IMG/VR virus record: IMGVR_UViG_3300035670_000014 | Coordinates: 106,949-170,948 of that record | Length of the DNA: 64,000 bases | Reading direction: 5' to 3' (one strand) | DNA from: a virus | In this document: positions 1 through 64,000 of the stretch, piece after piece | How the letters are laid out: each line of letters begins with the position of its first letter | Position numbering within the stretch: position 1 is the stretch's first letter | Made by a program: the position numbers and the translations under genes | The notes under the pieces: generated by a model | What the model was told of the DNA's origin: nothing | Seen by the model: only the letters and a program-made list of their open reading frames with translations | Databases searched by the model: none

Positions 1-795
1 AATAACATCAGGCTTGTTGTATTTAGTTTGTTGACTCTTAGGATTCCAAAGGAATGATTCTCCCTTTGGGTTCCATACTTCGTTGATCTTATGAAGCTGC
101 TCACTATGGGTGAGCATTATGACTTCACAAGCAAGTTGATCTTTGGCCTTCTGAGATAAAGTTGAATCAATAAGCTGGAAAAGCTTAATCCAGTCCTGCC
201 TGGCACCAGGATAAAGAATCACCGGACTAAAGTTCAAGTGAACTTCATAGCCGGCATCAACAAGTTGATTGATTGCATTTATTCTTGCTGATATTTGACT
301 AGTCCTGATGTCAACATATTGGGATATAGATTGAGGCATAAGGCTATACCTTATCCTTACCCTATCCCCAGGATCAAAAGCCAGTAGAGGGGCAATATTG
401 ACCGTTTTAGTAGCAAAGCTAACCTTAGCATTCTCGCTGTGCTTAACAGCTTCCATTATTTCCAGTGGAATGTTGGAAATCATAAGGTCAAGGCTTACAT
501 CATTGTTATTACCAATGTCATAAGTCCAATACTTGGAATCACACTGATTAGGTTCAAGCTTAGGACCCAAAGAGTTAGAATGAGAAATTATAGAATCTAT
601 AACATCATCTGTATTAACAAATATAGTAACAGGATTAGAACCACCCTTTCTACGAGCCGTATAACAGTTGTGAGTTAGAATATTTTCAGCAAAATAATTT
701 TCATAAACAGGAACATGGAAATTATAAACAGTCGTATTTTTTTCAATTTTCTTTATACTTTGAATTTTAGAAAACTTAGGAGTTTTAAGTTGCAT
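1..795 (-). CDS. Split-intein C-half (43 aa) fused to C-extein of spore photoproduct lyase-family radical SAM protein; runs off window edge
   Basis: Not in ORF track (no stop in window). Manual translation from ATG 795: MQLKTPKFSKIQSIKKIEKNTTVYNFHVPVYENYFAENILTHN|CYTARRKGGSNPVTIFVN...SFATKTVN...RIRYSLMP...DIRTS...AGYEVHLNFSPVI...LACEVIMLTH; intein block F/G ending HN-C at 672-664. Confidence 0.9.
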   Translation of the reverse strand, partial: MQLKTPKFSKIQSIKKIEKNTTVYNFHVPVYENYFAENILTHNCYTARRKGGSNPVTIFVNTDDVIDSIISHSNSLGPKLEPNQCDSKYWTYDIGNNNDVSLDLMISNIPLEIMEAVKHSENAKVSFATKTVNIAPLLAFDPGDRVRIRYSLMPQSISQYVDIRTSQISARINAINQLVDAGYEVHLNFSPVILYPGARQDWIKLFQLIDSTLSQKAKDQLACEVIMLTHSEQLHKINEVWNPKGESFLWNPKSQQTKYNKPDVI

Positions 796-1626
796 AACTG
801 TTCTGTTTGTGGAAAGTTTACTAATAAAAAATGCTGTGAAGAAAAAGTATTCCTAGAGAAAGGTTTAGTATTTAACTATCACAGTGAAGCTGCAAGATAT
901 TTTAATGTAGATTCAAGATATGCAAAAAGAAAACTCTATAATGTAAACTATACTTTAAGTGAAATAAAAATAACAAAAAACAGCAAACTAGTTAATTGTA
1001 AAATTTGCAATCAATCATCAATAACTTCAAAATGTAGAGCTGGATATTGTAAAAATTGCTCTCGTAAAGGATTAGGTAAGAAAACTAGAGGAATAGAATT
1101 AAGAAATAAATACCTTGGAGAGAAAAATCCAAACTTTAAAGATGGTAAAGCAAGGCAGTCGATAAGAAACAGACATGAATGGAAAGAAATAAGAAAAGAA
1201 ATTCTTTCAGAAAGACAATGCTGTGAAGTAAGTGGACATAGTAAATACTTACATCTTCATCATATATTGCCAGTTTGCTTATTTCCACAATATTCATTAG
1301 AAAAATGGAACATTATTGTTCTTCAGGCTAATCTACACATAGAAGTTCATCGTCAAGATTTAGATATTGTGCTTCTACCCAACCTCTGTTCTTTGTATAA
1401 AGAGGATGTTCACCTGATACGCGAAGAGTTCGTCCGTCAACTGAAATTTCATAAATTTCACTTACTTGACGAGATGCCAAATGAAAAGCTTGAGCTACTA
1501 AAGGAGAACCAGAATTGGTATCGTAAGAAATTACATCTGATCCCGATAGAATTTGTTCTACAGGAATTTGGCCACTTGGAGTGGATATCAAAGTTCCTTC
1601 TTCCACGCAGTAGAGGCAAGAACTAA
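715..1626 (+). CDS. HNH homing endonuclease, antisense between and overlapping the split-intein halves
   Basis: CxxC pairs, GEKNPNFKDGK (NUMOD3-like), CEVSG...LHLHHILP...NIIVL...HIEVH HNH signature; start codon uncertain. Confidence 0.8.
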   Translation: MEIINSRIFFNFLYTLNFRKLRSFKLHNCSVCGKFTNKKCCEEKVFLEKGLVFNYHSEAARYFNVDSRYAKRKLYNVNYTLSEIKITKNSKLVNCKICNQSSITSKCRAGYCKNCSRKGLGKKTRGIELRNKYLGEKNPNFKDGKARQSIRNRHEWKEIRKEILSERQCCEVSGHSKYLHLHHILPVCLFPQYSLEKWNIIVLQANLHIEVHRQDLDIVLLPNLCSLYKEDVHLIREEFVRQLKFHKFHLLDEMPNEKLELLKENQNWYRKKLHLIPIEFVLQEFGHLEWISKFLLPRSRGKN

Positions 1627-1918
1627 AACAGCCGTTTGCATGAGACGGCGGAATAAAATCAGTTGACCTTCCAGAATCAGTCATTGCCATATTAGACATA
1701 CGACCAATAACAAGAACATGTCTTTTATTTGCTATCCAATCTACAGGATCGGCCTTAGCTAAATCTGGAATAAGCCAGTGATTCTTAACATATTTAACTT
1801 CATAGTTAGAGCCAGAATCTGCAAGCTTTTGACAGATTGATGTGATTCTAGATATTTCCTTTTCACTATAATTACAATTCTGTATATAAAGAGTATTTAT
1901 ATCACTCAGTTTAATCAC
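1328..1918 (-). CDS. N-extein of spore photoproduct lyase-family radical SAM protein fused to split-intein N-half (93 aa)
   Basis: HWLIPDL...KRHVLVIG...GRSTDFIPPSHANGCFSSCLY then intein block A CVEEGTLISTPSGQIPVEQI (starts 1609), block B LRVSGEHPLYT, GWVEAQYL, stop; probable GTG start 1918 after AAGGGGA. Confidence 0.9.
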   Translation of the reverse strand: MIKLSDINTLYIQNCNYSEKEISRITSICQKLADSGSNYEVKYVKNHWLIPDLAKADPVDWIANKRHVLVIGRMSNMAMTDSGRSTDFIPPSHANGCFSSCLYCVEEGTLISTPSGQIPVEQILSGSDVISYDTNSGSPLVAQAFHLASRQVSEIYEISVDGRTLRVSGEHPLYTKNRGWVEAQYLNLDDELLCVD

Positions 1919-1941
1919 TAGGTCCCCTTGGTTGGTATTAA

Positions 1942-1960
1942 GAAAAGGCCCCAAGGGGCC
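1942..1960 (-). terminator. Short GC hairpin plus T-tract, probable intrinsic terminator
   Basis: Minus strand GGCCCC-TT-GGGGCC-TTTT. Confidence 0.45.
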
Positions 1961-1968
1961 AGATAGAG

Positions 1969-2517
1969 TTAAGACTGATACTCAGCAAGTAAATTCCTTA
2001 CACGCTGAATTTCTTCTAGTGTATGAGGAGTACCTGTAGCGTTGATTCGTAGGTATAACATTAGCCGATCTGCAGGACTTAGGTCAACATACATAATCTT
2101 AACTTCCGTCTTGCGATATAGCTGTCGAATGTCCTTATCATCAAACTCATGTACATAAATGTTCTCGCCGGTAGTCGGTTCGATTGCCGGGATGTTACCA
2201 AGCATCCAATGGTACAGCGAAAAGAGCCGATGTTGCCCATCAATGATCTCCATATGATCATCGTAGATGTTTCGATTGATCCAGCATGGAGGACAGAATC
2301 CTCCAGTAATCATACTTCCGACAAAAGCACTAGCTTGATATACAGTCCAAGTATGATTTCGTTGATAGTCAGGGACTACCCACTTTCGATTAGGATCATC
2401 TGGACTACCTGCAAATCCCTTTTGTATCTCAAACAAGTTAGCATGCGACTCAACAACAAAAGGCAATGGTTTAAAGATAGAATCAAATGATCTTTTGATT
2501 AGAGTTGAAGCTGTCAT
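1969..2517 (-). CDS. DUF262 (ParB/Srx-fold, GmrS-like) domain protein
   Basis: PDYQRNHTW, IIDGQHRL, RINATGTP motifs. Confidence 0.8.
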   Translation of the reverse strand: MTASTLIKRSFDSIFKPLPFVVESHANLFEIQKGFAGSPDDPNRKWVVPDYQRNHTWTVYQASAFVGSMITGGFCPPCWINRNIYDDHMEIIDGQHRLFSLYHWMLGNIPAIEPTTGENIYVHEFDDKDIRQLYRKTEVKIMYVDLSPADRLMLYLRINATGTPHTLEEIQRVRNLLAEYQS

Positions 2518-2527
2518 GTTTTAGATT

Positions 2528-2851
2528 TTAGCCTTTAATTTTAGTATTTAAAGCACTAATATTTGTTCTTTCAGGGATAGAAGTACTATACCAAGTACTA
2601 TATTCATCTAGAATATAAGATAGAGAATTAATAAATAAAGATATAGAAGGATCGAAACTATAAGTATTATCAAGAGTCATACTTAAGCCTAGATTTGAAA
2701 TTCTATATCTTGCATAAAGAACTCTATCAATAAAAATGCTTAACTCTCCGGTACCATAGTCTTCAAATAAGATTCCTGAATCTTGGTACTTGAAGAAGTA
2801 TGAAAAGAGTTTCTGAGTTACAGTTCTGCTTATAGGTAAAGTTTTACTCAT
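2528..2851 (-). CDS. hypothetical protein
   Basis: ORF with AAGG RBS in minus-strand run. Confidence 0.55.
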   Translation of the reverse strand: MSKTLPISRTVTQKLFSYFFKYQDSGILFEDYGTGELSIFIDRVLYARYRISNLGLSMTLDNTYSFDPSISLFINSLSYILDEYSTWYSTSIPERTNISALNTKIKG

Positions 2852-2883
2852 TTTTACCTTAATATAGGTTAGATTTAGTTAAG

Positions 2884-2958
2884 TACGCCTGGAAGGATTC
2901 GAACCTCCGACCGATCGGGTAGAAACCGATTGCTGCTATCCAACTGAGCTACAGGCGC
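2884..2958 (-). tRNA. tRNA-Arg(TCT)
   Basis: GCGCCTG/CAGGCGT acceptor, ATCGG-TTTCTAC-CCGAT anticodon arm, GGTTCGAATCC T-arm. Confidence 0.9.
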
Positions 2959-2994
2959 ATGAATAATGGCACTTAATATAAATTAAGTTAAGAT

Positions 2995-3348
2995 TTAGTG
3001 GTCAGGATAGTAGAGCATATCCTCAAAGAGATAAGGATCATCAAACGGCTCTTCTTGGGTAATAGAGCCATCAGGGTGAACTTCAAAGTGATCATGAATT
3101 GACCAAATTGAAGAATCGTTTACCAGAGCTCTAAGGTGCTTAAGGATTTGAGCATCCGTAAGCTGATTGCATGCTACATCTTCAAGAAAGATAGAAAAGT
3201 CAATTGACTTATCGCCCTTAATTGACCTGATATAGGGTGCCCTGACGTAGATTACAATTTCAGCATCTAAATCTACAGCAAGTTTACGGGCATATTCAAA
3301 TGCCTCAGACTTAGTAGTAAAAGTATTACCATTAACTAAATACTTCAT
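2995..3348 (-). CDS. hypothetical protein
   Basis: ORF with GAGG RBS. Confidence 0.65.
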   Translation of the reverse strand: MKYLVNGNTFTTKSEAFEYARKLAVDLDAEIVIYVRAPYIRSIKGDKSIDFSIFLEDVACNQLTDAQILKHLRALVNDSSIWSIHDHFEVHPDGSITQEEPFDDPYLFEDMLYYPDH

Positions 3349-3366
3349 AAGGTAACCTCTAAGGGT

Positions 3367-3585
3367 TTAGTTGAAAGATGTAAGTATATCTTGCACGTCA
3401 AGGAGGCAATCAATAGTATCCTGATGGGTAGGATTACTCATTTTCATAAGTAAGTCTATTCTATCAAGAGCTTTAGTGATTGTAGACCTGATAGGGCTAC
3501 CATTTATTTTCATTTCAGTTACAGCTTTAATCAAAGCCGAAATATCTTCAGGAGATAAAGCAAACCTGTAGTCGGTTTCGGTCAT
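3367..3585 (-). CDS. hypothetical protein
   Basis: ORF with GGGGA RBS. Confidence 0.6.
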   Translation of the reverse strand: MTETDYRFALSPEDISALIKAVTEMKINGSPIRSTITKALDRIDLLMKMSNPTHQDTIDCLLDVQDILTSFN

Positions 3586-3661
3586 AGTTCCCCTATTATT
3601 TTAGAAATAAAAGCCCAACTAAACCCAAGATTAAAAGGATCTAGTTGGGCAGTTATTTGAA

Positions 3662-4063
3662 TTATTCTGAGTCAGACTCAGAAGACTCCAGAGCACCTAG
3701 CATGGGGAGTGCAGAACGCACACTTTCCATGAGGGGCTCGGCTACATCACGTCCTACAGCCTCAGATACAAGACTTGCAGCCTGACGGGCTGTACGAGCA
3801 GTACGACCAGTAATTAGGTTTGTATCTGCTGCCATTGACAGAGCCATAGCACCAAGAAGCTTAACAGCAGCACGGCCGTAAGGATTCTCGAGAACTACAT
3901 CTGCACTTTCACCAAGTAGGCCACGGCCTACCTGAATAGCAACTTCTGATGCCTGATTGGCAACACCGACCTTGACTCCGTGACGGAGGCCAGAGGCGAT
4001 TGACTCAAGAGAATTTGAAACTGGTGAACTGCCAGGAGCAGTTCCGATAGTGATTGTAGCCAT
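3662..4063 (-). CDS. hypothetical Ala/Gly-rich protein (likely start MATITIG)
   Basis: ORF followed by terminator-like hairpin 3607-3650. Confidence 0.65.
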   Translation of the reverse strand: MATITIGTAPGSSPVSNSLESIASGLRHGVKVGVANQASEVAIQVGRGLLGESADVVLENPYGRAAVKLLGAMALSMAADTNLITGRTARTARQAASLVSEAVGRDVAEPLMESVRSALPMLGALESSESDSE

Positions 4064-4505
4064 TTGTTTATTTTTCCATGGAGGTTGTTTTAGTATGAAT
4101 TTTATATAAGAATAGACTTGTCTGATCAAGTAAGATTTTAATACTTGTCTGTATTTAAATAATAAGACACGGGTTTACTTAATTAGACAATTTGAACTTT
4201 TAGTAAGATTAGTACCCGACTAGTGCTTTGTTTTAGCTTTTCTATTATTTTTTGTTCTAGTCGTGGGTGAATCTATAGTCTTACTATTAGTTCTTTGATC
4301 TACGCTTGTTGCAAGAATCCGATTGATCAAATTGGATCCAAGCTCAATCAAATTAAAACGGACCGAAAAGGTGGCGGGGCCAACCTTTAGAGTTGTAATG
4401 TTACTAAGTCTGTTGTTTTTTAACATAAGCATATCCTGGTAGGACTTACACTACAGATTGCCGGAACGGCAACAGGGCAGTTAAGCAAGTTTCCTTTAGG
4501 AAAAT

Positions 4506-4793
4506 CTACTTAGAAATTTCAATTTGGCCATTGAGAATGCAAACAATGGGATTGATAGATCTAGATAGTATGCCATTAAATGTCTCTTCGGTCATTGAAA
4601 CAAACTTCGCAGATTTAGGTAAGCAATCTGTAAGTTTAATTTCGTTAAGGTGAAAAGCATATATAGATTGTGTTCCATCTTGTGCTCTTAGAATCAGGTG
4701 GTAATTTTTAGCTGATAAGTTGGATAAAAATGAAATATCATTAGTTTTAGAATGGGAAAAGTAACTATTGGCAAGTTTTATCGAATGATGCAT
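4506..4793 (-). CDS. hypothetical protein
   Basis: ORF packed directly after HD gene. Confidence 0.55.
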   Translation of the reverse strand: MHHSIKLANSYFSHSKTNDISFLSNLSAKNYHLILRAQDGTQSIYAFHLNEIKLTDCLPKSAKFVSMTEETFNGILSRSINPIVCILNGQIEISK

Positions 4794-4803
4794 TTTTAAC
4801 CTA

Positions 4804-5592
4804 CTAACTTAAGATTAACACTCGTCTATTCCATCGAGATAAGAAAGGAGTAGCTTGTTGGTTTTCTTTGTATTCCGTAATAAAGGAATGGGACAAACCA
4901 TAGCAATCTTGAAGAAAGGACATTACTTCAACCTCCGAAGGAGGGTTGGCTTTTATATCAAGAATATTAGACTTAAATATAGGTCTTTTTATAAGATACT
5001 TATTAACTAAAGTGCCTGACTCAAAGTATGGTTCAAGACTGAATTTGATTGCATAAAATGTTGAACAGAAAGCCTGATAAATAATATCAACCTTTTCATC
5101 TTTAACTTCATTTTTTAGATCAAATCCTGGTAAAGGAATGACTAAATCTTCAAAATGAAAAGCTAAATTATCAACTTTATGTACTAAATCATTAGCTTTG
5201 ATTCCTAAGTGATTATAGAATGAAAGCCTAAGATTCTCAATTGCCAGGTGGGCATTGTCACTCAGATGCTTTTTAACAGGAGTAATAATGTCACCAGTAA
5301 CAGATTCTTCTACATCATGAAAGAGGCATTCATCTATAAAATCTTCATAGATTACTTGGCCCTTTCTGTTTAAGACAACATTCATTGCACTAAACATCTT
5401 AGTAGCAATGAGGTAGCAGAATATACAATGCTGAAGTACACTGTACTCAGCTCTTTGGCCAGCAAATCTGTTAATTCTACTTAAAGTTGCTTCAATAAGC
5501 TCAGGCTCAACTTCTTCAACAAATTTCCTGATTTGACTGTTATCAAATAAATCAAAGTGAGAATAGTTGAGACCATTTAGTATAAATGGCAT
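4804..5592 (-). CDS. HD-domain phosphohydrolase (YfbR/YfdR-like 5'-deoxynucleotidase)
   Basis: LSRINRFAG...YSVLQHC...LFHDVEESVTGDIITPVK. Confidence 0.85.
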   Translation of the reverse strand: MPFILNGLNYSHFDLFDNSQIRKFVEEVEPELIEATLSRINRFAGQRAEYSVLQHCIFCYLIATKMFSAMNVVLNRKGQVIYEDFIDECLFHDVEESVTGDIITPVKKHLSDNAHLAIENLRLSFYNHLGIKANDLVHKVDNLAFHFEDLVIPLPGFDLKNEVKDEKVDIIYQAFCSTFYAIKFSLEPYFESGTLVNKYLIKRPIFKSNILDIKANPPSEVEVMSFLQDCYGLSHSFITEYKENQQATPFLSRWNRRVLILS

Positions 5593-5621
5593 TATCCAGG
5601 TCTCCAGGATTGTAGAGTAAG

Positions 5622-6263
5622 TTAAGATTCTTCCATTGAAAGAAACTCTACATTATTCATTTTGTGTTTAATTGTAGACTTCAAGTTTGGAAAAACTTCA
5701 AGTACCTGATCAATAAGCTGCATTCTGACTTTAGACCTAAGACCAGATGAATCAAAGTTAGTAGGCTCCTCAAAGTAAGGAACGCCTTTTCTATCGCACC
5801 AAGAGATTAGTTCAATCTTTGGAGTTGAAAGAACAGGCCTGGAAATGCCCATAGAATGATTTACAGTGGGCATTAGCTTGGGATTGCCTCCAGAGAATGA
5901 AGACATAATCCAAGTTTCTACTTGATCATCCAGGTTGTGAGCAGTATGAACGTAAGCCATATCATACTGTCTCCTTAGAGCAGAGAAAGCAGAATACCTC
6001 TCATTTCTCCAGTATTCGTACCAAGATTCAGATGATTTCTTGGAAGATTGATTCTTGGAGCAATGAAGTGTGATCTTGCGATCATTACAATAAGATTCAA
6101 CTAAATCTTGTAGATAGTTACAAGAATCTGCACCATGATTATGGTGAAAAGCTATTACTTGTTTCTTTCGAGAAAGAAAATCAAGTAATGCCATTGAATC
6201 AGGACCGCCGCTGACAGCAACAAGAACACTATTATTTGGAGTTGGCCGAAGGAGTTTGATCAC
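5622..6263 (-). CDS. tilS: tRNA(Ile)-lysidine synthase, PP-loop catalytic domain only
   Basis: VAVSGGPDSMALL, RNERY, TAHNLDDQVET, RPVL, PTN...RSKVR. Confidence 0.85.
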   Translation of the reverse strand: MIKLLRPTPNNSVLVAVSGGPDSMALLDFLSRKKQVIAFHHNHGADSCNYLQDLVESYCNDRKITLHCSKNQSSKKSSESWYEYWRNERYSAFSALRRQYDMAYVHTAHNLDDQVETWIMSSFSGGNPKLMPTVNHSMGISRPVLSTPKIELISWCDRKGVPYFEEPTNFDSSGLRSKVRMQLIDQVLEVFPNLKSTIKHKMNNVEFLSMEES

Positions 6264-6442
6264 ATCAACACTCTTAGGGTTATAAGATTTAAACTTAAAA
6301 TAAAGACCCCATAATAAAACATGGCTCTATAAGTTATATGTTTAGGAGTAAAAAAAATAACAACTAAAGCTGCAAATAACAATACAAAAACGTATAGATT
6401 AGTCACAAAGCTAAGCATGATTAATTTCCTAGATACATACAT
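6260..6442 (-). CDS. small two-TM membrane protein
   Basis: Two hydrophobic stretches; overlaps neighbours operon-style. Confidence 0.45.
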   Translation of the reverse strand: MYVSRKLIMLSFVTNLYVFVLLFAALVVIFFTPKHITYRAMFYYGVFILSLNLITLRVLM

Positions 6443-6801
6443 GACCAGGTTTGATCATTATTAGAATAGAAGACTCTTCTTATTCCGACGTATCTAAGGG
6501 CATTTTCACACATAGAGCAGGGCTTACTGTTGGCAAGTTTATCATTGGAGACTAATCTTGCAACGTAAACATCTGCTCCCCTTGTAACTTTAATATCAAC
6601 GTTTAAGATTAAAGCAAGCTCAGCATGGCATGAAGCAAAGTATTTATTTTCTCTAAATCTAGCACCAAAGCTTGAAAAGCCAGGTTGATTAAAAGAAGTC
6701 TTATATACTTTACCGCCCTTATATAGAGCGGCACCATGGCGCATTCTAAAGTTAGAATCTAAAGCTGCCAGAGTGGCAGCGCGAATAGGTGCCTTTTTCA
6801 T
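6421..6801 (-). CDS. Zn-dependent cytidine/dCMP deaminase family protein
   Basis: RHGAAL, CHAELAL, SKPCSMC motifs. Confidence 0.85.
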   Translation of the reverse strand: MKKAPIRAATLAALDSNFRMRHGAALYKGGKVYKTSFNQPGFSSFGARFRENKYFASCHAELALILNVDIKVTRGADVYVARLVSNDKLANSKPCSMCENALRYVGIRRVFYSNNDQTWSCMYLGN

Positions 6802-6810
6802 AAGGGTAGT

Positions 6811-7659
6811 TTAATGCATAGAATCTGGTTCAGTATTTGGGCTTTTGACTGAAGTAGGAGAATTAATCTCCCAATTGTTAGTTAAGCGATCAGAATCCTG
6901 AAGCCAAAGTTCGTAGATGTACTCGTTGAGAGACGGGTAGTCAGCACCTTCAAGATTGAAAATCATACACTTGTAGTAGTAAAACGCATACCTAACAAAA
7001 GTCAAAGCAAAGGGAATGAAATCCAAATAATTCCAATACTCAAGCTCAAGCTCAATGCTTGGTTCATTGTTCTGGAGATTAGGATTATAGGTTCCACCTT
7101 CTCTACTATTCAGGATTTCTCTAGATTCTGTTTCTGCGAATTTAAAATACTGAGAAAGATAAGGAGTAACAATATCGGGAATGTTATAAATGGAAAAATA
7201 TGTATGGCCATTTCGACTATAGTCTCTTGCAAGGGAGTAAGACAAAGCCAGCAAGAAGCAAGCATGTCTAGTGTGCAAAACTGGCCTATTGAGATTGTCA
7301 ATATTACTGATGGTGATTGTATCTTCCTCTTCCTCGGCGTCGAAGAATGTAAAAGATTCAATTACGCCACTATGCTTGTAGTTGAAAACTACATCGCCCT
7401 TATTAAGATTAAGGGCTGCCTGATTTTGTCCCTTAATTCTTGAAGGAGTATCGTTGGTAGAGCAACGAGACAAAGAAACTAGCTTGCTATTTTCACTATG
7501 GGGAGCCATGCAGAAAGTGTAAACATGCTCACCCATGCTTACATATTCCTCAATAACACAAGAAGTGTATTCGTACTCAGGAAACAACCTATGCTTCGAT
7601 GCATAGCGATCAAGTGTACGGGACATTGACAAGAACTCATCATTATTTTTATGTGTCAT
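6811..7659 (-). CDS. hypothetical protein
   Basis: 282-aa ORF in packed operon. Confidence 0.7.
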   Translation of the reverse strand: MTHKNNDEFLSMSRTLDRYASKHRLFPEYEYTSCVIEEYVSMGEHVYTFCMAPHSENSKLVSLSRCSTNDTPSRIKGQNQAALNLNKGDVVFNYKHSGVIESFTFFDAEEEEDTITISNIDNLNRPVLHTRHACFLLALSYSLARDYSRNGHTYFSIYNIPDIVTPYLSQYFKFAETESREILNSREGGTYNPNLQNNEPSIELELEYWNYLDFIPFALTFVRYAFYYYKCMIFNLEGADYPSLNEYIYELWLQDSDRLTNNWEINSPTSVKSPNTEPDSMH

Positions 7660-7661
7660 TT

Positions 7662-8342
7662 TTACTTACAGGTTAAGAGTACAAAGAAACCAGGAGGAAC
7701 TTCATTTGGCAAGTAAATATAACTATGCTCATGAAGTATACCTAAAAATAAAAGTCCGCCAGAGTCTAGTGTATAAGAGCCCTGCATCTCGTCTTCTAAG
7801 AAGTATAAATCCACATCAACTAAAGATTTGCCATCTTGAGGAATCCATAGTAAATATGAATTATGCTGAATAGGCTTCTCATAGGGCTTATCTGGTTTTC
7901 TGTCGTGTGAAGCAGGCAAGCTCAGAGTTAGAGCCTTGCAAGATTCAATAACTGAGACTGAATAGCAAATATTTCTATTCCCCATCATTCCATCAATGAC
8001 ACCAATAAGTGCCATAAATGGGATTGGAATGGGGTCAAAGTAAGACTCAGAAGAGAGTGCCCACCAATTAGAAGAGTCAAAATAAAGTTCACTTCCAAAA
8101 AATAGGGAGTTAACTTCAAAGTAACTATTATCTGGCAAGGGCCAGTCAATAATACTATATTCTAATCTCTCCAAATAAGACTTAAGCCATGATTCCATTT
8201 CAAATGGAATGTGGCCTCTATAAAGGTCAAAGGCATACTTCTCAACTTCAATGCTTTCATTGTAATCAAAAAGTACATCTTGAAGAGAGAGTGATATTTC
8301 TCTATCAGAAAATCTACTTTCTGATTTGATTGGATCCCTCAT
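7662..8342 (-). CDS. hypothetical protein
   Basis: 226-aa ORF, ATGA overlap with upstream gene. Confidence 0.7.
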   Translation of the reverse strand: MRDPIKSESRFSDREISLSLQDVLFDYNESIEVEKYAFDLYRGHIPFEMESWLKSYLERLEYSIIDWPLPDNSYFEVNSLFFGSELYFDSSNWWALSSESYFDPIPIPFMALIGVIDGMMGNRNICYSVSVIESCKALTLSLPASHDRKPDKPYEKPIQHNSYLLWIPQDGKSLVDVDLYFLEDEMQGSYTLDSGGLLFLGILHEHSYIYLPNEVPPGFFVLLTCK

Positions 8343-9499
8343 AGTGTAAAGTACTCCATCTTTTTGTTTACTTTAAACGAGTCAAAGTTATCAATTATTG
8401 ACTTAACTTCTTCAGCAAACTTGGCTTTCCTGTAATAGCTTATTGGAATAATGGTACATCCAGCACAAGATTGAAAGTCACCTGATAGCAAGTTATACTG
8501 CTTCTCTAAGGTTTCCATAAGCAAGTTAGAGTCAATGAAGTATCCTCTATCAGAATACTTTTTGACTCTTACATGAAAGTTAAGAATATTAGAATGATAA
8601 GGATTTATAACTAAAGTTTTCGACTCATTGTCTTCATAGAATGAATCAACGCAATTGACTTCACCATTGTAATAGTAGGCACTTACACAAGTAAAGTCAT
8701 AGGTTTCAATCAAGTTATAAGGAGAAAGTATAAGTCTCCTAAGAGGATTTAACATGTAATAATGAGTAAAAACTTGCTGTGATGGAGTACGAACTTTAGA
8801 AAAGAAATATGAATAAAACACTGAAATTATGTATTCAAGCTTTTCCTCGGGGAATGGAAGATTGAAAGAATTAATTTTACTGCTAAGAGTAGTAAAAGAA
8901 AGATCTCCTATAGGAGTAATTAATGTATCGTCAGTATCTGGGGTCAAATTAGAAACAGTAAAGAAATAATCAATAGGTTTTTCTGGAGGAAAAATATTCA
9001 TCAGAGATTTAGAATTAAGTGCTATTACCTGAATGTGTACAGATTCAATTTCACTTAAAACAACCTCCAAAGAGATTAGTCCAGAATTTCTAAGTTCCTG
9101 ATTTCTATTTACACCAGCTGTATCTTCAAAAAAAGTAGAAACAATATAAGTATCTACTTTATCTTCAGATTTAGAGTTATTAGAATGAATCTTAAGCTTA
9201 GAGTTAGGATATTTCTCAGCAATAAATTCAATCAAGAGCTTAAAAATAAATCCTCTTCCATTAGGAGTATAAGAGAAGCTTAAGTCCATAATGTATAAGT
9301 CCCAGTCATTAACTGGAGTATCATTCCATACGGAAGTTAGACTGCCACCTGATAAAGCCAAAGCTGGGTAAGAAGATTCACCTAAAAAATCTTTAAATTT
9401 AGAATATTCAATAATAGGATTAACAACTTCAGCGAAGTGTTTATTTTTATTAAGTTTATCTAACAGAATTTTGTTGTTAGCTTGTTTCTCAAAATACAT
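8339..9499 (-). CDS. Pol-beta-superfamily nucleotidyltransferase-like protein (polyA pol/CCA-like)
   Basis: LSGGSLTS...VNDWDLYI, ETYDFTC, RVKKYSDRGY. Confidence 0.65.
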   Translation of the reverse strand: MYFEKQANNKILLDKLNKNKHFAEVVNPIIEYSKFKDFLGESSYPALALSGGSLTSVWNDTPVNDWDLYIMDLSFSYTPNGRGFIFKLLIEFIAEKYPNSKLKIHSNNSKSEDKVDTYIVSTFFEDTAGVNRNQELRNSGLISLEVVLSEIESVHIQVIALNSKSLMNIFPPEKPIDYFFTVSNLTPDTDDTLITPIGDLSFTTLSSKINSFNLPFPEEKLEYIISVFYSYFFSKVRTPSQQVFTHYYMLNPLRRLILSPYNLIETYDFTCVSAYYYNGEVNCVDSFYEDNESKTLVINPYHSNILNFHVRVKKYSDRGYFIDSNLLMETLEKQYNLLSGDFQSCAGCTIIPISYYRKAKFAEEVKSIIDNFDSFKVNKKMEYFTL

Positions 9500-9531
9500 T
9501 CAGTTAGTCCTACTATTGATATAGTTTAAAG

Positions 9532-9750
9532 TTAAAGTTTCTTATTTATTTCAAGGATGTTATCTTGGAGATCAGATATAGCTTGCCATAGCATTTTAAT
9601 TTCTTCATCAGAAGAGCTCCTATTGCTCATTAGCTGAGGAAACTCAGGAACAAATACCATTGACACTTCATTCTGGAAGATGCTTTGATAAATCCAGCCG
9701 TTGGGAACTTTAAAGCGAGCCAAATATTTGTCTACTTTTTCGTATTCCAT
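9532..9750 (-). CDS. hypothetical protein
   Basis: RFKVPNGWIY...SMVFVP small phage-type protein, GAGGG RBS. Confidence 0.65.
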   Translation of the reverse strand: MEYEKVDKYLARFKVPNGWIYQSIFQNEVSMVFVPEFPQLMSNRSSSDEEIKMLWQAISDLQDNILEINKKL

Positions 9751-9778
9751 TTACCCTCTTAGATTGCGATTGGAGCAA

Positions 9779-9851
9779 TGTATCTGTCGGGACTCGAACC
9801 CGAAATCAGTAAATTAAAAGTTTACTGCCTTACCAATTAGGCCACAGATAC
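9779..9851 (-). tRNA. tRNA-Lys(TTT)
   Basis: GTATCTG/CAGATAC acceptor, GTAAA-CTTTTAA-TTTAC anticodon arm. Confidence 0.9.
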
Positions 9852-9864
9852 AAATAAAGAAAAA

Positions 9865-9947
9865 TGCCCAGAGCGGGACTCGAACCCGCAAGGCCCTAAG
9901 GCCGGGGGATTTTAAGTCCCCTGCGTCTACCATTTCGCCATCCCGGC
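9865..9947 (-). tRNA. tRNA-Leu(TAA), copy A
   Basis: GGGGA-CTTAAAA-TCCCC arm, long variable arm, GGTTCGAGTCC. Confidence 0.9.
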
Positions 9948-9978
9948 ATTTACCCCAGTGAGCGGGGTGTTCTATCTA

Positions 9979-11136
9979 TCACAAGCGGATGGGCATGACA
10001 ACTGCCATCTTGTCACCTGATTCATCCTGAAACAGGATCGGTGAAAGGGAATTTTCCGCATACATCAAGACCTTATCATACCCCTTCAACGCATCCATCA
10101 TGTAGTTTACGTTGACGGCGAATTTAGCGGCCTTGTGTTCTGCAAGGTAACCGCCTTGAATTATGATTTCGTGATCCTGCGTAAATAGGGTGTCTTCGGA
10201 CACAACGCCGATAGAAATCTTCATTTCGTTATTTTCAGCAACGACACTCACGCATTTATACTTCTTATCCACTAGCCGCGAAAGGGTCTTGAACGCATCT
10301 AAGGCAACCTTTGCTGATCCCGCAAACACAGGAGATTTGTAATAGGGGATTACCTGATTATAGTTTGGGAACGACATGGTATCGTCCCCCTTAATACGGA
10401 TTTCGTACCCGTCAAATCCCGTGAATGAGTTATCGTCCCATATGATAGACGCACGGGTACCGTTTTTACGCACCGTGGGATCAAACCGATATTGCGCGTT
10501 TTCTATGCCGGAAAACAGATTCCACACGTCCCGTGGAATTAGGTAGGTATCCGCCGTGTCATCTTCTGATCTGGTAGATGCGTTGGAGGGTGTTATCACC
10601 GCGTCTTTTTTTAGGGACTTGAATTCGAGTCAATCGGTGTCCGTCCGTTGAAACGAGTGCCATCTTCCCGTTTTTCACTTCTGCCATAACATGCATAAGC
10701 GAGGGGAGGGATTCGTCCGCTGACACGTTAGACGCAACACTATCCGCATAATTGCGAAAGGCTTTACCCGTATTTATCAGTACGGCGTCCGGTTGATCCA
10801 CCGACGGAGGAATCTGGAAGTCCAAAGGCGGGATTTCATTCAACTGGTTGTCAACCGCAGGGGGAAGTAAATTGACTTGGGAAGTCAACGGGGATTTTTG
10901 ACTCCGAAGCCTAAATCCCGTTTCCGTAGCTTCAATACTGTCAAACCCATTAGCGCGTAGGGAGTCGTGCAAAATCACCCCTAGAAAATTGGCATTTTCT
11001 GGAGCTGGGAGGATGTAGAACGCGGAAAATAATCCCGCATTTACACGAATCACAGCCTTGCCCCTTCCGCCTTCACGAGGCATTTTGGGAAGGTGGATTT
11101 TTTCGGGATTAGGCTCAATAGGTGCTTTAATTGCAT
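9979..11136 (-). pseudogene. dnaN: DNA polymerase III beta sliding clamp interrupted by two compensating frameshifts
   Basis: VSTDGHRL, FPNYNQVIP, VNVNYMMDAL, SPILF, VVMPIRL; ATG 11136 and stop 9979 are in one frame (386 codons) but the middle is shifted at G4 (~11061-11064) and A7 (~10606-10612). Confidence 0.75.
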
Positions 11137-11162
11137 GATTTACCTGTGGGGTTATGGTTGAT

Positions 11163-11615
11163 TTACCAGAGGACGATCTTGTAAATCGTTTGATTAGTTT
11201 GGTAGTCGAATGACTCAGACATCTGAATCATGCCTTCAACACACATGTGTGTAAGGTATGTGTGTATTTCGCCTTCGCATTCCCTGAATGAGAGATTCCG
11301 ATCTGCCATTAATTCCCACGGGGTTAGCTTCTTCGCAAGCTCCTCTATTGTCCCTGACAAGCAGGCAACGCCCGAAATCATTTCCGCGTAATTTTTCGCA
11401 CGATCCATGATTAGGGTCATGACCTCATCTTCGCGGGGTATCTTGGGATCGTTAGAACCCGCATAAGGGGGATTAGGGGAGTCAATTAGCTTCACGCTCG
11501 CAGGGGATTCGCCGTAGATTTTTGCCAGTTCACGGTACGCCTGTTCGGGTGAAAGGGCAACCCGCGAGACCTGCCCAAATAGGTTAACTTCGATTACCAC
11601 TTGCAATATGTCCAT
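11163..11615 (-). CDS. hypothetical protein
   Basis: 150-aa ORF in island between the tRNA-Leu copies. Confidence 0.65.
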   Translation of the reverse strand: MDILQVVIEVNLFGQVSRVALSPEQAYRELAKIYGESPASVKLIDSPNPPYAGSNDPKIPREDEVMTLIMDRAKNYAEMISGVACLSGTIEELAKKLTPWELMADRNLSFRECEGEIHTYLTHMCVEGMIQMSESFDYQTNQTIYKIVLW

Positions 11616-11694
11616 GATGATTCTCGGTATTATTTCGGTAGGGTTATTTCGGTAGGATTCGGATAATCCCGTCGTTACTAACGAAGAGAAAGCC

Positions 11695-11952
11695 GTGGAA
11701 AATGCTACTTCGCCGTATCAGGAATTTCAAGGATATTGGTTACAGTATCTGTTGACCAAACACATCAAAGATAACGTGGTCGAAATTGCCTGCCTGTACG
11801 AACTCATGCAGGAGCTGATTTCTAAGCACAAGGGAAATCCGGAATTCGTCGATTTCCTTTATCAGATTCCGGGCTATCGGGATCACATGACGTATCTCTA
11901 CGACGAGCACGGGGATTCGTCCACATATCGGCAGTTTCTACCAATTCGGTAG
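11695..11952 (+). CDS. hypothetical protein (lone plus-strand gene)
   Basis: Fills gap between minus-strand ORFs without overlap. Confidence 0.5.
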   Translation: MENATSPYQEFQGYWLQYLLTKHIKDNVVEIACLYELMQELISKHKGNPEFVDFLYQIPGYRDHMTYLYDEHGDSSTYRQFLPIR

Positions 11953-11960
11953 AATCGCCC

Positions 11961-12266
11961 CTACACGAATAGGGAACGTAGCGGGTGCTTCGAGTCTAGC
12001 AGTGAAGGCAGTCGATCTACCCCTCCTATCTGAATGGCGATTTCACGATTATACATCGCGAGTTCGTGATTTCGATTCTGAGGGTACATGAACCCCATCG
12101 CGACGTATGCGAAAACCGACGCGGCTTCTTCCGGAGTCAGATCCGCCGTATACTCAAAATTCCCGTCGTCGCCGTCGTTGTTGCTGTCGGCAAGGGGGTC
12201 CACAGGCTGCAAAGCCTCTGCGAGAGAAGCTGCGATTGCCGCTGCGAGGTCGTTCATGTTCATCAT
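11961..12266 (-). CDS. hypothetical protein
   Basis: AGGA RBS, protein-like composition. Confidence 0.6.
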   Translation of the reverse strand: MMNMNDLAAAIAASLAEALQPVDPLADSNNDGDDGNFEYTADLTPEEAASVFAYVAMGFMYPQNRNHELAMYNREIAIQIGGVDRLPSLLDSKHPLRSLFV

Positions 12267-12360
12267 CTTGTTTCCTAGATCAAAGGGCGGAAGTGCCTAT
12301 CAGATAGACACCGCTTGTGGAAGATCTTACAAGATCCTAATGCAATACCCTAATGCGAAG

Positions 12361-12444
12361 TACCGAGAGCGGGACTCGAACCCGCAAGGCCCTAAAGCCA
12401 GGGGATTTTAAGTCCCCCTTCTTTACCAGTTTGAACACTCGGGC
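12361..12444 (-). tRNA. tRNA-Leu(TAA), copy B
   Basis: GCCCGAG/CTCGGT acceptor, GGGGA-CTTAAAA-TCCCC arm. Confidence 0.85.
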
Positions 12445-12448
12445 GAAA

Positions 12449-12523
12449 TGCACTCAGCCGGATTTGAACCGGCAACCACCGAATTATGAGTACGGTGCTC
12501 TAACCAGATTGAGCTATGAGTGC
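12449..12523 (-). tRNA. tRNA with CAT anticodon (elongator Met or lysidine-modified Ile2)
   Basis: GCACTCA/TGAGTGC acceptor, CCGTA-CTCATAA-TTCGG arm; lacks initiator features. Confidence 0.85.
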
Positions 12524-12591
12524 AAATTAGCTAAATAAAGCCTAAGAAATTGCCGGAACGGCAATCGGATATTGACTTATATAGCCTCTTA

Positions 12592-12942
12592 TTAAAGATA
12601 CATTTCTTCTTCAAGATCTGTGTTACCGCTACCATTACCATTAGTAGAAAAATCCCCAGCACAACGACTAAAGCCACAACCTAGTCCAAATTTGACAAAG
12701 CTCCCATAGCCATGGCCTCTACCACTACCATCACCATGAAGATCTATAGATCCATGACTTGAGCTAATACCAGAACCAAAGCCAGTAAAGAGTGGCTGAC
12801 CATATTGGTCGCCATTACCATGACCAGTTAGGTAGCCAGATGCCACCCCATGAGCAACTCCTGGACTTGCACCGCATAGCTTATTAGTGCCAGCTGAATT
12901 GCTTAATCCAGCACCATAGCCTGTTTCTGTGTTTTTATACAC
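12592..12942 (-). CDS. Gly-rich (GxGxG) protein 1
   Basis: GYGAG, GHGNG, GFGSG repeats; acidic tail. Confidence 0.7.
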   Translation of the reverse strand: MYKNTETGYGAGLSNSAGTNKLCGASPGVAHGVASGYLTGHGNGDQYGQPLFTGFGSGISSSHGSIDLHGDGSGRGHGYGSFVKFGLGCGFSRCAGDFSTNGNGSGNTDLEEEMYL

Positions 12943-12968
12943 TATAAGCTCCTTAGGTTATTACTAAT

Positions 12969-13208
12969 TTAGTAATCTTGACTTGAACCAGTGCAGTCCC
13001 TGACTCCAGACCCATGAGCAATACCTCCTCCTATTCCTTTCATGTTTGAAGATCCAGGAGAAGAACCAAAACCAGCTCCGTAGCCTTTAGCGTTTTCTGT
13101 CAGATCATTAGATTGATTAGCACAACCGTAACCAGTACATTTATAATATCCATCACCATTTGAAATTCCGCCTCCATAATTAAATGTAATATTTTCAGTA
13201 TGAGTCAT
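12969..13208 (-). CDS. Gly-rich protein 2 (start MTHTEN)
   Basis: GYGAGFGSSPGS, GIAHGSG. Confidence 0.6.
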   Translation of the reverse strand: MTHTENITFNYGGGISNGDGYYKCTGYGCANQSNDLTENAKGYGAGFGSSPGSSNMKGIGGGIAHGSGVRDCTGSSQDY

Positions 13209-13521
13209 ATGTGCCACAAAGAGAGAAAGAGTAAACAGAAGACTTAGTCCTTTCTGCGTTAGTAGGAAATTGATTACCAAATCCCATTCCAGTTAAGTCT
13301 TTATTACCTGGGGATGTTGCCAGACCATCGCCTTCTCCAGTTAAATTAGTTTCACCAAATCCGTGAGCAATACCATCTCCCAAGCCTATAAATTGATTTA
13401 GACAATAATAGTTATCAAGGCTACTAAGTCCAATTCCCTTGCAGTTCTGTGAACCATATGAATTGGAATTTTGGAATTCAAAAGTTTCTGTCATGGTATG
13501 TCCTTCAAAAGATTCGGTCAT
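13195..13521 (-). CDS. Gly-rich protein 3
   Basis: GLGDGIAHGFG, GEGDG. Confidence 0.6.
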   Translation of the reverse strand: MTESFEGHTMTETFEFQNSNSYGSQNCKGIGLSSLDNYYCLNQFIGLGDGIAHGFGETNLTGEGDGLATSPGNKDLTGMGFGNQFPTNAERTKSSVYSFSLCGTYDSY

Positions 13522-13966
13522 TAGTTATAGCTGAGCCAGAAAGAGATAAATCTCCATGTGCCAGGTCGTCACCTCCACCAAAGCCCATAGGAAGTGAAGA
13601 TTCAAAGCCTGAAGCTTCACCAATACCGTCTCCATAACCATTGAGCATGCCATCGCCGGCGGCAAAAGCAATGCCCATACCATAACCTGATATATCAATA
13701 AATCCAAATGAAGAGCCATACCCCTTTCCATTTCCTGTGGAAAGGAAGTTTCCATGGCAATCACTTTCGCCATAAGCGTCACCTGAAGAGTCATCATAGC
13801 CATAGCAACCGCTATCGCCATTGCCAAAGCCTAAAGCCTCTTCATCACCTGAACTATTGTTGTAACCATTACCAAAGCCGGTAAGGAATTTATTTCCACA
13901 GCCAAAAGATGAACCGTATCCGAGGCCATAGCCAAATTCTTTGTTATTATCTAGAGAATCAACCAT
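13505..13966 (-). CDS. Gly-rich protein 4
   Basis: GYGLGYGSSFGCG... multiple ~16-aa GxG units. Confidence 0.7.
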   Translation of the reverse strand: MVDSLDNNKEFGYGLGYGSSFGCGNKFLTGFGNGYNNSSGDEEALGFGNGDSGCYGYDDSSGDAYGESDCHGNFLSTGNGKGYGSSFGFIDISGYGMGIAFAAGDGMLNGYGDGIGEASGFESSLPMGFGGGDDLAHGDLSLSGSAITNDRIF

Positions 13967-13974
13967 AAGTTACA

Positions 13975-14262
13975 TTATTCAGTTTCATAGTCATCAGCGC
14001 CTTCACCTTCACCATAGCAGCTACTGTGACCTTTAGCAGAGCTATAGCCACAACTAAAGCCATTGGCGTTTTTACTTCCAAAACCACAACTCATGCCACA
14101 GCCTGAGCCTTGATAGCCGAAGCCAGCAGCGCCACCTTCGCCTTGAGCAATTCCATTACAACTGCTATCACCAGATGCATCCGATTTACCATAACCCCAG
14201 CCATTATTTTCACAATAGCCGTATTTATAGTCAAGGGAAAGGGTAAATTCAGATTCAGTCAT
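13975..14262 (-). CDS. Gly-rich protein 5 (start MTESEF)
   Basis: GWGYG, GFGYQGSGCG; ends DDYETE. Confidence 0.7.
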   Translation of the reverse strand: MTESEFTLSLDYKYGYCENNGWGYGKSDASGDSSCNGIAQGEGGAAGFGYQGSGCGMSCGFGSKNANGFSCGYSSAKGHSSCYGEGEGADDYETE

Positions 14263-14528
14263 ACTTCCTCCCAAGGTGATTCACTACCGCTTTCGATTAG
14301 ATAAGCGTGTGCTTCGCTTATATCATTGAACGCCTGAAAACCGTTTTTGATTAGATAGGCGTGAACTTCGTTTACGTCATTGAACACTTGAAGATCACTA
14401 CTTGTATCTAGGCGTACTACTGTTTCCTTTTCGTCGTCTGGGGTATCTACGTTGATGGGCATAGGTGGGTACAGGTATATTACCCCTGCCTCAGTGACTG
14501 ACCGCCAGCCTTTACGCAGCTTTAACAT
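14259..14528 (-). CDS. SPWEEV-family paralog 1
   Basis: MLKLRKGW...YLYPP...EAHAYLIESGSESPWEEV. Confidence 0.75.
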   Translation of the reverse strand: MLKLRKGWRSVTEAGVIYLYPPMPINVDTPDDEKETVVRLDTSSDLQVFNDVNEVHAYLIKNGFQAFNDISEAHAYLIESGSESPWEEV

Positions 14529-14806
14529 ACTTCCTCCAAAGGGGATTCTACTTCCTCCCATGGTGATTTATTACCTGCCTTAATCAGTAATTCATGCGCT
14601 TCCAGAATACTGCTAAATATCAGAAACTCGCTATCACTAGCGCGTCGTAATGACTTTGGATATGCCACTACCTCTTTTTTACCGTCTGGCGCATCCAGAT
14701 AATAAACGTACCATTCGGAACCAGACGTATCTCTACCGGGCGGATACAGATAGGTTATTCCATCCTCAGTAACCAAATCCCATTCGTTACGTAATTTCAG
14801 TGTCAT
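14522..14806 (-). CDS. SPWEEV-family paralog 2
   Basis: MTLKLRNEW...YLYPP...EAHELLIKAGNKSPWEEVESPLEEVC. Confidence 0.75.
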   Translation of the reverse strand: MTLKLRNEWDLVTEDGITYLYPPGRDTSGSEWYVYYLDAPDGKKEVVAYPKSLRRASDSEFLIFSSILEAHELLIKAGNKSPWEEVESPLEEVC

Positions 14807-14978
14807 ACTTTCTCCCACGGCGACTCGCTGCCTCTAGGCGAGGGTGCGACGTACCTAACCACCTCGCGCCAAACCGGCGAAAAGCAATCTCAAGCATTTC
14901 TGCCTGAAGCTCGGCCTGTGATTTTGACCGCACTTCGTCAAGCAGTCGATCTATGAGCTGCTTCGTTTCGGTGCTCAT
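14787..14978 (-). CDS. hypothetical protein (MSTETK...)
   Basis: Start supplied by GGAGGCAGT-ATG junction repeat. Confidence 0.55.
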   Translation of the reverse strand: MSTETKQLIDRLLDEVRSKSQAELQAEMLEIAFRRFGARWLGTSHPRLEAASRRGRKYDTEIT

Positions 14979-15079
14979 ACTGCCTCCCATGGCGATTCGT
15001 CGCCGCAGCCGTTGCCGCTGCCGTCGCGGCCACTGCTGTAGCCGTAGCCGCATCCTGTCTGTGTATTATTCTGAGTCAT
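14975..15079 (-). CDS. 34-aa chimeric Gly-rich peptide MTQNNTQTGCGYG...GDESPWEAV
   Basis: Manual translation; begins with MTQNNTQ junction and ends with ESPWE junction. Confidence 0.55.
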   Translation of the reverse strand: MTQNNTQTGCGYGYSSGRDGSGNGCGDESPWEAV

Positions 15080-15081
15080 CG

Positions 15082-15591
15082 TCATCGCGAGTACCCGAGT
15101 TCCCGCAAGCGAATCAATATCATATACGCGGACACATCGAAGTCGCGCGCCAGCTGGTTACCGTCCACCATCCCACGCACCCGGATGGCTGCATGCATGT
15201 AGTCGGTCGGCATAAGGAAGCTGGTAGCAAACCGATTAGCCTGTCGTTCCTGGATGGGGTCACCGCTTCCCCGAAGTTCGGTGTCTCGAAATACCAGACC
15301 GATGGGGTGCAGGAGGATGTGCCCAAGTTCGTGCGCCATCGTGAACCGCTGGCGTTGGTGCGAATCGCCAGCCCGAACCCAAATCTGGCCATATCCAAGC
15401 ACGTCGGTCTTGGCAGCGCCGGCCACGTCCATCACCGAGCGATAGACTGCGATGCCCAAGGAGTTGCAGAGCGCCTCCACATTAACTGGCAGACCCTTGA
15501 CTTGAAGCTGATTCAAAACCAACTGCGCCGCAAGTTGTGGGGAGTTAGTAGCCCACGTTTCCACTATGTTTTTGAGTTCAGTCCAATGCAT
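15082..15591 (-). CDS. ImmA/IrrE-family metallopeptidase (DUF955)
   Basis: LPVNVEALC...RQRFTMAHELGHILLH...ERQANRFATSFLMP...LARDFDVS; start MHWTEL after GAGG. Confidence 0.88.
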   Translation of the reverse strand: MHWTELKNIVETWATNSPQLAAQLVLNQLQVKGLPVNVEALCNSLGIAVYRSVMDVAGAAKTDVLGYGQIWVRAGDSHQRQRFTMAHELGHILLHPIGLVFRDTELRGSGDPIQERQANRFATSFLMPTDYMHAAIRVRGMVDGNQLARDFDVSAYMILIRLRELGYSR

Positions 15592-15748
15592 GCCGACCTC
15601 GCGAGCTAGGTGTTGACTCGCTGCAACCGTATCCGCTGCTATGAGCGCCGCCATAACCACTACCGCCGGTGTTGCCGGTGCCGTAGCCTTCACCGTATCC
15701 GTAGCCGCTGCCGGAGCCGACGCCTGTCTGTGTATTATTCTGAGTCAT
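15578..15748 (-). CDS. Gly-rich protein (MTQNNTQTGVGSGSGYG...)
   Basis: GxG repeats; C-terminus runs into the ImmA start. Confidence 0.55.
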   Translation of the reverse strand: MTQNNTQTGVGSGSGYGYGEGYGTGNTGGSGYGGAHSSGYGCSESTPSSRGRHALD

Positions 15749-16076
15749 AGTCATCATCGTCATCACTTGCGGTGCCATTGCCATAGCCTTCTCCCTCTCC
15801 AAAGCCGAAACCGTTACCGTAGCCATAGCTATCGCCGCTACCATAGCCATCACCGCCACCAGAGCCGGTGCCGTAACAATAGCCTAATCCGTTTCCAGAT
15901 CCGTAACCTTTGCCCCATCCGTAGCCATCGTCATCGCCATAACCATCGCCAGAGCCAGAGCCTTTTCCGCGGCCAGAGCATTTTCCGCGGCCAGATCCGT
16001 AACCTTTGCCCCATCCGCAGCCGAAACGGTATCCGTTGCCGGAGCCGCTGTCTATCTGTGTATTATTCTGGGTCAT
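15735..16076 (-). CDS. Gly-rich GYG/GDG repeat protein (MTQNNTQIDSGSG...DYDSE)
   Basis: Alternating G-x repeats. Confidence 0.7.
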   Translation of the reverse strand: MTQNNTQIDSGSGNGYRFGCGWGKGYGSGRGKCSGRGKGSGSGDGYGDDDGYGWGKGYGSGNGLGYCYGTGSGGGDGYGSGDSYGYGNGFGFGEGEGYGNGTASDDDDDYDSE

Positions 16077-16416
16077 TGTCATCTCCGCAGCCTTCGCCGT
16101 AGCCGTTGCCTCCGCCGTTGCCGTCGCCGCGACGGTAGCCGCTGCCGTAGCCGTCTCCGGCGCCATAGCCATAGCCGTAGCCATCACCGCATCCATGGCC
16201 GCGACCGGGGCCACAACCATCTCCGCTGCCGTAGCCTTCGCCGTTGCCATATCCATAGCCATATCCATATCCGCAGCCGTCGCCGTTGCCATGGCCATAG
16301 CTGTAGCCATAGCCGTAGCCATCACCGCATCCATGGCCTCGACCATCGGCGTATCCTTCTCCGCAGCCATCGCCGCGCCCTGATTCGGTCTGTGTATTAT
16401 TCTGTGCTATCGACAT
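16063..16416 (-). CDS. Gly-rich GYG/GDG repeat protein (MSIAQNNTQTESG...DNDPE)
   Basis: GGAGG RBS; alternating G-x repeats. Confidence 0.7.
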   Translation of the reverse strand: MSIAQNNTQTESGRGDGCGEGYADGRGHGCGDGYGYGYSYGHGNGDGCGYGYGYGYGNGEGYGSGDGCGPGRGHGCGDGYGYGYGAGDGYGSGYRRGDGNGGGNGYGEGCGDDNDPE

Positions 16417-16732
16417 CGCCACCTCCATCGCCGCGACCGCAATCGTAGCCACCACCGTAGCCGCAGCCATGGCCGTAGCCATCTCCTTCGCCGTAACCTT
16501 CGCCGTAGCCGTCGCCGTTGCCGTAGCCGACGCCGCCGCCGTAGCCGCTGCCGTATCCGCTACCGCTACCGTCGCCATTTCCTTTGACGTGACCTTCGCC
16601 GTTGCCGTAGCCGTGGCCGTCTCCGGTGCCCCAGCCGTAGGCGTAGCCGTAGCCGCCTCCCTCGCTGCCGTCGCGGCCACTTCCGTAGCCGTTGCCGTAG
16701 CCGTCGCCGCGCCCTGAAGTCACGGTGTCCAT
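16397..16732 (-). CDS. Gly-rich GYG/GDG repeat protein (MDTVTSGRGDGYG...DSTE)
   Basis: Alternating G-x repeats; overlaps the DUF6948-like gene. Confidence 0.75.
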   Translation of the reverse strand: MDTVTSGRGDGYGNGYGSGRDGSEGGGYGYAYGWGTGDGHGYGNGEGHVKGNGDGSGSGYGSGYGGGVGYGNGDGYGEGYGEGDGYGHGCGYGGGYDCGRGDGGGDVDSTE

Positions 16733-17019
16733 ACGGGTGCCCCCATGACACTAGCTGCACCTGCTTCGGAGCAGAGCACAATCTCCACCACGTCACACGA
16801 AACAACCGCAGCAACGACCGGGGCAACCTTGCTCTCCGCGTGACTCAGGCCGTTCGCGGCAATCCCGTGACAGGACGCTGCCCCGCTCCAATACCAGACC
16901 TTGCGCGCATCACGCAACACGCATGACTTGCTGGCAAGGTCCAGAGACACCAATACTCCGACGTGGACACCCGCGCGGTGGTCCCGAACCAACACTGTCT
17001 TTCCAACAAACTGTACCAT
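16720..17019 (-). CDS. DUF6948-like phage protein, copy 1
   Basis: VLVRDHRAGVHVG...DARKVWYWSGAASCHGIAANG; family recognised from memory. Confidence 0.7.
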   Translation of the reverse strand: MVQFVGKTVLVRDHRAGVHVGVLVSLDLASKSCVLRDARKVWYWSGAASCHGIAANGLSHAESKVAPVVAAVVSCDVVEIVLCSEAGAASVMGAPVWTP

Positions 17020-17082
17020 GATCTCTTCTCCTCTTGTTACGCCCGAAATTGGGCATTTTGCGAACCAAAATATGGAATGTAG

Positions 17083-17328
17083 TTAAAGCACTTCTTCCCA
17101 CGGCGATTCGCTACCGCTTTCAATTAGATAGGCGTGAGCCTCATTCATGTCATAAAATACCATATATTCTTCTTTCCCATTGGGGTATGCTGCTATTTCT
17201 TTTTCACCGTCTGCTATATCTAGATAATCGACGTACCAGCCGTTACCAGTGGTGACTTCCTCTAGAGGATATAAATAAGTTACTCCACGATCGGTAACTG
17301 ATTTCCACCCTTTCCTTAATTTCAACAT
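17083..17328 (-). CDS. SPWEEV-family paralog 3
   Basis: MLKLRKGW...AYPNG...EAHAYLIESGSESPWEEVL. Confidence 0.75.
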   Translation of the reverse strand: MLKLRKGWKSVTDRGVTYLYPLEEVTTGNGWYVDYLDIADGEKEIAAYPNGKEEYMVFYDMNEAHAYLIESGSESPWEEVL

Positions 17329-17564
17329 ACTTCCTCCCAAGGCGATTCGCTGCCAACGCTCAGAAGGTAAGCGTGGGCTTCTTCTATAGAGTCAAATTCA
17401 AAATCATTCATACCGCCGTTGGGATACACATAAATCCCTTTGCTTTCGATTAAAGCATAGGCGTGCCCCCAGCTCTCCCCTTCCCGGTAAATCCGTTCAT
17501 GGCCTTTTCGGTAAGGATTATACATTTTTTCAATTTTCCAACCCTCACGTACTTTCAGTGTCAT
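17322..17564 (-). CDS. SPWEEV-family paralog 4
   Basis: MTLKVREGW...YPNGG...EAHAYLLSVGSESPWEEVC. Confidence 0.75.
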   Translation of the reverse strand: MTLKVREGWKIEKMYNPYRKGHERIYREGESWGHAYALIESKGIYVYPNGGMNDFEFDSIEEAHAYLLSVGSESPWEEVC

Positions 17565-17803
17565 ACTTCCTCCCAAGGCGATTTGCTACCAACGCTTAAC
17601 AGGTAAGCGTGTGCTTCTTCGGTGGATTTACATTTAAATGAATCATTCCCACCATTTGGATATGCATAAACAATTTTAGCATTTAAATCCATATAGACAT
17701 ACCAAAAAGGACCAAACTTAGGGCTAGTCCAGGGCGGGTAGAAATAAATGCTGCAATCTGTTTCCCAAGTCTTCCATCCTTCCCTTAATTTCAACATAGT
17801 CAC
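17561..17803 (-). CDS. SPWEEV-family paralog 5
   Basis: MLKLREGW...AYPNGG...EAHAYLLSVGSKSPWEEV. Confidence 0.75.
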   Translation of the reverse strand: MTMLKLREGWKTWETDCSIYFYPPWTSPKFGPFWYVYMDLNAKIVYAYPNGGNDSFKCKSTEEAHAYLLSVGSKSPWEEV

Positions 17804-17833
17804 CTCTCTTGAAAGGATTAAGTGTTAAATGTT

Positions 17834-18157
17834 TTACTGAGCTACGTCAGAGTCTGCTTCCTCTTTAAGCATAAGTAATGCATAGCCAAGAATATCACCA
17901 TAGGGTGACTCTCCAAAGGCATCTTTCCTGTTAGCAATGCGCATAAGCTTATCAAAAATACGAGCAATAGTTAACATGTCTTTATACTGACTTACAGCAA
18001 TTCCATTTGGATAAAGAATTTCAAGAAACTGCTGGGATTTACTAAAGCTACTTCCATAAGCTTCATTCTTTTGAGAAACAAGATTAGCAATAAATATTGC
18101 AATATTTTGATATGAGTTATTCATAGATTTTACTCTCTGATTACAAGTTAAGGCCAC
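17834..18157 (-). CDS. DUF1599-like nucleotide-modification-associated protein
   Basis: KNEAYGSSF...RIFDKLMRI...ESPYGDILGYALL. Confidence 0.6.
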   Translation of the reverse strand: MALTCNQRVKSMNNSYQNIAIFIANLVSQKNEAYGSSFSKSQQFLEILYPNGIAVSQYKDMLTIARIFDKLMRIANRKDAFGESPYGDILGYALLMLKEEADSDVAQ

Positions 18158-18464
18158 AAGATTTTAATTCTTGCAAAGCAAGATATTCAATAAGACAATT
18201 ATTAACAGACTCGTGGTCTAGTTCTTCATTATCAATCTTAGCTTTATTTATCATAATAAAATCAGGGTCTTGAGTGTCTAAGGTTGCAGCAATGCACCAA
18301 GTATGAATACGTCTTGTATAAACAAAATCGGGGTCAAGAAGTGAAGTCCCTATGTACTCTATATTAATAAAGTCACCAGGATTCACAACATTCTTCTCTA
18401 GAAGAGTAGAGATCTTCTTACTAGAGTATTTAATCAAGTTCTTTATAACATATTCAGGCAGCAT
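18141..18464 (-). CDS. hypothetical protein
   Basis: AAGGA RBS. Confidence 0.6.
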   Translation of the reverse strand: MLPEYVIKNLIKYSSKKISTLLEKNVVNPGDFINIEYIGTSLLDPDFVYTRRIHTWCIAATLDTQDPDFIMINKAKIDNEELDHESVNNCLIEYLALQELKSCGLNL

Positions 18465-19011
18465 TATAAGTCCTTTAGTTGGTTTAGCAAAATAAAATCT
18501 TCTATTTTATGAGTATACACCCATACCCATGGGTAAGCAGAGCTTACCAAGTCACAAAAGGCTAAATAAAACAACAAGTTCCTCGGCGGCGGAATATAAC
18601 AATGTCAATTTTCTACTTCTTCTAGACTAAAATCTACAAGTTAGAAAAACAATCCTTCTATTTTACCTAATAAAGCAACCTACCTAAAACAACCGAAGGT
18701 TGTTTCACCCAGTAACTATAAATCCTACTAACCCTAGATTCTACAAACCTAATTACTACTAACTAACTACACCTAACACATAACGCATAGACATATATGC
18801 AAGTAGCATAAGACAGGTAAAGCAGAGTGCGAAGTGAGTGCAAAGACAGGTCAAGCAAAGTACGAAGTCAGGTCAAGCAGAGTGCATAAGGTAAGCATAA
18901 GATAGTTACAAAGTAGGCATGAAGCAGTTAACCCTCCGCATAAATCCTACTTCCAGACTTCTTATTACTCTGTTTACTATGGTTATAGTGGGTTTAAGAT
19001 TAGTTGTATTT

Positions 19012-19583
19012 GATTTGTCTATGGGGGAATAAACCTATTTTAATATTCTTATTATGGTACTTATAGGTGTATTGAATGATATCAAGTACTTAGCTTATTT
19101 AGTATCTAGAAGATAGATAAACTGTATCTATATTGCCGGCGATTTCCTGTGTGAAATAAAACCTCCTTTCGATTTCCCTATGGGGAAATAAACCTCTTTT
19201 GCTTCTTAAGAAGCCAAGGCTATATGTCTCTTGTGTAATATCAAGGACTTAGCGGAGTTGGGGTATAAGGCCCTCTTAGGAGGTTGGTACAAGTGGGTCA
19301 ATTTCACTATGTAAAAATGAACCACCTTTCGATTTCACTATGTAAAAACAAACCTCTTTTAGGGCCGGCGTAATACAGAATATACCTGATTGTAATAATA
19401 TCAAACACTTACAAACTTAGCCTGCTAGATACATCCTAGACCCATATACATATAGTGTCAATTTCATATAGGAGAAACAAACCACCTTTCCATTTCCCTG
19501 TGGGAAATAAAACCTCTTTAAGGATAAAGAGAGATGAAAGTGAGTCTAGTTGTAAAAGGGCAGGCCAAGGCTATATGTCTCTT
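19012..19583. repeat. Degenerate ~160-bp tandem repeat with paired 30-nt units (ATTTC...AAACC) in a 1.15-kb non-coding region; possible replication origin
   Basis: Units at 19012, 19141, 19171, 19300, 19331, 19460, 19491; ATATCAA-ACTTA boxes near 19079, 19238, 19398. Confidence 0.75.
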
Positions 19584-19631
19584 ATGCTGGTGTAGGCCGG
19601 AGTTTTAAGGCCCCTTTTCAGGGGCCTCGTT

Positions 19632-19850
19632 TCAGGGATCGTATTCCTCAAGGATCCCTTCGATCACTTCGATCCGGTCTCTGGCATCCGCGATGCTTGA
19701 GACGTGCCTGTCGATCTCTTCGTCGAAGAGAGTATGCTCACCTATACCCACTGGGTTTTCGATGATGGCTAGAAGGTTTGATTGTGCTGTAGCCTCTTTT
19801 GCCTTTTCACGCATAAGGGCCGCTTTAAGAAGTGCGATTCCTACTCTCAT
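19632..19850 (-). CDS. small phage hypothetical protein
   Basis: NPVGIGEH motif, GGAG RBS. Confidence 0.7.
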   Translation of the reverse strand: MRVGIALLKAALMREKAKEATAQSNLLAIIENPVGIGEHTLFDEEIDRHVSSIADARDRIEVIEGILEEYDP

Positions 19851-19880
19851 TGTATTCTCCGTTTTGTTGTTAGGGACCAG

Positions 19881-19954
19881 TGACCCCGACAGGAATTGAA
19901 CCTGTGGCCTACGGATTAGGAATCCGTCGCTCTATCCGACTGAGCTACGAGGTC
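19881..19954 (-). tRNA. tRNA-Arg(CCT)
   Basis: GACCTCG/CGGGGTC acceptor, ACGGA-TTCCTAA-TCCGT arm. Confidence 0.9.
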
Positions 19955-20010
19955 AGATAAGAAAAGCCCACTAGGGATAATGACAAAGTCACTAGCTAGT
20001 GGGTCAGATC

Positions 20011-20319
20011 TTACGCAGGCTCAGGTCCCCATTCTGGGCAGTCCATTACTGAACTTGCACCTTCTGGGGTACAGAGTACTACTTCTACCACATCTGTAGA
20101 AGCAACCATGGGCACCATGGGTGCGACCCTGCTACCCTTGTGGCACAAGCCTCTGGCTGCAATGCCATGACATGAGGCAGCGCCTTCCCAATACCATACC
20201 TTGCGCGCATTTGTCAAAGTGCACGTTTTTGATGGCAAGTCAAGTGACACCAGTGTACCTACATGTACACCTGCACGGTTGTCTCGAACGAGAACAACCT
20301 GATTGATCATTGTATCCAT
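20011..20319 (-). CDS. DUF6948-like phage protein, copy 2
   Basis: Near-paralog of 16720-17019 (VLVRDNRAGVHVG...ARKVWYWEGAASCHGIAARG). Confidence 0.7.
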   Translation of the reverse strand: MDTMINQVVLVRDNRAGVHVGTLVSLDLPSKTCTLTNARKVWYWEGAASCHGIAARGLCHKGSRVAPMVPMVASTDVVEVVLCTPEGASSVMDCPEWGPEPA

Positions 20320-20348
20320 GAGAGCACCTTCTAGAAGAAGAAGTAAAC

Positions 20349-20759
20349 TTACGCTGTGTGCGTCAGGTTCTCAGTTGGATAGATTACCTGAGCAACGCGT
20401 TTCCGAACTGTTTGATTGATTGTTGCCTTGACTTCCGGCTTTACTTCCGTTGTCACAGGAACAGCATTGGGAGCAGAAGCCACTGTCTCGGTCTTTGCTG
20501 CCGACTGAGCGATAGTCACTTCAACTGGAGTTGCAGTGGTGCCGCTAGCAGGAGCAGGAGCTGTCCAGTCCCGAGACTGCCTGAAGAGTTTCTTGTTAAA
20601 CTCCCTGAAAGCTGGCAACATCTTCAGGCCGAAGGCCTGGTCGACAATAGCCAACGCAATCGTTACGCCAAATACTACAAAGATGTAGTAGCAGCCAACG
20701 AGGCAAAAGTAAGCGATAGAACCAAAGATAGCTGTCCAGATTGAACCTTCATCTTGCAT
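20349..20759 (-). CDS. membrane protein with Thr/Ala/Pro-rich tail
   Basis: N-terminal hydrophobic segment. Confidence 0.6.
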   Translation of the reverse strand: MQDEGSIWTAIFGSIAYFCLVGCYYIFVVFGVTIALAIVDQAFGLKMLPAFREFNKKLFRQSRDWTAPAPASGTTATPVEVTIAQSAAKTETVASAPNAVPVTTEVKPEVKATINQTVRKRVAQVIYPTENLTHTA

Positions 20760-20944
20760 GGCATTTCTCAGTAGTTAAGGGGGTGATCCCTGTATGGTTG
20801 ATGATACTCGTAACCAGAATGGGAAACTGCAGCAGGGCCACCTGCAAATACCCAAAGAATACTTGCAATGGGAATTAGTATTGCGAAAAGTAATGTGCTC
20901 AAAAGAATGACTGTCAGATTGAGGACAATACTCTGCATTTTCTC

Positions 20945-21370
20945 TTACTTGCGGCGAGAGGATTTACGAGCACTCGGAGTTTCCTCCTTGATACTTTCGA
21001 TTGCTGCACTGAGTGCAGTATCTGGTTCCTCCTGTTGAAGGATCGTAACTCCTCCCTGGGTGGGGAGAATGAAGCACATCTGACTGAATGCAGGAGTACC
21101 CTCCTGATTCACGAAGTGCTCCAAGGTGCGGCGACGCAACTGAAGTGAGCCAGTAACACTGACTCGGGTCGAAACCTGAAGTTCCGAGACTGTCTCGGCA
21201 CTTGGTTCGTCGATGAGCACGTTGAACACGTTAGGTCCATTCAACTCACGAGTGTGAGCTGAAGTGGCCACCTGGATTTCGAGTACCTGCTTCCCCGCAC
21301 GGGTCGCCTTGAGGCGAGGAGCAGCCACGATGTTGCCCTCAATCTGAAACTGGTTGATGTCTCTTGCCAT
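20945..21370 (-). CDS. single-stranded DNA-binding (OB-fold) protein, divergent
   Basis: INQFQIEGNIVAAPRLKATRAGKQV...RVSVTGSLQLR. Confidence 0.7.
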   Translation of the reverse strand: MARDINQFQIEGNIVAAPRLKATRAGKQVLEIQVATSAHTRELNGPNVFNVLIDEPSAETVSELQVSTRVSVTGSLQLRRRTLEHFVNQEGTPAFSQMCFILPTQGGVTILQQEEPDTALSAAIESIKEETPSARKSSRRK

Positions 21371-21467
21371 ACAAATCTCCTAATGCTTGCCCCGTATCTG
21401 GAAATCAGATACTGATAAGAAAGGCATAATAAAGGCCCCGAAGGGGCCTGGGTCACAACAGTGGGAT

Positions 21468-21713
21468 TCACCGCGTGTATAACAGATCAGTCGCGAGTTC
21501 AAACACTCGGTTAAAGTATTCGAGCTGAGACTGGTTGAGTCTACTATAATTTGCAATAGTAAACTCCAGAGGATGCGCATCCGGCGTATATTCAATTTCA
21601 ACATTGAACAACCCAGACTGCAAATCCAGCTTCTTACTCTTGGAAGATAGCATGACCCTACATAAGTTGATCACATCTCCCTCTTCAATGAGCTGTTGTA
21701 TTTTACTCATCAC
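21468..21713 (-). CDS. hypothetical protein
   Basis: Coupled to upstream ORF. Confidence 0.55.
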   Translation of the reverse strand: MMSKIQQLIEEGDVINLCRVMLSSKSKKLDLQSGLFNVEIEYTPDAHPLEFTIANYSRLNQSQLEYFNRVFELATDLLYTR

Positions 21714-22246
21714 ATCCTCTTGAAAGAAACTTCAGCAACAATCTTGTGATTGTCGATGAGATCAGGGATTGAGCACAATTTGCCTAAGTCTAACCAAGTC
21801 TGAATGTTCCCATTAGGGTCACTTTCAAATCCCAGAATCTCACTAGGACCACCCCAAGGAGGAATGGTCCAGGAAGTTACAATGTAACTGTTTCCCTTCT
21901 TCCAAAGAAACTGAGATCCCTTGGCATCGGGATTGACCGGCCCAAGAAGTTTCAACTCACTGAACTTCTCGTTCTGAGTCTTGATCTTGATGATGAACGT
22001 CATCTCATTCAAAACATAGTTTTTGAACTTCTGGAAGAACACACACTGTTCAAACATGTCACTGAATTTGCCATTGATTGCATCAATGACCTCGTACTCG
22101 TCCTGAGCGATGAAGACATGAATCTTCTCATACTCAGTGTGGATTGAGATGCAGTACTCTTTACTTTGAGTACTGTTCCCGAAGCTGTAAGTAGCACCAC
22201 TCTCAGCTAAAACCTTAGCCGTACAAAAGAAAACATCGTTACTCAT
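21710..22246 (-). CDS. hypothetical protein
   Basis: GGAGG RBS, 178 aa. Confidence 0.7.
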   Translation of the reverse strand: MSNDVFFCTAKVLAESGATYSFGNSTQSKEYCISIHTEYEKIHVFIAQDEYEVIDAINGKFSDMFEQCVFFQKFKNYVLNEMTFIIKIKTQNEKFSELKLLGPVNPDAKGSQFLWKKGNSYIVTSWTIPPWGGPSEILGFESDPNGNIQTWLDLGKLCSIPDLIDNHKIVAEVSFKRM

Positions 22247-22410
22247 CTAACCCTCCTAATCTAAAGTAAAAGGAACCAAGATAAAGGCCCCGAAGGGGCC
22301 AAGGTCATTTGTCTCTAATGTCGGAGAGACCCGTGATCAAAAAGCCCCTGAACACAGATAACACCAGTATGGTGCACCTGTGCCCAAGGGCATCACGTCC
22401 CGAGTGGGAC

Positions 22411-22953
22411 TTAGAACGGCAGGGCCTCGTCTTCCGACGAAGTGGCCACCGGCTCCGAAGGAGCCGTGGCCTTGCGGCCCGGTCCCCGACGGGCCGGCTG
22501 GGCTGCCTCGGTGCCTTGCTTCGCGATCAGCGAAGCAAGGTGGCTGAGTTGCTCCGGGGTGAAGTTCATTGCTGAACCACCACCTGAACCCGAGCCGCCA
22601 GTCGAACCCGACCCACCGCGAGCACGCTCTGCACCGCGGGGATCCAGCGTGAGCTGGGTCACCTGCATCTTGAGCGCAACGCCGTCCGTCCCGTCCTTAC
22701 GCTTGAAGGACACGGGCTCCAGCGAAGTAGAGTCCACGGTCAAGAAGTCGCCCTTGTGGACGTAGCGCTTCACTACGTCTGCGAGCGAGTCGCTGTTGAC
22801 GTAACAGTCGTGCTGTGTAGCACGAGTCACTTCCACTCCGTTGGCGTCCTTCCACCGCTTATTGTGGATAAGGCGGAACACCACGGAACCGGAGTCAAGG
22901 ATCTGAGGGTCTGCTGCAACGTTTCCGGTGACGGAATAATTCTGTCGTGACAT
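22411..22953 (-). CDS. ssb: single-stranded DNA-binding protein
   Basis: VTGNVAADP...KRWKDANG...KRYVHKGD...FKRKDG, Gly linker, acidic C-tail EDEALPF; start MSRQNY after GGAGG. Confidence 0.85.
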   Translation of the reverse strand: MSRQNYSVTGNVAADPQILDSGSVVFRLIHNKRWKDANGVEVTRATQHDCYVNSDSLADVVKRYVHKGDFLTVDSTSLEPVSFKRKDGTDGVALKMQVTQLTLDPRGAERARGGSGSTGGSGSGGGSAMNFTPEQLSHLASLIAKQGTEAAQPARRGPGRKATAPSEPVATSSEDEALPF

Positions 22954-23324
22954 GGTGGCACCTCCTGGTGTGTTTGGTAAATGAGCAGGACATGTCAACC
23001 TGCTCACCATAAAGGACCCGAAGGGGCCTTGCGCTAGAAGCCTCGGAATGAAGGCGAAAGGTAGTTGTGTGCACGGCGCTGGGTAATGGACACGGAGCGA
23101 GCGAAGCGAGCGGAGTTCGCCGGCTTACAAGAAAGAACTGAGAAAAAAGCCCCAACTGGGGCTGAGCACCTACTCACGAAGCATTTGCTTGTAGTGAGTA
23201 AGTTCTAGCTGGTGGGCGATCTTTATCCGGCGTATCTTGGTTTCCAGCTTGTCTATGTAGATAGCCAGGCCGGCGTTGCAACCACAGGCAAATACTAAGA
23301 TGATGTCATACATGAACTGGGGCA

Positions 23325-23573
23325 TCATGACTTCACCAGAGCCATGTCCAGGAGCCGCTGGACCTTCTGACGATAGACCTGGCGGTCGTAGTCCTCAACT
23401 GGAATAGACTGCTGAAGATGAGGCGTGTTGGTCAACTCAAAGACCTGAGCCTCCAGGTGATTGATTCGCTCAACAAACCTCATCTTCATTTCCCAGATGT
23501 ACATCCACATGATGATCAACAGGGCAGTCTCAGCAGCGGAAAGGAACATGAGAAAATTTAAACCAGTATCCAT
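23325..23573 (-). CDS. membrane-anchored coiled-coil protein, paralog A
   Basis: TM helix then EMKMRFVERINHLEAQ. Confidence 0.7.
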   Translation of the reverse strand: MDTGLNFLMFLSAAETALLIIMWMYIWEMKMRFVERINHLEAQVFELTNTPHLQQSIPVEDYDRQVYRQKVQRLLDMALVKS

Positions 23574-23616
23574 GGCAATCCTCCTGTTTTAGTCCGGCGA
23601 AATGCCAGACTTGTCA

Positions 23617-23817
23617 TTATAAAGATCCCGAAGGGATCTTGTGCCCTGTAGCTTCTTCATTGATCAGACTCGGCCAAGAAGTACGAGCCAGCTGAGCTTC
23701 AAGGTTGGCAACTCGGTCAGAGTTGCGCATCTTGAGTTCATAGATGTAAAGCCAGAGGATCACAACCATTCCGGTCATGAAGGCAGAGAGTGTCATGTAA
23801 AAGTAAGTAAAGTCCAT
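23617..23817 (-). CDS. membrane-anchored coiled-coil protein, paralog B
   Basis: TM helix then ELKMRNSDRVANLEAQ; same AGGAGGATT leader. Confidence 0.7.
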   Translation of the reverse strand: MDFTYFYMTLSAFMTGMVVILWLYIYELKMRNSDRVANLEAQLARTSWPSLINEEATGHKIPSGSL

Positions 23818-23856
23818 GAGAATCCTCCTGTTTAGTTCAGCGAAATGCTGAACGTG

Positions 23857-24114
23857 TCAGGCCAAAGACCCCGAAGGGGTCTGAGTCCCGCAGTAGTTCA
23901 AATCATGGTTATTAAGAGTAGAGATCAGAGCCACATAAGACACCTGGATGTCAAGCCGGGCTCCGTATCCAAATCTTTGCTCGACGTCACGAATGATTCG
24001 ATGCTCAGCATCACTGCTTGAGCAGCAAACTCTTCCTCTGGCAAGAAAATACTCACTCTCTCCAAGTATTGGAGTCTTGAATACTTTAGCTTCGTAGTAC
24101 CATGGCATTCTCAT
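23857..24114 (-). CDS. hypothetical protein
   Basis: AGGAGGA RBS, downstream of hairpin 24170. Confidence 0.65.
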   Translation of the reverse strand: MRMPWYYEAKVFKTPILGESEYFLARGRVCCSSSDAEHRIIRDVEQRFGYGARLDIQVSYVALISTLNNHDLNYCGTQTPSGSLA

Positions 24115-24568
24115 AAGTCCTCCTGTATTTTGGTTTTACTTGGGGTATCCCAAGTGCAAGATGCAAGTAAAAGATCCCGAAGGGATCTTTGTGCCTTGGA
24201 GCTGTTTACTTTTGAGGATAAAGGTCTCTAATGTCGGAGTGCAAGTTTGAAAAGACGGGGCGTTACGAAAGCCCCTGAACAACGACACTGTTCAATGCGT
24301 GCGCCCGCGCTGGTTTTCAGGCCGGCGTACAAAAGTTTAGTCTTCTTCTAGAAAAAAGAAACCCCATAGTGACCAGCTATGGGGGAATTCACTAAGGATA
24401 CACTAATGTATCAACTCGTGAACTCGGCAGGGAGGGTGTCTGCCTTCTCACCACATAGTCCCCGAAGGGGACTTGTTCCCTTAGCCAGAGATTATCTGTC
24501 TAGTATAAGGGAAATAACTGAAAATGAAAAGCCCCACTAGGGGGCAGAGCGAGATAGATGATGTTCTT

Positions 24569-24808
24569 CTATTCTGTGATTGAAACAGAATCTTCTGACA
24601 CCACCGGCTTGATACCCGAGCGACCTTCTACGATCGCCATAAAGCGACCGAGGAACTGCTCGCTAACACCAAGAGCAGAGATGTACTCTGCTTCAGTGTA
24701 TTCGACGGTAGCCTCTATCTCCAACTTTAAGGACTTATCCAGAATCCCAGCGCCAGGGTTAACGAAGGAAGCCGGAACAAGGGCATTGATTCTGAAAGAA
24801 GACTTCAC
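24569..24808 (-). CDS. hypothetical protein
   Basis: AAGGTG RBS, followed by terminator ~24526-24546. Confidence 0.6.
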   Translation of the reverse strand: MKSSFRINALVPASFVNPGAGILDKSLKLEIEATVEYTEAEYISALGVSEQFLGRFMAIVEGRSGIKPVVSEDSVSITE

Positions 24809-24941
24809 TGTTTCACCTTTTAATTGACTGGGGCGAAATTGCCCAGATGGTTTAATACCCTCGTTGCCATGAGGGCGGAGCCCGATGGTCTGCCTGAGCG
24901 AAGCGAACTACGCCGGCGCCAGTTGAAACTCAACTTCCTGC

Positions 24942-25160
24942 TCAATGATAGTATGAGAAGTAACTCTCATGGAGCAGTGTGCTGAGGCAGACCAGGGACA
25001 ATATGGTCGGTGCCCAGAAGAAACCAATCATCATAAAGTGGTCGAAGTTGTTGATGCTTGAGAAGCCTCGCTTGGCCCCATCAACCTGCTCGTTGGTAAA
25101 GCGAACTGTACACATGATTGACAACCACAAGCTAGCAGCAAATGCAAATACCTGGAACAT
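24942..25160 (-). CDS. small membrane protein
   Basis: Two hydrophobic segments, GAGGTG RBS. Confidence 0.6.
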   Translation of the reverse strand: MFQVFAFAASLWLSIMCTVRFTNEQVDGAKRGFSSINNFDHFMMIGFFWAPTILSLVCLSTLLHESYFSYYH

Positions 25161-25328
25161 AATTCACCTCTAATTTATCAGTAGGAAGAAATAGCCGAAA
25201 TGGCCGGAGAAAATGCTCGGTCACACTATGGGCCCCGAAGGGGCCCTGGAGCCTATGTGTCTTGGATGCAGGATAAGAGCTGAAAATGAGAAGCCCCACG
25301 AAGGGGCAAGAAAATACCATGGACACAG

Positions 25329-25505
25329 CTAAGCGGGTGTTACGACCACTGGCTGCATCTGATAGTACCCATAGCCGACTACACCAAGAAGGTAAGCCTC
25401 GGCTGACTGCTGTGCCTCCTCCAAAGAGGAGGCTTCAATTGCCCACGTCAAGACGAACGGATCGTCCCACGCGGGGCTAAGGTTAAAGTTGGCTCTGAAA
25501 AGCAT
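25329..25505 (-). CDS. hypothetical protein (MLFRANF...)
   Basis: AGGAG RBS, between hairpin 25570 and terminator ~25290. Confidence 0.6.
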   Translation of the reverse strand: MLFRANFNLSPAWDDPFVLTWAIEASSLEEAQQSAEAYLLGVVGYGYYQMQPVVVTPA

Positions 25506-25627
25506 GGCAACTCCTGTGGTGCTTTGCACCCGTGTTTGATCCAGGGAATCCCAGATCTAGTCGACTTATGGGCCCCGAAGGGGCCCTGGAGCCTATATGT
25601 CTAAGACTTAGGGTAAAGCTGGAAATG

Positions 25628-25647
25628 AAAAGCCCCCAGAAGGGGGC
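25628..25647 (-). terminator. intrinsic terminator after MYG1 gene
   Basis: GCCCCC-TTCT-GGGGGC-TTTT on minus strand. Confidence 0.65.
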
Positions 25648-25671
25648 AGGCGGTAGAGTTACCGCAACAGC

Positions 25672-26673
25672 TTAGCGGCCGGTGGCTAGCTTCGCCATTG
25701 CAAGCACACCCTCTCGGGTGGCCGCGCCGGCGATGAAGCGTCCAGGGTGACAGAAGATGGCATCTGCCACTCCAGTCAGAGCCTGAAGCTCCGAGTCACG
25801 CTTCGCTGCCCACTCCTCGGGCAGAGGAAGTCGCTTGTCAAACGACCCCTCCGAGGGAGGAACGCACTGAAGCATCCACTGACCTCTGGGGTCGGGATAG
25901 ACAACGAAGTCTATCCCTGTGGAGGAGTCAGCGTTAGCAGCGATAACTGGTCCTTGCCAGGAGCCGCCACGCTCCAGCACCAGCACGGTTTCGCCCTCAG
26001 CGAGGGCTTCCTGTGCCAGTTCCAGGATGCGGGCACGATCCAGCTCCGCCTTCATAGCGGAGCGAATCTCGGCAGCCAGCAGCGTGCCGGCCAACTCGAC
26101 TGCCCGCTCGAAAGCGGAGTCGAAGTCACCACCGTCCTCGGTGGGGTTCATCGCGCTGATAGCGCGACTCACCGACCAAACGTTGAGGCCCCGAGGAGCT
26201 GCTCCGACGTCTGCAGCGTCCACTGGCTGCACGACCTGTCGGTCGATCAGCTCCCAGACTGCCTCGGTGGCCGGGTCCGTGGTGTGCCCGCAAACCATGG
26301 CGATTGCGGTCCTGCCGAACGCGGCCCATGCCAGCCCGAAGGCTGCATAGGGAGCACCCTCGGGGGTGCCACCTCGACGGCCAGCAGCGTCCGTAGGCCT
26401 CCACTGGTGGTGGTCGAGGTAGTGGAGCGGGCCGGACTGTGCATGGTTGCGCTGCGTTTCATGACGTCCTCCGACGTCAATGACCGCAATCATGCAGCTG
26501 TCCAGGATCTCGGGCTGGCGAGTCCTGACAACAGCCAGACCCTCGCCGCAGTCAAATGCCAGCGCCGCCACGGCGCAGGCAAACGTCTCGTCTGCGTGGA
26601 ACACACCATCGTGTGTTCCGATGTGAGCGGGAGCAATTTTGGCTGCAGTTGTGTCGATGGTATGAATCAGCAT
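25672..26673 (-). CDS. MYG1 (UPF0160) family DHH 3'-5' exonuclease
   Basis: IGTHDGVFHADE, VVRTR, DVGG, LDHHQ, VDAADVG, LPEEW, AIFCHPGRFI. Confidence 0.9.
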   Translation of the reverse strand: MLIHTIDTTAAKIAPAHIGTHDGVFHADETFACAVAALAFDCGEGLAVVRTRQPEILDSCMIAVIDVGGRHETQRNHAQSGPLHYLDHHQWRPTDAAGRRGGTPEGAPYAAFGLAWAAFGRTAIAMVCGHTTDPATEAVWELIDRQVVQPVDAADVGAAPRGLNVWSVSRAISAMNPTEDGGDFDSAFERAVELAGTLLAAEIRSAMKAELDRARILELAQEALAEGETVLVLERGGSWQGPVIAANADSSTGIDFVVYPDPRGQWMLQCVPPSEGSFDKRLPLPEEWAAKRDSELQALTGVADAIFCHPGRFIAGAATREGVLAMAKLATGR

Positions 26674-26790
26674 GACTTCTCCTGTGGCCCAGAGGGCCGG
26701 TTTTGACTCGGGGGAGTCCCGAGTCTGGTCGCCTTATGGCACCCGAAGGGTGCCTGGACTTATAAGTCTCAGATCTAGGCAAGACCTGAG

Positions 26791-26813
26791 AAAGAAAAAG
26801 CCCCTTTCGGGGC
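26791..26813 (-). terminator. intrinsic terminator
   Basis: GCCCC-GAAA-GGGGC-TTTTTCTTT on minus strand. Confidence 0.7.
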
Positions 26814-26819
26814 GGGGGC

Positions 26820-27038
26820 TCAGGAGCTGGGAAGCCCCGGGAGGTTAATTAAGTGGGGACGCTCCGTCAACAACCGGAGCGCGGGCTCATCGCCCATACC
26901 CGGGCGCAGCACTGCCGCGTAGAGGTCCCTCAGCTTTTCGTAGTGTTTCCAGGTGTCCATATCGCGGGTTGTCGACGCGATCCACTTTGCATCATGGTAG
27001 TTGTTATAGCAAATGCTATGGGCCTCGGCTGCTGTCAT
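26820..27038 (-). CDS. hypothetical protein (MTAAEAH...)
   Basis: GGAGGAG RBS, between hairpin 27104 and terminator. Confidence 0.6.
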   Translation of the reverse strand: MTAAEAHSICYNNYHDAKWIASTTRDMDTWKHYEKLRDLYAAVLRPGMGDEPALRLLTERPHLINLPGLPSS

Positions 27039-27160
27039 AACTCCTCCGGTGGCGCCATGCGCCGGTTTTTGACTCAGGGAAATCCTGAGTCTGGTCACAC
27101 TATGGCACCCGAAGGGTGCCTGCAGCCAAAGTCCGTGATATAAGGCAAAAGTTGAGAAAT

Positions 27161-27179
27161 AAAAAACCCCTTTCGGGGT
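27161..27179 (-). terminator. intrinsic terminator
   Basis: ACCCC-GAAA-GGGGT-TTTTT on minus strand. Confidence 0.7.
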
Positions 27180-28080
27180 AGTTTACGCTTATTGCAACTC
27201 ACTTCCGGTTTCATCACCGGCTGGACCCTTCACCTTTACTACCAGCCCTATGATAGGGTATAGTTGCGACCGAAAGGTCGCAGCTGGTCGCTTCCGCGCG
27301 AATAGCGCCGCAGTCAACTATCCACCGGTTTGCACCCCGATGGTAGTCCTGCTAATATGAGTCTAGGTGACTCACAATAAGGGACCCGAAGGGTCCCTGC
27401 AGCTAAAACAACGTAAGAAAAAAGCCCAATCTTGCGACTGAGCTTAATCCCCACCTTCGGTGTATGTTTCGTGGTCTCATCACTCCAACCGCCACTTTCA
27501 GCGGGCCTTGGCAGGCGACGTGTTTCGGTTGTTCCTTGCCTAAGGGAAGCCTAGGTCATAATCTTGACCAATAGAAAAACCCCGAAGGGGTGCATGTCTT
27601 TATAAGAAAAATACCCAACCTGCAGATTGAGTAAATTTCCGAAGAGTGGCCACTCTTCTACCCGAATACCAGAGCCTCTGGTGTTCCCCTCGGGTCAGGG
27701 GGGCTTTGACATGCCAAAATTATTCTCCCCAAGTTGTCAGCTTGGGGACCCAGTTGTCGCTGGGATGGGGACTTCGCTCCCTGGGGTGACAGCCTCCCCT
27801 TGGGTTCGTATGCACGGTATCAGCGTGCTTAGATACGAAGAACATACCATGGTACCCGAAGGGTACCTGCAGTAAAAGCGGCGTATACAAATCTTTTCTT
27901 CTAGAAAAAAATACCCGCCTAGCGGAGTTCCAATAGTCAAACTATAAGTCTAACTACAAAGGAAAAGAGAACCCCTGCTCGCACCGCCACCTCCAATGGG
28001 AGATGACAGACACGACAGGGGGAGGTTCGCTGCGCTAGACTAGGCAGGCCTCATGTGGCGGGGGGACCACACTCACAAGA
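27180..28080 (-). ncRNA. Cluster of four candidate structured non-coding RNAs (hairpin-to-terminator units without convincing ORFs)
   Basis: Units start at hairpins 28081, 27851, 27579, 27380, end at T-tracts, and are rich in inverted repeats. Confidence 0.4.
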
Positions 28081-28177
28081 AGGCACCCGAAGGGTGCCTG
28101 CAAGTGTGTCCGAATGTCCGGCCGGCAGGGTGTCCGGCAGGGTGTGCGGAGCCCGCGAAGCGGGCAAGCTAGCGGAG

Positions 28178-31100
28178 TTATTCCTTGAAGAACTTCTCCA
28201 CGTACTTCTTGGCCGCAAGCTTGACTTTTGGCAGATTTGCAACCTTACACAGAAGCTGGCCAAGGTGATTCTCACCTTTACCCTTACACTTACCCCAGAA
28301 GGTATCACCCCAGTGGTTATTTTCCACAGGAGTAACTTTGCCGCCCGAAGTTGCAGCGTAAAGGCGAAAAGCCAAATACATTCCTTCTGGAGTATCTGCT
28401 TGGTCAGCAAACTTAGACTCCAGGATGCAGTACATGACATCTAACCTTAAAGCCTCCCAGGTTGCCATTGCATCAGGTGAAGAAGGCTTAAAGTCCTTAG
28501 CCTTCTTCTTTGCCGTGTACCCGTTGTCAGTAGGAAGAATAGTGTTTTCTTCTTGATTGAGAATATTACACTTAATCCACTGATACAAGGTCTCACTTGA
28601 GGCAAAGACAACACCATCTGCCACTACGGAGCACGGATACATGTTAGACATAAACTCAAAGTCCTTAGACTTAAAGTTATCAGTCTCACTGATTACCAGT
28701 TGTCCATAGTGGCTCTTTCGAGCTGAAGGCTCGTGCTCGGTCGACTTATTTGCCAGCTTCAACAAGATGTCACCGTGACACTTCTTGGGTGCACACCAGC
28801 ACACTAAGTCCTTGCCTTTCAATTCATGCAAAGATTTCATGAGTTCTGGTTGTTGTACTACCCAGTCAGCGTACTTCTCCACAGCTTCGTCTCGCGTCTG
28901 ACACTTCCACTTGGCTGATGTTTCAGCCTGGTGGCTAAATGGATTACCCCACTTAGTAGGGCGTCCAATGTAGACTGCGGTTTCGGGAGCCGTGTTGGCA
29001 TGCTTGTTGTGCACCACTGGCAAGCCAGGAGGAGTCGGAGGCGTGTCATTAACAACACCAACCAAAGACACATGACGAGCATTCTTCTTGCCCAAGGCAA
29101 GATACTTGTCATAGGTGTCCTTAACACCTCCAATTGGTCCGTTCTCCCCAAAGGTAAAGGCAATCAAGAAGTCCGAATCTTCCGCAATCAGAGTATTGCG
29201 ATCAAACAGGCCCTTGATCTCTCCACTCTGGAAAGTTACCTGGTGCCGCTCATCCCGAGGATCATTCCAGTAGGTATTAACCATTGCCTGGATGTCCTCA
29301 AGAGACCAGGACTGGCTTTCGCCGTCAGTCATGGCAAGGCTAAACTGCCGGTGATACTTATTCATGGCATCACCTGCGTCGTTTGCCTCTTTGACAGTAA
29401 AGGCATTATTCTCAAACTCAGCACCAAGGTGCAAAGTAAGAGCTTCAACCTCTGCGCCCATGAGGAGGGATATTGCAACATGGTCAGACCAAGCCGCACC
29501 TCCACTGACAAGACGAATCGCCTCGGCACCAGTTGCAGCCTTAATTGCTGCAACAGCCTTCTTGGTGCGCTCAACCATGAACAAGAAATGTTCTTTGGTC
29601 AAGTTCTCACCGCGGCCAGCGGTGCCAATAACACCCAGAGTCACCGTCTTCTCAGGCAAACGGTAGTAGCCGTCGATGTCCTCGGTGCGATTATCGCCAT
29701 CGCCGTCAAAAGTGACGACATAACGACTCTCATCGTTCCCAAGGAAGCTGATACCAGAGTAACCAGCTGCCTTCACTCGTGTGAAGAAGGCGTTGCTGTT
29801 GTCCCCTGGATTCAGCAGGTCGAACGGCTTACCAGTCTCCCGGTAGTGCTCAGACCGCAGCTGCTCGTAGGCCGCCCTTCCATCCTTGGACAGTCTAACC
29901 AAGAAGTTGGTAAGGTCAACCTTACGGGAGTCAATCTGACTTCCATAGGTCTTTGCCTCCTCCTTGTCCTCGGTCCAGTACTGGAATTCACGTCCATCGC
30001 TCCTACCATGAAGACCCTGATAGACAGTGACCTCAGCAGCAACTTCTGGTTCGACTTCTACTTCTGCTGGCCCTGGCTCAGGATCAGAGCCACTACAGAA
30101 GTCAAGAGACAGCTGATAGCGGTAGGAGTGACAGCCACTTCCATCTTCATCTCCGTAGAACCAGAACAAAAGAGGCTCTGAGAAATGGTGCAGGAAGTGC
30201 TCCATGAAAGCTTCATCCATGTCCCCTTGTTCCTCGAAGTACCCTACCTCAATGTAGAGGCCAGTATAGCCTCTCTTCTTGAGGTACAGGAAGAATTCAC
30301 CATCAGACTTCAGGTCCTCAATGAAGTCTTCACGAGTCTGCAGTGACTTAACATCAAGGCAGTACTCGATGTGGATCTTGAGGAGCTGACGAAGGCTGCT
30401 GGGCGACTCAATGACCAGCATAGCCGACCTATCAAAGACTCTATAGTCTCCGACGCCTGCCATGGAAGCTTGACTAGCAAGCCAGGTCGAGAAGTCCTCT
30501 TCCTCTTCCTCATCCCCCTCGTAGTACTTAGACGCAAGGATAAGGTTTGGATCAGGATCTGTAAATGGATGCCTATAAGTAGGCACTTCCACTTCAGGTT
30601 CCGCCTTCACCTCAGTCTTGATCTCGACTACCTCAGACTCGACAACCTCAGGCTTAGCCTCGACAACTTCAGCCTCGATCACCTCACTGTAAGTGAAGTC
30701 CTCGACTGCCACATCTTCGAGACCATCGAAGTCGTAGTTGTCGAAGTCCACATCAGTGTGATAGCCGATGGGGCCTGAGGTGTAGTCCACCTGCTCAACC
30801 GAAGGAGCGAACTCCGACAGGTCCAGCTTGCCGAGAGGAGAAACCTCGCCCTCAAATGCAACCGTGACCTTAAAGGTCGGGTGCAGAACCTGCACCGCTG
30901 GGTTGCTTGCCTTGGTATTCCCGGTCACATCAGTTTCGATGCTGATGACACGGTACTTGTCAAGGCCCTTGTGGGAGATAAACTCCTCAAGCAGCTCGGG
31001 GGTGACGACCTTCGTGTCTTTGAAGAAATCCCTGAAGGCCGTGTTGATCAAGGTTGTAGCACCCCTCTCAACCCTCAGCTTGCCAAGGAAATTCTCACCC

Positions 31101-34100
31101 TTGGTCTTGAGGATTCCACCACGCAGAACGTCACTCAGAAGCTGACCAACAACCTCAGAGTTGATCTGAGAAGCAACCTCAGAATCAAGCACGAAGGCAT
31201 CGCCAAACTCTGACTTCCGCTTGACCATCGGGGTCTTGATGTCAAGTCCCAACTCAGCCACGTCAGGCCCCTTGCCATTGATGAAGGCAAAGTAGGCCTT
31301 CCCGAAGTCCTTATACTCGTCGTTAAACGAGAAACCAAGGACAACGGTGCTCTGAGGAGCGGAAGCGCCCAGGACATTCAGGGCCTTGAGCGAGTAGACC
31401 CAAGGACCCTCAGGCAGGCCGTCAGCAGACATGACCGGCGTCCCGTCCTCATTCAGGTAGTTGCCCACATACAGAGTGTGGATGGGCAGCTTGTCAACCT
31501 GAATTGAACCGAAGCTCCGGCGGCCGCTCTTGATGAACTGCTCGCAGGAAAGCGCCCGCTCAGGATTGGCCTGGTCAGTCTTGAACGCGTTCGCACGCTT
31601 GACCAGCTGGAGGAAGGTCCAGAGGGCAAAGCGCAGCTTGCCAGACTCATTCCAGGCATGCCACTCCTTGAGCCAGGCCTGCTCGACAGCTGCCCTTGCA
31701 CGGATTCGGCTCTTCTTGTCAAGAGGAAGAGCTTCAACCTGGGCAATCTTGTCGAATCGACCCCTGTTCAAGCGAGAGCAGAAGTCTGCAAAACCTGCAA
31801 TCTCTGCCTCGTGGGTGCCAAGGGCAGCCTCAAGCTGAAGCCAGGGTGACTCCTCAAGAGTCTGCTCGACCTGCTCGAAGGCGATCCGCAACACGGAATC
31901 CTTGTACTTCTCGAACAAGTCAAAGACCCATGAAGTAGCACGCTCAACCTTCACGTTCTTGAACGCAAAGTGCAGTGCCTTGATGCCCTGACCGGTCGCA
32001 GCATCACCCTCCTGAAGGAGCTGACTCTGCCCAGCAAAAGGAGCCGCAAAGGCCGCAATGCCACGCTTCATCAGCCAGCCAGGGAAGTAGAACTTCATCT
32101 GGCTTGCAGGCAGCATGTGCATGCTGTACGAGACGGTAGTTTCACCCTCGTACTTTTCGACCTTCTTGCTCGGGTCGCCGAACAGAGCAAGGCCCATGTA
32201 CATGGAAACAGACCAGATCATCTGCATGACCTTTACTGCCTCCGGCACATTCTGACCCTGAGTGTCGGCGTCGATGACGTTCGACAGCATCTCTGACATG
32301 GTCAGCAAGATGAGGTCGAGGTAGGTCAAGGACTTCCACTCACCGTTCGGGTCAAGGCCATCAGACTCAATTACTGACCTGACGTTTGCCCTGAGGTTAA
32401 ACTTGTCACCAAAGTGAACAAGCCCCTGCATGATGGCACCCATCAGCATCTGCACGTTAGCTGCAGTACCAGTGGTGCCCTTCATGTTCTCCAGTGCAAA
32501 GATTGCACTGTCGACCCTCTCCAGAGGAGAGCTGAACACCCGGAGGTTGCCGCTCGTGTCAAGTGCACCCTCGGTGAAGTACCTCTCGGCAAACTGCAGC
32601 TTCGCCATGTTCATGATGAACGCAGTCAAGCCGACTGGGATAGTCGAAGGGGGAAGCTTGGCATTCGTTTTACCTTCTGCCTGCTTCCTATTCCTCCGCT
32701 CCTCAGCCTTCAGGTGAGCGTTGTTCAGCTCCTTGAGGACGAAGTCGTTGGCTGCCCTGTCTCCAACAAGGTCACGAACCAAAGCCTCGTCGTCTCCGCC
32801 AAAGCCAAAGGAGTACCAGCCTTTGAAGTCAAAGCGGGTATCCAGTGCCATGTGCCGGAACTGACCGACCTGAGAGTTCAGGAAGTCAAGAGCCACCTTC
32901 CTCTTCTCCTCGCCGGGAGTCATGGCAATAATGGCCTGCTTCTTGCGCTCCTGGAAGCGGATGCAAGACTTGGCCAAGTCGCCGTGAATCTCCGCCATCC
33001 GGTCGTCAAGGTCTGCACCGTCCTGTGCCTTGAAGAAGATTTCAAAGGCCTCAGGAGTTGGCATGACCCAGCGGCACCCGACTGGCACCGAGTCCATTGG
33101 GACAAGGATACCCCATGCTCCCGACTTGAAAGTCGAAGGGTTCCGGTAATAGAACACCAACGGGGAGCCATGCAGACCCATGATCCGGTTGTAATCTGCA
33201 GTGTTGCAGAAAATAACCCGGTTGTAATCATAGGTCAAGCCAAGTGGCTTGAGGTGATTCTCGACCAGAGACTTAATCTGCTCCTCAGATACTGCATTCT
33301 TATATGCAGACCAAAGAGCCTTCGTCTCGTCCTTGACGTTGAGCTTCATCACCTCAGCTACGGCCTCAAACATCAGGCCAGGGTGCACCTGCGGATACAC
33401 CGACTCAGCGATCTTGGTATACACCATCTCGCCGTTGGCGTTTGGCATCTTCAATGCCAAGGGCAGTCGGGTCCTTGCAGGGTCCATTGCCTGATTGGTG
33501 AGCTGGTTCATGATTGGCGCTACCAGCTGAGGCAGAGGAATGCCGTTCCCAATCACCTTAGCAGTCCCACCGAGGACCTCCTTGAGGCGGCTCGCAGCGA
33601 GGAGTGCGTCAGCAACGCCTTCAGGCTCTGACTCATCCCCATCCATGAGGTCGGTGAAGATCTCAGAGTCAAGCTCTGACATTTCGTTCTTCACTCTCAG
33701 GTTGGAGAGAATCTCCTCAAGGCGGGTCGTTGCATCCTCTTCAATCTTCTTGAAGATGTCAATGACCGCCGGATCCCTCAGGTCAAACCCGTTGATCAGG
33801 CTCTGAGTGTCAGTGCAGACACCCTTACGAGCCTTCGGGACACCCGAGTTCAGGATGATCGTAGCTCGATCATCTGACCAGGTGGGGCAGATTTCACCCT
33901 TTGACCCGTAGGCAATCATGTCCTTCCCAGTAGCCTTCATGAACTCTGGAGACATGATGTGGAAGCCACCCTTCACCATGAAGTTGGTGAAGTAGGCTCG
34001 GCCAATGAGGATCTTCCCATCGAGCTTGCCTGCCTTGAGGTCAGCCAGATAGTCCTGAGGCAGCACGAGAGCCATGAGGCGGCGAGAGACAAACACCACG

Positions 34101-35188
34101 CCGTCATAGATCTCATCGGCAAGCATTGCTGCCTTAGCCTTCTCGAACAGGCTGTCACCGTTAACTGGCTTGACGACCAGGACAGAGTCCTTAAGAGCAT
34201 TAAGCTTGAAGGTCTGCCCTTCCAGCTTGTAGCTCTTATTGAACTCAACGACCTTGCCACGGAGCAAGTTCGGCGCAAAGTACTGAGAAATGTACTTCTG
34301 CGCCTTCGCTGCAGCCTGCACCTGCTTCGCCGGTGAGCCGTCCTCTTTGACCTTCACTCCATAGACGCAAGAAGCAAGCTTCATTGCTTCGTCGTCAGTT
34401 GCCTTAGACAAGGCATCATTGGTCAAGTTGAGGAACAAGCAGGTGGGGTTGACATCGGGAGTCTTATCAATTCCCTTGTCGCTCTCCTCCCAGGTCTCCC
34501 CAGCGGCCTCAGCTGCCTTCCGCTTCAACTCCCTGAGCTGCTTCTTCTCAGCCTTCTTGGAGGCCTCGATTCGTCGCTCATAGAGTGAGTCCATCGAGTC
34601 TTTGCTGAGAGCATTGACCAGAGAGGTCCTGGCAGCAACCTCGACCTGCTCGGACCCATAGTTGGTCTGAATCAGGTTGAGTGTTGCCCATGCCTGAGCA
34701 AGCTCGCCCGCAGTCAGGTGGCGCAGGTCGCCGTGCTTCTTCAGACAGTCAAGCGCTCGCTTGACCGTGAAGTAGAAGTCAATGCTTGCGCCTGAGCTTG
34801 GAGCCCGGTGCAGGTGATGCAAAGACTTCTGCCAGACATTGACGTCGCCAGGCTTCACGTTAAACGGCTTAAAGCCGTAAAACTTCTCAAAAGCGGCCAT
34901 GATTTCTGCCGTCTTCTGAGCATACGGTGCCATGGAGTCAACGTGGACCTTGTAGGCCACCTTGGCATCTTTCTCGTCAAATCCTGGCCAGTTGAAAAGC
35001 TCAGGAGACGTCAGGTTGAGTCCAACCTTATGCCCAAGCAGAACACGGATCATTGCCACTGCCGCAGGCAATACGAGGGACTTGTAGTCTTCCTCGTTGC
35101 AGCGGATAGCCTCGATGTTCTCAGACTTCAGCGTCTTGAAGAGTTCGAGTGCCTGGTCATTGGCTACTTCTACTTTCACTTCGCTCAT
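28178..35188 (-). CDS. Polyvalent protein: putative single-chain two-barrel (YonO/RdRP-like) RNA polymerase plus ART-like, SLOG-like, DUF4326 and NADAR domains
   Basis: MVKGG, GSKGE, FYYRNPS, QDGADLDD (RNAP-like); YQG...QYWTEDKEEAKTYG...GYSGI (ART-like); VSGGAAWSDH...RNTLIAEDSDFLIAF (SLOG); YIGRPTKWGNPF...LKGKDLVCWCAPKKCHGD (DUF4326); MSNMYPC...SETLYQ...WGDTFWGKCKGKGENHLG (NADAR); likely start MSEVKV after AGGAGG. Confidence 0.65.
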   Translation of the reverse strand: MSEVKVEVANDQALELFKTLKSENIEAIRCNEEDYKSLVLPAAVAMIRVLLGHKVGLNLTSPELFNWPGFDEKDAKVAYKVHVDSMAPYAQKTAEIMAAFEKFYGFKPFNVKPGDVNVWQKSLHHLHRAPSSGASIDFYFTVKRALDCLKKHGDLRHLTAGELAQAWATLNLIQTNYGSEQVEVAARTSLVNALSKDSMDSLYERRIEASKKAEKKQLRELKRKAAEAAGETWEESDKGIDKTPDVNPTCLFLNLTNDALSKATDDEAMKLASCVYGVKVKEDGSPAKQVQAAAKAQKYISQYFAPNLLRGKVVEFNKSYKLEGQTFKLNALKDSVLVVKPVNGDSLFEKAKAAMLADEIYDGVVFVSRRLMALVLPQDYLADLKAGKLDGKILIGRAYFTNFMVKGGFHIMSPEFMKATGKDMIAYGSKGEICPTWSDDRATIILNSGVPKARKGVCTDTQSLINGFDLRDPAVIDIFKKIEEDATTRLEEILSNLRVKNEMSELDSEIFTDLMDGDESEPEGVADALLAASRLKEVLGGTAKVIGNGIPLPQLVAPIMNQLTNQAMDPARTRLPLALKMPNANGEMVYTKIAESVYPQVHPGLMFEAVAEVMKLNVKDETKALWSAYKNAVSEEQIKSLVENHLKPLGLTYDYNRVIFCNTADYNRIMGLHGSPLVFYYRNPSTFKSGAWGILVPMDSVPVGCRWVMPTPEAFEIFFKAQDGADLDDRMAEIHGDLAKSCIRFQERKKQAIIAMTPGEEKRKVALDFLNSQVGQFRHMALDTRFDFKGWYSFGFGGDDEALVRDLVGDRAANDFVLKELNNAHLKAEERRNRKQAEGKTNAKLPPSTIPVGLTAFIMNMAKLQFAERYFTEGALDTSGNLRVFSSPLERVDSAIFALENMKGTTGTAANVQMLMGAIMQGLVHFGDKFNLRANVRSVIESDGLDPNGEWKSLTYLDLILLTMSEMLSNVIDADTQGQNVPEAVKVMQMIWSVSMYMGLALFGDPSKKVEKYEGETTVSYSMHMLPASQMKFYFPGWLMKRGIAAFAAPFAGQSQLLQEGDAATGQGIKALHFAFKNVKVERATSWVFDLFEKYKDSVLRIAFEQVEQTLEESPWLQLEAALGTHEAEIAGFADFCSRLNRGRFDKIAQVEALPLDKKSRIRARAAVEQAWLKEWHAWNESGKLRFALWTFLQLVKRANAFKTDQANPERALSCEQFIKSGRRSFGSIQVDKLPIHTLYVGNYLNEDGTPVMSADGLPEGPWVYSLKALNVLGASAPQSTVVLGFSFNDEYKDFGKAYFAFINGKGPDVAELGLDIKTPMVKRKSEFGDAFVLDSEVASQINSEVVGQLLSDVLRGGILKTKGENFLGKLRVERGATTLINTAFRDFFKDTKVVTPELLEEFISHKGLDKYRVISIETDVTGNTKASNPAVQVLHPTFKVTVAFEGEVSPLGKLDLSEFAPSVEQVDYTSGPIGYHTDVDFDNYDFDGLEDVAVEDFTYSEVIEAEVVEAKPEVVESEVVEIKTEVKAEPEVEVPTYRHPFTDPDPNLILASKYYEGDEEEEEDFSTWLASQASMAGVGDYRVFDRSAMLVIESPSSLRQLLKIHIEYCLDVKSLQTREDFIEDLKSDGEFFLYLKKRGYTGLYIEVGYFEEQGDMDEAFMEHFLHHFSEPLLFWFYGDEDGSGCHSYRYQLSLDFCSGSDPEPGPAEVEVEPEVAAEVTVYQGLHGRSDGREFQYWTEDKEEAKTYGSQIDSRKVDLTNFLVRLSKDGRAAYEQLRSEHYRETGKPFDLLNPGDNSNAFFTRVKAAGYSGISFLGNDESRYVVTFDGDGDNRTEDIDGYYRLPEKTVTLGVIGTAGRGENLTKEHFLFMVERTKKAVAAIKAATGAEAIRLVSGGAAWSDHVAISLLMGAEVEALTLHLGAEFENNAFTVKEANDAGDAMNKYHRQFSLAMTDGESQSWSLEDIQAMVNTYWNDPRDERHQVTFQSGEIKGLFDRNTLIAEDSDFLIAFTFGENGPIGGVKDTYDKYLALGKKNARHVSLVGVVNDTPPTPPGLPVVHNKHANTAPETAVYIGRPTKWGNPFSHQAETSAKWKCQTRDEAVEKYADWVVQQPELMKSLHELKGKDLVCWCAPKKCHGDILLKLANKSTEHEPSARKSHYGQLVISETDNFKSKDFEFMSNMYPCSVVADGVVFASSETLYQWIKCNILNQEENTILPTDNGYTAKKKAKDFKPSSPDAMATWEALRLDVMYCILESKFADQADTPEGMYLAFRLYAATSGGKVTPVENNHWGDTFWGKCKGKGENHLGQLLCKVANLPKVKLAAKKYVEKFFKE

Positions 35189-35271
35189 GAGACCCTCCTG
35201 GTCTACGTGGGGTTGGTTCCCCTGGTCATTTGCATCCGGCAGACTATCTGCCTTTTGCACAGTAATAATTG

Positions 35272-35967
35272 TCATGACTTGGCCTTAGGCTCGGCTAAGC
35301 AGGGTGACTGCAAACCCTCCGAAGGAGGGTCGGGCCATGCTTGCTCTGTATCCAGAGCAAGGTAAGCAGCCTCGGCAGCTGCCTGCTCCTCAAGCTGGCA
35401 GTCGTGCATCCACTGGTCGAACATTGCCTGAGACCAAGCAAGCTCGTCATCATCAGTGAAGTGCCTAGACCTGTCCGCTGCAGCAGGTACTTGCTCGACC
35501 CACTTCTCCAAAGCTCGTTCCAGTTCCCATCGCTGGAATTCCAGGTTTGGCCAGTCATTGCCAAGGAACAGGGAACAGCCCATGGCCGAGGGCAAGCTGG
35601 CCATAGAGAAGACCTCAGCCTCCTCCTCAACATGCCACTGATCGTAGCTGTTAATGGCTTGAGCCCAGCGGATTCGGACCCCGCAGCTCAGAACCTGCCC
35701 TTTTTCCTGAGCCTGAGCCCACTCGATCTGCTCTCGCAGCTCCGAGTAGTACTCATCCCAGTCGTGCATGGTAGCGTAAGATACGCCACCCACTGCAACC
35801 TCAGTGTTGAGGCTGTAGAAGTGCGAATCCTGACGCAACATCTCTGCCGCGACCTCGGCTGCTTCCTCAGTAGTTTCCCACTGAGCAAGGAGATCAGGGC
35901 ACTCGTCCGCCTTACTGGCCTTGAACTTACCCACAATCATAGAGATCATAAGCTTAAAGTATTTCAT
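35272..35967 (-). CDS. acidic Trp-rich hypothetical protein
   Basis: GAGGG RBS before MKYFKL; GC3-rich codon use. Confidence 0.7.
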   Translation of the reverse strand: MKYFKLMISMIVGKFKASKADECPDLLAQWETTEEAAEVAAEMLRQDSHFYSLNTEVAVGGVSYATMHDWDEYYSELREQIEWAQAQEKGQVLSCGVRIRWAQAINSYDQWHVEEEAEVFSMASLPSAMGCSLFLGNDWPNLEFQRWELERALEKWVEQVPAAADRSRHFTDDDELAWSQAMFDQWMHDCQLEEQAAAEAAYLALDTEQAWPDPPSEGLQSPCLAEPKAKS

Positions 35968-36017
35968 TTTATTACCCTCGTGTTGTTTGGTTTGCTGGTT
36001 GAGCAAAGACTGGCTGC

Positions 36018-37478
36018 TTATGCAGCCTTCTTTGCGTAGCGGGCCAGGACATCCGCAAACTTAAAGTTTGCGCTGCCTCCGACCTTGCTGGCTGCTGCCC
36101 AGTCTTCAGTGAGCGTAAGGTCCATGAAGACCTCCGACTCCTGGCTGGCCAGCCAAGCCTGGCGCTTTGCTTCGCGCTCAAGCTCCTTGATGGTGCGGCG
36201 GTGAGCCGCAGCCTTCTGGTTCATGACCAGTCGGTAGCCACGGAAGCTCAGAACCCGCAGGTTCTTTGGCCCGGTGATGCTGTCCGTCGTCATTGCCCAG
36301 ACGAGCCTTTCGATCTGCTCGTTGATGCAGGCAATGTCGCTTCGCAGCGATTCGGTCGCCAGGAAAGCTGCCTTCTTGGGAAGGCGGGTGAAGGCCTGCG
36401 TGACCTTCTCCTGCACTTCTGCGCGGCTAGCCAACAGGCTTCCAATCTTGGCCATCACGACGGCCACAATCGACCGGCGGCGAGCAGCGAGGGCCTTAGC
36501 GGCCTTGATCTGTGCCTCGGTCTGGACCTGACGCCAGGCCGGGGCAGCTGCTGCTGCCTTTGCGGCCGCCTTGCCCTTGCGGGTCATGGCAGCGCGCTGA
36601 GCCGGAGTGGTCTCCGGTGCAGTAACAACGTGTGCCCAGCGAGCGCGGGCAGGAGCCTTCGGAGCAGTTGCCACTGCCTTGGGTGCCAGCACGTCGCTGG
36701 CGATGAGGCGAGCACGACTAGCCGTGCTGACCTTCTTAGCCATGGTGGCCCGCTCTGCAAGAGAGCAGGCTTCCCAGAAGCCAAGAAAACTGAAGATGGC
36801 CTTGACGAAGGCCTTCTCAGCTGCACGCTGAGTGCGTGCAGCAAGCTTTGCCTCAGCGCGGGCTTGCGCCTTTGCTGCAGCGGGGCTGACGGTAGCCTGG
36901 GAGTCCAGGTCGCCGGTCGAGGTGCTGTGGTCAGCGTGCTTCGATCGGTCCATGATGACCAAAGGAAGCACACGAAGGGGTGCCGGGGCCGCCGGTACGG
37001 TGGCCTTCCGGCCGTAGATGTTTTCGCGGACCGCAATCCGGTCCGCATTGGCAAGCACCTTAAGTGCCGCCAATGAAGGAATAAGGTTTGCCACGGTAAC
37101 CTCCTTGCTCATAGAGCATTTGATGCCAACTAAACGCCCAACAACGGGCTGATTAGCTTTCTCTGTGGCAGAGAAATGACCACTATGGTCAAGGCAATAG
37201 TCGACTGGGATTTGAACCCCATTAACTCCACAGTTGGAGCTATCAACTTTGGGCCAAGTGCAAGGCCCAATGGTATCTGTCTGGCACTTCAAACAATTGC
37301 CGCTCGTTGCCAAAGTGGCATCCTGTGAGCGGGTTGAGCAGAAGCCCATGCTGGTCAGGCACTGGAGGAGAAAGACCGAGGCTTGACCAGAGCCTCGGTT
37401 TGCCCAGTTGCCCTGGGCGGGGGCGCAGCCAAGGGTGGCTGCCACCGCGAGAATGATCTCGCAGGTGTTCATGATCAC
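36018..37478 (-). CDS. Highly basic Ala/Arg/Lys-rich protein (possible nucleic-acid binder); start uncertain
   Basis: AAAKAQARAEAKLAAR, KGKAAAKAAAAA tracts. Confidence 0.6.
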   Translation of the reverse strand: MIMNTCEIILAVAATLGCAPAQGNWANRGSGQASVFLLQCLTSMGFCSTRSQDATLATSGNCLKCQTDTIGPCTWPKVDSSNCGVNGVQIPVDYCLDHSGHFSATEKANQPVVGRLVGIKCSMSKEVTVANLIPSLAALKVLANADRIAVRENIYGRKATVPAAPAPLRVLPLVIMDRSKHADHSTSTGDLDSQATVSPAAAKAQARAEAKLAARTQRAAEKAFVKAIFSFLGFWEACSLAERATMAKKVSTASRARLIASDVLAPKAVATAPKAPARARWAHVVTAPETTPAQRAAMTRKGKAAAKAAAAAPAWRQVQTEAQIKAAKALAARRRSIVAVVMAKIGSLLASRAEVQEKVTQAFTRLPKKAAFLATESLRSDIACINEQIERLVWAMTTDSITGPKNLRVLSFRGYRLVMNQKAAAHRRTIKELEREAKRQAWLASQESEVFMDLTLTEDWAAASKVGGSANFKFADVLARYAKKAA

Positions 37479-37759
37479 TTATTACCTCCAAGGGTAAATG
37501 AAGTTTAGGAGTAGCAGCAGGATTGCTACTATCCAGGGCTAGGATCACGGCCCAAGACCAAAGTGTCATGTCTTTGACACTATGGGTCTCATATTAAATG
37601 AAAAAAGAATGGAATACATCTTCTAGAAGAAGAATGAACTCCAATTCCCCGCGAAGATAAATGCCAATGGCAAATGTCTCCTGTGAGATTATAAGTCTCA
37701 TATTAAATAAAAAAGGAATGGAAATTAATCCATTCCTTCCCCCTGACCTCACCTAAGCG

Positions 37760-37906
37760 TTATTCAACGCAAAGGCGGGTCAGTTCATCAGGCGGGCAGT
37801 GGTGGTTGTACTCCTGCGCGTTCCACACATGCAGCGCGATAGCTGCAGCGAGAACCACCAGGAAAAATACCACCGTTACCAACCGATCGACAAACACCTT
37901 GTCCAT
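37760..37906 (-). CDS. small membrane protein (MDKVFVDR...)
   Basis: GGAGGAG RBS, single TM. Confidence 0.6.
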   Translation of the reverse strand: MDKVFVDRLVTVVFFLVVLAAAIALHVWNAQEYNHHCPPDELTRLCVE

Positions 37907-38030
37907 AACTCCTCCGATGGTTAACCTATACACCATAAGGTAAGGGATTAACAGAGAATGAGACGACATGTCTCATTCCCCATGAAAAAAGAATGCAACC
38001 AGGCCGAAGCCTGGCTGCATTCTTCAAACT

Positions 38031-38468
38031 TTATGCCCAGTTTCTACTCTTGGCCTTGAGGGGCCTGTGGTACCTGGGCTCCGGTGGTGGGAGCTTTGCC
38101 GGCTCCCACTCCTGGGCCCAGGCCAGTCGCTCTTCCGCCTCCCGCTCCAAGCGGGCCCGGAGGCGGCGGTCGGCCTCCGCCTCTTCCCGGGCGGCCTTGG
38201 CCGCCTGGGCCTCCCGCACCAGGCGGGCGTCTTTCGACGCCCACTCATTTTCCCAGGCCGAGCACCTGGGTACGTAGTCGGGCATTGGGGCCTGCGCCCA
38301 GAGTGGGCGCTGGTCCTTGGGTGCGGGGGCCGGGGCAGGTGCGGCGGCGGTAGTGCTGGTGGTTGCGGTGGGGGTGGTGGCGGTGATGGCAGCCATGGCC
38401 CGAGCTTCTGCTCGGGCAACGATGACTATGACTACGACGACAATAACAACGATGATGTCAAGCAACAT
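38031..38468 (-). CDS. membrane-anchored Thr/Pro/Ala-rich coiled-coil protein
   Basis: Val/Ile TM, TTPTATT-PAPAP linker, EAQAAKAAREEAE. Confidence 0.7.
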   Translation of the reverse strand: MLLDIIVVIVVVVIVIVARAEARAMAAITATTPTATTSTTAAAPAPAPAPKDQRPLWAQAPMPDYVPRCSAWENEWASKDARLVREAQAAKAAREEAEADRRLRARLEREAEERLAWAQEWEPAKLPPPEPRYHRPLKAKSRNWA

Positions 38469-38594
38469 GAGCGAAACTCCCGACTAGTACCTACTAGCCT
38501 TAATGGGATGGATAGGAAATGAGACAGAATGTCTCATTCCCCATGAAAAAAGAATGCAACCAGGCCGAAGCCTGGCTGCATTCTTCAATCTTCC

Positions 38595-38780
38595 TTACTT
38601 AGCCCGAGTCCTCCAGGCATGAAGGAACTTAACTGGATGCATTACTGCATCCAAAAAGTCAAGGAAAGTGACCGGGTCTGCGCCCAGGTGGGCCCATGCC
38701 CACTCCGCGACGACGTAGATCAGGAAGGCCACCGATGCCAGAACGAGGATAGAAACAGCCACCAAGAACAATGTGAACAT
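38595..38780 (-). CDS. small membrane protein
   Basis: N-terminal TM, GGGAG RBS from repeat leader. Confidence 0.65.
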   Translation of the reverse strand: MFTLFLVAVSILVLASVAFLIYVVAEWAWAHLGADPVTFLDFLDAVMHPVKFLHAWRTRAK

Positions 38781-38905
38781 GGCGAACTCCCGGCTAGCGA
38801 CACGCTAGCCTTATTGGGATCAATAGGAAATGAGACAGAATGTCTCATTCCCCATGAAAAAAGAATGCAACCAGGCCGAAGCCTGGCTGCATTCTTTAAT
38901 CTTAC

Positions 38906-39208
38906 TTACCAGCTATCGACAAAAGCGTCGACAAGCTGACCCCAGGTCACCCAGTCCTGGCACGCCAACCCAAGCTCGTCGTGCCAGCCCAGGTCGGGGT
39001 CCATGCCCCCGAGCTCGCTGAGGATCACGACTGTGTCCCACATTGCGCCAGATGGAGTTCCCTTGAAGAGGAACTCGGCCGTCAGGCGGTCGATCCCATG
39101 GGGGCCGACGTAACCCACTGTAAAATCTCCGCTGTAGCTGAGGATGTTGGGGCAGTAGCCCAGCAGGATGCGGGTGGCGGTGATGGTGGTGGTAGTGGTG
39201 TTCTGCAT
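38906..39208 (-). CDS. hypothetical protein (MQNTTTTT...)
   Basis: GGGAG RBS from repeat leader. Confidence 0.65.
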   Translation of the reverse strand: MQNTTTTTITATRILLGYCPNILSYSGDFTVGYVGPHGIDRLTAEFLFKGTPSGAMWDTVVILSELGGMDPDLGWHDELGLACQDWVTWGQLVDAFVDSW

Positions 39209-39336
39209 GGCGAAACTCCCGGCTAGCGACACGCTAGCCATGATGGGATGGATAGGAAATGAGACAGAATGTCTCATTCCCCATGAAAAAAGAATGCAAC
39301 CAGGCCGAAGCCTGGTTGCACCTTTAATCTTAGACC

Positions 39337-39678
39337 TTACTTCCTAGCAAGGCAGGCACTCATTGCCTGCCAGTGTTGGTCGAGAGTGGGGCGAGCAAAG
39401 CCAACCTCCACTTCGTTGTAGGACATCATTGAAACTGGGGATCCGTCCTCCCTACAGGAAAGGACGGCCAAAACGCCGTCCTTTCGGTGAAGTGATTTTA
39501 CCCATCCCGCTCCGGGCACTGCCCAAAGAACAATTCCCTGGTTGATGCGGTGAGCATCAAACCAGATGGTGTTGGCGAGGGGGCTGCAGATCTCGCTGTT
39601 AGCGACGGCGTGGTCGGCCTCGGTGATGATCTGTGCGGCGTTGGGAACAATGAGAGCGATGATGGTAGCGTTCAACAT
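39337..39678 (-). CDS. hypothetical protein, first gene of leftward arm
   Basis: AGGAG RBS. Confidence 0.65.
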   Translation of the reverse strand: MLNATIIALIVPNAAQIITEADHAVANSEICSPLANTIWFDAHRINQGIVLWAVPGAGWVKSLHRKDGVLAVLSCREDGSPVSMMSYNEVEVGFARPTLDQHWQAMSACLARK

Positions 39679-39780
39679 GAGAGACTCCTATGCCAGTTAA
39701 CCTAATACACTGGCAGGTCGAAAGTTTCCAGGGGGTGGGCTCGGAATTAAGCCTATATCCCTGGTGCCATAATCGGCATA

Positions 39781-39960
39781 GTACCCTCTCATCCACATTT
39801 TTTACCTTTTCCATAAGGCCCTATAAGGTCCACCCAAGACCCTCTCATCCACATTTTTCACTACTTCTATAAGCTCCCTATGGCCCAGTCTCAAGCTACC
39901 TCGAACCCACCTATCTACATTTTTTAACGCCCCCTAAGGCCCCATAAGGCCCACCTGAAC
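39781..39960. repeat. Short direct repeats in the divergent intergenic region
   Basis: CCCTCTCATCCACATTTTT x2 plus a degenerate third; TAAGGCCC(T/C)ATAAGG(T/C)CCACC x2. Confidence 0.75.
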
Positions 39961-40142
39961 TATCCTAGGGCCCACTTGTCCATATATAATACTGTGTCAA
40001 TATTTAGGAGGGGGTGGGGTGTGAGAAAATAAATAAGGAAATTTGCTATGGAGATTTTTAGATTTTTTTTAGTAAGATTTCGCCCATATGTAATAGGAGT
40101 TTTTATTCTTCTAGAACCATATTGATTTGTTGAAGCGAGTTT

Positions 40143-40400
40143 ATGAATACACAGATTGAAAGAAATGATTTACTCAGACTCAGCCTTAAGGCTTACAGTT
40201 TATCAGCTATGCTTAGTAATGGGGCTATGGGCATAGTAGCAGGTAATTTTCTTAAGAAGCGTTACTTCTGTCCTATGGTTATCTCTGGAATGAAAGATCT
40301 ACAGGACATGGTAGAGATTGGTAAGGTGAAGAAGGAATTACTTGAGCTTGTAGATTTAATTGATAAACTTGAAGGTAGAGAGATTAGCAATGACGAATAG
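40143..40400 (+). CDS. hypothetical protein
   Basis: First ORF of rightward arm. Confidence 0.6.
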   Translation: MNTQIERNDLLRLSLKAYSLSAMLSNGAMGIVAGNFLKKRYFCPMVISGMKDLQDMVEIGKVKKELLELVDLIDKLEGREISNDE

Positions 40401-41472
40401 AGGAACTGAGAAAGCTAAAGCCAGAGGAGAGACTTCGTCTCTCAGTCCAGAAGAAAGGAAAGCAGAAAGGCACAGGAAAGCCATGGCAAAGTACATGGCA
40501 AAGAGAAGGCAAAAGGAGAAGGAAGCCAGACAGATTCTGGCCAGGGAAGAGAAGGCAAAGCAAGCGGCCGAAAAGGAGGAAATTGCAAAAAATCTGGAGG
40601 AACAAATTGCAAGTGTTCCCCCTGGGAAGCATTTTGCAACAGAGTTGCAAAAGAAGAACTCCTTAAATGAATTAGATTTTGGCCGCGTTTTAAATGATGC
40701 TTTAACTGTAATTGAACCTTCTCAGGTAAATGTAGAAGAGTTCTTCAGTTTTCTGGAGTTGAACAAATATAATGAGACCCTTTATAAGGGCATAACCATG
40801 ACCAGGGCCATGGCAGAGGGAATTAAGAATCACCTCATGGCAATGAAGCATGGTACTTACAGTGCTGTTCCTTTACTCTGTAAAGGTGGTCTTAAGTGTC
40901 CCATGGTCAGTCAGTGTTGGTTTGCTCACAGGGATGATGATGGTCAAATAGATCATGAGAAATCTACATACCCTTTATTTAAACCTTGTCCTGTAGAGTC
41001 TGGAATTATTGAGTTAAAGATTAGACAATATATTAGTGAACACCTGGGGAATAACATGAACATTACTCCCAGTGTTATGAATCTTATTTCCCGGCTTGCT
41101 GAGTTGGATATATATGAAATAAGAGCTGACATATTACTTAGTACCGGTTCTGCTCTTAGCTCGGATGGGCAGAATCTCCTTATTACCGTGGTTGATGCAA
41201 TAAATCAAAAAAGCGGGGAGGCATTCTTCACCGTAAAAGAGCATCCTGCCTTGGTAATCAAAGAGAAGCTACAGAATCAAAAAGATCGACTTATGAAAAG
41301 TCTGCTTAGTACACCTGAAGCTAAGCTTGCTATGGCAGCTAAGCTTAAAGGTACAAGTGAAAAATCTGATCAGACAAACATATTAACTCAGATTGCAACT
41401 ACCCTGAAAAAGAATGCATCAAAAGTAGATTCTTATTGGGACGTTGATTTAATTGATCCAGAGGATCTATGA
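40390..41472 (+). CDS. Cys-motif coiled-coil protein, possibly terminase small subunit
   Basis: LCKGGLKCPMVSQC...PCPVE; position upstream of TerL; function inferred only. Confidence 0.45.
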   Translation: MTNRGTEKAKARGETSSLSPEERKAERHRKAMAKYMAKRRQKEKEARQILAREEKAKQAAEKEEIAKNLEEQIASVPPGKHFATELQKKNSLNELDFGRVLNDALTVIEPSQVNVEEFFSFLELNKYNETLYKGITMTRAMAEGIKNHLMAMKHGTYSAVPLLCKGGLKCPMVSQCWFAHRDDDGQIDHEKSTYPLFKPCPVESGIIELKIRQYISEHLGNNMNITPSVMNLISRLAELDIYEIRADILLSTGSALSSDGQNLLITVVDAINQKSGEAFFTVKEHPALVIKEKLQNQKDRLMKSLLSTPEAKLAMAAKLKGTSEKSDQTNILTQIATTLKKNASKVDSYWDVDLIDPEDL

Positions 41473-44400
41473 TAGATAAGGACTTACTCGATAAGCTTGG
41501 AAGCGTCACCAGCGTTGCAAAAATGCGCATTCTGATGCAGGGAATACAAGATAAGGATACAGACATAGGTACGATAAGAACCATGTCTAAAGAGGCATTT
41601 GAGGCCATTAAATTCGATCTTGCAACCGGGCACTTAAAGGCGATGAGACACCTTACTCTCGGAGTAAGTCCTGAGATTAGAAATGCTTTACTTCTAGATA
41701 TTGAAGGTGGAGGTATTGACAGATTTGCTCCTGTTCTTCAGATTGCTGTTGGTACAGTTGGTCTTGATTCTACTGAGACTAAATATAGCTTTGTAGATAA
41801 AGCTGGACAAATAACTGAAGATTCTAGTAAGGCTATACAGGAACTTGAACTGTTGCCTGTTTCTCACATTAAAGATGTAGAAGAGGTTATTGATCAAAAT
41901 AGGTCGGGTTATAAAACAGCGACCTATAAAGGTCGCAGGGAGATGTATTTATCTCAGCAAGCCTATACTCAGAATGTAATGAATTCTGGATGGGTGTTTA
42001 ATGCTTCAGAAAAGTCTGATGCGTTAAAGACAAGAGCCCTTTATGAGTACCTAGAAACCTTACCTGAAAATGAAAAACTTGCTAAGTTAAAGGAAGGCTT
42101 TGAAAAAGGTAGCTTTGAATTTACAGATAGAGCTGGAAAGGTTCAAAGGTTATATACTCCGAGAGAAGCTGCAATTCGAGTTCTAGAAAGTCTCCTTGAC
42201 ATGAGGAATAAGAATGGCGCAGTAATTGGCGCTAATATTCAGTTCGACTCCGAAAGACTCATGACCCTTATAGGGTCCTACATCAAAGAAGAAGATGGAT
42301 CTATTAATGCTCATAGATTCTCCAGTGAAACTACACTGGTAGATGAAGCGGGCAGGCGAATTGATGTTATTGAACAGGCAATTAATAACGATCCCCGTAT
42401 AACTAAATTCTTTGGAGGGCAAGCCATAAAGGGCTTTGAAGACATCAGAGCAATGATGTCTTCAACCTACAAAAACCCCGGCAAGACTAACATACTTGAC
42501 CCGACCCAGACAAGATATAGAAGTAAAGTTGCTAGACTAAACCAGCTAGGTGCTGGTTATATGTCTTCTCTGTATCTCAAGTTATTTGAATCTGAACTAA
42601 GAGATAAAGGCTTAAGCTCAATAGACCAGCAAGATGTAACAGCAAGGGCAATCTATAGTGCTGCATCTATGTTGACCAGAGACAAGGCACTTGAACAAGC
42701 GCAACTTAAAGATCAAGCAATAAGAATAGCAGATCAAAATAGAGCTTCAAAGATATATGGCCTGAATATTCCAGACTCTGAGTCGATGCTTCCCCGAGGT
42801 GGAATACTGGATACCACGGATCCAGTAGAAGGTCAAGTTAGAAGGCTTGGTGTAGGAAGTAGAAATGTAAAAGCATTATTAGATGATACCTTTTCACTAA
42901 CAAGTGTTCAGTATAACCTCAGTGTTCTTTTTCCTGAAGCAGCAAAACAAGCTCACACTGCTGGACAGGACCTAGTAGATCAGTTAAAAATTCTTAATAA
43001 AGTAAATCCAGTAGCTAGATTCCTTGCAACAAATGCAGGGCTATATCAAGCTGGTGGTTTTGTAAATTCAACACTAGCATTTTTAAGAGAAACTGCTGCT
43101 GTTCTAAATACAGAAACTAGAGAAGAAATAGAAAGTGTATGGAAGCTTTTTACAACAAAAGCTGTTGATGTAAGTTACTATGATTTTATTTCTAAAAAAA
43201 ATATAACAGGACCACTAGCTCAGGTCAAAAAGTATAGAAGCTTGCAAAGAGCAATGTTCCAACTTCAAGAGTCCATGGAGATATGGACTGCTAGTTTAGA
43301 TGAGATAGAAAGAGGTGAAGTAAAGTCTACTTTATTAGCTAGAGATGCAACTGGAAAAGTAATTATTAATGAAGTAGATGGCAAAAGAGTACCAAAGATG
43401 GAGGAAGGATTTACTTTAACACAAGTAAAGACAACATCAAAGCAAATGGTAAGAGCAGATGGTCTTACCATTACTGAGTTAAGAAATGTAGGTAGAGATT
43501 ACACAGTAGAAAATAGAGCTAGGCTTTACTATGATTTTAAATTTTCCGAACTTGGACAGGATCCTAGTGGTCTAGACTACCAGACAAAAAGAGCAGAAGC
43601 TTTAAAATTCGCAACATCAGAAATTAGAAAAGAATATGCTGCCTTGCCAAATGTAAAACAAAGTGGATTTACTATTGAAGATTTGGAAAGAATGTCTTCT
43701 GAAATCCAGGCAAGGTATGCTGATACAGGTGGCCCTGAGGAACTAAGAAGCCAGTTAGTTCAAGGAGGCAAGTCAACTAATGTAGAAACAAATCAAAGCT
43801 TAATTAAGCTTGGTGCAACTGAATATAAAGGAGAAATAAATATTGAAAGAGCACTAACAGATCAAGCTATAAAAGCAGAAGGTGCAAGCAGGACGCTTGG
43901 AGGTCAAGCTTCAATGCTTCTAGACAGTTATACTTCTAATTATATTAGAAGACATGCAGGAAAGATTGCTGGTGGAGCCATAGGCTTAGGTGCAGTTGGT
44001 GTTATGAGTGCTGATGCAGCATATGAGTTTATTACTAAAGATAATTATGATCCAAGTAGAGTATCAACTTTAGATATTATTGGAAGGAGAGATGAAATAG
44101 ATCCATTCCTAAGTCAATTTACAGAAGCAAATGATAACTCTTCAGATTACGAACCAAGTAGATTCCAGCAGCCATTTTATATGGCCTCAAAAGCTCTTAG
44201 AGCAATAAGTAATCTTGGTAATAGTTTTATGCCTCAAATGGAAGCTGATATAGGTCAATATTTAACTGGACCAAGTCAAGTAAATAACATGTCTTCTTCT
44301 TATTCAGGTATGGGAGTTGATCTTAATAAGTTTGATTTGTCCGTTGAAGACGCAGATACAGTTAAGCTTATAAGTAAGTCAAATGCAAATGCAGAATTTC

Positions 44401-45776
44401 AAGTTCGTTTCTCTGGTGTCGATACTCCAGAAACAAGGCACACTGGTGGTGGTAGTGGCCTAATTATAGGTGAAGGTAACGTTGGTCAGCCAATGGCCAA
44501 CGAAGCTGCAAACTATACTAAAAACTTACTTCTATCAACAAAGAACTTGAGCCTTAGCCTTGGTGAGAAGGATGCATACGGTCGATATGTAGGTGTCTTT
44601 TCCTCAGGGAGAGGCAAGAACATTAATATGCAAATGGTTCAAGCTGGTGTAGGTCAAGCTTTGCCATGGGGTCCACAGAAGGTAGATACCATTAATCAGA
44701 AGGATTTCCTTTATGCAGAAAAACTTGCACAGCAAACTGAATCAGGAATACATGGGTTAAGCTACTATAAGAAATATTATGAATCTCTCGAAGGTCGCTT
44801 CTCTAAGAGAACTTTTAATACCATTTCTCAAATTTCACCCAACAGAGACAGTAGAAATAACCCTGCTCTTTTTGCTGTAATGAATGCAGGCACCAGAGAA
44901 CAAGCAAGAAGATTTAAGCAAGTAAGAGAGATGGATGAAAGGCTTAACAGAGAAGTCTTCTCTGAGTTATTTGGCACAGGTGGTGACTCAAGGCAACTTG
45001 AAGCACTAGGTCACCAGGGTATTGCCTGGCAGATAAGGCAACAGATGACAGATTTCGGATCAGGCTATCGAGGACTTGACGGTTCACTTTTTAAGAGAAT
45101 TACTAATATTTTTGATAAAGGATTTGAGCAATCTCCTGGTCATAGAATTTGGTATCAGAAAGATCACCTTGCAATAGTTCAAAGAATATCGGATGACTTA
45201 CTAAAGACAAAAGGCGGGGATAAATTTGTATCAGATCACCTTGTCTGGATGCACGACCTGCCTAAAGCCTTAAATATGGATAAAGACCATAGTGTTTCTT
45301 TTAGCTTACTAAAAGAGGCATATGGCAGTAAGGTAGCAAGTCAAATAACAAGGAACCTGGAGGAAGTAGACAACATCAAAGAGATGAGTCCACTGGAGTT
45401 AATGAAGCTTTCTGCTGATGTAAAGAATGTATCTACTGCAGATGCCATGTCTCACTACTCTACAGGAGAAGGCGGGTTCTTACAAATCTTCATGAATGAA
45501 AAAGGTCATTCACTTAAACTAGAAGATGTAATGGAATCCAATATTAAAAAGCTGGCCAAAGACCAAAAGAAAATACAGTATCAAGAATATAACCTTGATG
45601 ATGTTTCATTTGAATATGGGAAAAATAATAGGATTACTGTAGAAGGAACTGTTCCCAGTTTAGTTACATCAAAATACATGGGTAACAGAGATGAGATCTT
45701 AAAAGATAATACTTACCTTACTTTGGCTGGAACCATGCAAAGAAATCCAGGTAGGTCAAGAACCAGAAGATCTTAA
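41469..45776 (+). CDS. Large multidomain protein with DEDDh-exonuclease-like, thermonuclease (SNase) and HD-like domains; probable internal virion protein
   Basis: LLDIEGGG...GANIQFD...AHTAGQD; EDADTV...VRFSGVDTPE...DAYGRYVG...NMQMVQAG; DHLAIV...WMHDLPK...TADAMSHY. Confidence 0.65.
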   Translation: MIDKDLLDKLGSVTSVAKMRILMQGIQDKDTDIGTIRTMSKEAFEAIKFDLATGHLKAMRHLTLGVSPEIRNALLLDIEGGGIDRFAPVLQIAVGTVGLDSTETKYSFVDKAGQITEDSSKAIQELELLPVSHIKDVEEVIDQNRSGYKTATYKGRREMYLSQQAYTQNVMNSGWVFNASEKSDALKTRALYEYLETLPENEKLAKLKEGFEKGSFEFTDRAGKVQRLYTPREAAIRVLESLLDMRNKNGAVIGANIQFDSERLMTLIGSYIKEEDGSINAHRFSSETTLVDEAGRRIDVIEQAINNDPRITKFFGGQAIKGFEDIRAMMSSTYKNPGKTNILDPTQTRYRSKVARLNQLGAGYMSSLYLKLFESELRDKGLSSIDQQDVTARAIYSAASMLTRDKALEQAQLKDQAIRIADQNRASKIYGLNIPDSESMLPRGGILDTTDPVEGQVRRLGVGSRNVKALLDDTFSLTSVQYNLSVLFPEAAKQAHTAGQDLVDQLKILNKVNPVARFLATNAGLYQAGGFVNSTLAFLRETAAVLNTETREEIESVWKLFTTKAVDVSYYDFISKKNITGPLAQVKKYRSLQRAMFQLQESMEIWTASLDEIERGEVKSTLLARDATGKVIINEVDGKRVPKMEEGFTLTQVKTTSKQMVRADGLTITELRNVGRDYTVENRARLYYDFKFSELGQDPSGLDYQTKRAEALKFATSEIRKEYAALPNVKQSGFTIEDLERMSSEIQARYADTGGPEELRSQLVQGGKSTNVETNQSLIKLGATEYKGEINIERALTDQAIKAEGASRTLGGQASMLLDSYTSNYIRRHAGKIAGGAIGLGAVGVMSADAAYEFITKDNYDPSRVSTLDIIGRRDEIDPFLSQFTEANDNSSDYEPSRFQQPFYMASKALRAISNLGNSFMPQMEADIGQYLTGPSQVNNMSSSYSGMGVDLNKFDLSVEDADTVKLISKSNANAEFQVRFSGVDTPETRHTGGGSGLIIGEGNVGQPMANEAANYTKNLLLSTKNLSLSLGEKDAYGRYVGVFSSGRGKNINMQMVQAGVGQALPWGPQKVDTINQKDFLYAEKLAQQTESGIHGLSYYKKYYESLEGRFSKRTFNTISQISPNRDSRNNPALFAVMNAGTREQARRFKQVREMDERLNREVFSELFGTGGDSRQLEALGHQGIAWQIRQQMTDFGSGYRGLDGSLFKRITNIFDKGFEQSPGHRIWYQKDHLAIVQRISDDLLKTKGGDKFVSDHLVWMHDLPKALNMDKDHSVSFSLLKEAYGSKVASQITRNLEEVDNIKEMSPLELMKLSADVKNVSTADAMSHYSTGEGGFLQIFMNEKGHSLKLEDVMESNIKKLAKDQKKIQYQEYNLDDVSFEYGKNNRITVEGTVPSLVTSKYMGNRDEILKDNTYLTLAGTMQRNPGRSRTRRS

Positions 45777-45802
45777 GTTTAAGTAATAATTGGAGATATT
45801 AG

Positions 45803-47059
45803 ATGAGTTTATCTAGAATAATATCAGAAATGGGCCAAAACTTAGCGGAGAATAGTCCGCAGGGAGCGGGCCTGGTTACCTATGGTGTAAATAGAGCTAC
45901 TAGGGGAGAAAGTGGATTTGGTGCCTACTCCACTCCACTAAAGTTACTTGGTGCAGCTGGCGTCCTATCACTAGGCGCAGGAGCGTACAAAGGAGCAACA
46001 AACAGAGACGATAAAGACAACGCACTAATAGGTGGAATAAAAGGAATGCTGGGTGCTACCTCAAATTTCAGTCAAAATGTACTAATGCCAACTTCAATTG
46101 GAGTCGGAGCTTTAGCAGCTACTGGATTCACAAGAAAGTTTGAAACCGGATATATGTTGACAAAAAGGATTTCAAACAGCAGAGATCTTGCTACGAAATA
46201 CAAAAAAACTGGAAAAGAAAAAGATTACAGAGCTGCTGTTTCTGCATTATTTCCAGGAGGCAAGCCTCCTAAGAATTCAGCAAATTATTTTGGGTCTATT
46301 GATGAAAGAAATGCCGTAGATAGAGTTACTAATTTGATTGAGAATCAAAAGGGAACTGTTAACTCTAGAAATTTCTCTACTGATATTATTTCAGAAATAA
46401 TAGAAAGAGATACCAAGGGTCAAGGAAGTGCATTAAATAATGTATTCCAGGGAGCCAGTTCACTTGGCTATGCAGCAGGTGGCCTTATGGCTGAAGTAGA
46501 CATTGCAATCGGCAAGGGAACAAAAGCTCTATTAGGCGGTAAGTATTACGGAAAAACTAAAAGTGAAATTAAACAAATGAAGGAAGCAGAGAAAGTAGCA
46601 TATGCTCAAGCTCAACAAAGAAGAAGAGATCCTGAAGCTACAAATTTTTGGGCTGATGAATTTTCTACACTTGCAAAAGGTGGAGCAATTGCCTCCATGG
46701 TTGGAATGGGTATTTTTGCTGGGGCTGCAGCTGCAGACACTGGATATTTTGGTGGATCTCCCATCAATGCAGTAGGTAAAGGTCTTTCACTTAGACAAAA
46801 TGATGCAGATTATATCTATTCAATGGAACAACAAAAAATGGGACAATATGAAATGGTTGCTGCATATAACCCATCACAAGTCGGCATGAGAGATACAGAT
46901 GATGCATATTCTTATGCAAGGTCTGTAAATCCATCTAGTGTAAATCCGATGAATGCAGCTCTTGCAGAAACAGCAGGAAGACAAAGAAGTATATCTCCTG
47001 GTCAATTTGGAGATACTGGCAGCCTTGTCTTTGCAATGAATACATTAAGAAGAGGTTAA
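45803..47059 (+). CDS. Gly/Ala-rich putative internal virion (ejection) protein
   Basis: Hydrophobic GxxxG segments, location in morphogenesis operon. Confidence 0.5.
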   Translation: MSLSRIISEMGQNLAENSPQGAGLVTYGVNRATRGESGFGAYSTPLKLLGAAGVLSLGAGAYKGATNRDDKDNALIGGIKGMLGATSNFSQNVLMPTSIGVGALAATGFTRKFETGYMLTKRISNSRDLATKYKKTGKEKDYRAAVSALFPGGKPPKNSANYFGSIDERNAVDRVTNLIENQKGTVNSRNFSTDIISEIIERDTKGQGSALNNVFQGASSLGYAAGGLMAEVDIAIGKGTKALLGGKYYGKTKSEIKQMKEAEKVAYAQAQQRRRDPEATNFWADEFSTLAKGGAIASMVGMGIFAGAAAADTGYFGGSPINAVGKGLSLRQNDADYIYSMEQQKMGQYEMVAAYNPSQVGMRDTDDAYSYARSVNPSSVNPMNAALAETAGRQRSISPGQFGDTGSLVFAMNTLRRG

Positions 47060-47060
47060 A

Positions 47061-47900
47061 ATGGCAAGTTTTTTAGGTGCCTTATGGGAGCGTGAATTAG
47101 CAAACTCAGCCATGGACAAAGGCCTGGCAAGACAAATAAGCTCTATTGCTCCTGACTTTGGTTTTCAGAGATATACCGTAGAAGGAGTAAGTAAGCCAGT
47201 CGATACCTTTTTAGGTAAGGCTATAGGGTCCTCATCGGCAAGAGGTAGTTTCATAGCAGGAGAGGGGGGCGCCATGTTTGGCAGCTCTACCAGTTACCGT
47301 GCTTATAACACAGCAGCAGAAGCATCACTATATGATGATTCAATTACTTCAAGAATTGCGAGAAAAGCCTTAGGTGGAACTGAAATAACTGGTAAAAAAG
47401 CGGCAATTAGAGGTGCAATATTTAGATTTGCAAACTCAAGAAATCCTGCAATGCTATTCACTGGTGGCTTTGCTGCTTATTCTGGACTTTCCGCCCTAGG
47501 TAGAGGTGAAGGAGTTGGAGCGGCTGCTTTTGCTTTTGGGAAGGAATTTGCAGTTGCTTCAATCTATGCCAAAGGTTTAGGTTTATTAGCAACGCCAGCT
47601 GGAATGGCAACAGCAGCAGTAGCCGGTGCCGCAGGGCTTGGTGCGTATGGAGTATATTCAACAAGAGAATATGGAAACATGTACCTGAGGTCATATCCCA
47701 GGAGTTCTTTTAATACTCCAAGTCTTAGTGACTCCGTTATGGCTTCGACAATGAGACAAAGAGCTGTCATGTCAATGCAGCAATCAAAAATGAATGCCTT
47801 TAGAAATCTATCTAACGAAGCGACTTTCGCACATCAACCTAGATCAAGATACGGTAATAGCTACCAAGGCTTGACTCCTACTCCAGTTATGGGCTACTAA
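47061..47900 (+). CDS. Gly/Ala-rich putative internal virion protein
   Basis: AAVAGAAGLGAYG, TMRQRAV motif. Confidence 0.5.
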   Translation: MASFLGALWERELANSAMDKGLARQISSIAPDFGFQRYTVEGVSKPVDTFLGKAIGSSSARGSFIAGEGGAMFGSSTSYRAYNTAAEASLYDDSITSRIARKALGGTEITGKKAAIRGAIFRFANSRNPAMLFTGGFAAYSGLSALGRGEGVGAAAFAFGKEFAVASIYAKGLGLLATPAGMATAAVAGAAGLGAYGVYSTREYGNMYLRSYPRSSFNTPSLSDSVMASTMRQRAVMSMQQSKMNAFRNLSNEATFAHQPRSRYGNSYQGLTPTPVMGY

Positions 47901-50048
47901 ATGGAATTTGCAAAATCAATAGCTGAACTTTATATTCAGCCTGATGAAGAGCATGAAAGTGTAAGCTATATAAATTATTGGACAAAAATAGATAAAAGGC
48001 TAAAAGATGAGTATAGGGATAAGTACAAAATAAAGTCCGATAACATAGCAGAAGAATGTGTTACTTGTCAAATAACTCACATTGATAAGTATAAATCACT
48101 ATACCCAAATACTCCTAGGGAGTCCATAGTTCAATACAGGGCAAGTGGAGGTAAGGCAGCATTAAGCCATGCATGGCAAATTAGCTGTCCCTATATTCCG
48201 GTTGATTATTTGGCTGGTGTTAATAAAACTGTACTTGCTTCAATGAGTTCAGAAGAAAGAGAAATTATTAAAGCTACACTTGACCCTGTTGCATTTGGTA
48301 GAAGAAACTTTGCCTGGCAAGCTAGAAAACATCAAGAAATTATGATGAGGTGCCAGGCTAAGAAGAAGGTTTTAAGGTGCGGGAGACGTACTGGTAAATC
48401 TGAAGCAATGGCAATGGAGCTTTTATTTCATGCCTTAACAAGAGAAAAAGTTACTATAAATCCAGATACAGGAGATGAAGTAACCTCACCAATAAAAGTG
48501 CTTATCATTGCCCCTTACCTGGCTCAGGTTAAGGAAATTTTCCTAAAGATAAAAGGCTTCCTAGAGAAAAACAAAGAACTAAAAGATACAGTCATTAGAG
48601 ATGTTCAGACTCCTAATTATGAGCTTAAGTTTACTAATGGCTCTACAATAGTAGGATTTACTACAGGTTCTAAAAACACCGGTGATGCTTCTACTATCCG
48701 TGGTCAGGGTGCTGATGTTATCTATATAGATGAAGCTGATTACCTAGGAGCTGGGGATTTTAAAGCTTTAATTCCAGTCTTTGCTGATAATCCAGACATA
48801 GTAGTAAGAGCTTCCAGTACACCTTCTGGAAAAGATTTAAGATTTAAAGAATGGTGTAATGACTCTCCTGGGTGGAAAGAGTTTTACTTTCCAACTCCAG
48901 TTCTTGAAAAAACCTCAGGAATAAACTGGAAGAGAATGAGAAGAGAGCAACGCTCTGAGTTTTCATTTGATGAGTGGCAGCAAGAAATGATGGCATTATT
49001 TATTGCCGGCTCTAACTCAGTATATCAGTCAAGGTTTGTAAGTGAAGCTATGGAAGATTATACATATGAAGATATGTCAGAACTTCAAGCTCAAGGCAGA
49101 CTTATTGGTTGGGACTTTTCTGTTGGCGTTGACTGGAACAAAGATGTCGGTACAGAAATATGCGTAATAGGCTATACCAGGTCATCTGGCAGGCACATGT
49201 TTAAAGTCTTTGATTATTACAATGTGCCGAAGCAAGACTTCACTCAACATGCAGGCTTGAGTGAAGTTATAAGGATATGCAGAAAGTGGCAGGCTAAGTA
49301 TGTATATATTGACCGTGGATATGGAGCCGTGCAGTGGGAAATGATAAGGCTATGGTCCTTACAGCAAAGATCCGGTACTTATGAAAGAAGTCTTGAAAGA
49401 CGAGTTAAATCATTTGAGTTTGGCGGCAATATAGAAATAAGAGACCCAGCAACAGGCAAGAAAGTAACCCACCCAGGAAAGGCTTACATGGTTGAGGCTT
49501 CCGTGAGGAAGTTTGAAGACGGCGTTATAAAATTCTCTAAAGATGATGAGAAGTTAAGAAAGCAATTACTTAACTACATCATAAAAGGAAGAGATAGAAG
49601 TAATAGGCCTTTATATGGAGTTGAATCTCCCAAAATAGGAGATCACTATTTAGATGCTTTTAATCTTGCTCTTGTAGCTTTTGTCATAGAAGAAGGAGTG
49701 TTAAGTAAAGGTTACTATAATGGGTCTGCTACAGTAGGCATAGCTGGAACTGAAATGCAACAAGAAGCAGCAGTAAATGCAGTTAAAAAGAATCCATCAG
49801 TGGCGTTTTTCCCAACAATAGAAGAGGAAGTAAAAGGGCCAAATGGAATTCGCCTAATGGCAGAAGCTAGAGCTAGTAATGTAGCTTCTAGAAATAATAA
49901 CCTTGAAGGTAATAGTAAAAATGAAATGTTCCCTGTATATGATAAAGGTTACAAAACAGGAAGTGAAGGAAAATATAGTAGTAAAACTTCTGCTGTAAGT
50001 AGAGGGTCTGGTAAAGGCAGTATTTTTGGAAGAAATTCTAGACTATAG
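47901..50048 (+). CDS. terL: terminase large subunit
   Basis: Walker A CGRRTGKS, IRGQGAD, Walker B IYIDEAD, SSTPSG, RNaseH-like GVDWN, YIDRGYG, DHYLDA. Confidence 0.93.
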   Translation: MEFAKSIAELYIQPDEEHESVSYINYWTKIDKRLKDEYRDKYKIKSDNIAEECVTCQITHIDKYKSLYPNTPRESIVQYRASGGKAALSHAWQISCPYIPVDYLAGVNKTVLASMSSEEREIIKATLDPVAFGRRNFAWQARKHQEIMMRCQAKKKVLRCGRRTGKSEAMAMELLFHALTREKVTINPDTGDEVTSPIKVLIIAPYLAQVKEIFLKIKGFLEKNKELKDTVIRDVQTPNYELKFTNGSTIVGFTTGSKNTGDASTIRGQGADVIYIDEADYLGAGDFKALIPVFADNPDIVVRASSTPSGKDLRFKEWCNDSPGWKEFYFPTPVLEKTSGINWKRMRREQRSEFSFDEWQQEMMALFIAGSNSVYQSRFVSEAMEDYTYEDMSELQAQGRLIGWDFSVGVDWNKDVGTEICVIGYTRSSGRHMFKVFDYYNVPKQDFTQHAGLSEVIRICRKWQAKYVYIDRGYGAVQWEMIRLWSLQQRSGTYERSLERRVKSFEFGGNIEIRDPATGKKVTHPGKAYMVEASVRKFEDGVIKFSKDDEKLRKQLLNYIIKGRDRSNRPLYGVESPKIGDHYLDAFNLALVAFVIEEGVLSKGYYNGSATVGIAGTEMQQEAAVNAVKKNPSVAFFPTIEEEVKGPNGIRLMAEARASNVASRNNNLEGNSKNEMFPVYDKGYKTGSEGKYSSKTSAVSRGSGKGSIFGRNSRL

Positions 50049-50057
50049 AGTTGTAAA

Positions 50058-51422
50058 ATGGCAAAGAAAAATTCTCCATCCTTTAAGTACTCAGATGATG
50101 AGTTATCAAATCTTATAAATGAAGCAGATGCTGCAAAAGCTAGGCAGCCTGTTTCTGTTGCTACAAATTATGATAGTGGCAGTCCTCTTTCATCTAGAGT
50201 ATTTAATGATTCTGATGGAATGCTGCCTAAATTTGATACTGAAATTAAAGCTCCTAATAGTCGTAAAATTAATAAAAAAGAAACAAGAAAACTAAAAGAA
50301 ATTTCTAATACTTATGATGCCTCTTCAGATATCGTAAAGGGTGGACCAACAGAGTCTCAATATGGAGAATTAAGAGCTTCACAAAAAAGCAGTTCAGTGA
50401 CTGGTAATAGTCAAAAGTTTTATACTGCTGATGAGTTTACAAATCCACGCCGAACTGGTCCTGACTTTAGTTTTGTAGATAATGCAAATGAAGCTGCAAA
50501 TGCAAATAGTGCAACTTCAGATTATAACATTCTTGATAAAGACTCAAGTGGTGTAGATAATCGTAAGCCAGTGTCAAATGCAGCTAAAAGAGAAGCAGCA
50601 AAAACTAGTGTTCCATTTTCTAATTCTTATGATAGTGCAGCTGACTTCACTGCATCTGGAGTTAGTGAGTCTGAGTATGGAAAGGTAAGAATTGGAGAAA
50701 AGGGTAGTCTTATAGGTGGAGCAGGAGGCTCAGACGCAGGCAGGGCACCTTATTATCAAGCTGGACAGGTGAGTCCAGTAGGTGGACAGAGTAGATCTCC
50801 CCTGTCTTTTTCTCCCGCAATGGGAGGAGAAATTAAAAGTTATACTGGTGAGGGAAGTGTTTTATCTGATGACATAAATTCAATGAACTCAATGCCAGAT
50901 GAAAAAATGGCTCAAAGAGCTCAAGCACGAGCTGCTAGTGCACAATATAAAGCTCCCCAGCAAGTACTAAGTGGCACAGGACCTTTATTTGCCCCAGCTG
51001 GTGGTAGTAAAGTTGGACTTAGCGGGATGCTTTCAAGTGGTAAAGTTGGAAGAAATGCAATAGCAGGTGCAGTTGTCGGTGCCGTAGCAGGAGGGTTAAA
51101 TCCAGCTGGAGACGATGGTCTTTTTAGAGGCGCGGCAGGAGGAGCAGCTGTAGGTGCAGTAATGGGCGGGCTAGCTGGTGCAGTTAATGCTCAGATGAAT
51201 CCCAAGGGAAGTGAAACAGTCTCAAAAGGGGGAAGGCTGTTCCCTGGTCCGATGAAAGATGGAGCGCCGCCTAAAATTGGTAGAGCTGGAATGTTAATGT
51301 CAGTAGGTGGAGTAGTTGGTGGCCTGATGGGAGGCCTCCTAGGTGGATCAGGAAGAGGGAAAAGGCATAATACTATAGATAGCAACGGCTGGTCTAAGGG
51401 AACTCACCCGGCCTATTTCTAA
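50058..51422 (+). CDS. low-complexity protein with C-terminal glycine zippers
   Basis: GAVVGAVAGG, GAAGGAAVGAVMGG. Confidence 0.6.
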   Translation: MAKKNSPSFKYSDDELSNLINEADAAKARQPVSVATNYDSGSPLSSRVFNDSDGMLPKFDTEIKAPNSRKINKKETRKLKEISNTYDASSDIVKGGPTESQYGELRASQKSSSVTGNSQKFYTADEFTNPRRTGPDFSFVDNANEAANANSATSDYNILDKDSSGVDNRKPVSNAAKREAAKTSVPFSNSYDSAADFTASGVSESEYGKVRIGEKGSLIGGAGGSDAGRAPYYQAGQVSPVGGQSRSPLSFSPAMGGEIKSYTGEGSVLSDDINSMNSMPDEKMAQRAQARAASAQYKAPQQVLSGTGPLFAPAGGSKVGLSGMLSSGKVGRNAIAGAVVGAVAGGLNPAGDDGLFRGAAGGAAVGAVMGGLAGAVNAQMNPKGSETVSKGGRLFPGPMKDGAPPKIGRAGMLMSVGGVVGGLMGGLLGGSGRGKRHNTIDSNGWSKGTHPAYF

Positions 51423-51430
51423 GGTTAATA

Positions 51431-51823
51431 ATGTTAAACATATACAAGAGTCAAGAATCTTCCTCTATGATTGGGGAAGAAAATCTTTTACTGACAGTTC
51501 ATAATGGAAGAATCGGTAGCTGGAATATAATTAAGTGCTTCTTAAGAAATGATAACCCAAGCACAAAATATAATAATATAATACTGTCAGTTATTAACAC
51601 CTCAAGCTCAGGTGCAACATTCCAGCTTTACCCTGGAGATTTTGAACCTACTGCACTTGAGTGGAATTTTGTTGGATTTAATAACTCTATTACAATGCAA
51701 GACATAGAAGGAACTGAAGTTTATCTTCCATTCTGGCTGAGAGTTTTCTATCCAGGCGAAACTGCAGCCAATCTATATCAGGAAGCAAGTATTAAAATCC
51801 TTGCTACAGAAGAGGCTATTTAA
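51431..51823 (+). CDS. hypothetical structural protein
   Basis: YLPFWLRV motif; operon position. Confidence 0.55.
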   Translation: MLNIYKSQESSSMIGEENLLLTVHNGRIGSWNIIKCFLRNDNPSTKYNNIILSVINTSSSGATFQLYPGDFEPTALEWNFVGFNNSITMQDIEGTEVYLPFWLRVFYPGETAANLYQEASIKILATEEAI

Positions 51824-54225
51824 TGACCTTTAAGAAAATTAAGTCTCCGAAAATTCCAATCTATACAAATCTTGGAGTTTCGTATGAAGATGAAATAGAA
51901 TTTAGAAGTAGTTCACCTCCAGTAGAAAAAGAAGAAAAAAGCATAGCTGATTTGGTAAATGATCTTCTTTCCAAAATAGAAGAAAAAGGTACATATAATA
52001 ATGTCAGTGACACTGTAAATAAGCCGGACTCTGGAGATACATATAATCCAGAAGAGATGCTTGCTCTTAGGTTGCAGAATAGAGAAAATGCAAAAAGAAT
52101 AAGAGCAGAAATAGATGGGTTAAAAGCAAGATATATAGAAAGCGTAACTTTAAATAGTTATGAAATAAAGTATAAAGTTAATCAAAATTCTAAGATTAAT
52201 CAGTTTATAAATGAATACTTAGATCGTCCTGCTGATAGTCCCCAGGTTGTAAAGTCCTCTCAGTATTTAGATTTAAAAGAAACTGAAAGGAGAATGATAA
52301 AGCAAGAATCAAGGGGAGTATTTGCGGAAGCAGAAGTTAATGCATCTGATTATGTTTCTTTTCCTAATCTTAATAGCCGGGACAGGATAGCAACAAGGTA
52401 TGGAATAGATGTCGTTAGTGCTAGTGTAAATCTAATTGAGGATAGTGATTTTTCTAGAATTCCTGATGGAATTCCAGTAGGCTATGGACTGCTTCCTGTT
52501 TTTGAATCTGTAATGGATGTAGAAGAACAAATAGCAGGAGTAGAAGAAATTCTAGCAAGAACAGATGAAGATACTTCCTATATAGAAAATTTATTTGGGA
52601 GAGATCTTGATGAGCCTATTGACGCTAGCGCACTAGGAAGACCAGCAAATTATTCATTTAAAGAAATAATGAAGAATTGCTTTGATTGCTTTATTGGTGC
52701 ATGGAATGGTCCTGTAGACTTCAAGTTTCACTTGCAAGTTGAACTTAGTATAAAGGAACTTCTTGCTCAGTTGGATTTTCTAATTGGAAGGATAAAGTTT
52801 GCCTTAGATATAGAAGGAATAATTAAGAGTAATGCTTGTTCATTATTTAACCTGGGAGTGCTATGTCCCATTGAAATAATGTTTCTAATTGCTTCGCTGT
52901 TTGGATTATTAAAATATTGTGCTCTAGAGATAGTATTAAATTTTAGAGGTTTCTTGATGGGGCTTATAGCTTCTATCCTAGGGCCTCTATTGCAAATGCT
53001 ACAGCTTGCTGCCAGTTTTGGCATTGGTCCTCTTAATATATATATGGGTTGTGTGTTTAAGACTTTGCTTACTGCACCTCAGATAAGATGGACAGGCAGG
53101 ATGACTCTGGCGCAATTAGCAGGCGTCCATAGTGTAATCTCTGGAAATGGAGATCAAGAGTTTGTAAACAAAAGAACCGGAACAAGAGAAGAAAGAAGAG
53201 CTGAAAATCAAAGAGAAAGAGAACTAAGACAACAAGAAAGAGAAACTAGGCAGCAGGAAAGAACTGAAACGAGAGAAGCAAACGAACAAGAAAGAAACTT
53301 AAGAAGACAAGACAGGGAATTTGCCAGACAAGCTGAAGATGATCCTAGAATTGGAGCAATACCTGCTGCAATTGAACAGAGTCCAGCTCTTGCTGCAATA
53401 TTGTCTCCAACTCAGAATACTGAAGTTGAAGCTCCAGAGATAACAACAAATGGCGATCAAGAAGTACAGAGAAATACAGTAGGAGCGGCTATAGCTAGTA
53501 TAGCCACAGGTGAAAGTGAGAATTCGATAAGCTTAAGTGTAAGTCCACTTAATATAGTTTCAGTAATACCTAGACCTCAGTTCCTTGAGGCACAGAATAG
53601 ATTAGAAAGTAATCCTAAGTTAAATGCAGTAATAGAAAGAATCAAGTCTTTAGCTATGGGTAATCAATCCACTATTGATCTTGAAGAAATAGGTGTTGAC
53701 TTTTTAAATCTAATGGATGAATCTCTTGTAGCTGGAGATGGATCACTTACCAGTGCAATAGCTGGCTTAGAGTTTGTTGAAAAAATGGTAAATCACTACA
53801 AGTGGATAATGAATGCACTTGCAGCTTTGAGAAATTGGGCAGCTCAACAGAGTGCTGGAAGAATTGAATTAAGCGCCAAAATAGCAGGGATAAGTATTCT
53901 CGTGGGAGTATTAGGTGCAATACTTAGATTAATTACTGATAAGAACTTATCAGAGTATTGTAATGTTAAGACAAATCCAGATGGGACTGTAGAAATAACT
54001 CCAACTGCTTCTCCTGATGTGCTATTTAATCTCATAAATCAAAATCCTTCACTTGTATTAGTTAATGATCCGCAGGAACCTGGTAGTGATGGTGGTGATA
54101 ATATAAACAATCCAGTAATATTAAATACAATAACAGGTACTAGGTTTCCTTTAATTAACTGTACTAAAGCTCAGCCAGTTGTTCTTACAGATAGAGAAAT
54201 TGCAGAATTACTATCGAATGTTTAA
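51823..54225 (+). CDS. hypothetical protein with hydrophobic helices and charged ERE/RQQ coiled coil
   Basis: 800-aa ORF before portal. Confidence 0.6.
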   Translation: MTFKKIKSPKIPIYTNLGVSYEDEIEFRSSSPPVEKEEKSIADLVNDLLSKIEEKGTYNNVSDTVNKPDSGDTYNPEEMLALRLQNRENAKRIRAEIDGLKARYIESVTLNSYEIKYKVNQNSKINQFINEYLDRPADSPQVVKSSQYLDLKETERRMIKQESRGVFAEAEVNASDYVSFPNLNSRDRIATRYGIDVVSASVNLIEDSDFSRIPDGIPVGYGLLPVFESVMDVEEQIAGVEEILARTDEDTSYIENLFGRDLDEPIDASALGRPANYSFKEIMKNCFDCFIGAWNGPVDFKFHLQVELSIKELLAQLDFLIGRIKFALDIEGIIKSNACSLFNLGVLCPIEIMFLIASLFGLLKYCALEIVLNFRGFLMGLIASILGPLLQMLQLAASFGIGPLNIYMGCVFKTLLTAPQIRWTGRMTLAQLAGVHSVISGNGDQEFVNKRTGTREERRAENQRERELRQQERETRQQERTETREANEQERNLRRQDREFARQAEDDPRIGAIPAAIEQSPALAAILSPTQNTEVEAPEITTNGDQEVQRNTVGAAIASIATGESENSISLSVSPLNIVSVIPRPQFLEAQNRLESNPKLNAVIERIKSLAMGNQSTIDLEEIGVDFLNLMDESLVAGDGSLTSAIAGLEFVEKMVNHYKWIMNALAALRNWAAQQSAGRIELSAKIAGISILVGVLGAILRLITDKNLSEYCNVKTNPDGTVEITPTASPDVLFNLINQNPSLVLVNDPQEPGSDGGDNINNPVILNTITGTRFPLINCTKAQPVVLTDREIAELLSNV

Positions 54226-54234
54226 GAGAGTCAA

Positions 54235-56451
54235 ATGAATAAACTATCAAATCAAATGAAACCGGCAAAACCGGAGATCAAAGATGAACTCTCTATTAAG
54301 TCAACCATAGGACTAAAAGGTGTAAGGAACCCAGTTCTTACTTACAAGCAAAGTAGAAGTGGTAACGACATATGGACAAAGCCTGAATATGACTTTTCGG
54401 ATATAGAAAGAATAGCAGATATAGAGTCATATCTTGCAAGATCTTTTGATAAGAAAAGAAACCTATTCTTTAAGGGTGGTTATGACTTTGTATCAAGAAA
54501 TCCAGATACAAGTTCTTATATCAAGCGGCGCCTTAATCAAATATGTAAGCAAAGTAATACAAATGTAGATTCATTGCTTTCAGATATTGAAAAAGATCTG
54601 ATCATGTTTTCTAATTGCTATTTGTATGTAGTAAGAAACAATGAAGCTTCTGGTGGCTATCCCTATACTGATAGACTTAATGGCCGAAGAATCCAACCCA
54701 TAGCTGGTTTGTTTATTATTCCTGCAGCAAGTGTCGAGTATAGATTAGATGATAAAGAAGAAAACATAATTAAATATCGTCAGTACATTCCTGGAAGACT
54801 CCACGAATATCGAGAGTTTAATCCAAAAGACATCATACACTTCACACGCAATAAGAAGCCAGGATTTTATGCTGGCACTCCCTCTTGTCTTCCTGTACTT
54901 GATGACATTAAGGCCCTAAGGCGCATAGAAGAAAACGTAGAGATTCTTATTGTTCAATCTATCTTCCCGATTGTTCACTACAAGGTAGGAACTGAGGAGT
55001 CTCCAGCAAGGGAGACTCTAGATGGCAGCGGTAATGAAGTAGAAGATGTAGCAAGAAGAATACAGTCAATGCCACCGGAAGGTATCTATGTAACCTCAGA
55101 AAGGCATGACATACAAATCAAAGGAACAGAAGGTAGGGCTCTCAGAGTTGAGAGCTATCTTGACTACTTTAAGAAGAGAGTATTTGCTGGCATAAGTATG
55201 TCAGGCATAGACTTTGGCGAAGGAGATACAGCTAACAGGGCAACGGCACTGGCAATAAGCCAGTCGCTACTTGATGAGGTTAAAGCAAACCAGAAGCTAT
55301 TTGCTTCAAGCTTTAAGAACTTCATTATAGATCAACTGCTTCTTGAGACTGGTACTGCTTTAAATTTAGATGATGAAGATAACCATGTCTATGTATCGTT
55401 TGGTGAAATAGATCACTTCTCTGAGATTGCAGAAGAAAACAACGTAATCCAAAAGTGGATTAACAATGTAATTACGCTAAAAGAAGCAAGAAGAGAACTT
55501 GGACTAAATGAACTCTCAGATGAAGAAAGAGAAGACTTATTCGTTCATCGGGTTACAATTCCTGCAACATTAGTCTCTGGTACTACAGATGGTAGTAATG
55601 CAGTTTCTCTTGCAGCAGCAGAGAATCCAAACACACCTATAAGGCCTGAAAACGTAAGACAGGCAACGCAGGAAGTTAATAGAAGGTCTAACCAGGCTAG
55701 AGCTAATGCTAGCCCCGAAGGCTCTGCAAGAAGGGCAGGCAGGCCTAATCAGGCCCCTCAATCAAATGGTGGAGCTTCAACTGCAGTATCCCGGCCATCT
55801 AATCAGTTTGGAACCTCAACAAGCCCAAGGCCAAGCTCCAGAGACCAGCTGGAAAAATATCTGGCTGATAACAATCTAAAAGATTTTGTTGGAGCTATAA
55901 CTCAATACTCTAAAGTTGGAGTCCTGGACTCAAGTGATAAGAGTATGTTTATGGCTTCCTTGAGCTTGTTTAAAGATAAGGAAAGAGTTTCCGTTGCAAG
56001 GGTTAGTGGAGCTGCTTTTGATAGCGGGATAAAGTATACATTCTCTGAGTTTGGAACTTCCATAGTTGGCGACGAAGTCTACATAGAAGCTGCCAGGTGT
56101 AAGCGTCTAGCAGAAAGCTATATAGACAAAGCATTTGATGAAGTACAGAAGGTAATAACTAAAAAGAAAGAAGTAACAAAGGACGATGTTATTGCTTCTG
56201 TTAATTCAATTGCCTATAGATTAGACTTTATCAGAAGAACAGAAAAAGTTAGAAGTTATAATTGGGGAGTAATCTCAGGATTACGAATAGTTGGAGAACA
56301 GTACTATTCGATTGAGCTAAATGAAGATAGTGAAGAAAGTGAAGTAGCATTGTTAAATAAGAAGTTCCCACTTAATAGTGCTGATTTAAACAATATACCT
56401 CCATGGCATCCTAATAGTTCAATTACAGTTAAAAGAGTGAATAATGAATAA
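54235..56451 (+). CDS. portal protein
   Basis: DLIMFSNCYL, DIIHFT...GFYAGTP...VLDDIKALRRIEE, GDTANRATA, ITLKEARRELG; MuF-like PPWHPN tail. Confidence 0.85.
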   Translation: MNKLSNQMKPAKPEIKDELSIKSTIGLKGVRNPVLTYKQSRSGNDIWTKPEYDFSDIERIADIESYLARSFDKKRNLFFKGGYDFVSRNPDTSSYIKRRLNQICKQSNTNVDSLLSDIEKDLIMFSNCYLYVVRNNEASGGYPYTDRLNGRRIQPIAGLFIIPAASVEYRLDDKEENIIKYRQYIPGRLHEYREFNPKDIIHFTRNKKPGFYAGTPSCLPVLDDIKALRRIEENVEILIVQSIFPIVHYKVGTEESPARETLDGSGNEVEDVARRIQSMPPEGIYVTSERHDIQIKGTEGRALRVESYLDYFKKRVFAGISMSGIDFGEGDTANRATALAISQSLLDEVKANQKLFASSFKNFIIDQLLLETGTALNLDDEDNHVYVSFGEIDHFSEIAEENNVIQKWINNVITLKEARRELGLNELSDEEREDLFVHRVTIPATLVSGTTDGSNAVSLAAAENPNTPIRPENVRQATQEVNRRSNQARANASPEGSARRAGRPNQAPQSNGGASTAVSRPSNQFGTSTSPRPSSRDQLEKYLADNNLKDFVGAITQYSKVGVLDSSDKSMFMASLSLFKDKERVSVARVSGAAFDSGIKYTFSEFGTSIVGDEVYIEAARCKRLAESYIDKAFDEVQKVITKKKEVTKDDVIASVNSIAYRLDFIRRTEKVRSYNWGVISGLRIVGEQYYSIELNEDSEESEVALLNKKFPLNSADLNNIPPWHPNSSITVKRVNNE

Positions 56452-58780
56452 TCAAATAATTCTTGATGAAAAGTTTACGGAAGATCAAATATTAAAATGT
56501 CTTCCTGTTAATCTAAAAGAAGAAGTCTGGAATCCTAAGTCCCCTAACTTCTTGAACTTTGAACACTTCAGGGATTCTGAAGAATATTCAGGTGGGCTAA
56601 CTGCGGTTAATAAAGTCACTCATGGCTTTAAGATGAATCGCAATAAAAGAATATACGGCCCTCGTGAGCTTAAGCTTGCAGCTGATAGCATACTCACTCC
56701 TTATCCTGCCCCTATTAAGAATGGCCACTCAGCTGGTGGTGATGATGGCCCTGTAATAGGAAGAGCAGTAAGAGCAAAGTATGTACCCAAGAAGTCTGAT
56801 GATGTTATTGATGTTAATCTTGTCAATAAGCTAAAAGCTACCGATAAGATGTTCCATCAGGCAATACAGAATGCAGCAAAGAAAGGTTTCTTTGGTAAAG
56901 ATAATGGTGGTGCTGGTTATCTGGAAGGCGTAAGTAAGATTACCGATAAAGATGCCATTGAGAAGATATTGGATGGTAGACTGATGACTGTCTCCGTAGA
57001 GATGATGACTTCCAAGTGGCTAGACCCAGGGTCTGGAGAGGCTTGGGATTATGATCTCCTTTCAAAGTTTCAGCCGGGAAGATTTGATGAAGACAAAGTC
57101 TTCCATGCACTCTTGGCAACTGACCTTCAAATAGAAGGCTGGGCATATGTGACTCATCCGGCCGATAGAGAAGCTGTACTCCTAAGCTCCATGAAGGATT
57201 CCATAGTTCAAGAATTTAAAGAAATGGCCAAGACGCCAACCTTCTACTTTGGTAACATTAACTATAAGAACATAAATGATTCTGTTCTTTCCAATCTAGA
57301 TTCTTCTATATGTGAAGACCATGCTATAGATGGTGGAGTTTTTGCAGATGAAAATACAGGCTTACAAGAAGAAAAAGAAGAAGTAATGCCCCTGGCAACA
57401 GATGCAGAAAAGTATAGCAATATAAGCTTTAGTCCGCCTCAGAGTGTTAGGGCTGCTGCTAAGCGTGGACTAGAGGTTAGGGCGTCTAAGCCTCCCTCTG
57501 AAAGAGGAGGCACTGCCATTGGCGTTGCAAGGGCCAGGGATCTAAGCAACGGCAAAGACGTAAGCCCTGACACTGCCAGGAGAATGAAAGCCTATTTTGA
57601 CCGTCATGAGATTGACAAAAAAGGTAGTACCTGGAGTGAACAAGGCAAAGGCTGGCAAGCATGGCACCTCTGGGGAGGTGACCCAGGACAAGCTTGGTCG
57701 GCTAAGTTAGTAAGACAAATGAATTCAGCTGACGAAGGCTCAGATGCCAATGCTGCAAGTGAAATTACCAATGATAATAACAATGCAAACGGAGATTACT
57801 CGATGCTAATTAATAAGTATAAAGAAGGCCTTGATACTGGGACTGAGACAGTAAAAGTCGAAGAAGTAGTATCTGAACTTTACGGCAAAGATTGTAAGGT
57901 TCAAGTTGTTAATGCCCTAATGTACAAGGGTATTCCAATTGCAAGCAATGATGCTTTTGCTTCTGTGCTCGAAGTATTTGGAGAAACCCCTGAACTTGAA
58001 AGACTATCTATAGTTCTCGATGCTCTACTTGATGGCAGAGATTCACTAGTAGAAGTAGTTGATTCAAAGGAAGATTCAGCCATAGATGATAACAATAAAA
58101 CAGAACAGTCAATCGCTGACGAAGAGGTATCAGTAGAAATGAACTTAGAATCTGTTATAGGTTTCATCCGTGATAATAAGGAAGCTGTAATTTCAGAGCT
58201 TAATCTTGTTGACTCACAAAAGTTTGAATCTCTTCAACTGGAGCTTGACTCCATTCGCTCACAAAAAGAAGAACTACAAAAGAAGCTTGACTTGTCTGCT
58301 TCTGATTCAGTTAAGCTTGGTGTGCTTCGAGATGAACTAAGAAGCATGAGTCAAGAAATTACTACAAGTCAAGTAATGTTTAATCAAGTAACTAGTGACT
58401 CAACTGCAATGCTTGCCAAGGTGGCTAAGGTTCTAAGTGCAGTTGGTTGCGAAGTTTCACTTGAAGATGATTTTATCTTTGCAACTAATCTAGATAGGTT
58501 TAATAAGGCAATTGATAGCCTTGACCTTGAACTTATTAGGTCTAAGGTAAATGCACTCGGAAAGGATCCGGTTACTGAATTAGTAGCTGCTGATCATGTA
58601 TCTGAGGAAGAAGTAAAAGTAGAGTACAATAAAGCAGAAATTAGAGCAGCTAGAAACTATGAATCACTAGTAGAAGATTCAGGTATTATTGCTGCAAATA
58701 ATTATTGGTCAAAACAAATCAAGCAAGGTTTTGTTAGACCAGATCTCAAAGCAAAACAAGTCCTAGATTCAATTAAGTAA
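56444..58780 (+). CDS. prohead protease / scaffold fusion
   Basis: NRNKRIY, NGH...PVIGR, KILDGRLMTVSV, YVTHPAD; C-terminal acidic coiled coil. Confidence 0.8.
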   Translation: MNNQIILDEKFTEDQILKCLPVNLKEEVWNPKSPNFLNFEHFRDSEEYSGGLTAVNKVTHGFKMNRNKRIYGPRELKLAADSILTPYPAPIKNGHSAGGDDGPVIGRAVRAKYVPKKSDDVIDVNLVNKLKATDKMFHQAIQNAAKKGFFGKDNGGAGYLEGVSKITDKDAIEKILDGRLMTVSVEMMTSKWLDPGSGEAWDYDLLSKFQPGRFDEDKVFHALLATDLQIEGWAYVTHPADREAVLLSSMKDSIVQEFKEMAKTPTFYFGNINYKNINDSVLSNLDSSICEDHAIDGGVFADENTGLQEEKEEVMPLATDAEKYSNISFSPPQSVRAAAKRGLEVRASKPPSERGGTAIGVARARDLSNGKDVSPDTARRMKAYFDRHEIDKKGSTWSEQGKGWQAWHLWGGDPGQAWSAKLVRQMNSADEGSDANAASEITNDNNNANGDYSMLINKYKEGLDTGTETVKVEEVVSELYGKDCKVQVVNALMYKGIPIASNDAFASVLEVFGETPELERLSIVLDALLDGRDSLVEVVDSKEDSAIDDNNKTEQSIADEEVSVEMNLESVIGFIRDNKEAVISELNLVDSQKFESLQLELDSIRSQKEELQKKLDLSASDSVKLGVLRDELRSMSQEITTSQVMFNQVTSDSTAMLAKVAKVLSAVGCEVSLEDDFIFATNLDRFNKAIDSLDLELIRSKVNALGKDPVTELVAADHVSEEEVKVEYNKAEIRAARNYESLVEDSGIIAANNYWSKQIKQGFVRPDLKAKQVLDSIK

Positions 58781-58793
58781 TAGGAGGATAGTA

Positions 58794-60218
58794 ATGGCTT
58801 ATATACCGAATTTCAGAAAGCCAGTTGTTCCTTTCGGGAATATCATTCCTGAAGTACACTCATCAAGTTCCGAGCGTCCCTGGCTAGATTCACAAGTAGC
58901 AAACTGGCTACCCCTTGGCGATACAACTACAAATCGTACCATGGGTTTCATTGTTTATGAAGAGCCTGTTAAGAAGGACTTCTTCGTAATTACCCCCGGT
59001 AAGCTTGTAGGTATTACCCGCGAGCGAATTTCACTTACAGGCTTTAATGGCCCCGTTGGCCGCCTTGTTCCTGCTGGCATTAAGCTTGCTTGGGAAGAAG
59101 CTGCCGGTGATGACGTAGTCCTTCAGTATAAAAACGTTGACGTAGAAAGGCGAACTGAGGATCTTGCTACTGGTACTTTTGTTGCAGGAGAAGTAGAGTA
59201 TACAAAGGATGAGCTCACCGCTGCCCTGCAGTCACGAGGCCTTCTTAAAACAACTGAAACCCTCTCTGACTTTGTCTCTGAGCCGGTAGGCATTGTTCCT
59301 CAGGCACAGTGGGAATCACCTGGTGGTGATGGTACCCAGCCGAGCGGCTTCAAGTTCCATAACTATAACAGGGGCAATCGCTCACAGATTCTCTGTGACT
59401 ATGTTCTTACCTATCCTCTTACTCCGTCGGGAGTTGCTACAACTACAGTTCCAGTGATAGGTACAGTAGTCGATGCACTCTCAGACCTAAGTGCACTAGA
59501 GCCTTCATCTAGCGGATCAGGCTTCTGGATACTACCTGCTGTAGTAGAGTCACTACTAGGTGCAAGGTATGGTGCCATTACTAATGAGAACTTTATTGGT
59601 CTGTCACTTGGTCGTCGCCGTCTAGAAGTCGCTCCACATCTTACGTTTAAGATTACAAGAGGTGCGACCGACAGGACTGATCTAGTTCTAGTAAGAAAGA
59701 AGAACCATATTAATGAGCTGACAAAAGAAGGTGACTATTTCGTTGACCTTGAGCTTGGTATTATTTTCTTCTATGAAGCAGGTGGTGATGGAATTCCTGT
59801 GAACCTTGCAGCTGCTGACGTAGTTTCAGGTCAGTACCTTCTAGCTTTCTCAACCTGGACTTCTCACTTGGCTCACATTCGAGGTGATATTTATCCTGGT
59901 CAGCTATTGACCTATGATAAGTACAGCAACTTTGCTCCTTTTGTTCCGCGTCCGGCTGAGACAGATGTAGATGGCACACCAGGTTCTGTTGATCTAGTTG
60001 ACCCGAGCACCTACACTCGCCCGGAGCGAATCGTAGGTCAGGCTCTAACTTTCTCCTCATATCCCCGTGACGGAATGGACAAGGTACACACCTGGTACTC
60101 AAACCTTCCCACTGGTGTGCTAGATAAGATGCCCGGTTCTGCAACTGGCGGCTTTACTGATCAACAAACCTATACCGGCTCAGGTCAGTACATGGTTCTA
60201 GTCAACTTACTTAAGTAA
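58794..60218 (+). CDS. capsid-associated structural protein (decoration-like)
   Basis: Between protease and MCP, AGGAGG RBS, MPGSATGG motif. Confidence 0.55.
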   Translation: MAYIPNFRKPVVPFGNIIPEVHSSSSERPWLDSQVANWLPLGDTTTNRTMGFIVYEEPVKKDFFVITPGKLVGITRERISLTGFNGPVGRLVPAGIKLAWEEAAGDDVVLQYKNVDVERRTEDLATGTFVAGEVEYTKDELTAALQSRGLLKTTETLSDFVSEPVGIVPQAQWESPGGDGTQPSGFKFHNYNRGNRSQILCDYVLTYPLTPSGVATTTVPVIGTVVDALSDLSALEPSSSGSGFWILPAVVESLLGARYGAITNENFIGLSLGRRRLEVAPHLTFKITRGATDRTDLVLVRKKNHINELTKEGDYFVDLELGIIFFYEAGGDGIPVNLAAADVVSGQYLLAFSTWTSHLAHIRGDIYPGQLLTYDKYSNFAPFVPRPAETDVDGTPGSVDLVDPSTYTRPERIVGQALTFSSYPRDGMDKVHTWYSNLPTGVLDKMPGSATGGFTDQQTYTGSGQYMVLVNLLK

Positions 60219-60232
60219 TTAGGAGGCTTTAA

Positions 60233-61495
60233 ATGAGCAGCTTTGGAAAGAAATATACTATTGAATCAGCCAGCGAATTGGCTGCTGTCATTGCAAATGA
60301 TGGCTACCACCCGCAGGCTACAGGGTCAGATGACCCGCGTCTAACAATACGCGATGCAGTTATGTCAAATGACCTAAGTGCATTGTTCCCTCACGCAGTA
60401 ACAGAGATCATGGTTGAGGCTACTGAGCCCATCCTTACTCTTACTCCCCTCCTTGATGTAATCAACGCAGAAGGTGCAGCTACTCATGAATGGCGTATGC
60501 CTGCCATTGGTACCTTTACCATTGAGCGTGTTGCTGAAGGTCAAGCTTATCCTCAGCGCAGACTACAGATGGGTGGTTCAACTGTAACCTGTACCATTGA
60601 TAAGTACGGTGTTGCTCTTGGCTTCTCACCTGATGCAATCGAAGCCTCACGCTGGGACCTACTTGGTATGCACCTTCGTGAAGCTGGCCGAGCATTTGCT
60701 CGCAAGAAGGAAACAGTTGTAGCTGACCACATCCGTGGCCTTGGCGAAGCTGTATTTGACAACCTCAATCCTTCTCTATCACGTCGTGGTATTACTACTG
60801 GCCGTGATATTGCAATGGCTCCCAATGGTACTCTTACTGTAGATGACCTATTTGAAGCTTATCATGACCTACTTCATAAGGGCTACATGGCTGATCTATT
60901 GATCATGCACCCGGCTACTTACATGATGTTCATCAAGGATCCGCTTCTTCGTGCATTCGTTATGCAGAATGGCGGCGGCGTAGTCTTTCAGAACTACACT
61001 GGTCAGGCTCGCAATGGCTTCCCCCGTCCTGCTGGCACCCAGATGACTATTGCATCTGGTAGCCGAAATGCTGGTCTTGGTCAGTTTAATACTGGTGCTC
61101 CTTCTAAGAACTCGGATTTCAATCCTGCTCTTACAAGCGCCCCGGTACTTCCGAGCTACTTGCCGTTCCCGCTTAGGATTATTGTAAGCCCCTTCATGCC
61201 TTATGATACAGTTAATCGTCTAACTGACATCATCATGTGTGATTCTTCTTCACTTGGCGCTGTTGTTGTAAAGCACGGCCTACGTCAGGTAAACTGGAGC
61301 GATCCTGAGCACGACCTACAGTATATGAGATTTGATGAAGCTTATGCTCCTCTTATGTATGAAGAAGGTATGGGTTCACTAGTGTTCCGTAACGTCAAGT
61401 GTGACCAGAACTGGTTCCCGGGTATGCCTGGAAGTGCAGATTTTGATATTACTTCAATTTCTGTAATTGATAGGACTACTGGTTCACCGCTCTAA
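60233..61495 (+). CDS. major capsid protein (HK97 fold)
   Basis: VAEGQAYP, KYGVALGFS...WDLLG...AGRAFARKKE, LLIMHP, IIVSPFMP. Confidence 0.88.
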   Translation: MSSFGKKYTIESASELAAVIANDGYHPQATGSDDPRLTIRDAVMSNDLSALFPHAVTEIMVEATEPILTLTPLLDVINAEGAATHEWRMPAIGTFTIERVAEGQAYPQRRLQMGGSTVTCTIDKYGVALGFSPDAIEASRWDLLGMHLREAGRAFARKKETVVADHIRGLGEAVFDNLNPSLSRRGITTGRDIAMAPNGTLTVDDLFEAYHDLLHKGYMADLLIMHPATYMMFIKDPLLRAFVMQNGGGVVFQNYTGQARNGFPRPAGTQMTIASGSRNAGLGQFNTGAPSKNSDFNPALTSAPVLPSYLPFPLRIIVSPFMPYDTVNRLTDIIMCDSSSLGAVVVKHGLRQVNWSDPEHDLQYMRFDEAYAPLMYEEGMGSLVFRNVKCDQNWFPGMPGSADFDITSISVIDRTTGSPL

Positions 61496-61523
61496 TTACT
61501 AGTTTACTTAGTAAGTAGTATCG

Positions 61524-61551
61524 AAGCCCCCTGGAAACAGGGGGCTTTTTT
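61524..61551 (+). terminator. intrinsic terminator after MCP
   Basis: AAGCCCCCTG-GAAA-CAGGGGGCTT-TTTT. Confidence 0.9.
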
Positions 61552-61583
61552 GTTTGTAGTAAAATGTAGGTGTCTTTAACCTG

Positions 61584-61823
61584 GTGTTACCAATGAACAA
61601 CAACATAGTAGATATTAAAAACTATAATTTAGATTTAACAGGAATTAATTTAAAAGAAGATTATGAAAGATTTTTAGAAGATGACTGGATTAGGGATAAT
61701 ACTGAAATGGTTAATGTTAGAGTAATATACTCAAATGAAGGCCTTGTAAGCCTTGAATTTACTGAGGAGAAGGGTTACCTTACAGTAAGTATTGATCCAG
61801 AGCTGAAGAAGATTATAGAGTAG
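61584..61823 (+). CDS. hypothetical protein
   Basis: Short acidic ORF. Confidence 0.5.
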   Translation: MLPMNNNIVDIKNYNLDLTGINLKEDYERFLEDDWIRDNTEMVNVRVIYSNEGLVSLEFTEEKGYLTVSIDPELKKIIE

Positions 61824-61919
61824 TTTATAGCTCTCTCAGGGCTATAGATTAGTCAAGTTATTTTAGACTATAGTAGGTACAATTATCTTGAGCACTTTTA
61901 ACCGAGCTTAAGAGGTTGT

Positions 61920-62960
61920 ATGTCTATTCAATTAACTTTCAGTCCTAGTGCGGGGAGCACTTTGGTTGGAGTAAATCAGCCTATTGAAATTATAAGCAAT
62001 AGGACTTTGGATTTATCTAACCTAGAAGGATGTATACATGTTTATGGGCCAGATTTTACTGTAGCCCAAAACACTACAATGGCCAATAGTGTTGCTTATG
62101 ATAAGCAGCATTTAAGTAAGATACTTAGAAGCGGTGGGTTTCAAGGGGAAGTCGAAATACAAATCCTTGTAGAAGGATCTACAATTCTGCCAGAAAGTCC
62201 AGATACAGAAACTGGAACCAGGATAATGGTTTACCCTAAGGGGTCATGGGCAGAGCATACAGATTACACTGTTTTTATTTCTGGCGGTGATAACACAGAA
62301 AAAGAAAGTACACTTAGAAGTATTAGCATTTATGAGCCTTCTGCCTTACAAGTTTCAAGAGGCCAGTTAATATTTGAAGGGACCTATACAGAAGATAAAA
62401 GCGATGTACTTGTCATACAGGTAACTTCAGGCGGACGTGCAAATGAAGTTGAATTTACATGGAGTTTTCTAGATGGAGAATCTGGGCAGGTAGAATCAAC
62501 AGCAAAGCTAAAAGATGAAGTTGTACACTACCTTGATAATGGCATAAGTATAAGGATTCTTACTGCAGAAGATCAGCTTATAGTTGATGGTGATTTTACA
62601 TCAGCATACTTGCAGAAGCCTGAGTTACTAGAAAGTACATTGAAGTATCAGTTTTCTACTGCAAAGAAAGAAATGATAGAAGTTGAAGCTGAAAGTTCAA
62701 CTTCCCCACTTATGACAACTTTATCTGTAAATGGATTTGAGTTGATTAACTCATCTCCTAAAGATGAAGCTTCTAATATTCCTCTAGATAAAACCAATAT
62801 AGTTCTACAATTTAATAAGGATGTAAATCCACAATCAGTAAATGCAAAGACAATTAGAATAAAAGCAACTGCAGCAGACGGGACAACTGAAACAGTAGAA
62901 GTGCCTGCTTCTTTTCTCGTAGAAGGTAGTCGTGTATTTATCAAGCTGGAGGTTGAGTAA
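61920..62960 (+). CDS. Ig-like (Big_5-type) virion protein
   Basis: FSPSAGSTLVGVNQPIEI, SSPKDEASNIPLD...LQFNKDVNPQSV. Confidence 0.7.
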   Translation: MSIQLTFSPSAGSTLVGVNQPIEIISNRTLDLSNLEGCIHVYGPDFTVAQNTTMANSVAYDKQHLSKILRSGGFQGEVEIQILVEGSTILPESPDTETGTRIMVYPKGSWAEHTDYTVFISGGDNTEKESTLRSISIYEPSALQVSRGQLIFEGTYTEDKSDVLVIQVTSGGRANEVEFTWSFLDGESGQVESTAKLKDEVVHYLDNGISIRILTAEDQLIVDGDFTSAYLQKPELLESTLKYQFSTAKKEMIEVEAESSTSPLMTTLSVNGFELINSSPKDEASNIPLDKTNIVLQFNKDVNPQSVNAKTIRIKATAADGTTETVEVPASFLVEGSRVFIKLEVE

Positions 62961-63985
62961 TGACAACACTACAGGGACAAGCAATAAAACTGGAAGCGCA
63001 ATTCACAAGTGGAATTGGCAAGAATATAGATCCTGCAGAATTAACTGTTTATATATTTGATCAAGGATCAAATCCAGATGAAAAAACAGTAAAAATAGAA
63101 GATGCAGTTGCTGTACTTAGCCCAGTAAGAGTGAAGAAAGGATCATATGAAGTTCAATATGATGTACCGCCTGACGGTGAAGTAGGAGAATGGTATGCTC
63201 TTTGGTTTGGTAGTAACAATACAACCTTCTTTAGAAAGGTTACCAAGTTTCAAGTAGTACATAACTATGAAATAAATGGAACACCGCAGCCTAAGAAAGT
63301 GTTCTACTTTACTGAGAATACGCTTTATACCATAGAAATAGATGGCGTAGAGTCAGTAGATGAAGAAGTCATTTCTGATGAAATGATATGGTTTACTAGC
63401 AAGTATACCCCAATGTATACAAGCTTCCAAAACATACTTGCTCTAATGAGAGAGTGGGTACTCAAGCTTAAAGAAGATGCAGTCAATTACTCTATATGGA
63501 AATATAGTGAAGAGGCTGACATCATTACTATGCCCAGAGTCGCGCCAGATGAAAAGTACCTGAGGCTTGCAAAGAGAAAGTTTGTAGAGTTCTCTACTGT
63601 ATTAAATCTTCTAGAAAACTTCAGTGGCTCTTCTTCTACTCTAAAGTCTAAGTCACTAGGTGACCTTAAGGTTATCTATGCAGACAATCAAATAGGCTTA
63701 GGCGATGCAATAAGAAAGACAAAGAAAGAATTAGAAGAATGGGAGAGGGTGCTTAACTCCGGTGGAACCAGAGTTAAGGGTCAAAGCATAGGGCTAGTGC
63801 CTACCATAGTAGGCATAAACTCAGGAGACAGGCCTTGGCTTGGTAGAGATATTTATGAAAATAAATATGGAGAAAGGGCAGCTAATAGCAGAATAAGAAA
63901 AGAAAAAGGCATAAGAACAGAGCCTGCATATGTAACACCAGTGACGCCTAGTCACATTGACAGGATAGGGAGAGATGTCTGGTAA
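62960..63985 (+). CDS. head-tail connector-like structural protein
   Basis: WFTSKYTPMY, KSKSLGDLKVIY; position after MCP. Confidence 0.5.
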   Translation: MTTLQGQAIKLEAQFTSGIGKNIDPAELTVYIFDQGSNPDEKTVKIEDAVAVLSPVRVKKGSYEVQYDVPPDGEVGEWYALWFGSNNTTFFRKVTKFQVVHNYEINGTPQPKKVFYFTENTLYTIEIDGVESVDEEVISDEMIWFTSKYTPMYTSFQNILALMREWVLKLKEDAVNYSIWKYSEEADIITMPRVAPDEKYLRLAKRKFVEFSTVLNLLENFSGSSSTLKSKSLGDLKVIYADNQIGLGDAIRKTKKELEEWERVLNSGGTRVKGQSIGLVPTIVGINSGDRPWLGRDIYENKYGERAANSRIRKEKGIRTEPAYVTPVTPSHIDRIGRDVW

Positions 63986-64000
63986 CTCAATAGTATTTAA

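Follow-up and report, generated by a model that had tools for sequence, protein, structure and literature searches.

A radical SAM gene of the spore photoproduct lyase (SPL) family is broken into two open reading frames at the beginning of the window, a 64,000-nt stretch of viral DNA (positions 106,949 to 170,948 of IMG/VR record IMGVR_UViG_3300035670_000014). Both open reading frames lie at one locus, in the order and orientation of the unbroken host gene. The N-gene (minus strand, 1918..1328) ends in the N-terminal half of an intein (intein-N), and the C-gene, also on the minus strand, starts at 795 with the C-terminal half (intein-C), leaving 532 nt between the halves. A plus-strand HNH gene (790..1626) reads through the 532-nt gap and all of intein-N. 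The features of the locus are:

1..666, minus strand: C-extein, SPL-family radical SAM, 253 aa; final 96 bases outside the window (L001:1405-1500)
666..664, minus strand: +1 Cys, third Fe-S ligand and first C-extein codon
667..795, minus strand: intein-C, 43 aa, from ATG 795, with C-terminal His-Asn
777..781, plus strand: Shine-Dalgarno-like AGGAG, 8 nt upstream of the HNH TTG start, as read from the sequence
790..1626, plus strand: free-standing HNH endonuclease gene, 278 aa from TTG 790; longest open reading frame from ATG 715
1328..1626, both strands: antisense overlap of 299 nt, dual-coded as judged from the stop-free frame, resampling and position-3 diversity
1331..1609, minus strand: intein-N, 93 aa, with Cys1 and block B S-x-x-H; stop codon 1330..1328
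1610..1918, minus strand: N-extein, 103 aa from GTG 1918, AAGGGG 5 nt upstream; ends CxxxCxY
1947..1960, minus strand: terminator-like GC-rich hairpin and T-run (consensus scan; weak evidence)

The N-gene has an in-frame GTG at 1918, and its longest open reading frame begins at TTG 1954. The complete C-gene codes for 296 aa and extends 96 bases beyond the window start (L001:1405-2295); it has no Shine-Dalgarno motif upstream. An earlier sequence-only reading had placed intein-N at 1609-1331 at the end of the N-gene and intein-C at 795-667 in a separate C-gene, and these coordinates hold. The consensus scan for promoters gave nine promoter-like sites against 10.2 expected, and no promoter was assignable. 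Terminator-like sites likewise came to one against 1.1 expected; this hairpin sits between the N-gene and an upstream gene resembling DUF262/GmrSD_N. GGAG or GAGG is found at a spacing similar to that of the HNH motif upstream of many genes in the same phage.

The HNH protein contains Zn-ribbon-like CxxC pairs, a core at residues 157-187 and a helical tail at residues 188-278. His157, His158, Asn174, His183 and His187 are invariant in an alignment of 19 diverse family members. Two PHROG HNH families were matched (1.5e-8 and 4e-8), and the HNH models of Pfam and NCBIfam gave no match. An AF2 model, built on only 19 sequences, had a mean pLDDT of 79, with values of 85-90 at residues 191-220 of the tail, which was predicted to be helical. 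Foldseek of this model against the PDB returned nothing at E <= 0.001; its top matches were all HNH nucleases, but weak (E 0.085-1). The codons of the last two catalytic His residues, at 1336-1338 and 1348-1350, are antisense to the 3' end of intein-N, as the sequence-only reading had stated for a gene on the opposite strand.

Translation of the HNH gene likely starts at TTG 790, to judge from its sequence context. This codon follows AGGAG, aligns with the Met of all relatives and is also the start that was called independently for a 98%-identical protein. It also adjoins the ATG of the C-gene back-to-back, without overlap. An overlap of the HNH gene with intein-C had been claimed as well, and it stands only for the open reading frame as read from ATG 715. 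As coding sequence it was rejected, because TTG 790 abuts the C-gene ATG and intein-C in relatives has a single-coding pattern with position 3 the most variable.

Distribution and mobility of the cassette

Some 40 further viral contigs, as well as several deeper lineages, have the same layout. Scanning IMG/VR with the HNH sequence alone gave no relatives; an alignment-based scan recovered them, and 37 of 37 lie in a fractured-cassette context. The fractured state was likewise found in all 15 cassette loci of the homologue comparison. Among the deeper lineages, L119, L122 and L123 have this layout too, and in L121 the cassette occupies the equivalent motif of a different radical SAM family. Two word-based protein searches for contiguous, unsplit forms brought up only an unrelated multi-Hint protein and a near-identical C-half, which is weak evidence of absence. 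No second cassette and no other intein turned up when the genome of the window was searched, and megablast of window positions 1-6000 against GenBank phages gave no match.

On the extein tree, cassette-bearing and intact alleles are interleaved, with at least five gains or losses on well-supported branches. In one pair (L028 and L076) the genomes are collinear and differ by a clean 962-nt insertion, and the first 74 nt of their C-exteins are 100% identical. Because of this interleaving and the one syntenic filled/empty pair, the element looks mobile on comparative sequence evidence. The patchy distribution and the same pair are also the grounds for proposing homing.

Genes of the same HNH family stand free beside intact SPL genes in L125 and L124, and phage free-standing nucleases often act in marker exclusion. 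Both observations would suit a nuclease that no longer homes and is kept for phage competition or for antisense control of the host gene, with the patchiness due to recombination and loss only. This account is rather unlikely, since conservation extends to both the catalytic residues and the position next to the target, the filled/empty pair, with its identical flank, fits homing, and a second radical SAM family carries the cassette at the equivalent motif.

Host enzyme and split intein

The C-extein matches TIGR03886 with 317.8 bits (profile positions 90-346) and the N-extein with 61 bits (E 1e-16, positions 26-94); each half was scored separately and both are beneath the curated cut-off of 437.55 bits, which intein-less relatives exceed with 492-518 bits. 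The C-extein also matches the Pfam SPL family (1.8e-17) and the PDB structure of SPL, 4fhg (2e-9). In the latter alignment the +1 Cys falls on the third cluster Cys, in agreement with the sequence-only reading that it is the third 4Fe-4S ligand. The radical SAM motif CxxxCxxC is complete only once the CxxxCxY end of the N-extein is joined to the Cys of the C-extein. Comparison with intein-less SPL homologues, which that reading had proposed, found them contiguous exactly at the junction, with N-extein residue -1 directly abutting the +1 Cys. Its core reading is right: a split mini-intein breaks an SPL-family radical SAM gene at the third Cys of CxxxCxxC. Because the insertion site is the third Fe-S cysteine, enzyme activity would depend on splicing.

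The window intein has the splice residues C1, S-G-E-H, HN and C+1, which is the pattern of a class 1 intein. Cys1, T/S-x-x-H, the terminal HN and Cys+1 are shared by all 31 distinct copies compared. Among PDB sequences, intein-N matches a bacterial intein-like domain (2lwy, 1.3e-8) and the NrdJ-1 split intein (8ubs, 1.7e-6). Intein-C matches positions 120-155 of the Pfam Intein_splicing profile (E 2.8e-5). Curated intein models scored just under their cut-offs, as is to be expected of intein halves: for intein-N, PT-HINT gave 25.9 against 27.7 bits, Hint_2 23.4 against 28.4 bits and TIGR01445 22.4 against 24.5 bits, and Intein_splicing gave 20.1 and 24.4 bits against 35.8. The net charge in the window is -9 for intein-N and +3 for intein-C (+5 over its first 20 residues), and across copies it ranges from -9 to -16 and from +3 to +7 respectively. 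These sequences would constitute a new family of compact natural split inteins (93 + 43 aa) with Cys1 and Cys+1, complementary charges, a relationship to NrdJ-1 and many natural variants, a family of possible use in protein ligation.

It is unlikely that the halves form an active enzyme without covalent splicing, the intein pieces serving as a docking module only, or that the split gene is non-functional. Enzymes in pieces that are not spliced are known, the NrdA of Aeh1 split by an HNH gene being an example as cited in Dassa (2009), and the ligated product of the split SPL gene is predicted from sequence only. However, all splice residues are invariant in the 31 copies, although the enzyme itself needs only Cys+1. 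Also, the open reading frames are intact in about 40 copies, and in the exteins position 3 is far more variable than positions 1 and 2, which is the mark of ordinary purifying selection.

Antisense coding opposite intein-N

The overlap at 1328..1626 places the C-terminal 99 codons and the stop codon of the HNH gene opposite intein-N, the N-gene stop and the last five or six N-extein codons; the coding DNA shared by HNH and intein-N is about 280-300 nt. The first codon position of HNH faces the first of the intein, the second faces the third, and the third faces the second. The antisense frame is free of stops in 30 of 30 relatives and in 29 of 29 further copies. When the codons were resampled synonymously, the frame stayed open in 0.02-0.36% of trials (window P = 0.0036), so that a chance open reading frame is ruled out. 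At 0.36% for the window, the arrangement is far beyond chance.

Position-3 diversity of the intein is 0.43 in codons 1-9 and 0.07 in the overlap, and that of the exteins is 0.44-0.49. The diversity of 0.07 in the overlap differed from 0.38 with p = 2e-18 (Mann-Whitney), the relatives in this test being one clade and their sites not fully independent. Similarly, the HNH gene's own position-3 diversity drops from 0.30 outside the overlap to 0.115 inside it. On this comparative evidence, the overlap with intein-N is true dual coding, with two frames under selection. Low synonymous diversity could in principle also arise from a constraint at the RNA or DNA level instead of translation.

That the HNH gene ends soon after its last His, the open antisense frame being an untranslated by-product of intein-N conservation, is very improbable. 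In its favour, a conserved protein has an antisense translation that is partly conserved too, and distant HNH relatives align only as far as the HNH core. Against it, 22 related intein-N sequences without such an HNH gene all have stops in the antisense frame (0 of 22 open, with 1-8 stops each), and resampling leaves the frame open in no more than 0.4% of trials. In addition, the synonymous sites of intein-N are frozen only under the HNH frame and are free again near the HNH stop. A free-standing HNH relative with no intein opposite also has a homologous tail (26.8 bits, with shuffled sequences reaching at most 7).

An assembly artefact, in which the middle segment of a contiguous intein with an in-frame HNH had been inverted, was a caveat of the sequence-only reading. 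It can be dismissed with near certainty, because the same orientation and frame relation recur in over 40 assemblies made independently from various samples and sources, the HNH gene has its own start codon and ribosome-binding site, and an inversion cannot generate the antisense overlap.

Proposed mechanism and known systems

The locus is probably a mobile fractured-gene cassette in a phage SPL-family radical SAM gene, with trans-splicing intein halves and a dual-coded, inverted HNH homing gene. The cassette would consist of intein-N, the inverted homing-endonuclease gene and intein-C, placed directly before the third Fe-S Cys codon. The gene halves would be translated separately and associate through the acidic intein-N and the basic intein-C. 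Trans-splicing is predicted to link ...CxxxCxY with C... and so to restore the CxxxCxxC motif in an enzyme of 356 aa. The HNH gene would be read from the other strand, its last ~90 codons from the antisense of intein-N, and the comparative data show that selection acts on both frames of the intein-N DNA simultaneously. Intein-less alleles of co-infecting relatives would most likely be cut or nicked by the nuclease, after which repair would copy the cassette in. A deletion or frameshift at the 3' end of the HNH gene would also ruin intein-N and thereby the host enzyme.

Homing nucleases usually decay once their element is fixed. It is conceivable, and proposed here tentatively, that the ~90-residue helical tail of the HNH protein was born by antisense overprinting of a pre-existing intein-N, in which case the free-standing relatives beside intact SPL genes would be escapees that kept the tail. 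If overprinting did occur, nuclease and intein would be mutually dependent, and this could block decay of the nuclease after fixation. The overlap suggests how a homing nuclease may lock onto its intein and escape loss. Some inteins carry a nested, in-frame HNH domain between their N- and C-terminal splicing blocks, reportedly described by Dalgaard in 1997. There the HNH is within the same polypeptide, whereas the present locus pairs a split intein with a separate HNH gene on the other strand. Few well-supported long antisense overlaps between protein-coding genes are known from phages and bacteria. The present overlap is a good test case for the origin and persistence of such overlaps because its diverged copies number in the dozens, natural negative controls exist and its boundary is sharp.

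The published fractured genes comprise 26 loci with GIY-YIG or Vsr-like endonucleases (Dassa 2009). As in the present locus, two open reading frames keep their order and orientation, intein-N ends the first, intein-C starts the second, and an endonuclease gene lies between them in a phage or metagenomic setting. The only overlaps reported are of 6-69 bp, between the 3' end of the endonuclease gene and the start of the downstream gene, and the terms 'opposite strand' and 'antisense' are absent from the text (Dassa 2009). In contrast, the endonuclease described here is of the HNH type, is inverted and shares ~280-300 nt of antisense dual-coding DNA with intein-N, and the host enzyme, a radical SAM protein, is interrupted within the cluster motif. 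In Aeromonas phage Aeh1, nrdA is split by a free-standing HNH (mobE-type) gene (Friedrich et al. 2007, in PMC2677866), so that an HNH homing-type gene again lies between two halves of a phage enzyme gene. As far as the account in PMC2677866 goes, that locus has no intein, and its halves assemble without splicing. The three Aeh1 genes are co-transcribed as one operon and are therefore on one strand.

The sequence-only reading had considered both the SPL-family host and the antisense overlap unusual. The overlap is indeed so, since the HNH type, the inverted orientation and the long dual-coded stretch all depart from published cases; full-text literature searches found no paper on a radical SAM split intein or on an antisense nuclease/intein overlap. 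The host is less unusual than that reading held it to be, because contiguous inteins are already known in SplB/COG1533 radical SAM proteins of Actinobacteria (Novikova et al. 2016, PMC4760082) and NCBIfam holds a model for an 'intein-containing Rv2578c family radical SAM protein' (NF038136). The alignment to this model begins ~8 residues before Cys1. These Rv2578c-family inteins share the host superfamily and probably the insertion point. They are single-polypeptide and cellular, whereas the present intein is split and phage-borne with a separate inverted HNH gene. Matches to NF038136 are weak (E 2e-8 and 2e-3), so that the inteins are at most putative orthologues. The fractured-gene class is extended here to an HNH endonuclease, to an inverted nuclease gene and to insertion at the third Fe-S Cys of radical SAM enzymes, a site occupied in at least two radical SAM families.

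Architecture of the split radical SAM locus

The window covers bases 106949-170948 of a complete viral contig of 170,948 bp with direct terminal repeats. The virus is a tailed phage, as genes for a terminase large subunit and a major head protein were found. The GC content is 44.5%, and the minus strand carries nearly all genes over the first 39 kb of the window. Upstream of the N-gene, positions 1969-2517 (minus strand) encode a 182-aa protein whose sole domain is an N-terminal DUF262/GmrSD_N domain (ParB-like; Pfam 2.6e-13); between this gene and the N-gene lies a GC hairpin with a T-run (1947-1960).

Features of the fractured locus (TIGR03886 is the spore-photoproduct-lyase-family model)
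N-gene: in-frame GTG at 1918 to stop at 1330..1328, minus strand; AAGGGG 5 nt upstream of the GTG
N-extein: first 103 residues of the N-gene product, minus strand; N-terminal part of TIGR03886 (profile 26-94, E 1e-16)
Intein-N: last 93 residues of the N-gene product, minus strand; begins with Cys and contains the block-B S-x-x-H
C-gene: start at ATG 795, 532 bases beyond the N-gene, minus strand; opens with 43 residues (intein-C) ending in His-Asn
C-extein: +1 Cys and 252 more residues, minus strand; TIGR03886 profile 90-346 (317.8 bits), matches the solved SPL structure 4fhg
HNH gene: longest ORF 715..1626, plus strand; HNH motif, PHROG HNH families at 1.5e-8 and 4e-8
HNH/intein-N overlap: 299 nt, up to the HNH end at 1626, antisense

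The sequence-only reading, that a gene of the spore photoproduct lyase (SPL) family is broken inside its CxxxCxxC motif by a split intein, was borne out. The N-extein ends in CxxxCxY, the C-extein opens with the Cys of the third ligand, and this +1 Cys pairs with the third cluster cysteine of SPL in the 4fhg alignment. The comparison with intein-less SPL homologues, also proposed in that reading, gave a matching result. A scan of IMG/VR with the C-gene product as query returned 80 loci, and the intein-less loci among these matches carry a single ORF that is contiguous exactly across the junction, with N-extein residue 103 directly adjoining the +1 Cys. The intein-less homologues clear the TIGR03886 cut-off (492-518 bits versus 437.55).

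Intein-N matches two solved structures, the bacterial intein-like domain 2lwy (1.3e-8) and the NrdJ-1 split intein 8ubs (1.7e-6). Curated intein models scored slightly under their cut-offs, which is expected because the queries were intein halves. Across 31 distinct copies, Cys1 (the first intein-N residue), T/S-x-x-H, the terminal HN and Cys+1 showed no variation. In these copies intein-N is acidic (net charge -9 to -16) and intein-C is basic (+3 to +7), the same charge pairing as in cyanobacterial split inteins (Dassa et al., 2009). Judged from sequence, the anatomy of the locus and the intein junction are real and conserved, and the products of the N- and C-genes would be joined by trans-splicing.

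The antisense HNH gene and dual coding

The HNH frame extends to 1626, so that it covers, on the other strand, the stop codon of the N-gene, intein-N in full (93 codons) and five to six N-extein codons. The last two catalytic His codons fall within this overlap, so the HNH gene indeed lies on the opposite strand with its final catalytic motif antisense to intein-N, as first described. Positions 1, 2 and 3 of the HNH codons lie opposite intein positions 1, 3 and 2 respectively, in both clades, and this phase is the most constraining of the frame relations. The HNH frame is open across intein-N codons 10-98 in all 30 distinct relatives. Under synonymous resampling of intein-N, it was open in 0.36% of trials for the window and 0.02-0.2% for the relatives, with 4.5-5.8 stops expected. 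Inteins without this HNH gene served as a natural control: 22 related intein-N sequences of this kind contained 1-8 stops in the frame (mean 4.7) and none was open, whereas those with HNH opposite contained zero stops (29 of 29 sequences).

In 29 relatives, diversity at third codon positions reached 0.49 (N-extein), 0.43 (intein-N codons 1-9), 0.25 (intein-C) and 0.44 (C-extein), against 0.07 in the overlapped intein-N codons 10-98. The HNH gene itself had a third-position diversity of 0.30 in its non-overlapping part and 0.115 in the overlap. Mann-Whitney tests gave p of 2e-18 for intein-N and 3e-12 for HNH, and the switch occurs no more than a few codons from the HNH stop. The HNH tail is predicted to be helical (AlphaFold2, 19-sequence alignment), with pLDDT values of 85-90 (residues 191-220) and 86 (residues 251-260). 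Its conserved L-D-I-x-L-L-P-x-L and the conserved G-W-V-E-A-x-x-L of the intein are antisense readings of one stretch, window 1358-1384. By these measures, the HNH/intein-N overlap is under dual-coding selection.

A start at ATG 715 would extend the HNH gene over intein-C by 81 nt. TTG 790 is favoured because AGGAG lies 8 nt upstream (a similar motif at such spacing precedes many genes of this phage), the Met of every HNH relative aligns with it, the public gene call for a 98%-identical protein begins at the matching position, and intein-C in the relatives has a single-coding pattern in which position 3 varies most. Unlike TTG 790, ATG 715 has no ribosome-binding-type motif at usable spacing. 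The 'double' overlap claimed from the sequence, with HNH also lying over intein-C, was thus not upheld, as TTG 790 adjoins the C-gene ATG (793-795, opposite strand). In the main clade of relatives and in L123 (a locus on another contig), the ATGs of the two genes overlap to form CATG; in other lineages the start codons are 29-215 nt apart. Although intein-C is not dual-coded, its third-position diversity in the relatives (e.g. L008:1119-1238) is below that of the exteins; the divergent HNH gene may have its promoter or ribosome-binding site in this region. Both strands of the cassette would be transcribed.

Distribution and mobility of the cassette

Scanning with a profile of the HNH alignment gave 37 viral loci, every one of them in the same SPL context. 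A search of 1.84 billion protein representatives gave approximately 25 clusters with the full-length HNH protein including the tail; in distant HNH proteins the alignment stops at the catalytic core. Genomic context was inspected for seven cluster representatives. L119, L122 and L123 share the fractured SPL layout, the overlap being 260, 251 and 335 nt long respectively. In L121 (497-2589), the host is a different radical SAM enzyme, and intein-N, antisense HNH and intein-C again lie before the last Cys of its CxxxCxxC, with an overlap of 323 nt; the best match of this host is AmmeMemoRadiSam-like or glycyl-radical-activase-like, under the cut-off. Since the cassette occurs in another radical SAM enzyme, the element or nuclease seems to be aimed at the CxxxCxxC motif rather than a single gene family. 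Both the nuclease activity of the HNH protein and its target are predictions. In the public gene calls for L119, L121, L122 and L123, HNH and the C-half are listed and the N-gene is missing on account of its overlap with the called HNH gene, so that such fractured genes are systematically under-represented in annotation.

Two AT-rich loci, L125:1303-3292 (267-kb contig) and L124:1-941 (955-nt fragment), carry a free-standing HNH gene of the same family, which lies immediately ahead of an intact SPL gene in divergent orientation and has no intein opposite. Its tail is nevertheless homologous to the cassette tail: with an HMM built from cassette tails, the L125 tail scored 26.8 bits, where shuffled sequences reached at most 7.0. 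Because intein-N is homologous to inteins without such an antisense gene, the simplest history would be overprinting of the tail on intein-N, with the free-standing forms as escapees. In L126:700-1112, the sequence antisense to the HNH protein P0016 is intein-N-like, with an in-frame stop where the conserved G-W has its Trp, and the C-side appears disrupted; this points to a decaying copy or to a host in which TGA codes for Trp.

When 85 distinct C-exteins were placed in a quick maximum-likelihood tree, intact and cassette-bearing alleles came out interleaved; parsimony gives 15 changes, and at least five are forced by well-supported branches. By identity, the nearest extein relatives of the window gene are the intein-less L002-L004 (L002, 51%), and exteins of the main cassette clade are only 35-39% identical to it. 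The genomes of L028 (cassette) and L076 (intact) are collinear at 73-77% identity and differ by a clean 962-nt insertion, bounded on one side by the Cys1 codon and on the other by the Cys+1 codon. C-extein identity between the two is 91% overall and 100% over the first 74 nt past the junction, a flank that resembles a co-conversion tract. Among the sequences compared, the distribution of the cassette is patchy; it is very probably a mobile element, which may spread by homing. In one contig (L012:2553-2636 and L111:4352-4435), a second N-extein-like fragment (residues 77-104) lies approximately 530 nt upstream of the real N-extein and may be a duplicated remnant.

Relation to known fractured genes

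The 26 fractured genes of Dassa et al. (2009) carry nucleases of the GIY-YIG or Vsr-like type. The overlaps reported there, in which the nuclease gene's 3' end runs into the start of the downstream gene, measure 6-69 bp, and fracture by HNH genes was predicted as possible. The present locus belongs to this class in a new form. In contrast to those loci, its nuclease gene is HNH, inverted, and overlaps antisense by 299 nt. An intein at this site of the radical SAM superfamily is not new, because 48 inteins were reported in SplB/COG1533 of Actinobacteria (Novikova et al., 2016; PMC4760082) and the alignment of the NCBIfam model 'intein-containing Rv2578c family radical SAM' starts just ahead of Cys1. 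The SPL-family host is thus less unusual than first supposed. What does stand out is the HNH type, its inversion and the long antisense overlap. No paper on the split version, the inverted HNH or an antisense nuclease/intein overlap was found in the open-access literature. Other phage genes that lack this HNH hold many more split intein-N relatives (L168-L208), in which the ORF ends 1-11 codons past the intein-N match; these are probably further fractured genes of the classical kind.

Follow-up and report, generated by a model that had tools for sequence, protein, structure and literature searches.

In Pfam, DUF6948 (PF22253) is no more than a domain of unknown function, carried by small phage and prophage proteins; at E ≤ 1e-3 the family counts 2012 representatives of clusters at 50% identity. 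A literature search found no paper naming DUF6948, and none on a pairing of DUF6948 with a gene for a Gly-X protein, in which glycine alternates with other residues. Gly-X genes have been annotated in Ralstonia NK-7, Barba15S and ctOK67. In Iodobacter phage phiPLPE, a GC-rich repeat, (KMGCCG)35, was described as a repeat in the DNA that might serve as an attachment site (Comeau 2012, PMC3391216), and among Sm-like proteins the Hfq of Acinetobacter has a Gly-rich repeat tail (PMC5663733). Here we define from 80 DUF6948 loci in IMG/VR a previously undescribed module of DUF6948 and Gly-X genes, and consider a phage in which the Gly-X half is much expanded.

The window is a stretch of 64,000 nucleotides from an uncultured 171-kb phage, in which ten Gly-X ORFs lie side by side on the minus strand (12592-16732), 3′ of a DUF6948 gene (Table 1). 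An initial annotation had listed ten such ORFs led by a DUF6948-like gene, and had divided them into GC-rich and AT-rich sets. All ten were recovered on the minus strand with the same stop codons, and the leading gene is a true member of the family (Pfam E 2.6e-17; 63.2 bits, cut-off 27; residues 6-90 of 99). The compositional split is also evident, with GC of 0.54-0.67 and GC3 of 0.50-0.72 in G1-G5 (the G set), compared to 0.38-0.45 and 0.19-0.31 in A1-A5 (the A set). The ten ORFs are one paralog family. The array's last gene, A5, is followed by tRNA-Met and tRNA-Leu.

Table 1. Features of the DUF6948/Gly-X locus, in window coordinates.
Feature	Position	Strand	Description
DUF6948b	20011-20319	-	second genome copy, also above Pfam cut-off
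DUF6948a	16720-17019	-	99 aa, heads the array; Pfam PF22253
DUF6948a stop/G1 start overlap	16720-16732	-	13 nt; G1 ATG at 16732, stop 16720-16722
G1	16397-16732	-	111 aa, 45% Gly, pI 4.1, tail end D-S-T-E
J1 copy 1 (G1/G2)	16389-16404	-	exact 16-mer
G2	16063-16416	-	117 aa, leader MSIAQNNTQ, long strict Gly-X run, six Cys, tail D-D-N-D-P-E
J1 copy 2 (G2/G3)	16055-16070	-	exact 16-mer
G3	15735-16082	-	115 aa, leader MTMTQNNTQ, poly-Asp tail
J1 copy 3 (G3/G4)	15727-15742	-	exact 16-mer
G4	15578-15763	-	61 aa, leader and ~36 aa Gly-X, then non-repeat end overlapping peptidase start
ImmA/IrrE (M78) metallopeptidase	15082-15591	-	~169 aa from ATG behind GAGG site
J1 copy 4 (M78/G5)	15058-15073	-	exact 16-mer, after peptidase gene
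G5	14975-15085	-	36 aa, leader MTMTQNNTQ, short Gly-X core, ends in SPWEAV junction
A1	13975-14262	-	95 aa, start is ATGA overlap with SPWEEV junction, tail D-D-Y-E-T-E
A2	13505-13966	-	153 aa, AT-rich Gly-X paralog
A3	13195-13521	-	108 aa, start overlaps A2 end by 14 nt, +1 frame (putative decayed J1)
A4	12969-13208	-	79 aa from MTHTEN, start overlaps A3 end (putative decayed J1)
A5	12592-12942	-	116 aa, GTG start behind AAGGAG, leader YKNTET

Among the 2349 six-frame ORFs of the whole 171-kb genome, the 12 densest in GxG include all ten. Compared to shuffles of its own composition, each ORF is enriched in GxG (p ≤ 0.02) and depleted in GG. Gly-Gly spacings at lags 2, 4 and 6 are enriched 1.4-3x in all ten, and those at lags 1, 3 and 9 are depleted in the nine longer ORFs, the 36-aa G5 being excepted at lag 9. 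The strict alternation of glycine described initially is literal for G1 and G2, where it continues without a break for 45 and 53 residues, but the rest keep the register without that strictness (longest strict runs of 17 residues in G3 and G4, 7 in G5 and 5-11 in the A set). It had been proposed that the proteins act as polyglycine-II or beta-roll decoys for host defence sensors, a reading in which they would adopt a regular glycine scaffold (a polyglycine-II bundle or a Ca-binding beta-roll). Their very high Gly content would suit such a scaffold, and Asp-rich positions could bind metal. However, the nonapeptide GGxGxDxUx of RTX beta-rolls is lacking, with 0 GGxGxD motifs in the ten proteins, and the period-3 G-x-x pattern of snow-flea antifreeze-type bundles is likewise missing: none of the ten has a lag-3 Gly pair ratio above 0.67 (range 0-0.67), and glycine recurs with a period of 2 in place of 3 or 9. 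An AF2 model of G2 showed no secondary structure at a pLDDT of 35, a single-sequence run that is weak evidence for disorder. We judge the scaffold to be the least probable of the explanations weighed here; a period-2 silk-like beta-sheet is possible.

Across the window's Gly-X proteins, the X residues rank Y > S > D > N > C. In the GC-rich set, Tyr, Ser, Asp, Asn and Cys fill most of the non-Gly positions; in the AT-rich set, Tyr and Phe predominate there. All ten proteins have a pI of 4.1-6.0, and the acidic tails that had been noted as frequent are seen in G1, G2, G3, A1 and A5. Acidity extends to the wider family (median pI 4.1; X positions S 29%, Y 28%, D 25%), although acidic tails occur in only 10/65 of its members and so are not general.

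The extra copies might be evolutionary noise, with recombination-prone simple-sequence DNA duplicated at a junction sequence (J1, below) and most ORFs, especially A1-A5 and G4, neutral or decaying, or with the repeat mattering as DNA, as the attachment-site guess for phiPLPE once had it. In the GC-rich repeats, most of the six frames have few stops, and G2 and G3 each have one reverse frame open throughout. The Gly-X part of G4 passes into a non-repeat end over the peptidase start, indicating a truncated copy. In the A set, glycine content is down to 16-25%, and a homologue search with A2 returned none at E ≤ 1e-3, so these genes could be drifting. The (KMGCCG)35 element was listed as a DNA repeat (Comeau 2012, PMC3391216), and contigs often break within Gly-X repeats (9/74 loci). 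Against all this, the Gly-X frame is the sole fully open frame in the A set, whose five AT-rich ORFs run to 79-153 codons; by chance, each would stay open with a probability of 5e-5 to 2e-3 (5e-5 for A2). The A set has also retained start codons, overlaps and an RBS. The glycine wobble base is variable (entropy 1.4-1.7 bits) and moves from C to T/A between the two layers, yet Gly and its even register outlast this full change of codon usage, and G1 and G5 are conserved as genes in a close relative, L044. Noise therefore seems to us a distinctly unlikely account of the copies, although repetitive DNA is easily duplicated, so that copy number by itself need not be selected. The array probably comprises real genes for small acidic proteins, which the G2 model suggests are probably disordered.

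The boundaries of the G set share a 16-mer, J1 (CAGAATAATACACAGA), present in 4 exact copies against 0.06 expected. The initial annotation had observed a QNNTQ leader in four genes, with leader DNA doubling as the end of the upstream gene at three junctions. This is what we see: at G1/G2, G2/G3 and G3/G4, J1 gives the upstream gene its x-Glu-stop and, in the +1 frame, encodes QNNTQ. J1 is exact at the boundaries leading into G2, G3, G4 and G5, the fourth copy coming after the peptidase gene. At G1/G2, G2/G3, G3/G4 and M78/G5, the downstream start is placed ahead of the upstream stop. Our reading is that the AT-rich boundaries hold decayed copies of J1 and of the leaders. The DNA of the A1 tail is 82% identical to the G3 tail plus J1, and is the only A-set piece that was also tool-detected (repeat family D7).

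The locus of L044 comprises only DUF6948-G1′-J1-G5′, with two Gly-X genes and no peptidase; G2 and G3 are absent from it. Its 33-aa G5 orthologue is conserved, and G1′ retains the N-terminus, period and acidic tail of G1 but only 18/62 non-Gly columns, showing a fast-changing core. The comparison suggests that G2-G4 are local J1-bounded duplications, and that an unrelated M78 peptidase cassette landed in G4. The array would have grown through unequal recombination at J1, and A1-A5 may be an older, AT-adapted layer of the family.

The gene that interrupts G4, and that is flanked by Gly-X genes, encodes an M78 peptidase: PF06114 matches at E 4.5e-21 and 75 bits (cut-off 22), and the translation carries the HExxH zinc motif as HELGH. 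The gene is single copy in the genome, and its nearest relatives are at most 41% identical. No Xre-type repressor was recognised beside it, and the downstream ORF at 14787-15053 has no Pfam match at E ≤ 0.1. A tandem array with a peptidase gene inside, a short shared N-terminal leader and variable Gly/Ser/Cys-rich cores could together point to leader-plus-core precursors, RiPP- or microcin-B17-like, matured by this enzyme. That proposal fares poorly. The M78 gene was found neither in L044 nor in any of the 80 related DUF6948 loci, and it disrupts G4. The 9-residue leader is a by-product of the overlapping stop/start junction, and the cognate modifying enzyme is missing, with no YcaO or radical-SAM gene in the phage genome, although host enzymes could still serve. 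ImmA/IrrE enzymes are, moreover, repressor-cleaving proteases. We consider maturation by M78 very improbable; its sequence context indicates a cassette inserted into the array, and no member of the DUF6948/Gly-X module.

The AF2 model of DUF6948a has a pLDDT of 95.3. Nearly all of its top 40 Foldseek matches are Sm/LSm proteins (TMq 0.5-0.6; 6ppn_H at E 7.8e-4), and comparison to 6ppv_A (VIA) gave a Z of 8.8 with an rmsd of 2.0 over 66 residues, at sequence identities to Sm proteins of 10-23%. DUF6948 is thus predicted to fold as an Sm/LSm small barrel. The gene has a dN/dS of 0.15 against its L044 orthologue.

The initial annotation stated that DUF6948-like genes commonly sit next to one Gly-rich ORF in phages, and proposed neighbourhood analysis. 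Among the 80 IMG/VR loci, a same-strand Gly-X gene adjoins the 3′ end of DUF6948 in 74, and in two further loci it lies kilobases away. The 13-nt overlap by which G1 starts within DUF6948a places its ATG on the conserved C-terminal Trp codon of DUF6948 (A TGG NNN NNN TGA). An identical 13-nt overlap is found in 53/80 loci, whose DUF6948 proteins are merely 32-61% identical to the query; the same arrangement is seen in L005, L006, L009 and L045-47. From this overlap we infer translational coupling. A set of ten had been called striking and is indeed exceptional, because 70 loci have one Gly-X gene, four have two, two have five (the maximum) and four have none. The array is the largest version found of a widespread DUF6948/Gly-X gene pair.

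Of the three functions put forward initially, namely scaffold decoys, peptidase substrates and binding partners of DUF6948, it is the last that is best supported, through the conserved coupling apparent in the gene arrangement. We hold with about even confidence that the tandemly amplified Gly-X family is the probably disordered, acidic partner half of a phage module, with Sm/LSm-like DUF6948 as its other half. Early in infection, DUF6948 would bind single-stranded nucleic acid as an Sm-like oligomer, and the Gly-X proteins would serve as detachable low-complexity acidic tails. These may compete with nucleic acid at the conserved Arg/Trp surface of the barrel, like the acidic C-terminal domain of Hfq, or may alternatively use multivalent contacts of Tyr and Asp to cross-link complexes. 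With ten paralogs, the available tails would vary in length and chemistry. Frequent neighbours of DUF6948 loci are RecT, YqaJ and replication genes, so instead of RNA the target could be ssDNA or recombination; alternatively, the location might reflect no more than placement in an early region.

Some observations sit against a partnership with DUF6948. DUF6948b has no adjacent partner gene, as its overlap ATG opens a 3-codon frame only and tRNA-Arg comes next; A1-A5 are separated from DUF6948a by 2.5 kb, behind unrelated genes; and the four loci without a Gly-X gene, the two in which it lies kilobases away and the limited occurrence of acidic tails are at odds with it. The Gly-X proteins could instead act alone as acidic mimics of nucleic acid or of host disordered tails, soaking up defence or repair factors, with the coupling to DUF6948 being co-regulation only. 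The acidity of all ten, the early-region location beside recombination and replication genes, the Gly-X arrays that do not adjoin DUF6948 (in L087 and the A set) and a fast diversification that fits an arms race all agree with this. Yet the exact overlap is kept over deep divergence, which points to stoichiometric co-production and not just to shared regulation; a hydrophobic tip of the SSB type is missing from the tails; and no defence-related family is found among the annotated frequent neighbours. We regard action as free-standing decoys as unlikely.

The embedded peptidase is a typical stand-alone ImmA/IrrE M78 member with HExxH, and differs in sitting inside a Gly-X gene with no recognised adjacent Xre-type repressor. 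FUS-type Tyr/Gly low-complexity domains carry [G/S]Y[G/S], and silk fibroin GAGAGY. The window's proteins resemble these in their dense GYG and GFG motifs and period-2 Gly register, compared by sequence only, but are very short, acidic and phage-borne, with no RNA-binding domain in cis. The phiPLPE repeat is of the same hexanucleotide class, and its opposite strand reads (Gly-X)35, although the publication presents it as repeat DNA and not as a gene; Iodobacter phages are among our DNA matches. Single pairs, such as Rheinheimera Barba gp019/gp018, Ralstonia NK-7 ('fibroin heavy chain-like'), ctOK67 ('lamprin') and the IMG/VR loci, share strand, order, overlap and Gly-Tyr/Asp/Ser chemistry, with the barrel genes of Barba and ctOK67 being too diverged for detection by Pfam or hhalign. 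These pairs have one Gly-X gene, rarely two to five, whereas here there are ten, in two compositional layers and with a dedicated junction. To Pfam DUF6948, whose curated cut-off is exceeded by both DUF6948a and DUF6948b, the present locus adds a predicted Sm/LSm fold and a coupled Gly-X gene. Finally, the module shares with Sm/LSm and Hfq proteins (the Arg-Gly tails of SmD1/D3, the acidic C-terminal domain of Hfq and the tail of Acinetobacter Hfq) the combination of a small Sm barrel and a repetitive Gly-rich or acidic disordered segment, but in the phage the putative tail is encoded apart, by a gene that overlaps the barrel gene by 13 nt and has been amplified to ten, and its chemistry is acidic and rich in Tyr instead of basic.

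The window takes up bases 106949-170948 of the source IMG/VR phage record, which is complete (170,948 bp, with direct terminal repeats) and mosaic in GC content, with structural genes at about 0.34-0.44 and early cassettes reaching 0.64. The Gly-X array occupies a minus-strand early region of tightly packed genes, near which the phage also carries SSB genes; a scan for promoters and terminators inside the array gave scores at shuffle level. All ten Gly-X ORFs claimed in the initial annotation are present, five GC-rich (G1-G5) and five AT-rich (A1-A5), and its overall observation of a ten-gene array is confirmed, with the interpretation upheld in part. As an expansion of a widespread but undescribed module, the array is exceptional and well explained.

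Features of the array and its surroundings (window positions; from the three SPWEEV genes to the tRNA-Met and tRNA-Leu genes, rows follow transcription order)
Feature	Position	Strand	Remark
Three SPWEEV family genes	17083-17803	minus	first in transcription order
DUF6948a	16720-17019	minus	Sm/LSm-like
G1	16397-16732	minus	GC-rich Gly-X
G2	16063-16416	minus	GC-rich Gly-X
G3	15735-16082	minus	GC-rich Gly-X
G4	15578-15763	minus	GC-rich Gly-X
M78	15082-15591	minus	ImmA/IrrE peptidase
G5	14975-15085	minus	GC-rich Gly-X
Small ORF	14787-15053	minus	
Two further SPWEEV genes			
A1	13975-14262	minus	AT-rich Gly-X
A2	13505-13966	minus	AT-rich Gly-X
A3	13195-13521	minus	AT-rich Gly-X
A4	12969-13208	minus	AT-rich Gly-X
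A5	12592-12942	minus	AT-rich Gly-X
tRNA-Met, tRNA-Leu			
tRNA genes (Lys, two Leu-TAA, Met, Arg-CCT)	9778-9948, 12360-12524, 19880-19954		at cassette boundaries
DUF6948b	20011-20319		second DUF6948 copy
GC-rich block	14787-17080		
Second junction copies	14259-14992, 17325-17578		
Start of database call P0192	15592-15693		inside G4, in another frame
Gly-rich spot	37986-38519		

By GxG density, the ten ORFs fall among the top twelve of 2349 ORFs genome-wide, and each has more GxG than shuffled versions of itself (p <= 0.02). In nine of the ten, adjacent GG is rarer than the mean of the shuffles, the deficit being significant in six. Gly pairs spaced by 2, 4 or 6 residues are 1.4-3-fold enriched in all ten, and spacings of 1, 3 and 9 are depleted in the nine longer ORFs, the 36-aa G5 being an exception at lag 9. 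G1 and G2 show the strict Gly alternation originally described, in runs of 45 and 53 residues; it is shorter in G3-G5 and degenerate, though in register, in A1-A5. This period-2 spacing excludes the beta-roll and period-3 polyglycine-II patterns that had been offered as folds. A period-2 silk-like sheet is possible; AF2 prediction of G2 alone gave a pLDDT of 35 and no secondary structure, which fits, and weakly suggests, disorder in the Gly-X proteins. All ten are acidic (pI 4.1-6.0).

Because stop codons are few in most of the six frames of the GC-rich repeats, ORF logic alone is weak for the G set and gene callers can choose wrong or extended frames. In the A set, the Gly-X frame is the sole open frame, the chance of openness being 5e-5 to 2e-3 per gene. 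The Gly wobble base is free (C-dominated in the G set; T, C or A in the A set), yet the glycines are kept and stay in register, indicating that the conserved property is the amino acid and not the hexanucleotide; with two compositional layers in one array, protein-level and DNA-level constraint are separable. L044, the closest related locus, retains both G1 and G5 as ORFs whose starts, ends and junctions match those in the window. Together, the openness of the A set, the free Gly wobble and the conservation of G1 and G5 in L044 fix the reading frame. A search for A2 homologues gave none at E <= 1e-3. The ESM Atlas returned just unnamed viral clusters (0.89-0.90), a lead rather than evidence. 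The Gly-rich spot listed in the table was considered as a further family member and rejected, being a different GC-rich gene.

The growth of the array finds an explanation in the 16-mer CAGAATAATACACAGA (J1), which has four exact copies against 0.06 expected. As had been claimed for the leader DNA, J1 is read in two frames: the upstream gene ends there in x-Glu-stop, and the next gene, which begins 14-20 nt earlier, crosses the junction in the +1 frame as QNNTQ. In the A set, the tail DNA of A1 is 82% identical to the G3 tail plus J1 (repeat family D7), the overlapping +1 start is retained at the A2/A3 and A3/A4 boundaries, the leaders of A4 and A5 (MTHTEN and YKNTET) resemble MTQNNT, and a G(I/V/L)AHG motif is additionally common to the set. 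We read the A-set boundaries as probable decayed copies of J1, so that all ten Gly-X genes would derive from one leader-core-tail unit. The 16-mer gave 34 single matches in IMG/VR, none adjoining a Gly-X ORF; because all are chance or unrelated occurrences, J1 is taken to be private to the window lineage.

L044 also dates the expansion. This 960-bp ENA contig, on which DUF6948 shows 91% protein and 85% DNA identity, reads SPWEE-gene, DUF6948, G1', J1, G5', SPWEAV junction and next gene, without G2-G4 or the peptidase. From this absence we infer that G2-G4 are J1-bounded duplications and that an insertion placed the M78 gene in G4, which comprises 36 Gly-X residues followed by non-repeat sequence overlapping the peptidase start. 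DUF6948 is under purifying selection (dS 0.53, dN 0.08, ratio 0.15), and only 18 of 62 non-glycine columns are kept in the G1 core. Base composition in the A set is that of the phage itself, unlike in the G block; this would fit an older resident A layer and a GC-rich block more recently acquired or maintained.

The GC content of the block spanning DUF6948a, G1-G5, M78 and the small ORF is 0.55-0.68, that of the bordering SPWEEV genes 0.41-0.46, and in composition the block resembles an island inserted among the SPWEEV genes. A second junction, CCNTGGGAGGAAGTATGA, has seven copies against 0.11 expected; it encodes SPWEEV-stop of the upstream gene, supplies GGAGG and ATG to the next, and borders A1, the GC-rich block and five SPWEEV paralogs. 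The L044 gene that follows this junction after G5' has an N-terminus unlike its window counterpart (only the first ~22 residues are on the contig), which suggests cassette exchange there.

The M78 peptidase is an ordinary stand-alone ImmA/IrrE enzyme, present in the genome in this copy only, with nearest relatives at most 41% identical. It had been suggested that the Gly-X proteins are its leader-plus-core substrates. This is little supported, since neither L044 nor any of the 80 surveyed loci has the peptidase, and YcaO and radical-SAM genes are lacking from the genome. The database call for the peptidase (P0192, 190 aa) is an example of mis-calling in DNA open in several frames; a 169-aa form starting at an ATG behind a GAGG site looks the better choice.

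The gene heading the array, first described as DUF6948-like, is a true DUF6948 family member. AF2 modelled DUF6948a from a 20-sequence alignment with pLDDT 95.3, and structural matches were almost exclusively to Sm/LSm proteins, both in Foldseek (6ppn_H, E 7.8e-4, TMq 0.60) and in VIA (6ppv_A, Z 8.8, rmsd 2.0), where a Z near 8 is trustworthy only with coherent matches, as found here. The most conserved side chains of its Sm fold are R12, R39 and W44. A profile search recovered 2012 representatives of 50%-identity clusters (E <= 1e-3), and no fused DUF6948-Gly-X protein was seen among ten longer family representatives. Against cultured phages, tblastn of DUF6948a gave only three weak matches. 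For Barba and ctOK67, hhalign of the upstream genes against a narrow DUF6948 alignment was not significant (E 0.7 and 0.11), so position and a similar local motif are the only grounds for their homology to DUF6948.

A related-locus search with the narrow alignment gave only two loci; IMG/VR yielded 417 DUF6948 relatives, from which 80 loci were surveyed. A Gly-rich ORF does commonly sit beside DUF6948, as had been stated: 74 of the 80 loci have a same-strand Gly-X ORF at the DUF6948 3' end, with hardly any such ORFs in the rest of these 10-kb loci. The Gly-X ATG lies exactly 13 nt before the stop-codon end, on the conserved C-terminal Trp codon, in 53 of 80 loci and in the window, and this overlap persists at DUF6948 identities of 32-61% to the query, which argues for selected coupling. 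DUF6948b keeps the overlap ATG, the frame ending after three codons and giving way to a tRNA; tRNA-Arg fills the slot where a partner would be. Copy number per locus was one in 70, two in four, five in two and none in four, so the ten-member set, rightly called striking, lies outside the survey range.

The five-copy arrays, L087 and L090 from two other uncultured phages, have their own shared leaders (MDESI.YDYGG; M.NEE) on four or five tandem genes (L087:7535-8766, L090:5362-8356), and that of L087 lies 2.2 kb from DUF6948. In L061, L063, L066, L072 and about 20 similar loci, the downstream partners form a subfamily of 213-280 aa with a non-repeat N-terminal domain (METLETRIK...) ahead of the Gly-X part, a possible structured handle for the tail. 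Frequent neighbours of DUF6948 are RecT, YqaJ and replication genes; in L045-L047, DUF6948 comes directly after a PAPS-reductase-like gene and an N6/N4 DNA methyltransferase, with RecT further upstream. Contig ends cut 9 of the 74 adjacent Gly-X genes, which shows that metagenome assemblies tend to break at these repeats. We found no publication naming DUF6948 or treating the coupled Gly-X gene; our single published record of such a repeat, that of phiPLPE, lists it as DNA only and takes it to be non-coding (Comeau et al. 2012, PMC3391216).

The conserved coupling, the Sm fold and a probably disordered partner that is acidic and rich in Tyr suggest a complex of the two proteins, which we infer to act on single-stranded nucleic acid early in infection; given the RecT, YqaJ and replication neighbours and the nearby SSB genes, ssDNA is as plausible a target as RNA. 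In a more far-reaching reading, DUF6948 would form an Sm-like ring that binds nucleic acid, and its low-complexity 'tail' would come as a second protein, coupled to it in stoichiometry and quick to diversify. The window phage would hold this tail as a ten-member library, built via a stop/start junction doubling as a recombination site, and in early infection the tails might either promote multivalent assembly or adjust how the ring binds nucleic acid. That DUF6948 and Gly-X constitute a new, very widespread phage two-component class, a ring with a trans tail and here a ten-member tail library, is a tentative proposal that we consider rather improbable.

The breadth of the module is clear from about 2000 cluster representatives at 50% identity, the IMG/VR matches and a coupled Gly-X gene at almost every inspected locus. 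If an Sm-like protein is indeed served by trans-supplied tails, the system would parallel, in bacterial viruses, the regulation of Sm and Hfq proteins by their tails, and would offer a tractable model of how low-complexity proteins work. Its closest analogues in function are the acidic C-terminal domain of Hfq and the Arg-Gly tails of Sm proteins, in which the tail is fused to the barrel, whereas here it would be a separate gene; the Gly-rich tail of Acinetobacter Hfq (PMC5663733) is likewise analogous, but is fused to its barrel rather than supplied in trans.

Follow-up and report, generated by a model that had tools for sequence, protein, structure and literature searches.

Strand-specific triloop hairpins with a fixed downstream G head early gene cassettes of an uncultured 171-kb phage and may be promoters for a two-barrel RNA polymerase

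Here we describe a 64,000-nucleotide stretch (the window) of the genome of an uncultured 171-kb phage. A gene for a giant polyvalent protein lies on the minus strand, followed by an early arm of short cassettes. Two SSB genes had been placed in this region by a preliminary description, and both were found. The MYG1-type gene, which belongs to an RNA exonuclease family (PF03690), is conserved in the early arm. The main features are as follows.

37957..39278 (-): group of four class I cassettes that precede the polymerase gene
28178..35275 (-): gene of the giant polyvalent protein, 2365 aa if started at the first ATG; better RBS at the ATG at 35188
31886..34288 (-): predicted two-barrel RNA polymerase module, residues 330-1130 of the giant protein
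33002..33022 (-): candidate catalytic loop DGADLDD, residues 752-758
28241..28999 (-): C-terminal DUF4326 (residues 2093-2173) and NADAR (residues 2204-2345)
26800..26813 (-): intrinsic terminator, GCCCC-GAAA-GGGGC and U-tract, closing a cassette
27926, 27633, 27445, 27179, 25647, 25307, 24550, 24384 and 23163: further cassette terminators
25672..26673 (-): MYG1-type exonuclease gene (PF03690), in a cassette headed by a P element (below)
22411..22953 (-): SSB gene, 180 aa, PF00436
20945..21370 (-): SSB gene, 141 aa, PF00436

Using a predicted structure of the polymerase module (residues 330-1130; pLDDT 73, pTM 0.73), Foldseek and VIA returned QDE-1, RDR2, phi14:2 gp66, P23-45 gp96 and P74 gp62. 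The match to QDE-1 has a Z score of 15.9 over 403 aligned residues, followed by RDR2 (13.7), P74 gp62 (12.2) and P23-45 gp96 (10.7), and the Foldseek E values for QDE-1 and phi14:2 gp66 are 4e-6 to 7e-6. Hhalign found no sequence relation of the module to phi14:2 gp66 or QDE-1. The model indicates that the giant protein contains a QDE-1/crAss/P23-45-like two-barrel polymerase core, the fold that the preliminary description had supposed. Residues D755, D757 and D758 of the candidate catalytic loop are invariant in 12 family members. However, an invariant but non-canonical ADxDD stands in the acidic loop in place of DxDxD, which counts against assuming that the candidate polymerase is catalytic. 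A second candidate polymerase, P0013, belongs to the virion module and carries the motifs TRFPTITG and SDRDGDQ. No N4-type polymerase was detected in the phage genome at the sequence level.

Directly past the giant gene begins a series of hairpins, here called P elements, just where the preliminary description had it start; the stop codon (28178) is 80 nt before the first copy (centre 28090). The elements are given below in gene sense.

28073..28098 (-): P element 1, AGGCACCC-TTC-GGGTGCCT, TTCTTG, TGA box; ORF-less unit downstream
27842..27867 (-): P element 2, GGTACCC-TTC-GGGTACC, ATGGTA, TG; ORF-less unit downstream
27568..27593 (-): P element 3, 5-bp ACCCC-TTC-GGGGT, then a T-run; ORF-less unit downstream
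27372..27397 (-): P element 4, AGGGACCC-TTC-GGGTCCCT, TTATTG, TGA; ORF-less unit downstream
27095..27120 (-): P element 5, GGCACCC-TTC-GGGTGCC, ATAGTG, TGAC; terminator 27179-27166 lies 46 nt before
26729..26754 (-): P element 6, GGCACCC-TTC-GGGTGCC, ATAAGG, CGAC; precedes the MYG1-type exonuclease gene
25561..25586 (-): P element 7, GGGCCCC-TTC-GGGGCCC, ATAAGT, CGAC
25221..25246 (-): P element 8, GGGCCCC-TTC-GGGGCCC, ATAGTG, TGAC
24448..24473 (-): P element 9, AGTCCCC-TTC-GGGGACT, ATGTGG, TGAG; short ORF-less unit downstream
24163..24188 (-): P element 10, AAAGATCCC-TTC-GGGATCTTT, TG
23857..23882 (-): P element 11, AGACCCC-TTC-GGGGTCT, TTGGCC, TGA; within the final codons of the preceding 85-aa ORF
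23614..23639 (-): P element 12, AAGATCCC-TTC-GGGATCTT, TGA; overlaps the 3' end of the preceding 66-aa ORF
23004..23029 (-): P element 13, AGGCCCC-TTC-GGGTCCT with a conserved C.T mismatch, TTATGG, TGAG; precedes an SSB gene
22276..22301 (-): P element 14, GGCCCC-TTC-GGGGCC, T-rich spacer, TG
21424..21449 (-): P element 15, AGGCCCC-TTC-GGGGCCT, TTATTA, TG; precedes the second SSB gene

Each copy in the window forms a hairpin of 5-7 bp on the strand that serves minus-strand genes as template. The motif CCCGAAGGG occurs 15 times, always on the plus strand, against 0.33 expected and a maximum of 3 in 100 shuffles. Because the genes of this interval lie on the minus strand, the template strand carries GAA, and the motif appears as C-UUC-G in mRNA sense. 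The 15 hairpins with a CCC-GAA-GGG core described earlier were thus recovered at exactly the reported places, with GAA on the template in 15 of 15 and the outer stems as listed. Stems are perfect over at least 6 bp in 13 of the 15; the copy at 27585 has a stem of 5 bp only, and the single mismatch of the copy centred at 23021, already noted, is shared by its orthologues in three relatives. The genome-wide scan for strand bias that had been proposed gave 17 plus-strand and no minus-strand copies of CCCGAAGGG in the whole 171-kb genome. For the composite motif (stem, TTC, N6 and TG) it gave 19 copies in gene sense and none in the opposite sense, with 0.16-0.28 expected in 171-kb shuffles. The TG accompanies half of all TTC-loop hairpins but at most one hairpin with each of the other frequent loops. 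At least six additional composite copies lie in the low-GC arm beyond 21433-35330. The TTC-loop hairpins of that arm also include plain terminator-like ones.

We aligned 55 copies from the phage and four related contigs. All seven stem pairs covary, with changes on both sides, and the P-element hairpins are therefore genuine structures. Pairing is kept in 94.2% of 378 cells (72.3% in shuffled alignments) and falls to 26-63% when the register is slid, and 80 cells are compensatory against 18.5 expected. The triloop is invariant. All 15 window copies have a G 16 nt downstream of the loop centre, as do at least 90% of the 55.

Two further palindromic features lie upstream. The preliminary description had related a hairpin at 35314-35330 (ACCCTCC-GAA-GGAGGGT) to the series; it exists, but probably falls outside the family, because it has no downstream TG box and was not found ahead of the giant gene in relatives. 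In the class I cassettes a UUCG terminator is followed after 8 nt by a AATGAGAC..GTCTCATT palindrome, with a TTC loop in three copies. These palindromes are a possible second promoter class.

The P cassettes share one layout: stop codon, tetraloop terminator with U7-9, 21-58 nt, P hairpin, box, leader hairpin, RBS and ATG. This order from stop codon to ATG is common to the window and the L015, L023 and L025 relatives, and the P elements sit 40-70 nt ahead of the RBS-ATG. Separate terminators precede eight copies by 21-58 nt, which bears out the earlier remark that several hairpins lie past genuine terminators and before a leader and RBS, and two more copies by 119-174 nt. At 21441, 22293, 23631 and 23874 there is no separate terminator; here the hairpin comes after the stop codon or overlaps it. 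The hairpins had also been described as unlike the regional terminators, and only 4 of 15 pass a loose terminator scan. Six window copies have TTT(T) after the stem and nine have no T-run (ATAGTGTGAC type).

Across relatives, the hairpin elements co-occur with the polymerase family. In L015 and L020 a TTT(T) run comes after most copies, and relatives have many copies that consist of a 5-bp GC stem and then UUUU. In L023 the stems are rich in AT (GTTCATC, ATCTACC), with TTGTAATG after them. Distant polymerase homologues keep the cassette layout with different loops (AAA, UGG). At the P0005 locus (33% identity) the stems are also 7 bp long but differ in sequence, with C-TTC-G and TTGTAATGA. At the P0007 locus we find GGCC-AAA-GGCC and TTTTAGTGAGG, and at the P0006 locus A-TGG-T hairpins. 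The L025 lineage has an AAA loop in mRNA sense and thus TTT on the template, not G-N-A. The earlier argument from the stability of C-GAA-G mini-hairpins is therefore not general.

The hairpins are strand-locked, conserved in relatives and sited where promoters should be. We see about an even chance that the P elements are phage-specific promoters read by a phage-encoded two-barrel RNA polymerase. Such a promoter would comprise a 7-bp stem of free sequence around the invariant triloop (C-GAA-G on the template, C-UUC-G in gene sense), six T-rich spacer nucleotides and a (T)G(A) box. The G of this box lies 16 nt from the loop centre and would be the likely site of initiation. The cassette behind each element is short and holds either a small structured RNA or one to a few small genes, and an ordinary intrinsic terminator closes most of these cassettes. 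The reader would most likely be the residues 330-1130 module of the 2365-aa protein encoded just upstream, although P0013 could take this role instead. On DNA that is extruded or single-stranded, the module would recognize the hairpin by its shape and loop bases, possibly assisted by the two phage SSBs, as in the unrelated N4 virion polymerase system.

It appears unlikely, though worth weighing, that the hairpins act as RNA. The early arm would then be transcribed as long read-through transcripts. An RNA-binding protein or endoribonuclease specific for the hairpin would cut or protect them at each element, leaving upstream pieces that end in the terminator hairpin and downstream pieces that start at the leader hairpin. 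The G.U pairs of the stems occur in mRNA sense only (11 cells against about one C.A cell), all at the two outer pairs adjoining the T-run, which weakly favors a hairpin in RNA or on the non-template strand. RNA-type hairpins (terminator, spacer hairpin and leader) flank each element, and the arm contains the conserved MYG1 gene. Flap-less or minimal two-barrel polymerases may also pass intrinsic terminators, as discussed for YonO (PMC5467207), which weakens the case for one promoter per cassette. However, RNase III needs a stem longer than 7 bp, and no candidate endonuclease was identified. The RNA hairpins of the region have tetraloops (GAAA, UUCG), while the P triloop is not favored in RNA, and the P hairpin is missing from the minimum-energy structure of 171 nt of folded intergenic RNA. 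The fixed 16-nt distance of the conserved G, past a T-rich spacer, suits a start site better than a cleavage site.

A quite unlikely reading is that the P elements are terminators specific to the phage polymerase, or terminator/promoter combinations, with the U-tract terminators serving the host enzyme. The six window copies with TTT(T), most L015 and L020 copies, the four that pass the terminator scan and the four at stop codons without a separate terminator would fit. Yet nine window copies have no T-run, the L023 stems are AT-rich, and most copies lie 21-58 nt past a strong terminator with no gene in between. P elements 11 and 12, within the last codons of upstream ORFs, are not plain terminators, since they would stop transcription ahead of the stop codon. 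The cassettes would also be left promoterless, with no other repeated motif present.

We think it very improbable that the element is a host-type sigma-dependent promoter with a palindromic 17-nt spacer, or an operator for a dimeric regulator. The hairpin spans exactly 17 nt between a conserved upstream CA (-35-like) and a T-A-N3-T pattern in the box (-10-like), and the copy at 23631 has TATAAT. Against this, only about half of the copies carry the would-be -11 A, whereas the next G is nearly invariant, and no -35 match was found. A consensus scan recovered none of the P-element sites and showed no enrichment of sigma-70-like promoters in the region (8 found, 10.8 expected). The covarying, free-sequence stems are unexpected of a protein-binding palindrome and argue against a dimeric double-stranded-DNA site. 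Single-strand priming signals for lagging-strand synthesis, which a primase (or the polymerase acting as one) would read on SSB-coated DNA, are extremely unlikely: confinement to one strand of one replication arm, the adjoining SSB genes and the resemblance of a hairpin with a fixed start trinucleotide to G4-type origins would suit them, but the elements are tied to gene starts and terminators, 40-70 nt before the RBS-ATG, rather than spaced independently of genes.

The promoter reading can be compared with known systems. In coliphage N4 (Schitoviridae) the virion RNA polymerase gp50 reads the early promoters P1-P3. Their template strand forms a G-G-A loop with a C:G closing pair on a stem of 5-7 bp, and host SSB is required (PMC4496689). 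The P elements likewise have a 5-7-bp stem with a 3-nt loop on the template strand, a G-N-A loop closed by C:G (GAA rather than GGA), stem bases that are partly free provided pairing is kept, a gene-sense T run (template A) between stem and start, and adjoining SSB genes. The proposed N4-style hairpin thus stands in form and departs in spacing: the conserved G is 16 nt from the loop center, against 11 nt for the N4 +1. The N4 enzyme is also T7-like and single-subunit, whereas the candidate reader here has a two-barrel fold, and 15-19 or more copies head most early cassettes, compared with three in N4. In one distant lineage, moreover, the loop is not G-N-A.

Thermus phage P23-45 has a virion polymerase, gp96, a non-virion two-barrel polymerase, gp64, and AT-rich and GC-rich promoter classes (PMC10770324). 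By fold, its gp96 and P74 gp62 belong to the same superfamily as the polymerase module, and here too there are two candidate polymerases (virion module and early) and two classes of repeated upstream element. In contrast, the text of that paper does not contain the word "hairpin" (PMC10770324), sequence similarity to the module is not detectable, and the polymerase of this phage carries fused DUF4326 and NADAR domains and the ADxDD loop. The best structural matches, gp66 (the virion polymerase of crAss-like phage phi14:2) and Neurospora QDE-1, prefer single-stranded DNA templates; relatives of the enzyme transcribe such DNA and not double-stranded DNA, and QDE-1 needs RPA (bioRxiv 10.1101/2020.03.07.982082). 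These preferences suit a promoter that is read on unpaired DNA. The early transcripts made by gp66 yielded no shared upstream motif (same source), unlike the sharp motif of this phage. For Bacillus phage 0305phi8-36, a distantly related lineage (TerL 25% identity), 21-bp phage-specific promoter candidates were proposed for the RdRP-like orf99 (PMC2147016). The proposal has the same outline for both phages: a repeated phage-only motif in the non-structural arm would serve an RNAi-type polymerase, with small monocistronic early cassettes. That motif, compared by its description, was given as a sequence logo with no mention of a hairpin and was never mapped (PMC2147016).

The earlier interpretation is thus supported in part, through structure, strand lock, placement and fold, and its underlying observation is confirmed. 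Its authors knew of no pairing of a two-barrel polymerase with a hairpin promoter, and we found no published hairpin promoter for this class in the literature. At least 15 early gene cassettes of this uncultured 171-kb phage carry the same strand-specific hairpin and fixed G. If the promoter reading is true, the two-barrel class would have a hairpin promoter, a type so far shown only for the unrelated N4 polymerase.

Triloop hairpins stand near the start of minus-strand transcription units in this genome, and we consider them probable phage-specific promoters. Their core, CCCGAAGGG, was found 15 times in the window, always on the plus strand, where 0.33 copies would be expected by chance. A genome-wide scan for strand bias, the check proposed in the preliminary description, recovered 17 copies on the plus strand and 0 on the minus strand. 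The 15 hairpins with an invariant core that had been described there were all recovered, and C-GAA-G lies on the template (plus) strand in 15/15. For these minus-strand genes the GAA loop falls on the template, and the gene sense reads stem-C-UUC-G-stem. Each core forms the centre of a hairpin, perfect or nearly so, that has a loop of 3 nt and a stem of 5-9 bp. Of the 170 perfect triloop hairpins of at least 6 bp found genome-wide, UUC is the gene-sense loop in 34, and the next most frequent loop reaches 10.

Features in the window
21424-28098, GAA loop on plus strand: 15 triloop hairpins, each followed by a (T)G(A) box
24350-24450 and 27157-28074: transcription units with no convincing ORF
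25672-26673, early arm: MYG1-type exonuclease gene (UPF0160, PF03690, E 2e-60), conserved in all close relatives
28178-35275, minus strand: giant protein (2365 aa) with a polymerase module at residues 330-1130
37957-39278, minus strand: four near-identical class I cassettes, upstream of the polymerase gene

The window and four related contigs (L015, L019, L020 and L023) supplied 55 elements, which we aligned without gaps. The loop is invariant, and the covariation claimed for the stems is upheld: changes on both sides occur in 7 of 7 stem pairs, and 94.2% of cells are paired versus 72.3% after shuffling and 26-63% in slid registers. Compensatory cells number 80, compared with 18.5 expected. 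This covariation argues against an operator for a dimeric protein, and that reading was rejected. On the 3' side of the 7-bp stem are a T-rich 6-nt spacer and then the (T)G(A) box. Counted from the loop centre, its G falls at 16 nt in 15/15 window copies, and across all 55 elements it does so in at least 90%. The composite of stem, TTC, N6 and TG was found as 19 minus-sense and 0 plus-sense copies (0.16-0.28 expected); six of the 19 are outside the reported interval, in the low-GC replication arm. The hairpin at 35314-35330, previously put forward as a related element, lacks the TG box and is not conserved, and it was excluded from the family.

In gene sense, a stop codon is followed by an intrinsic terminator (GAAA or UUCG-type tetraloop plus U7-9) and a stretch of 21-58 nt that often folds as a spacer hairpin; next come the triloop hairpin with its box, then a leader hairpin or two, the RBS and the ATG. 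The layout is the same in L015, L023 and the contig of a distant relative, L025. Two hairpins, centred at 23874 and 23631, fall inside the final codons of the ORF that precedes them. In many cassettes, the gap between terminator and triloop (26755-26800 and equivalents) also contains a conserved inverted repeat, TCTCAGGTCT..AGATCTGAGA, followed by ACATATAGGCTCCAGG. A further word, AACTCCGCT, is present four times in the minus sense (19251, 23109, 27921 and 28171) and 0 times in the plus sense; its sites adjoin terminators and directly follow the polymerase stop codon, and it recurs in intergenic regions of L015 and L023. Downstream of the giant gene are four or five units that lack a convincing ORF and measure ~95-240 nt from hairpin element to U-tract terminator. 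An Rfam search of the window returned tRNAs only, with no match to these units, and in relatives a gene-less stretch of ~1.3 kb after the polymerase gene is conserved.

The main rival to the promoter reading is a processing or protection signal acting at the RNA level. Only two observations favor it: the RNA-type hairpins that surround the elements, and the G.U pairs, which are confined to the gene sense. Since every G.U pair sits at one of the two outer pairs beside the T-run, this asymmetry between G.U and C.A is indecisive between RNA and template DNA. Folded with DNA parameters, the 17-nt hairpins have energies of -5 to -7.8 kcal/mol, and GAA and TTC loops both give -7.1 kcal/mol; these values do not distinguish the strands, since the parameters include no bonus for G-N-A. 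A terminator role is less likely. Terminator-like sites are abundant between 20.5 and 40.3 kb (48 versus 18.9 expected), and separate canonical terminators lie upstream of the elements; only 4 of the 15 elements pass a loose scan for a GC-rich stem followed by a U-tract, and 9 have no T-run. Also less likely is a host-type promoter with a palindromic spacer, as sigma-70-type -35/-10 hexamers 16-18 bp apart number 8 versus 10.8 expected over the same 20.5-40.3 kb, with none at the elements. A priming signal is likewise a less likely role for these hairpins.

Comparison with relatives bears on the same question. Close relatives have C-UUC-G hairpins with other stems, including AAGCACCT/AGGTGCTT, in which the closing pairs change too. 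At the locus of the polymerase homologue P0005, AT-richer 7-bp stems carry C-TTC-G and are followed by TTGTAATGA or TTGTTGTGA. At the P0007 locus the hairpin is GGCC-AAA-GGCC (at times ATA), then TTTTAGTGAGG or CTTTTATGAGG, and at the P0006 locus A-TGG-T hairpins lie upstream of small genes. The template strand of the distant L025 lineage carries a TTT loop, which is not of the G-N-A type. Across the four lineages sampled, these sequences are suggestive of an architecture (7-bp stem, triloop, T-rich N6, TGA) that is kept while the loop varies with the polymerase lineage. Such a change would be expected if the promoter were specific to its polymerase, whereas a generic terminator would not be expected to show it. 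Overall, we favor the promoter reading, which best accounts for the strand lock, the position after a terminator and before a leader, the fixed loop and fixed G, the lack of any other promoter motif, and the way the loop varies between polymerase lineages.

The virus record is 170,948 bp, of which the window is the final 64 kb, and a 127-bp repeat at its termini probably marks a circular assembly. Minus-strand genes extend from ~39.7 kb down to the left edge of the window. Plus-strand genes run from 40.1 kb onward and include the terminase and other large genes that are probably structural. The large terminase is 25-31% identical to its nearest cultured relatives, from Moorella phage MTATph1, Acinetobacter phage ME3 and Bacillus phage 0305phi8-36. 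A DNA search of deposited phages with the hairpin region gave no match. GC content is 47-57% at ~10-40 kb (the early arm) versus 35-40% elsewhere; early arms of related contigs are also ~50% GC, and the raised GC seems to be conserved as a feature of the module. The polymerase gene is retained at the head of the early arm, divergent from the structural genes, in all relatives, where it is followed by small genes in well-separated cassettes and by SSB genes. Two phage SSB genes lie in the same arm as the hairpin elements here. The MYG1-type exonuclease, a family unusual in a phage, is also downstream of the polymerase gene in close relatives. The divergent region between the early and structural arms (39750-40000) contains three repeats of AAAAATGT(G/A)GAT..GGGT, kept in L015, and tandem small paralogous genes (63-95 aa) at 13975-14978 and 17083-17564 each share the upstream context GAATCGCCTTGGGAGGAAGT.

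That the elements are promoters read by a phage two-barrel polymerase seems to us an evenly balanced proposition, and the giant protein's own polymerase module may be that reader, although we lean slightly against it. Against Pfam and PHROGs, the giant protein matched only at its C-terminal DUF4326 and NADAR domains. Searches of the PDB by sequence (phmmer) and profile (hmmsearch) with the polymerase gave no match, nor did hhalign against phi14:2 gp66, tblastn or IMG/VR, and the module matched none of the curated families (Pfam RdRP, RNA polymerase Rpb1/Rpb2 domains). A metagenome scan for the module returned only four short, tightly packed contigs, in which the hairpin family was not visible. 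With all sequence-level routes failing, its identity was found by fold search only. An exhaustive HMMER search with residues 330-1450 yielded nine relatives, of which P0003 and P0005 are large fused proteins and the other seven, more distant, are stand-alone, at 1090-1260 aa. P0002, P0003 and P0004 are close homologues (~50% identical), and P0005 (2020 aa) is 33% identical. The fusion partners of the module are variable, here DUF4326, NADAR and a weak ART-PolyVal match, and P0002 and P0004 have an N-terminal extension of ~1300 aa.

Motifs invariant in the family are GR..KGG, NSG..K..TD.Q, DPxRxR, Y.QVHPG, TRxPxTxxGG, DGADxDD, TGxAANxQM and S.MLS..ID..QG. We modeled residues 330-1130 from 12 sequences (pLDDT 73, pTM 0.73). 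Foldseek placed QDE-1 (E 4e-6), the crAss-like phi14:2 virion polymerase (7e-6), the Thermus phage polymerases P32 gp64, P23-45 gp96 and P74 gp62, and plant RDR2 at the top ranks, with probability 1.0 for QDE-1 and 6vr4. An independent full-library alignment gave Z-scores of 15.9 for QDE-1 (403 residues, rmsd 5.3), 13.7 for RDR2, 12.2 for P74 gp62 and 10.7 for gp96, with the largest subunits of cellular polymerases next at ~7-8. Isolated DPBB domains align to model residues ~293-440. The Foldseek ranking and the full-library alignment together support a predicted core of two double-psi beta-barrels, the fold on which the earlier proposal depended. In place of the DxDxD (NADFDGD-type) metal-binding loop, the module has an invariant A-D-x-D-D (D755, D757 and D758), preceded by G (G-A-D-x-D-D) and with the third Asp displaced by one position, so polymerase activity is not assured. 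Upstream of this acidic loop is R-x-P-x-T..GG, like R-x-P-T-L-H of beta'. The first barrel region contains, in the alignment, the invariant GR..KGG, K459 and K484, candidates for the conserved basic residues of the beta-like barrel.

The closest known parallel to the element is phage N4. There the early promoters form hairpins in the template strand, each with a stem of 5-7 bp and a C:G-closed G-G-A loop; the distance to +1 is measured by four template A residues, both gyrase and SSB are required, and the reader is the T7-like virion polymerase gp50 (PMC4496689). The elements here are similarly inverted repeats with a 3-nt loop and a stem that is partly free in sequence with pairing kept, and their template strand carries a C:G-closed G-N-A loop, C-GAA-G compared with C-GGA-G in N4 (PMC4496689). 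The N4 loop centre is at -11, whereas the conserved, putative start G here is 16 nt from the loop centre. The reader also differs: at the sequence level, N4 gp50 and its mini-vRNAP part found nothing better than E 0.05 in the genome (tblastn and phmmer), and thus no T7-like single-subunit polymerase. A PF00940 search had no match here and none in control genomes. Recognition of the elements as a template-strand DNA hairpin is possible, but we regard it as rather doubtful.

Among two-barrel enzymes, crAss-like gp66 uses single-stranded DNA as template and does not transcribe double-stranded DNA, no motif was identified upstream of its early transcripts, and QDE-1 requires RPA (bioRxiv 10.1101/2020.03.07.982082). 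The YonO promoter was left undefined in 2017 (PMC5467207). In 0305phi8-36, the RdRP-like polymerase was proposed to use a 21-bp phage-specific motif, with no mention of a hairpin (PMC2147016). Full-text literature searches for hairpin promoters of two-barrel phage polymerases gave nothing further.

The class I cassettes (also at 37586 and 37695) consist of a UUCG terminator, 8 nt, a AATGAGAC..GTCTCATT palindrome, a leader hairpin and an RBS, and they precede unrelated small genes. They are a possible second promoter class. The palindrome loop is TTC in three window copies, and ATGTC in the fourth and in all L015 and L019 copies; the stem is constant, with no covariation. Given the relatives' ATGTC loop and the invariant stem, its hairpin nature is unproven. 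An ATGAGAC box recurs upstream of a 484-aa gene. A second candidate polymerase, P0013, is a 2019-aa ORF in the virion module outside the window (genome 13449-19508, L009:5449-11508), flanked by ORFs of 1613 and 2798 aa. It contains TRFPTITGTPRIAG (TRFPTITG) and, ~100 residues later, TTSDRDGDQ, which resemble R-x-P-T-L-H and NADFDGDQ of beta'. These two motifs make it a candidate virion RNA polymerase. P0013 has three close homologues only, and its AlphaFold model (4 close sequences, pLDDT 34) was unusable; hhalign against gp66 gave no match, and an ESM Atlas search was uninformative. By analogy, a P23-45-like cascade of two polymerases is plausible in this phage. The virion enzyme would read the class I elements, their transcription would lead to production of the early polymerase, and the early polymerase would then read the triloop elements.

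Tentatively, we propose that phage two-barrel polymerases, of the cell and RNAi type, may recognize promoters by DNA shape: a short hairpin whose loop bases are lineage-specific would set the start at 16 nt on unpaired template, and SSB would assist. An unrelated enzyme would have arrived convergently at an N4-like mechanism, in this phage with two polymerases in a cascade and two hairpin classes. The promoters of single-chain two-barrel phage polymerases (YonO, crAss-like gp66 and 0305phi8-36-type) are largely unknown. The phage described here offers a sharply defined element, with a variable but paired stem, a fixed loop and a fixed putative start box, conserved with the enzyme across lineages. 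It could be tested directly as a template, in initiation assays in vitro and in structural work, and the proposal would yield compact orthogonal promoter-polymerase pairs. If true, it would also explain the preference of crAss-like and QDE-1 enzymes for single-stranded templates, with a bearing on template choice by the ancestors of the eukaryotic RNAi polymerases.
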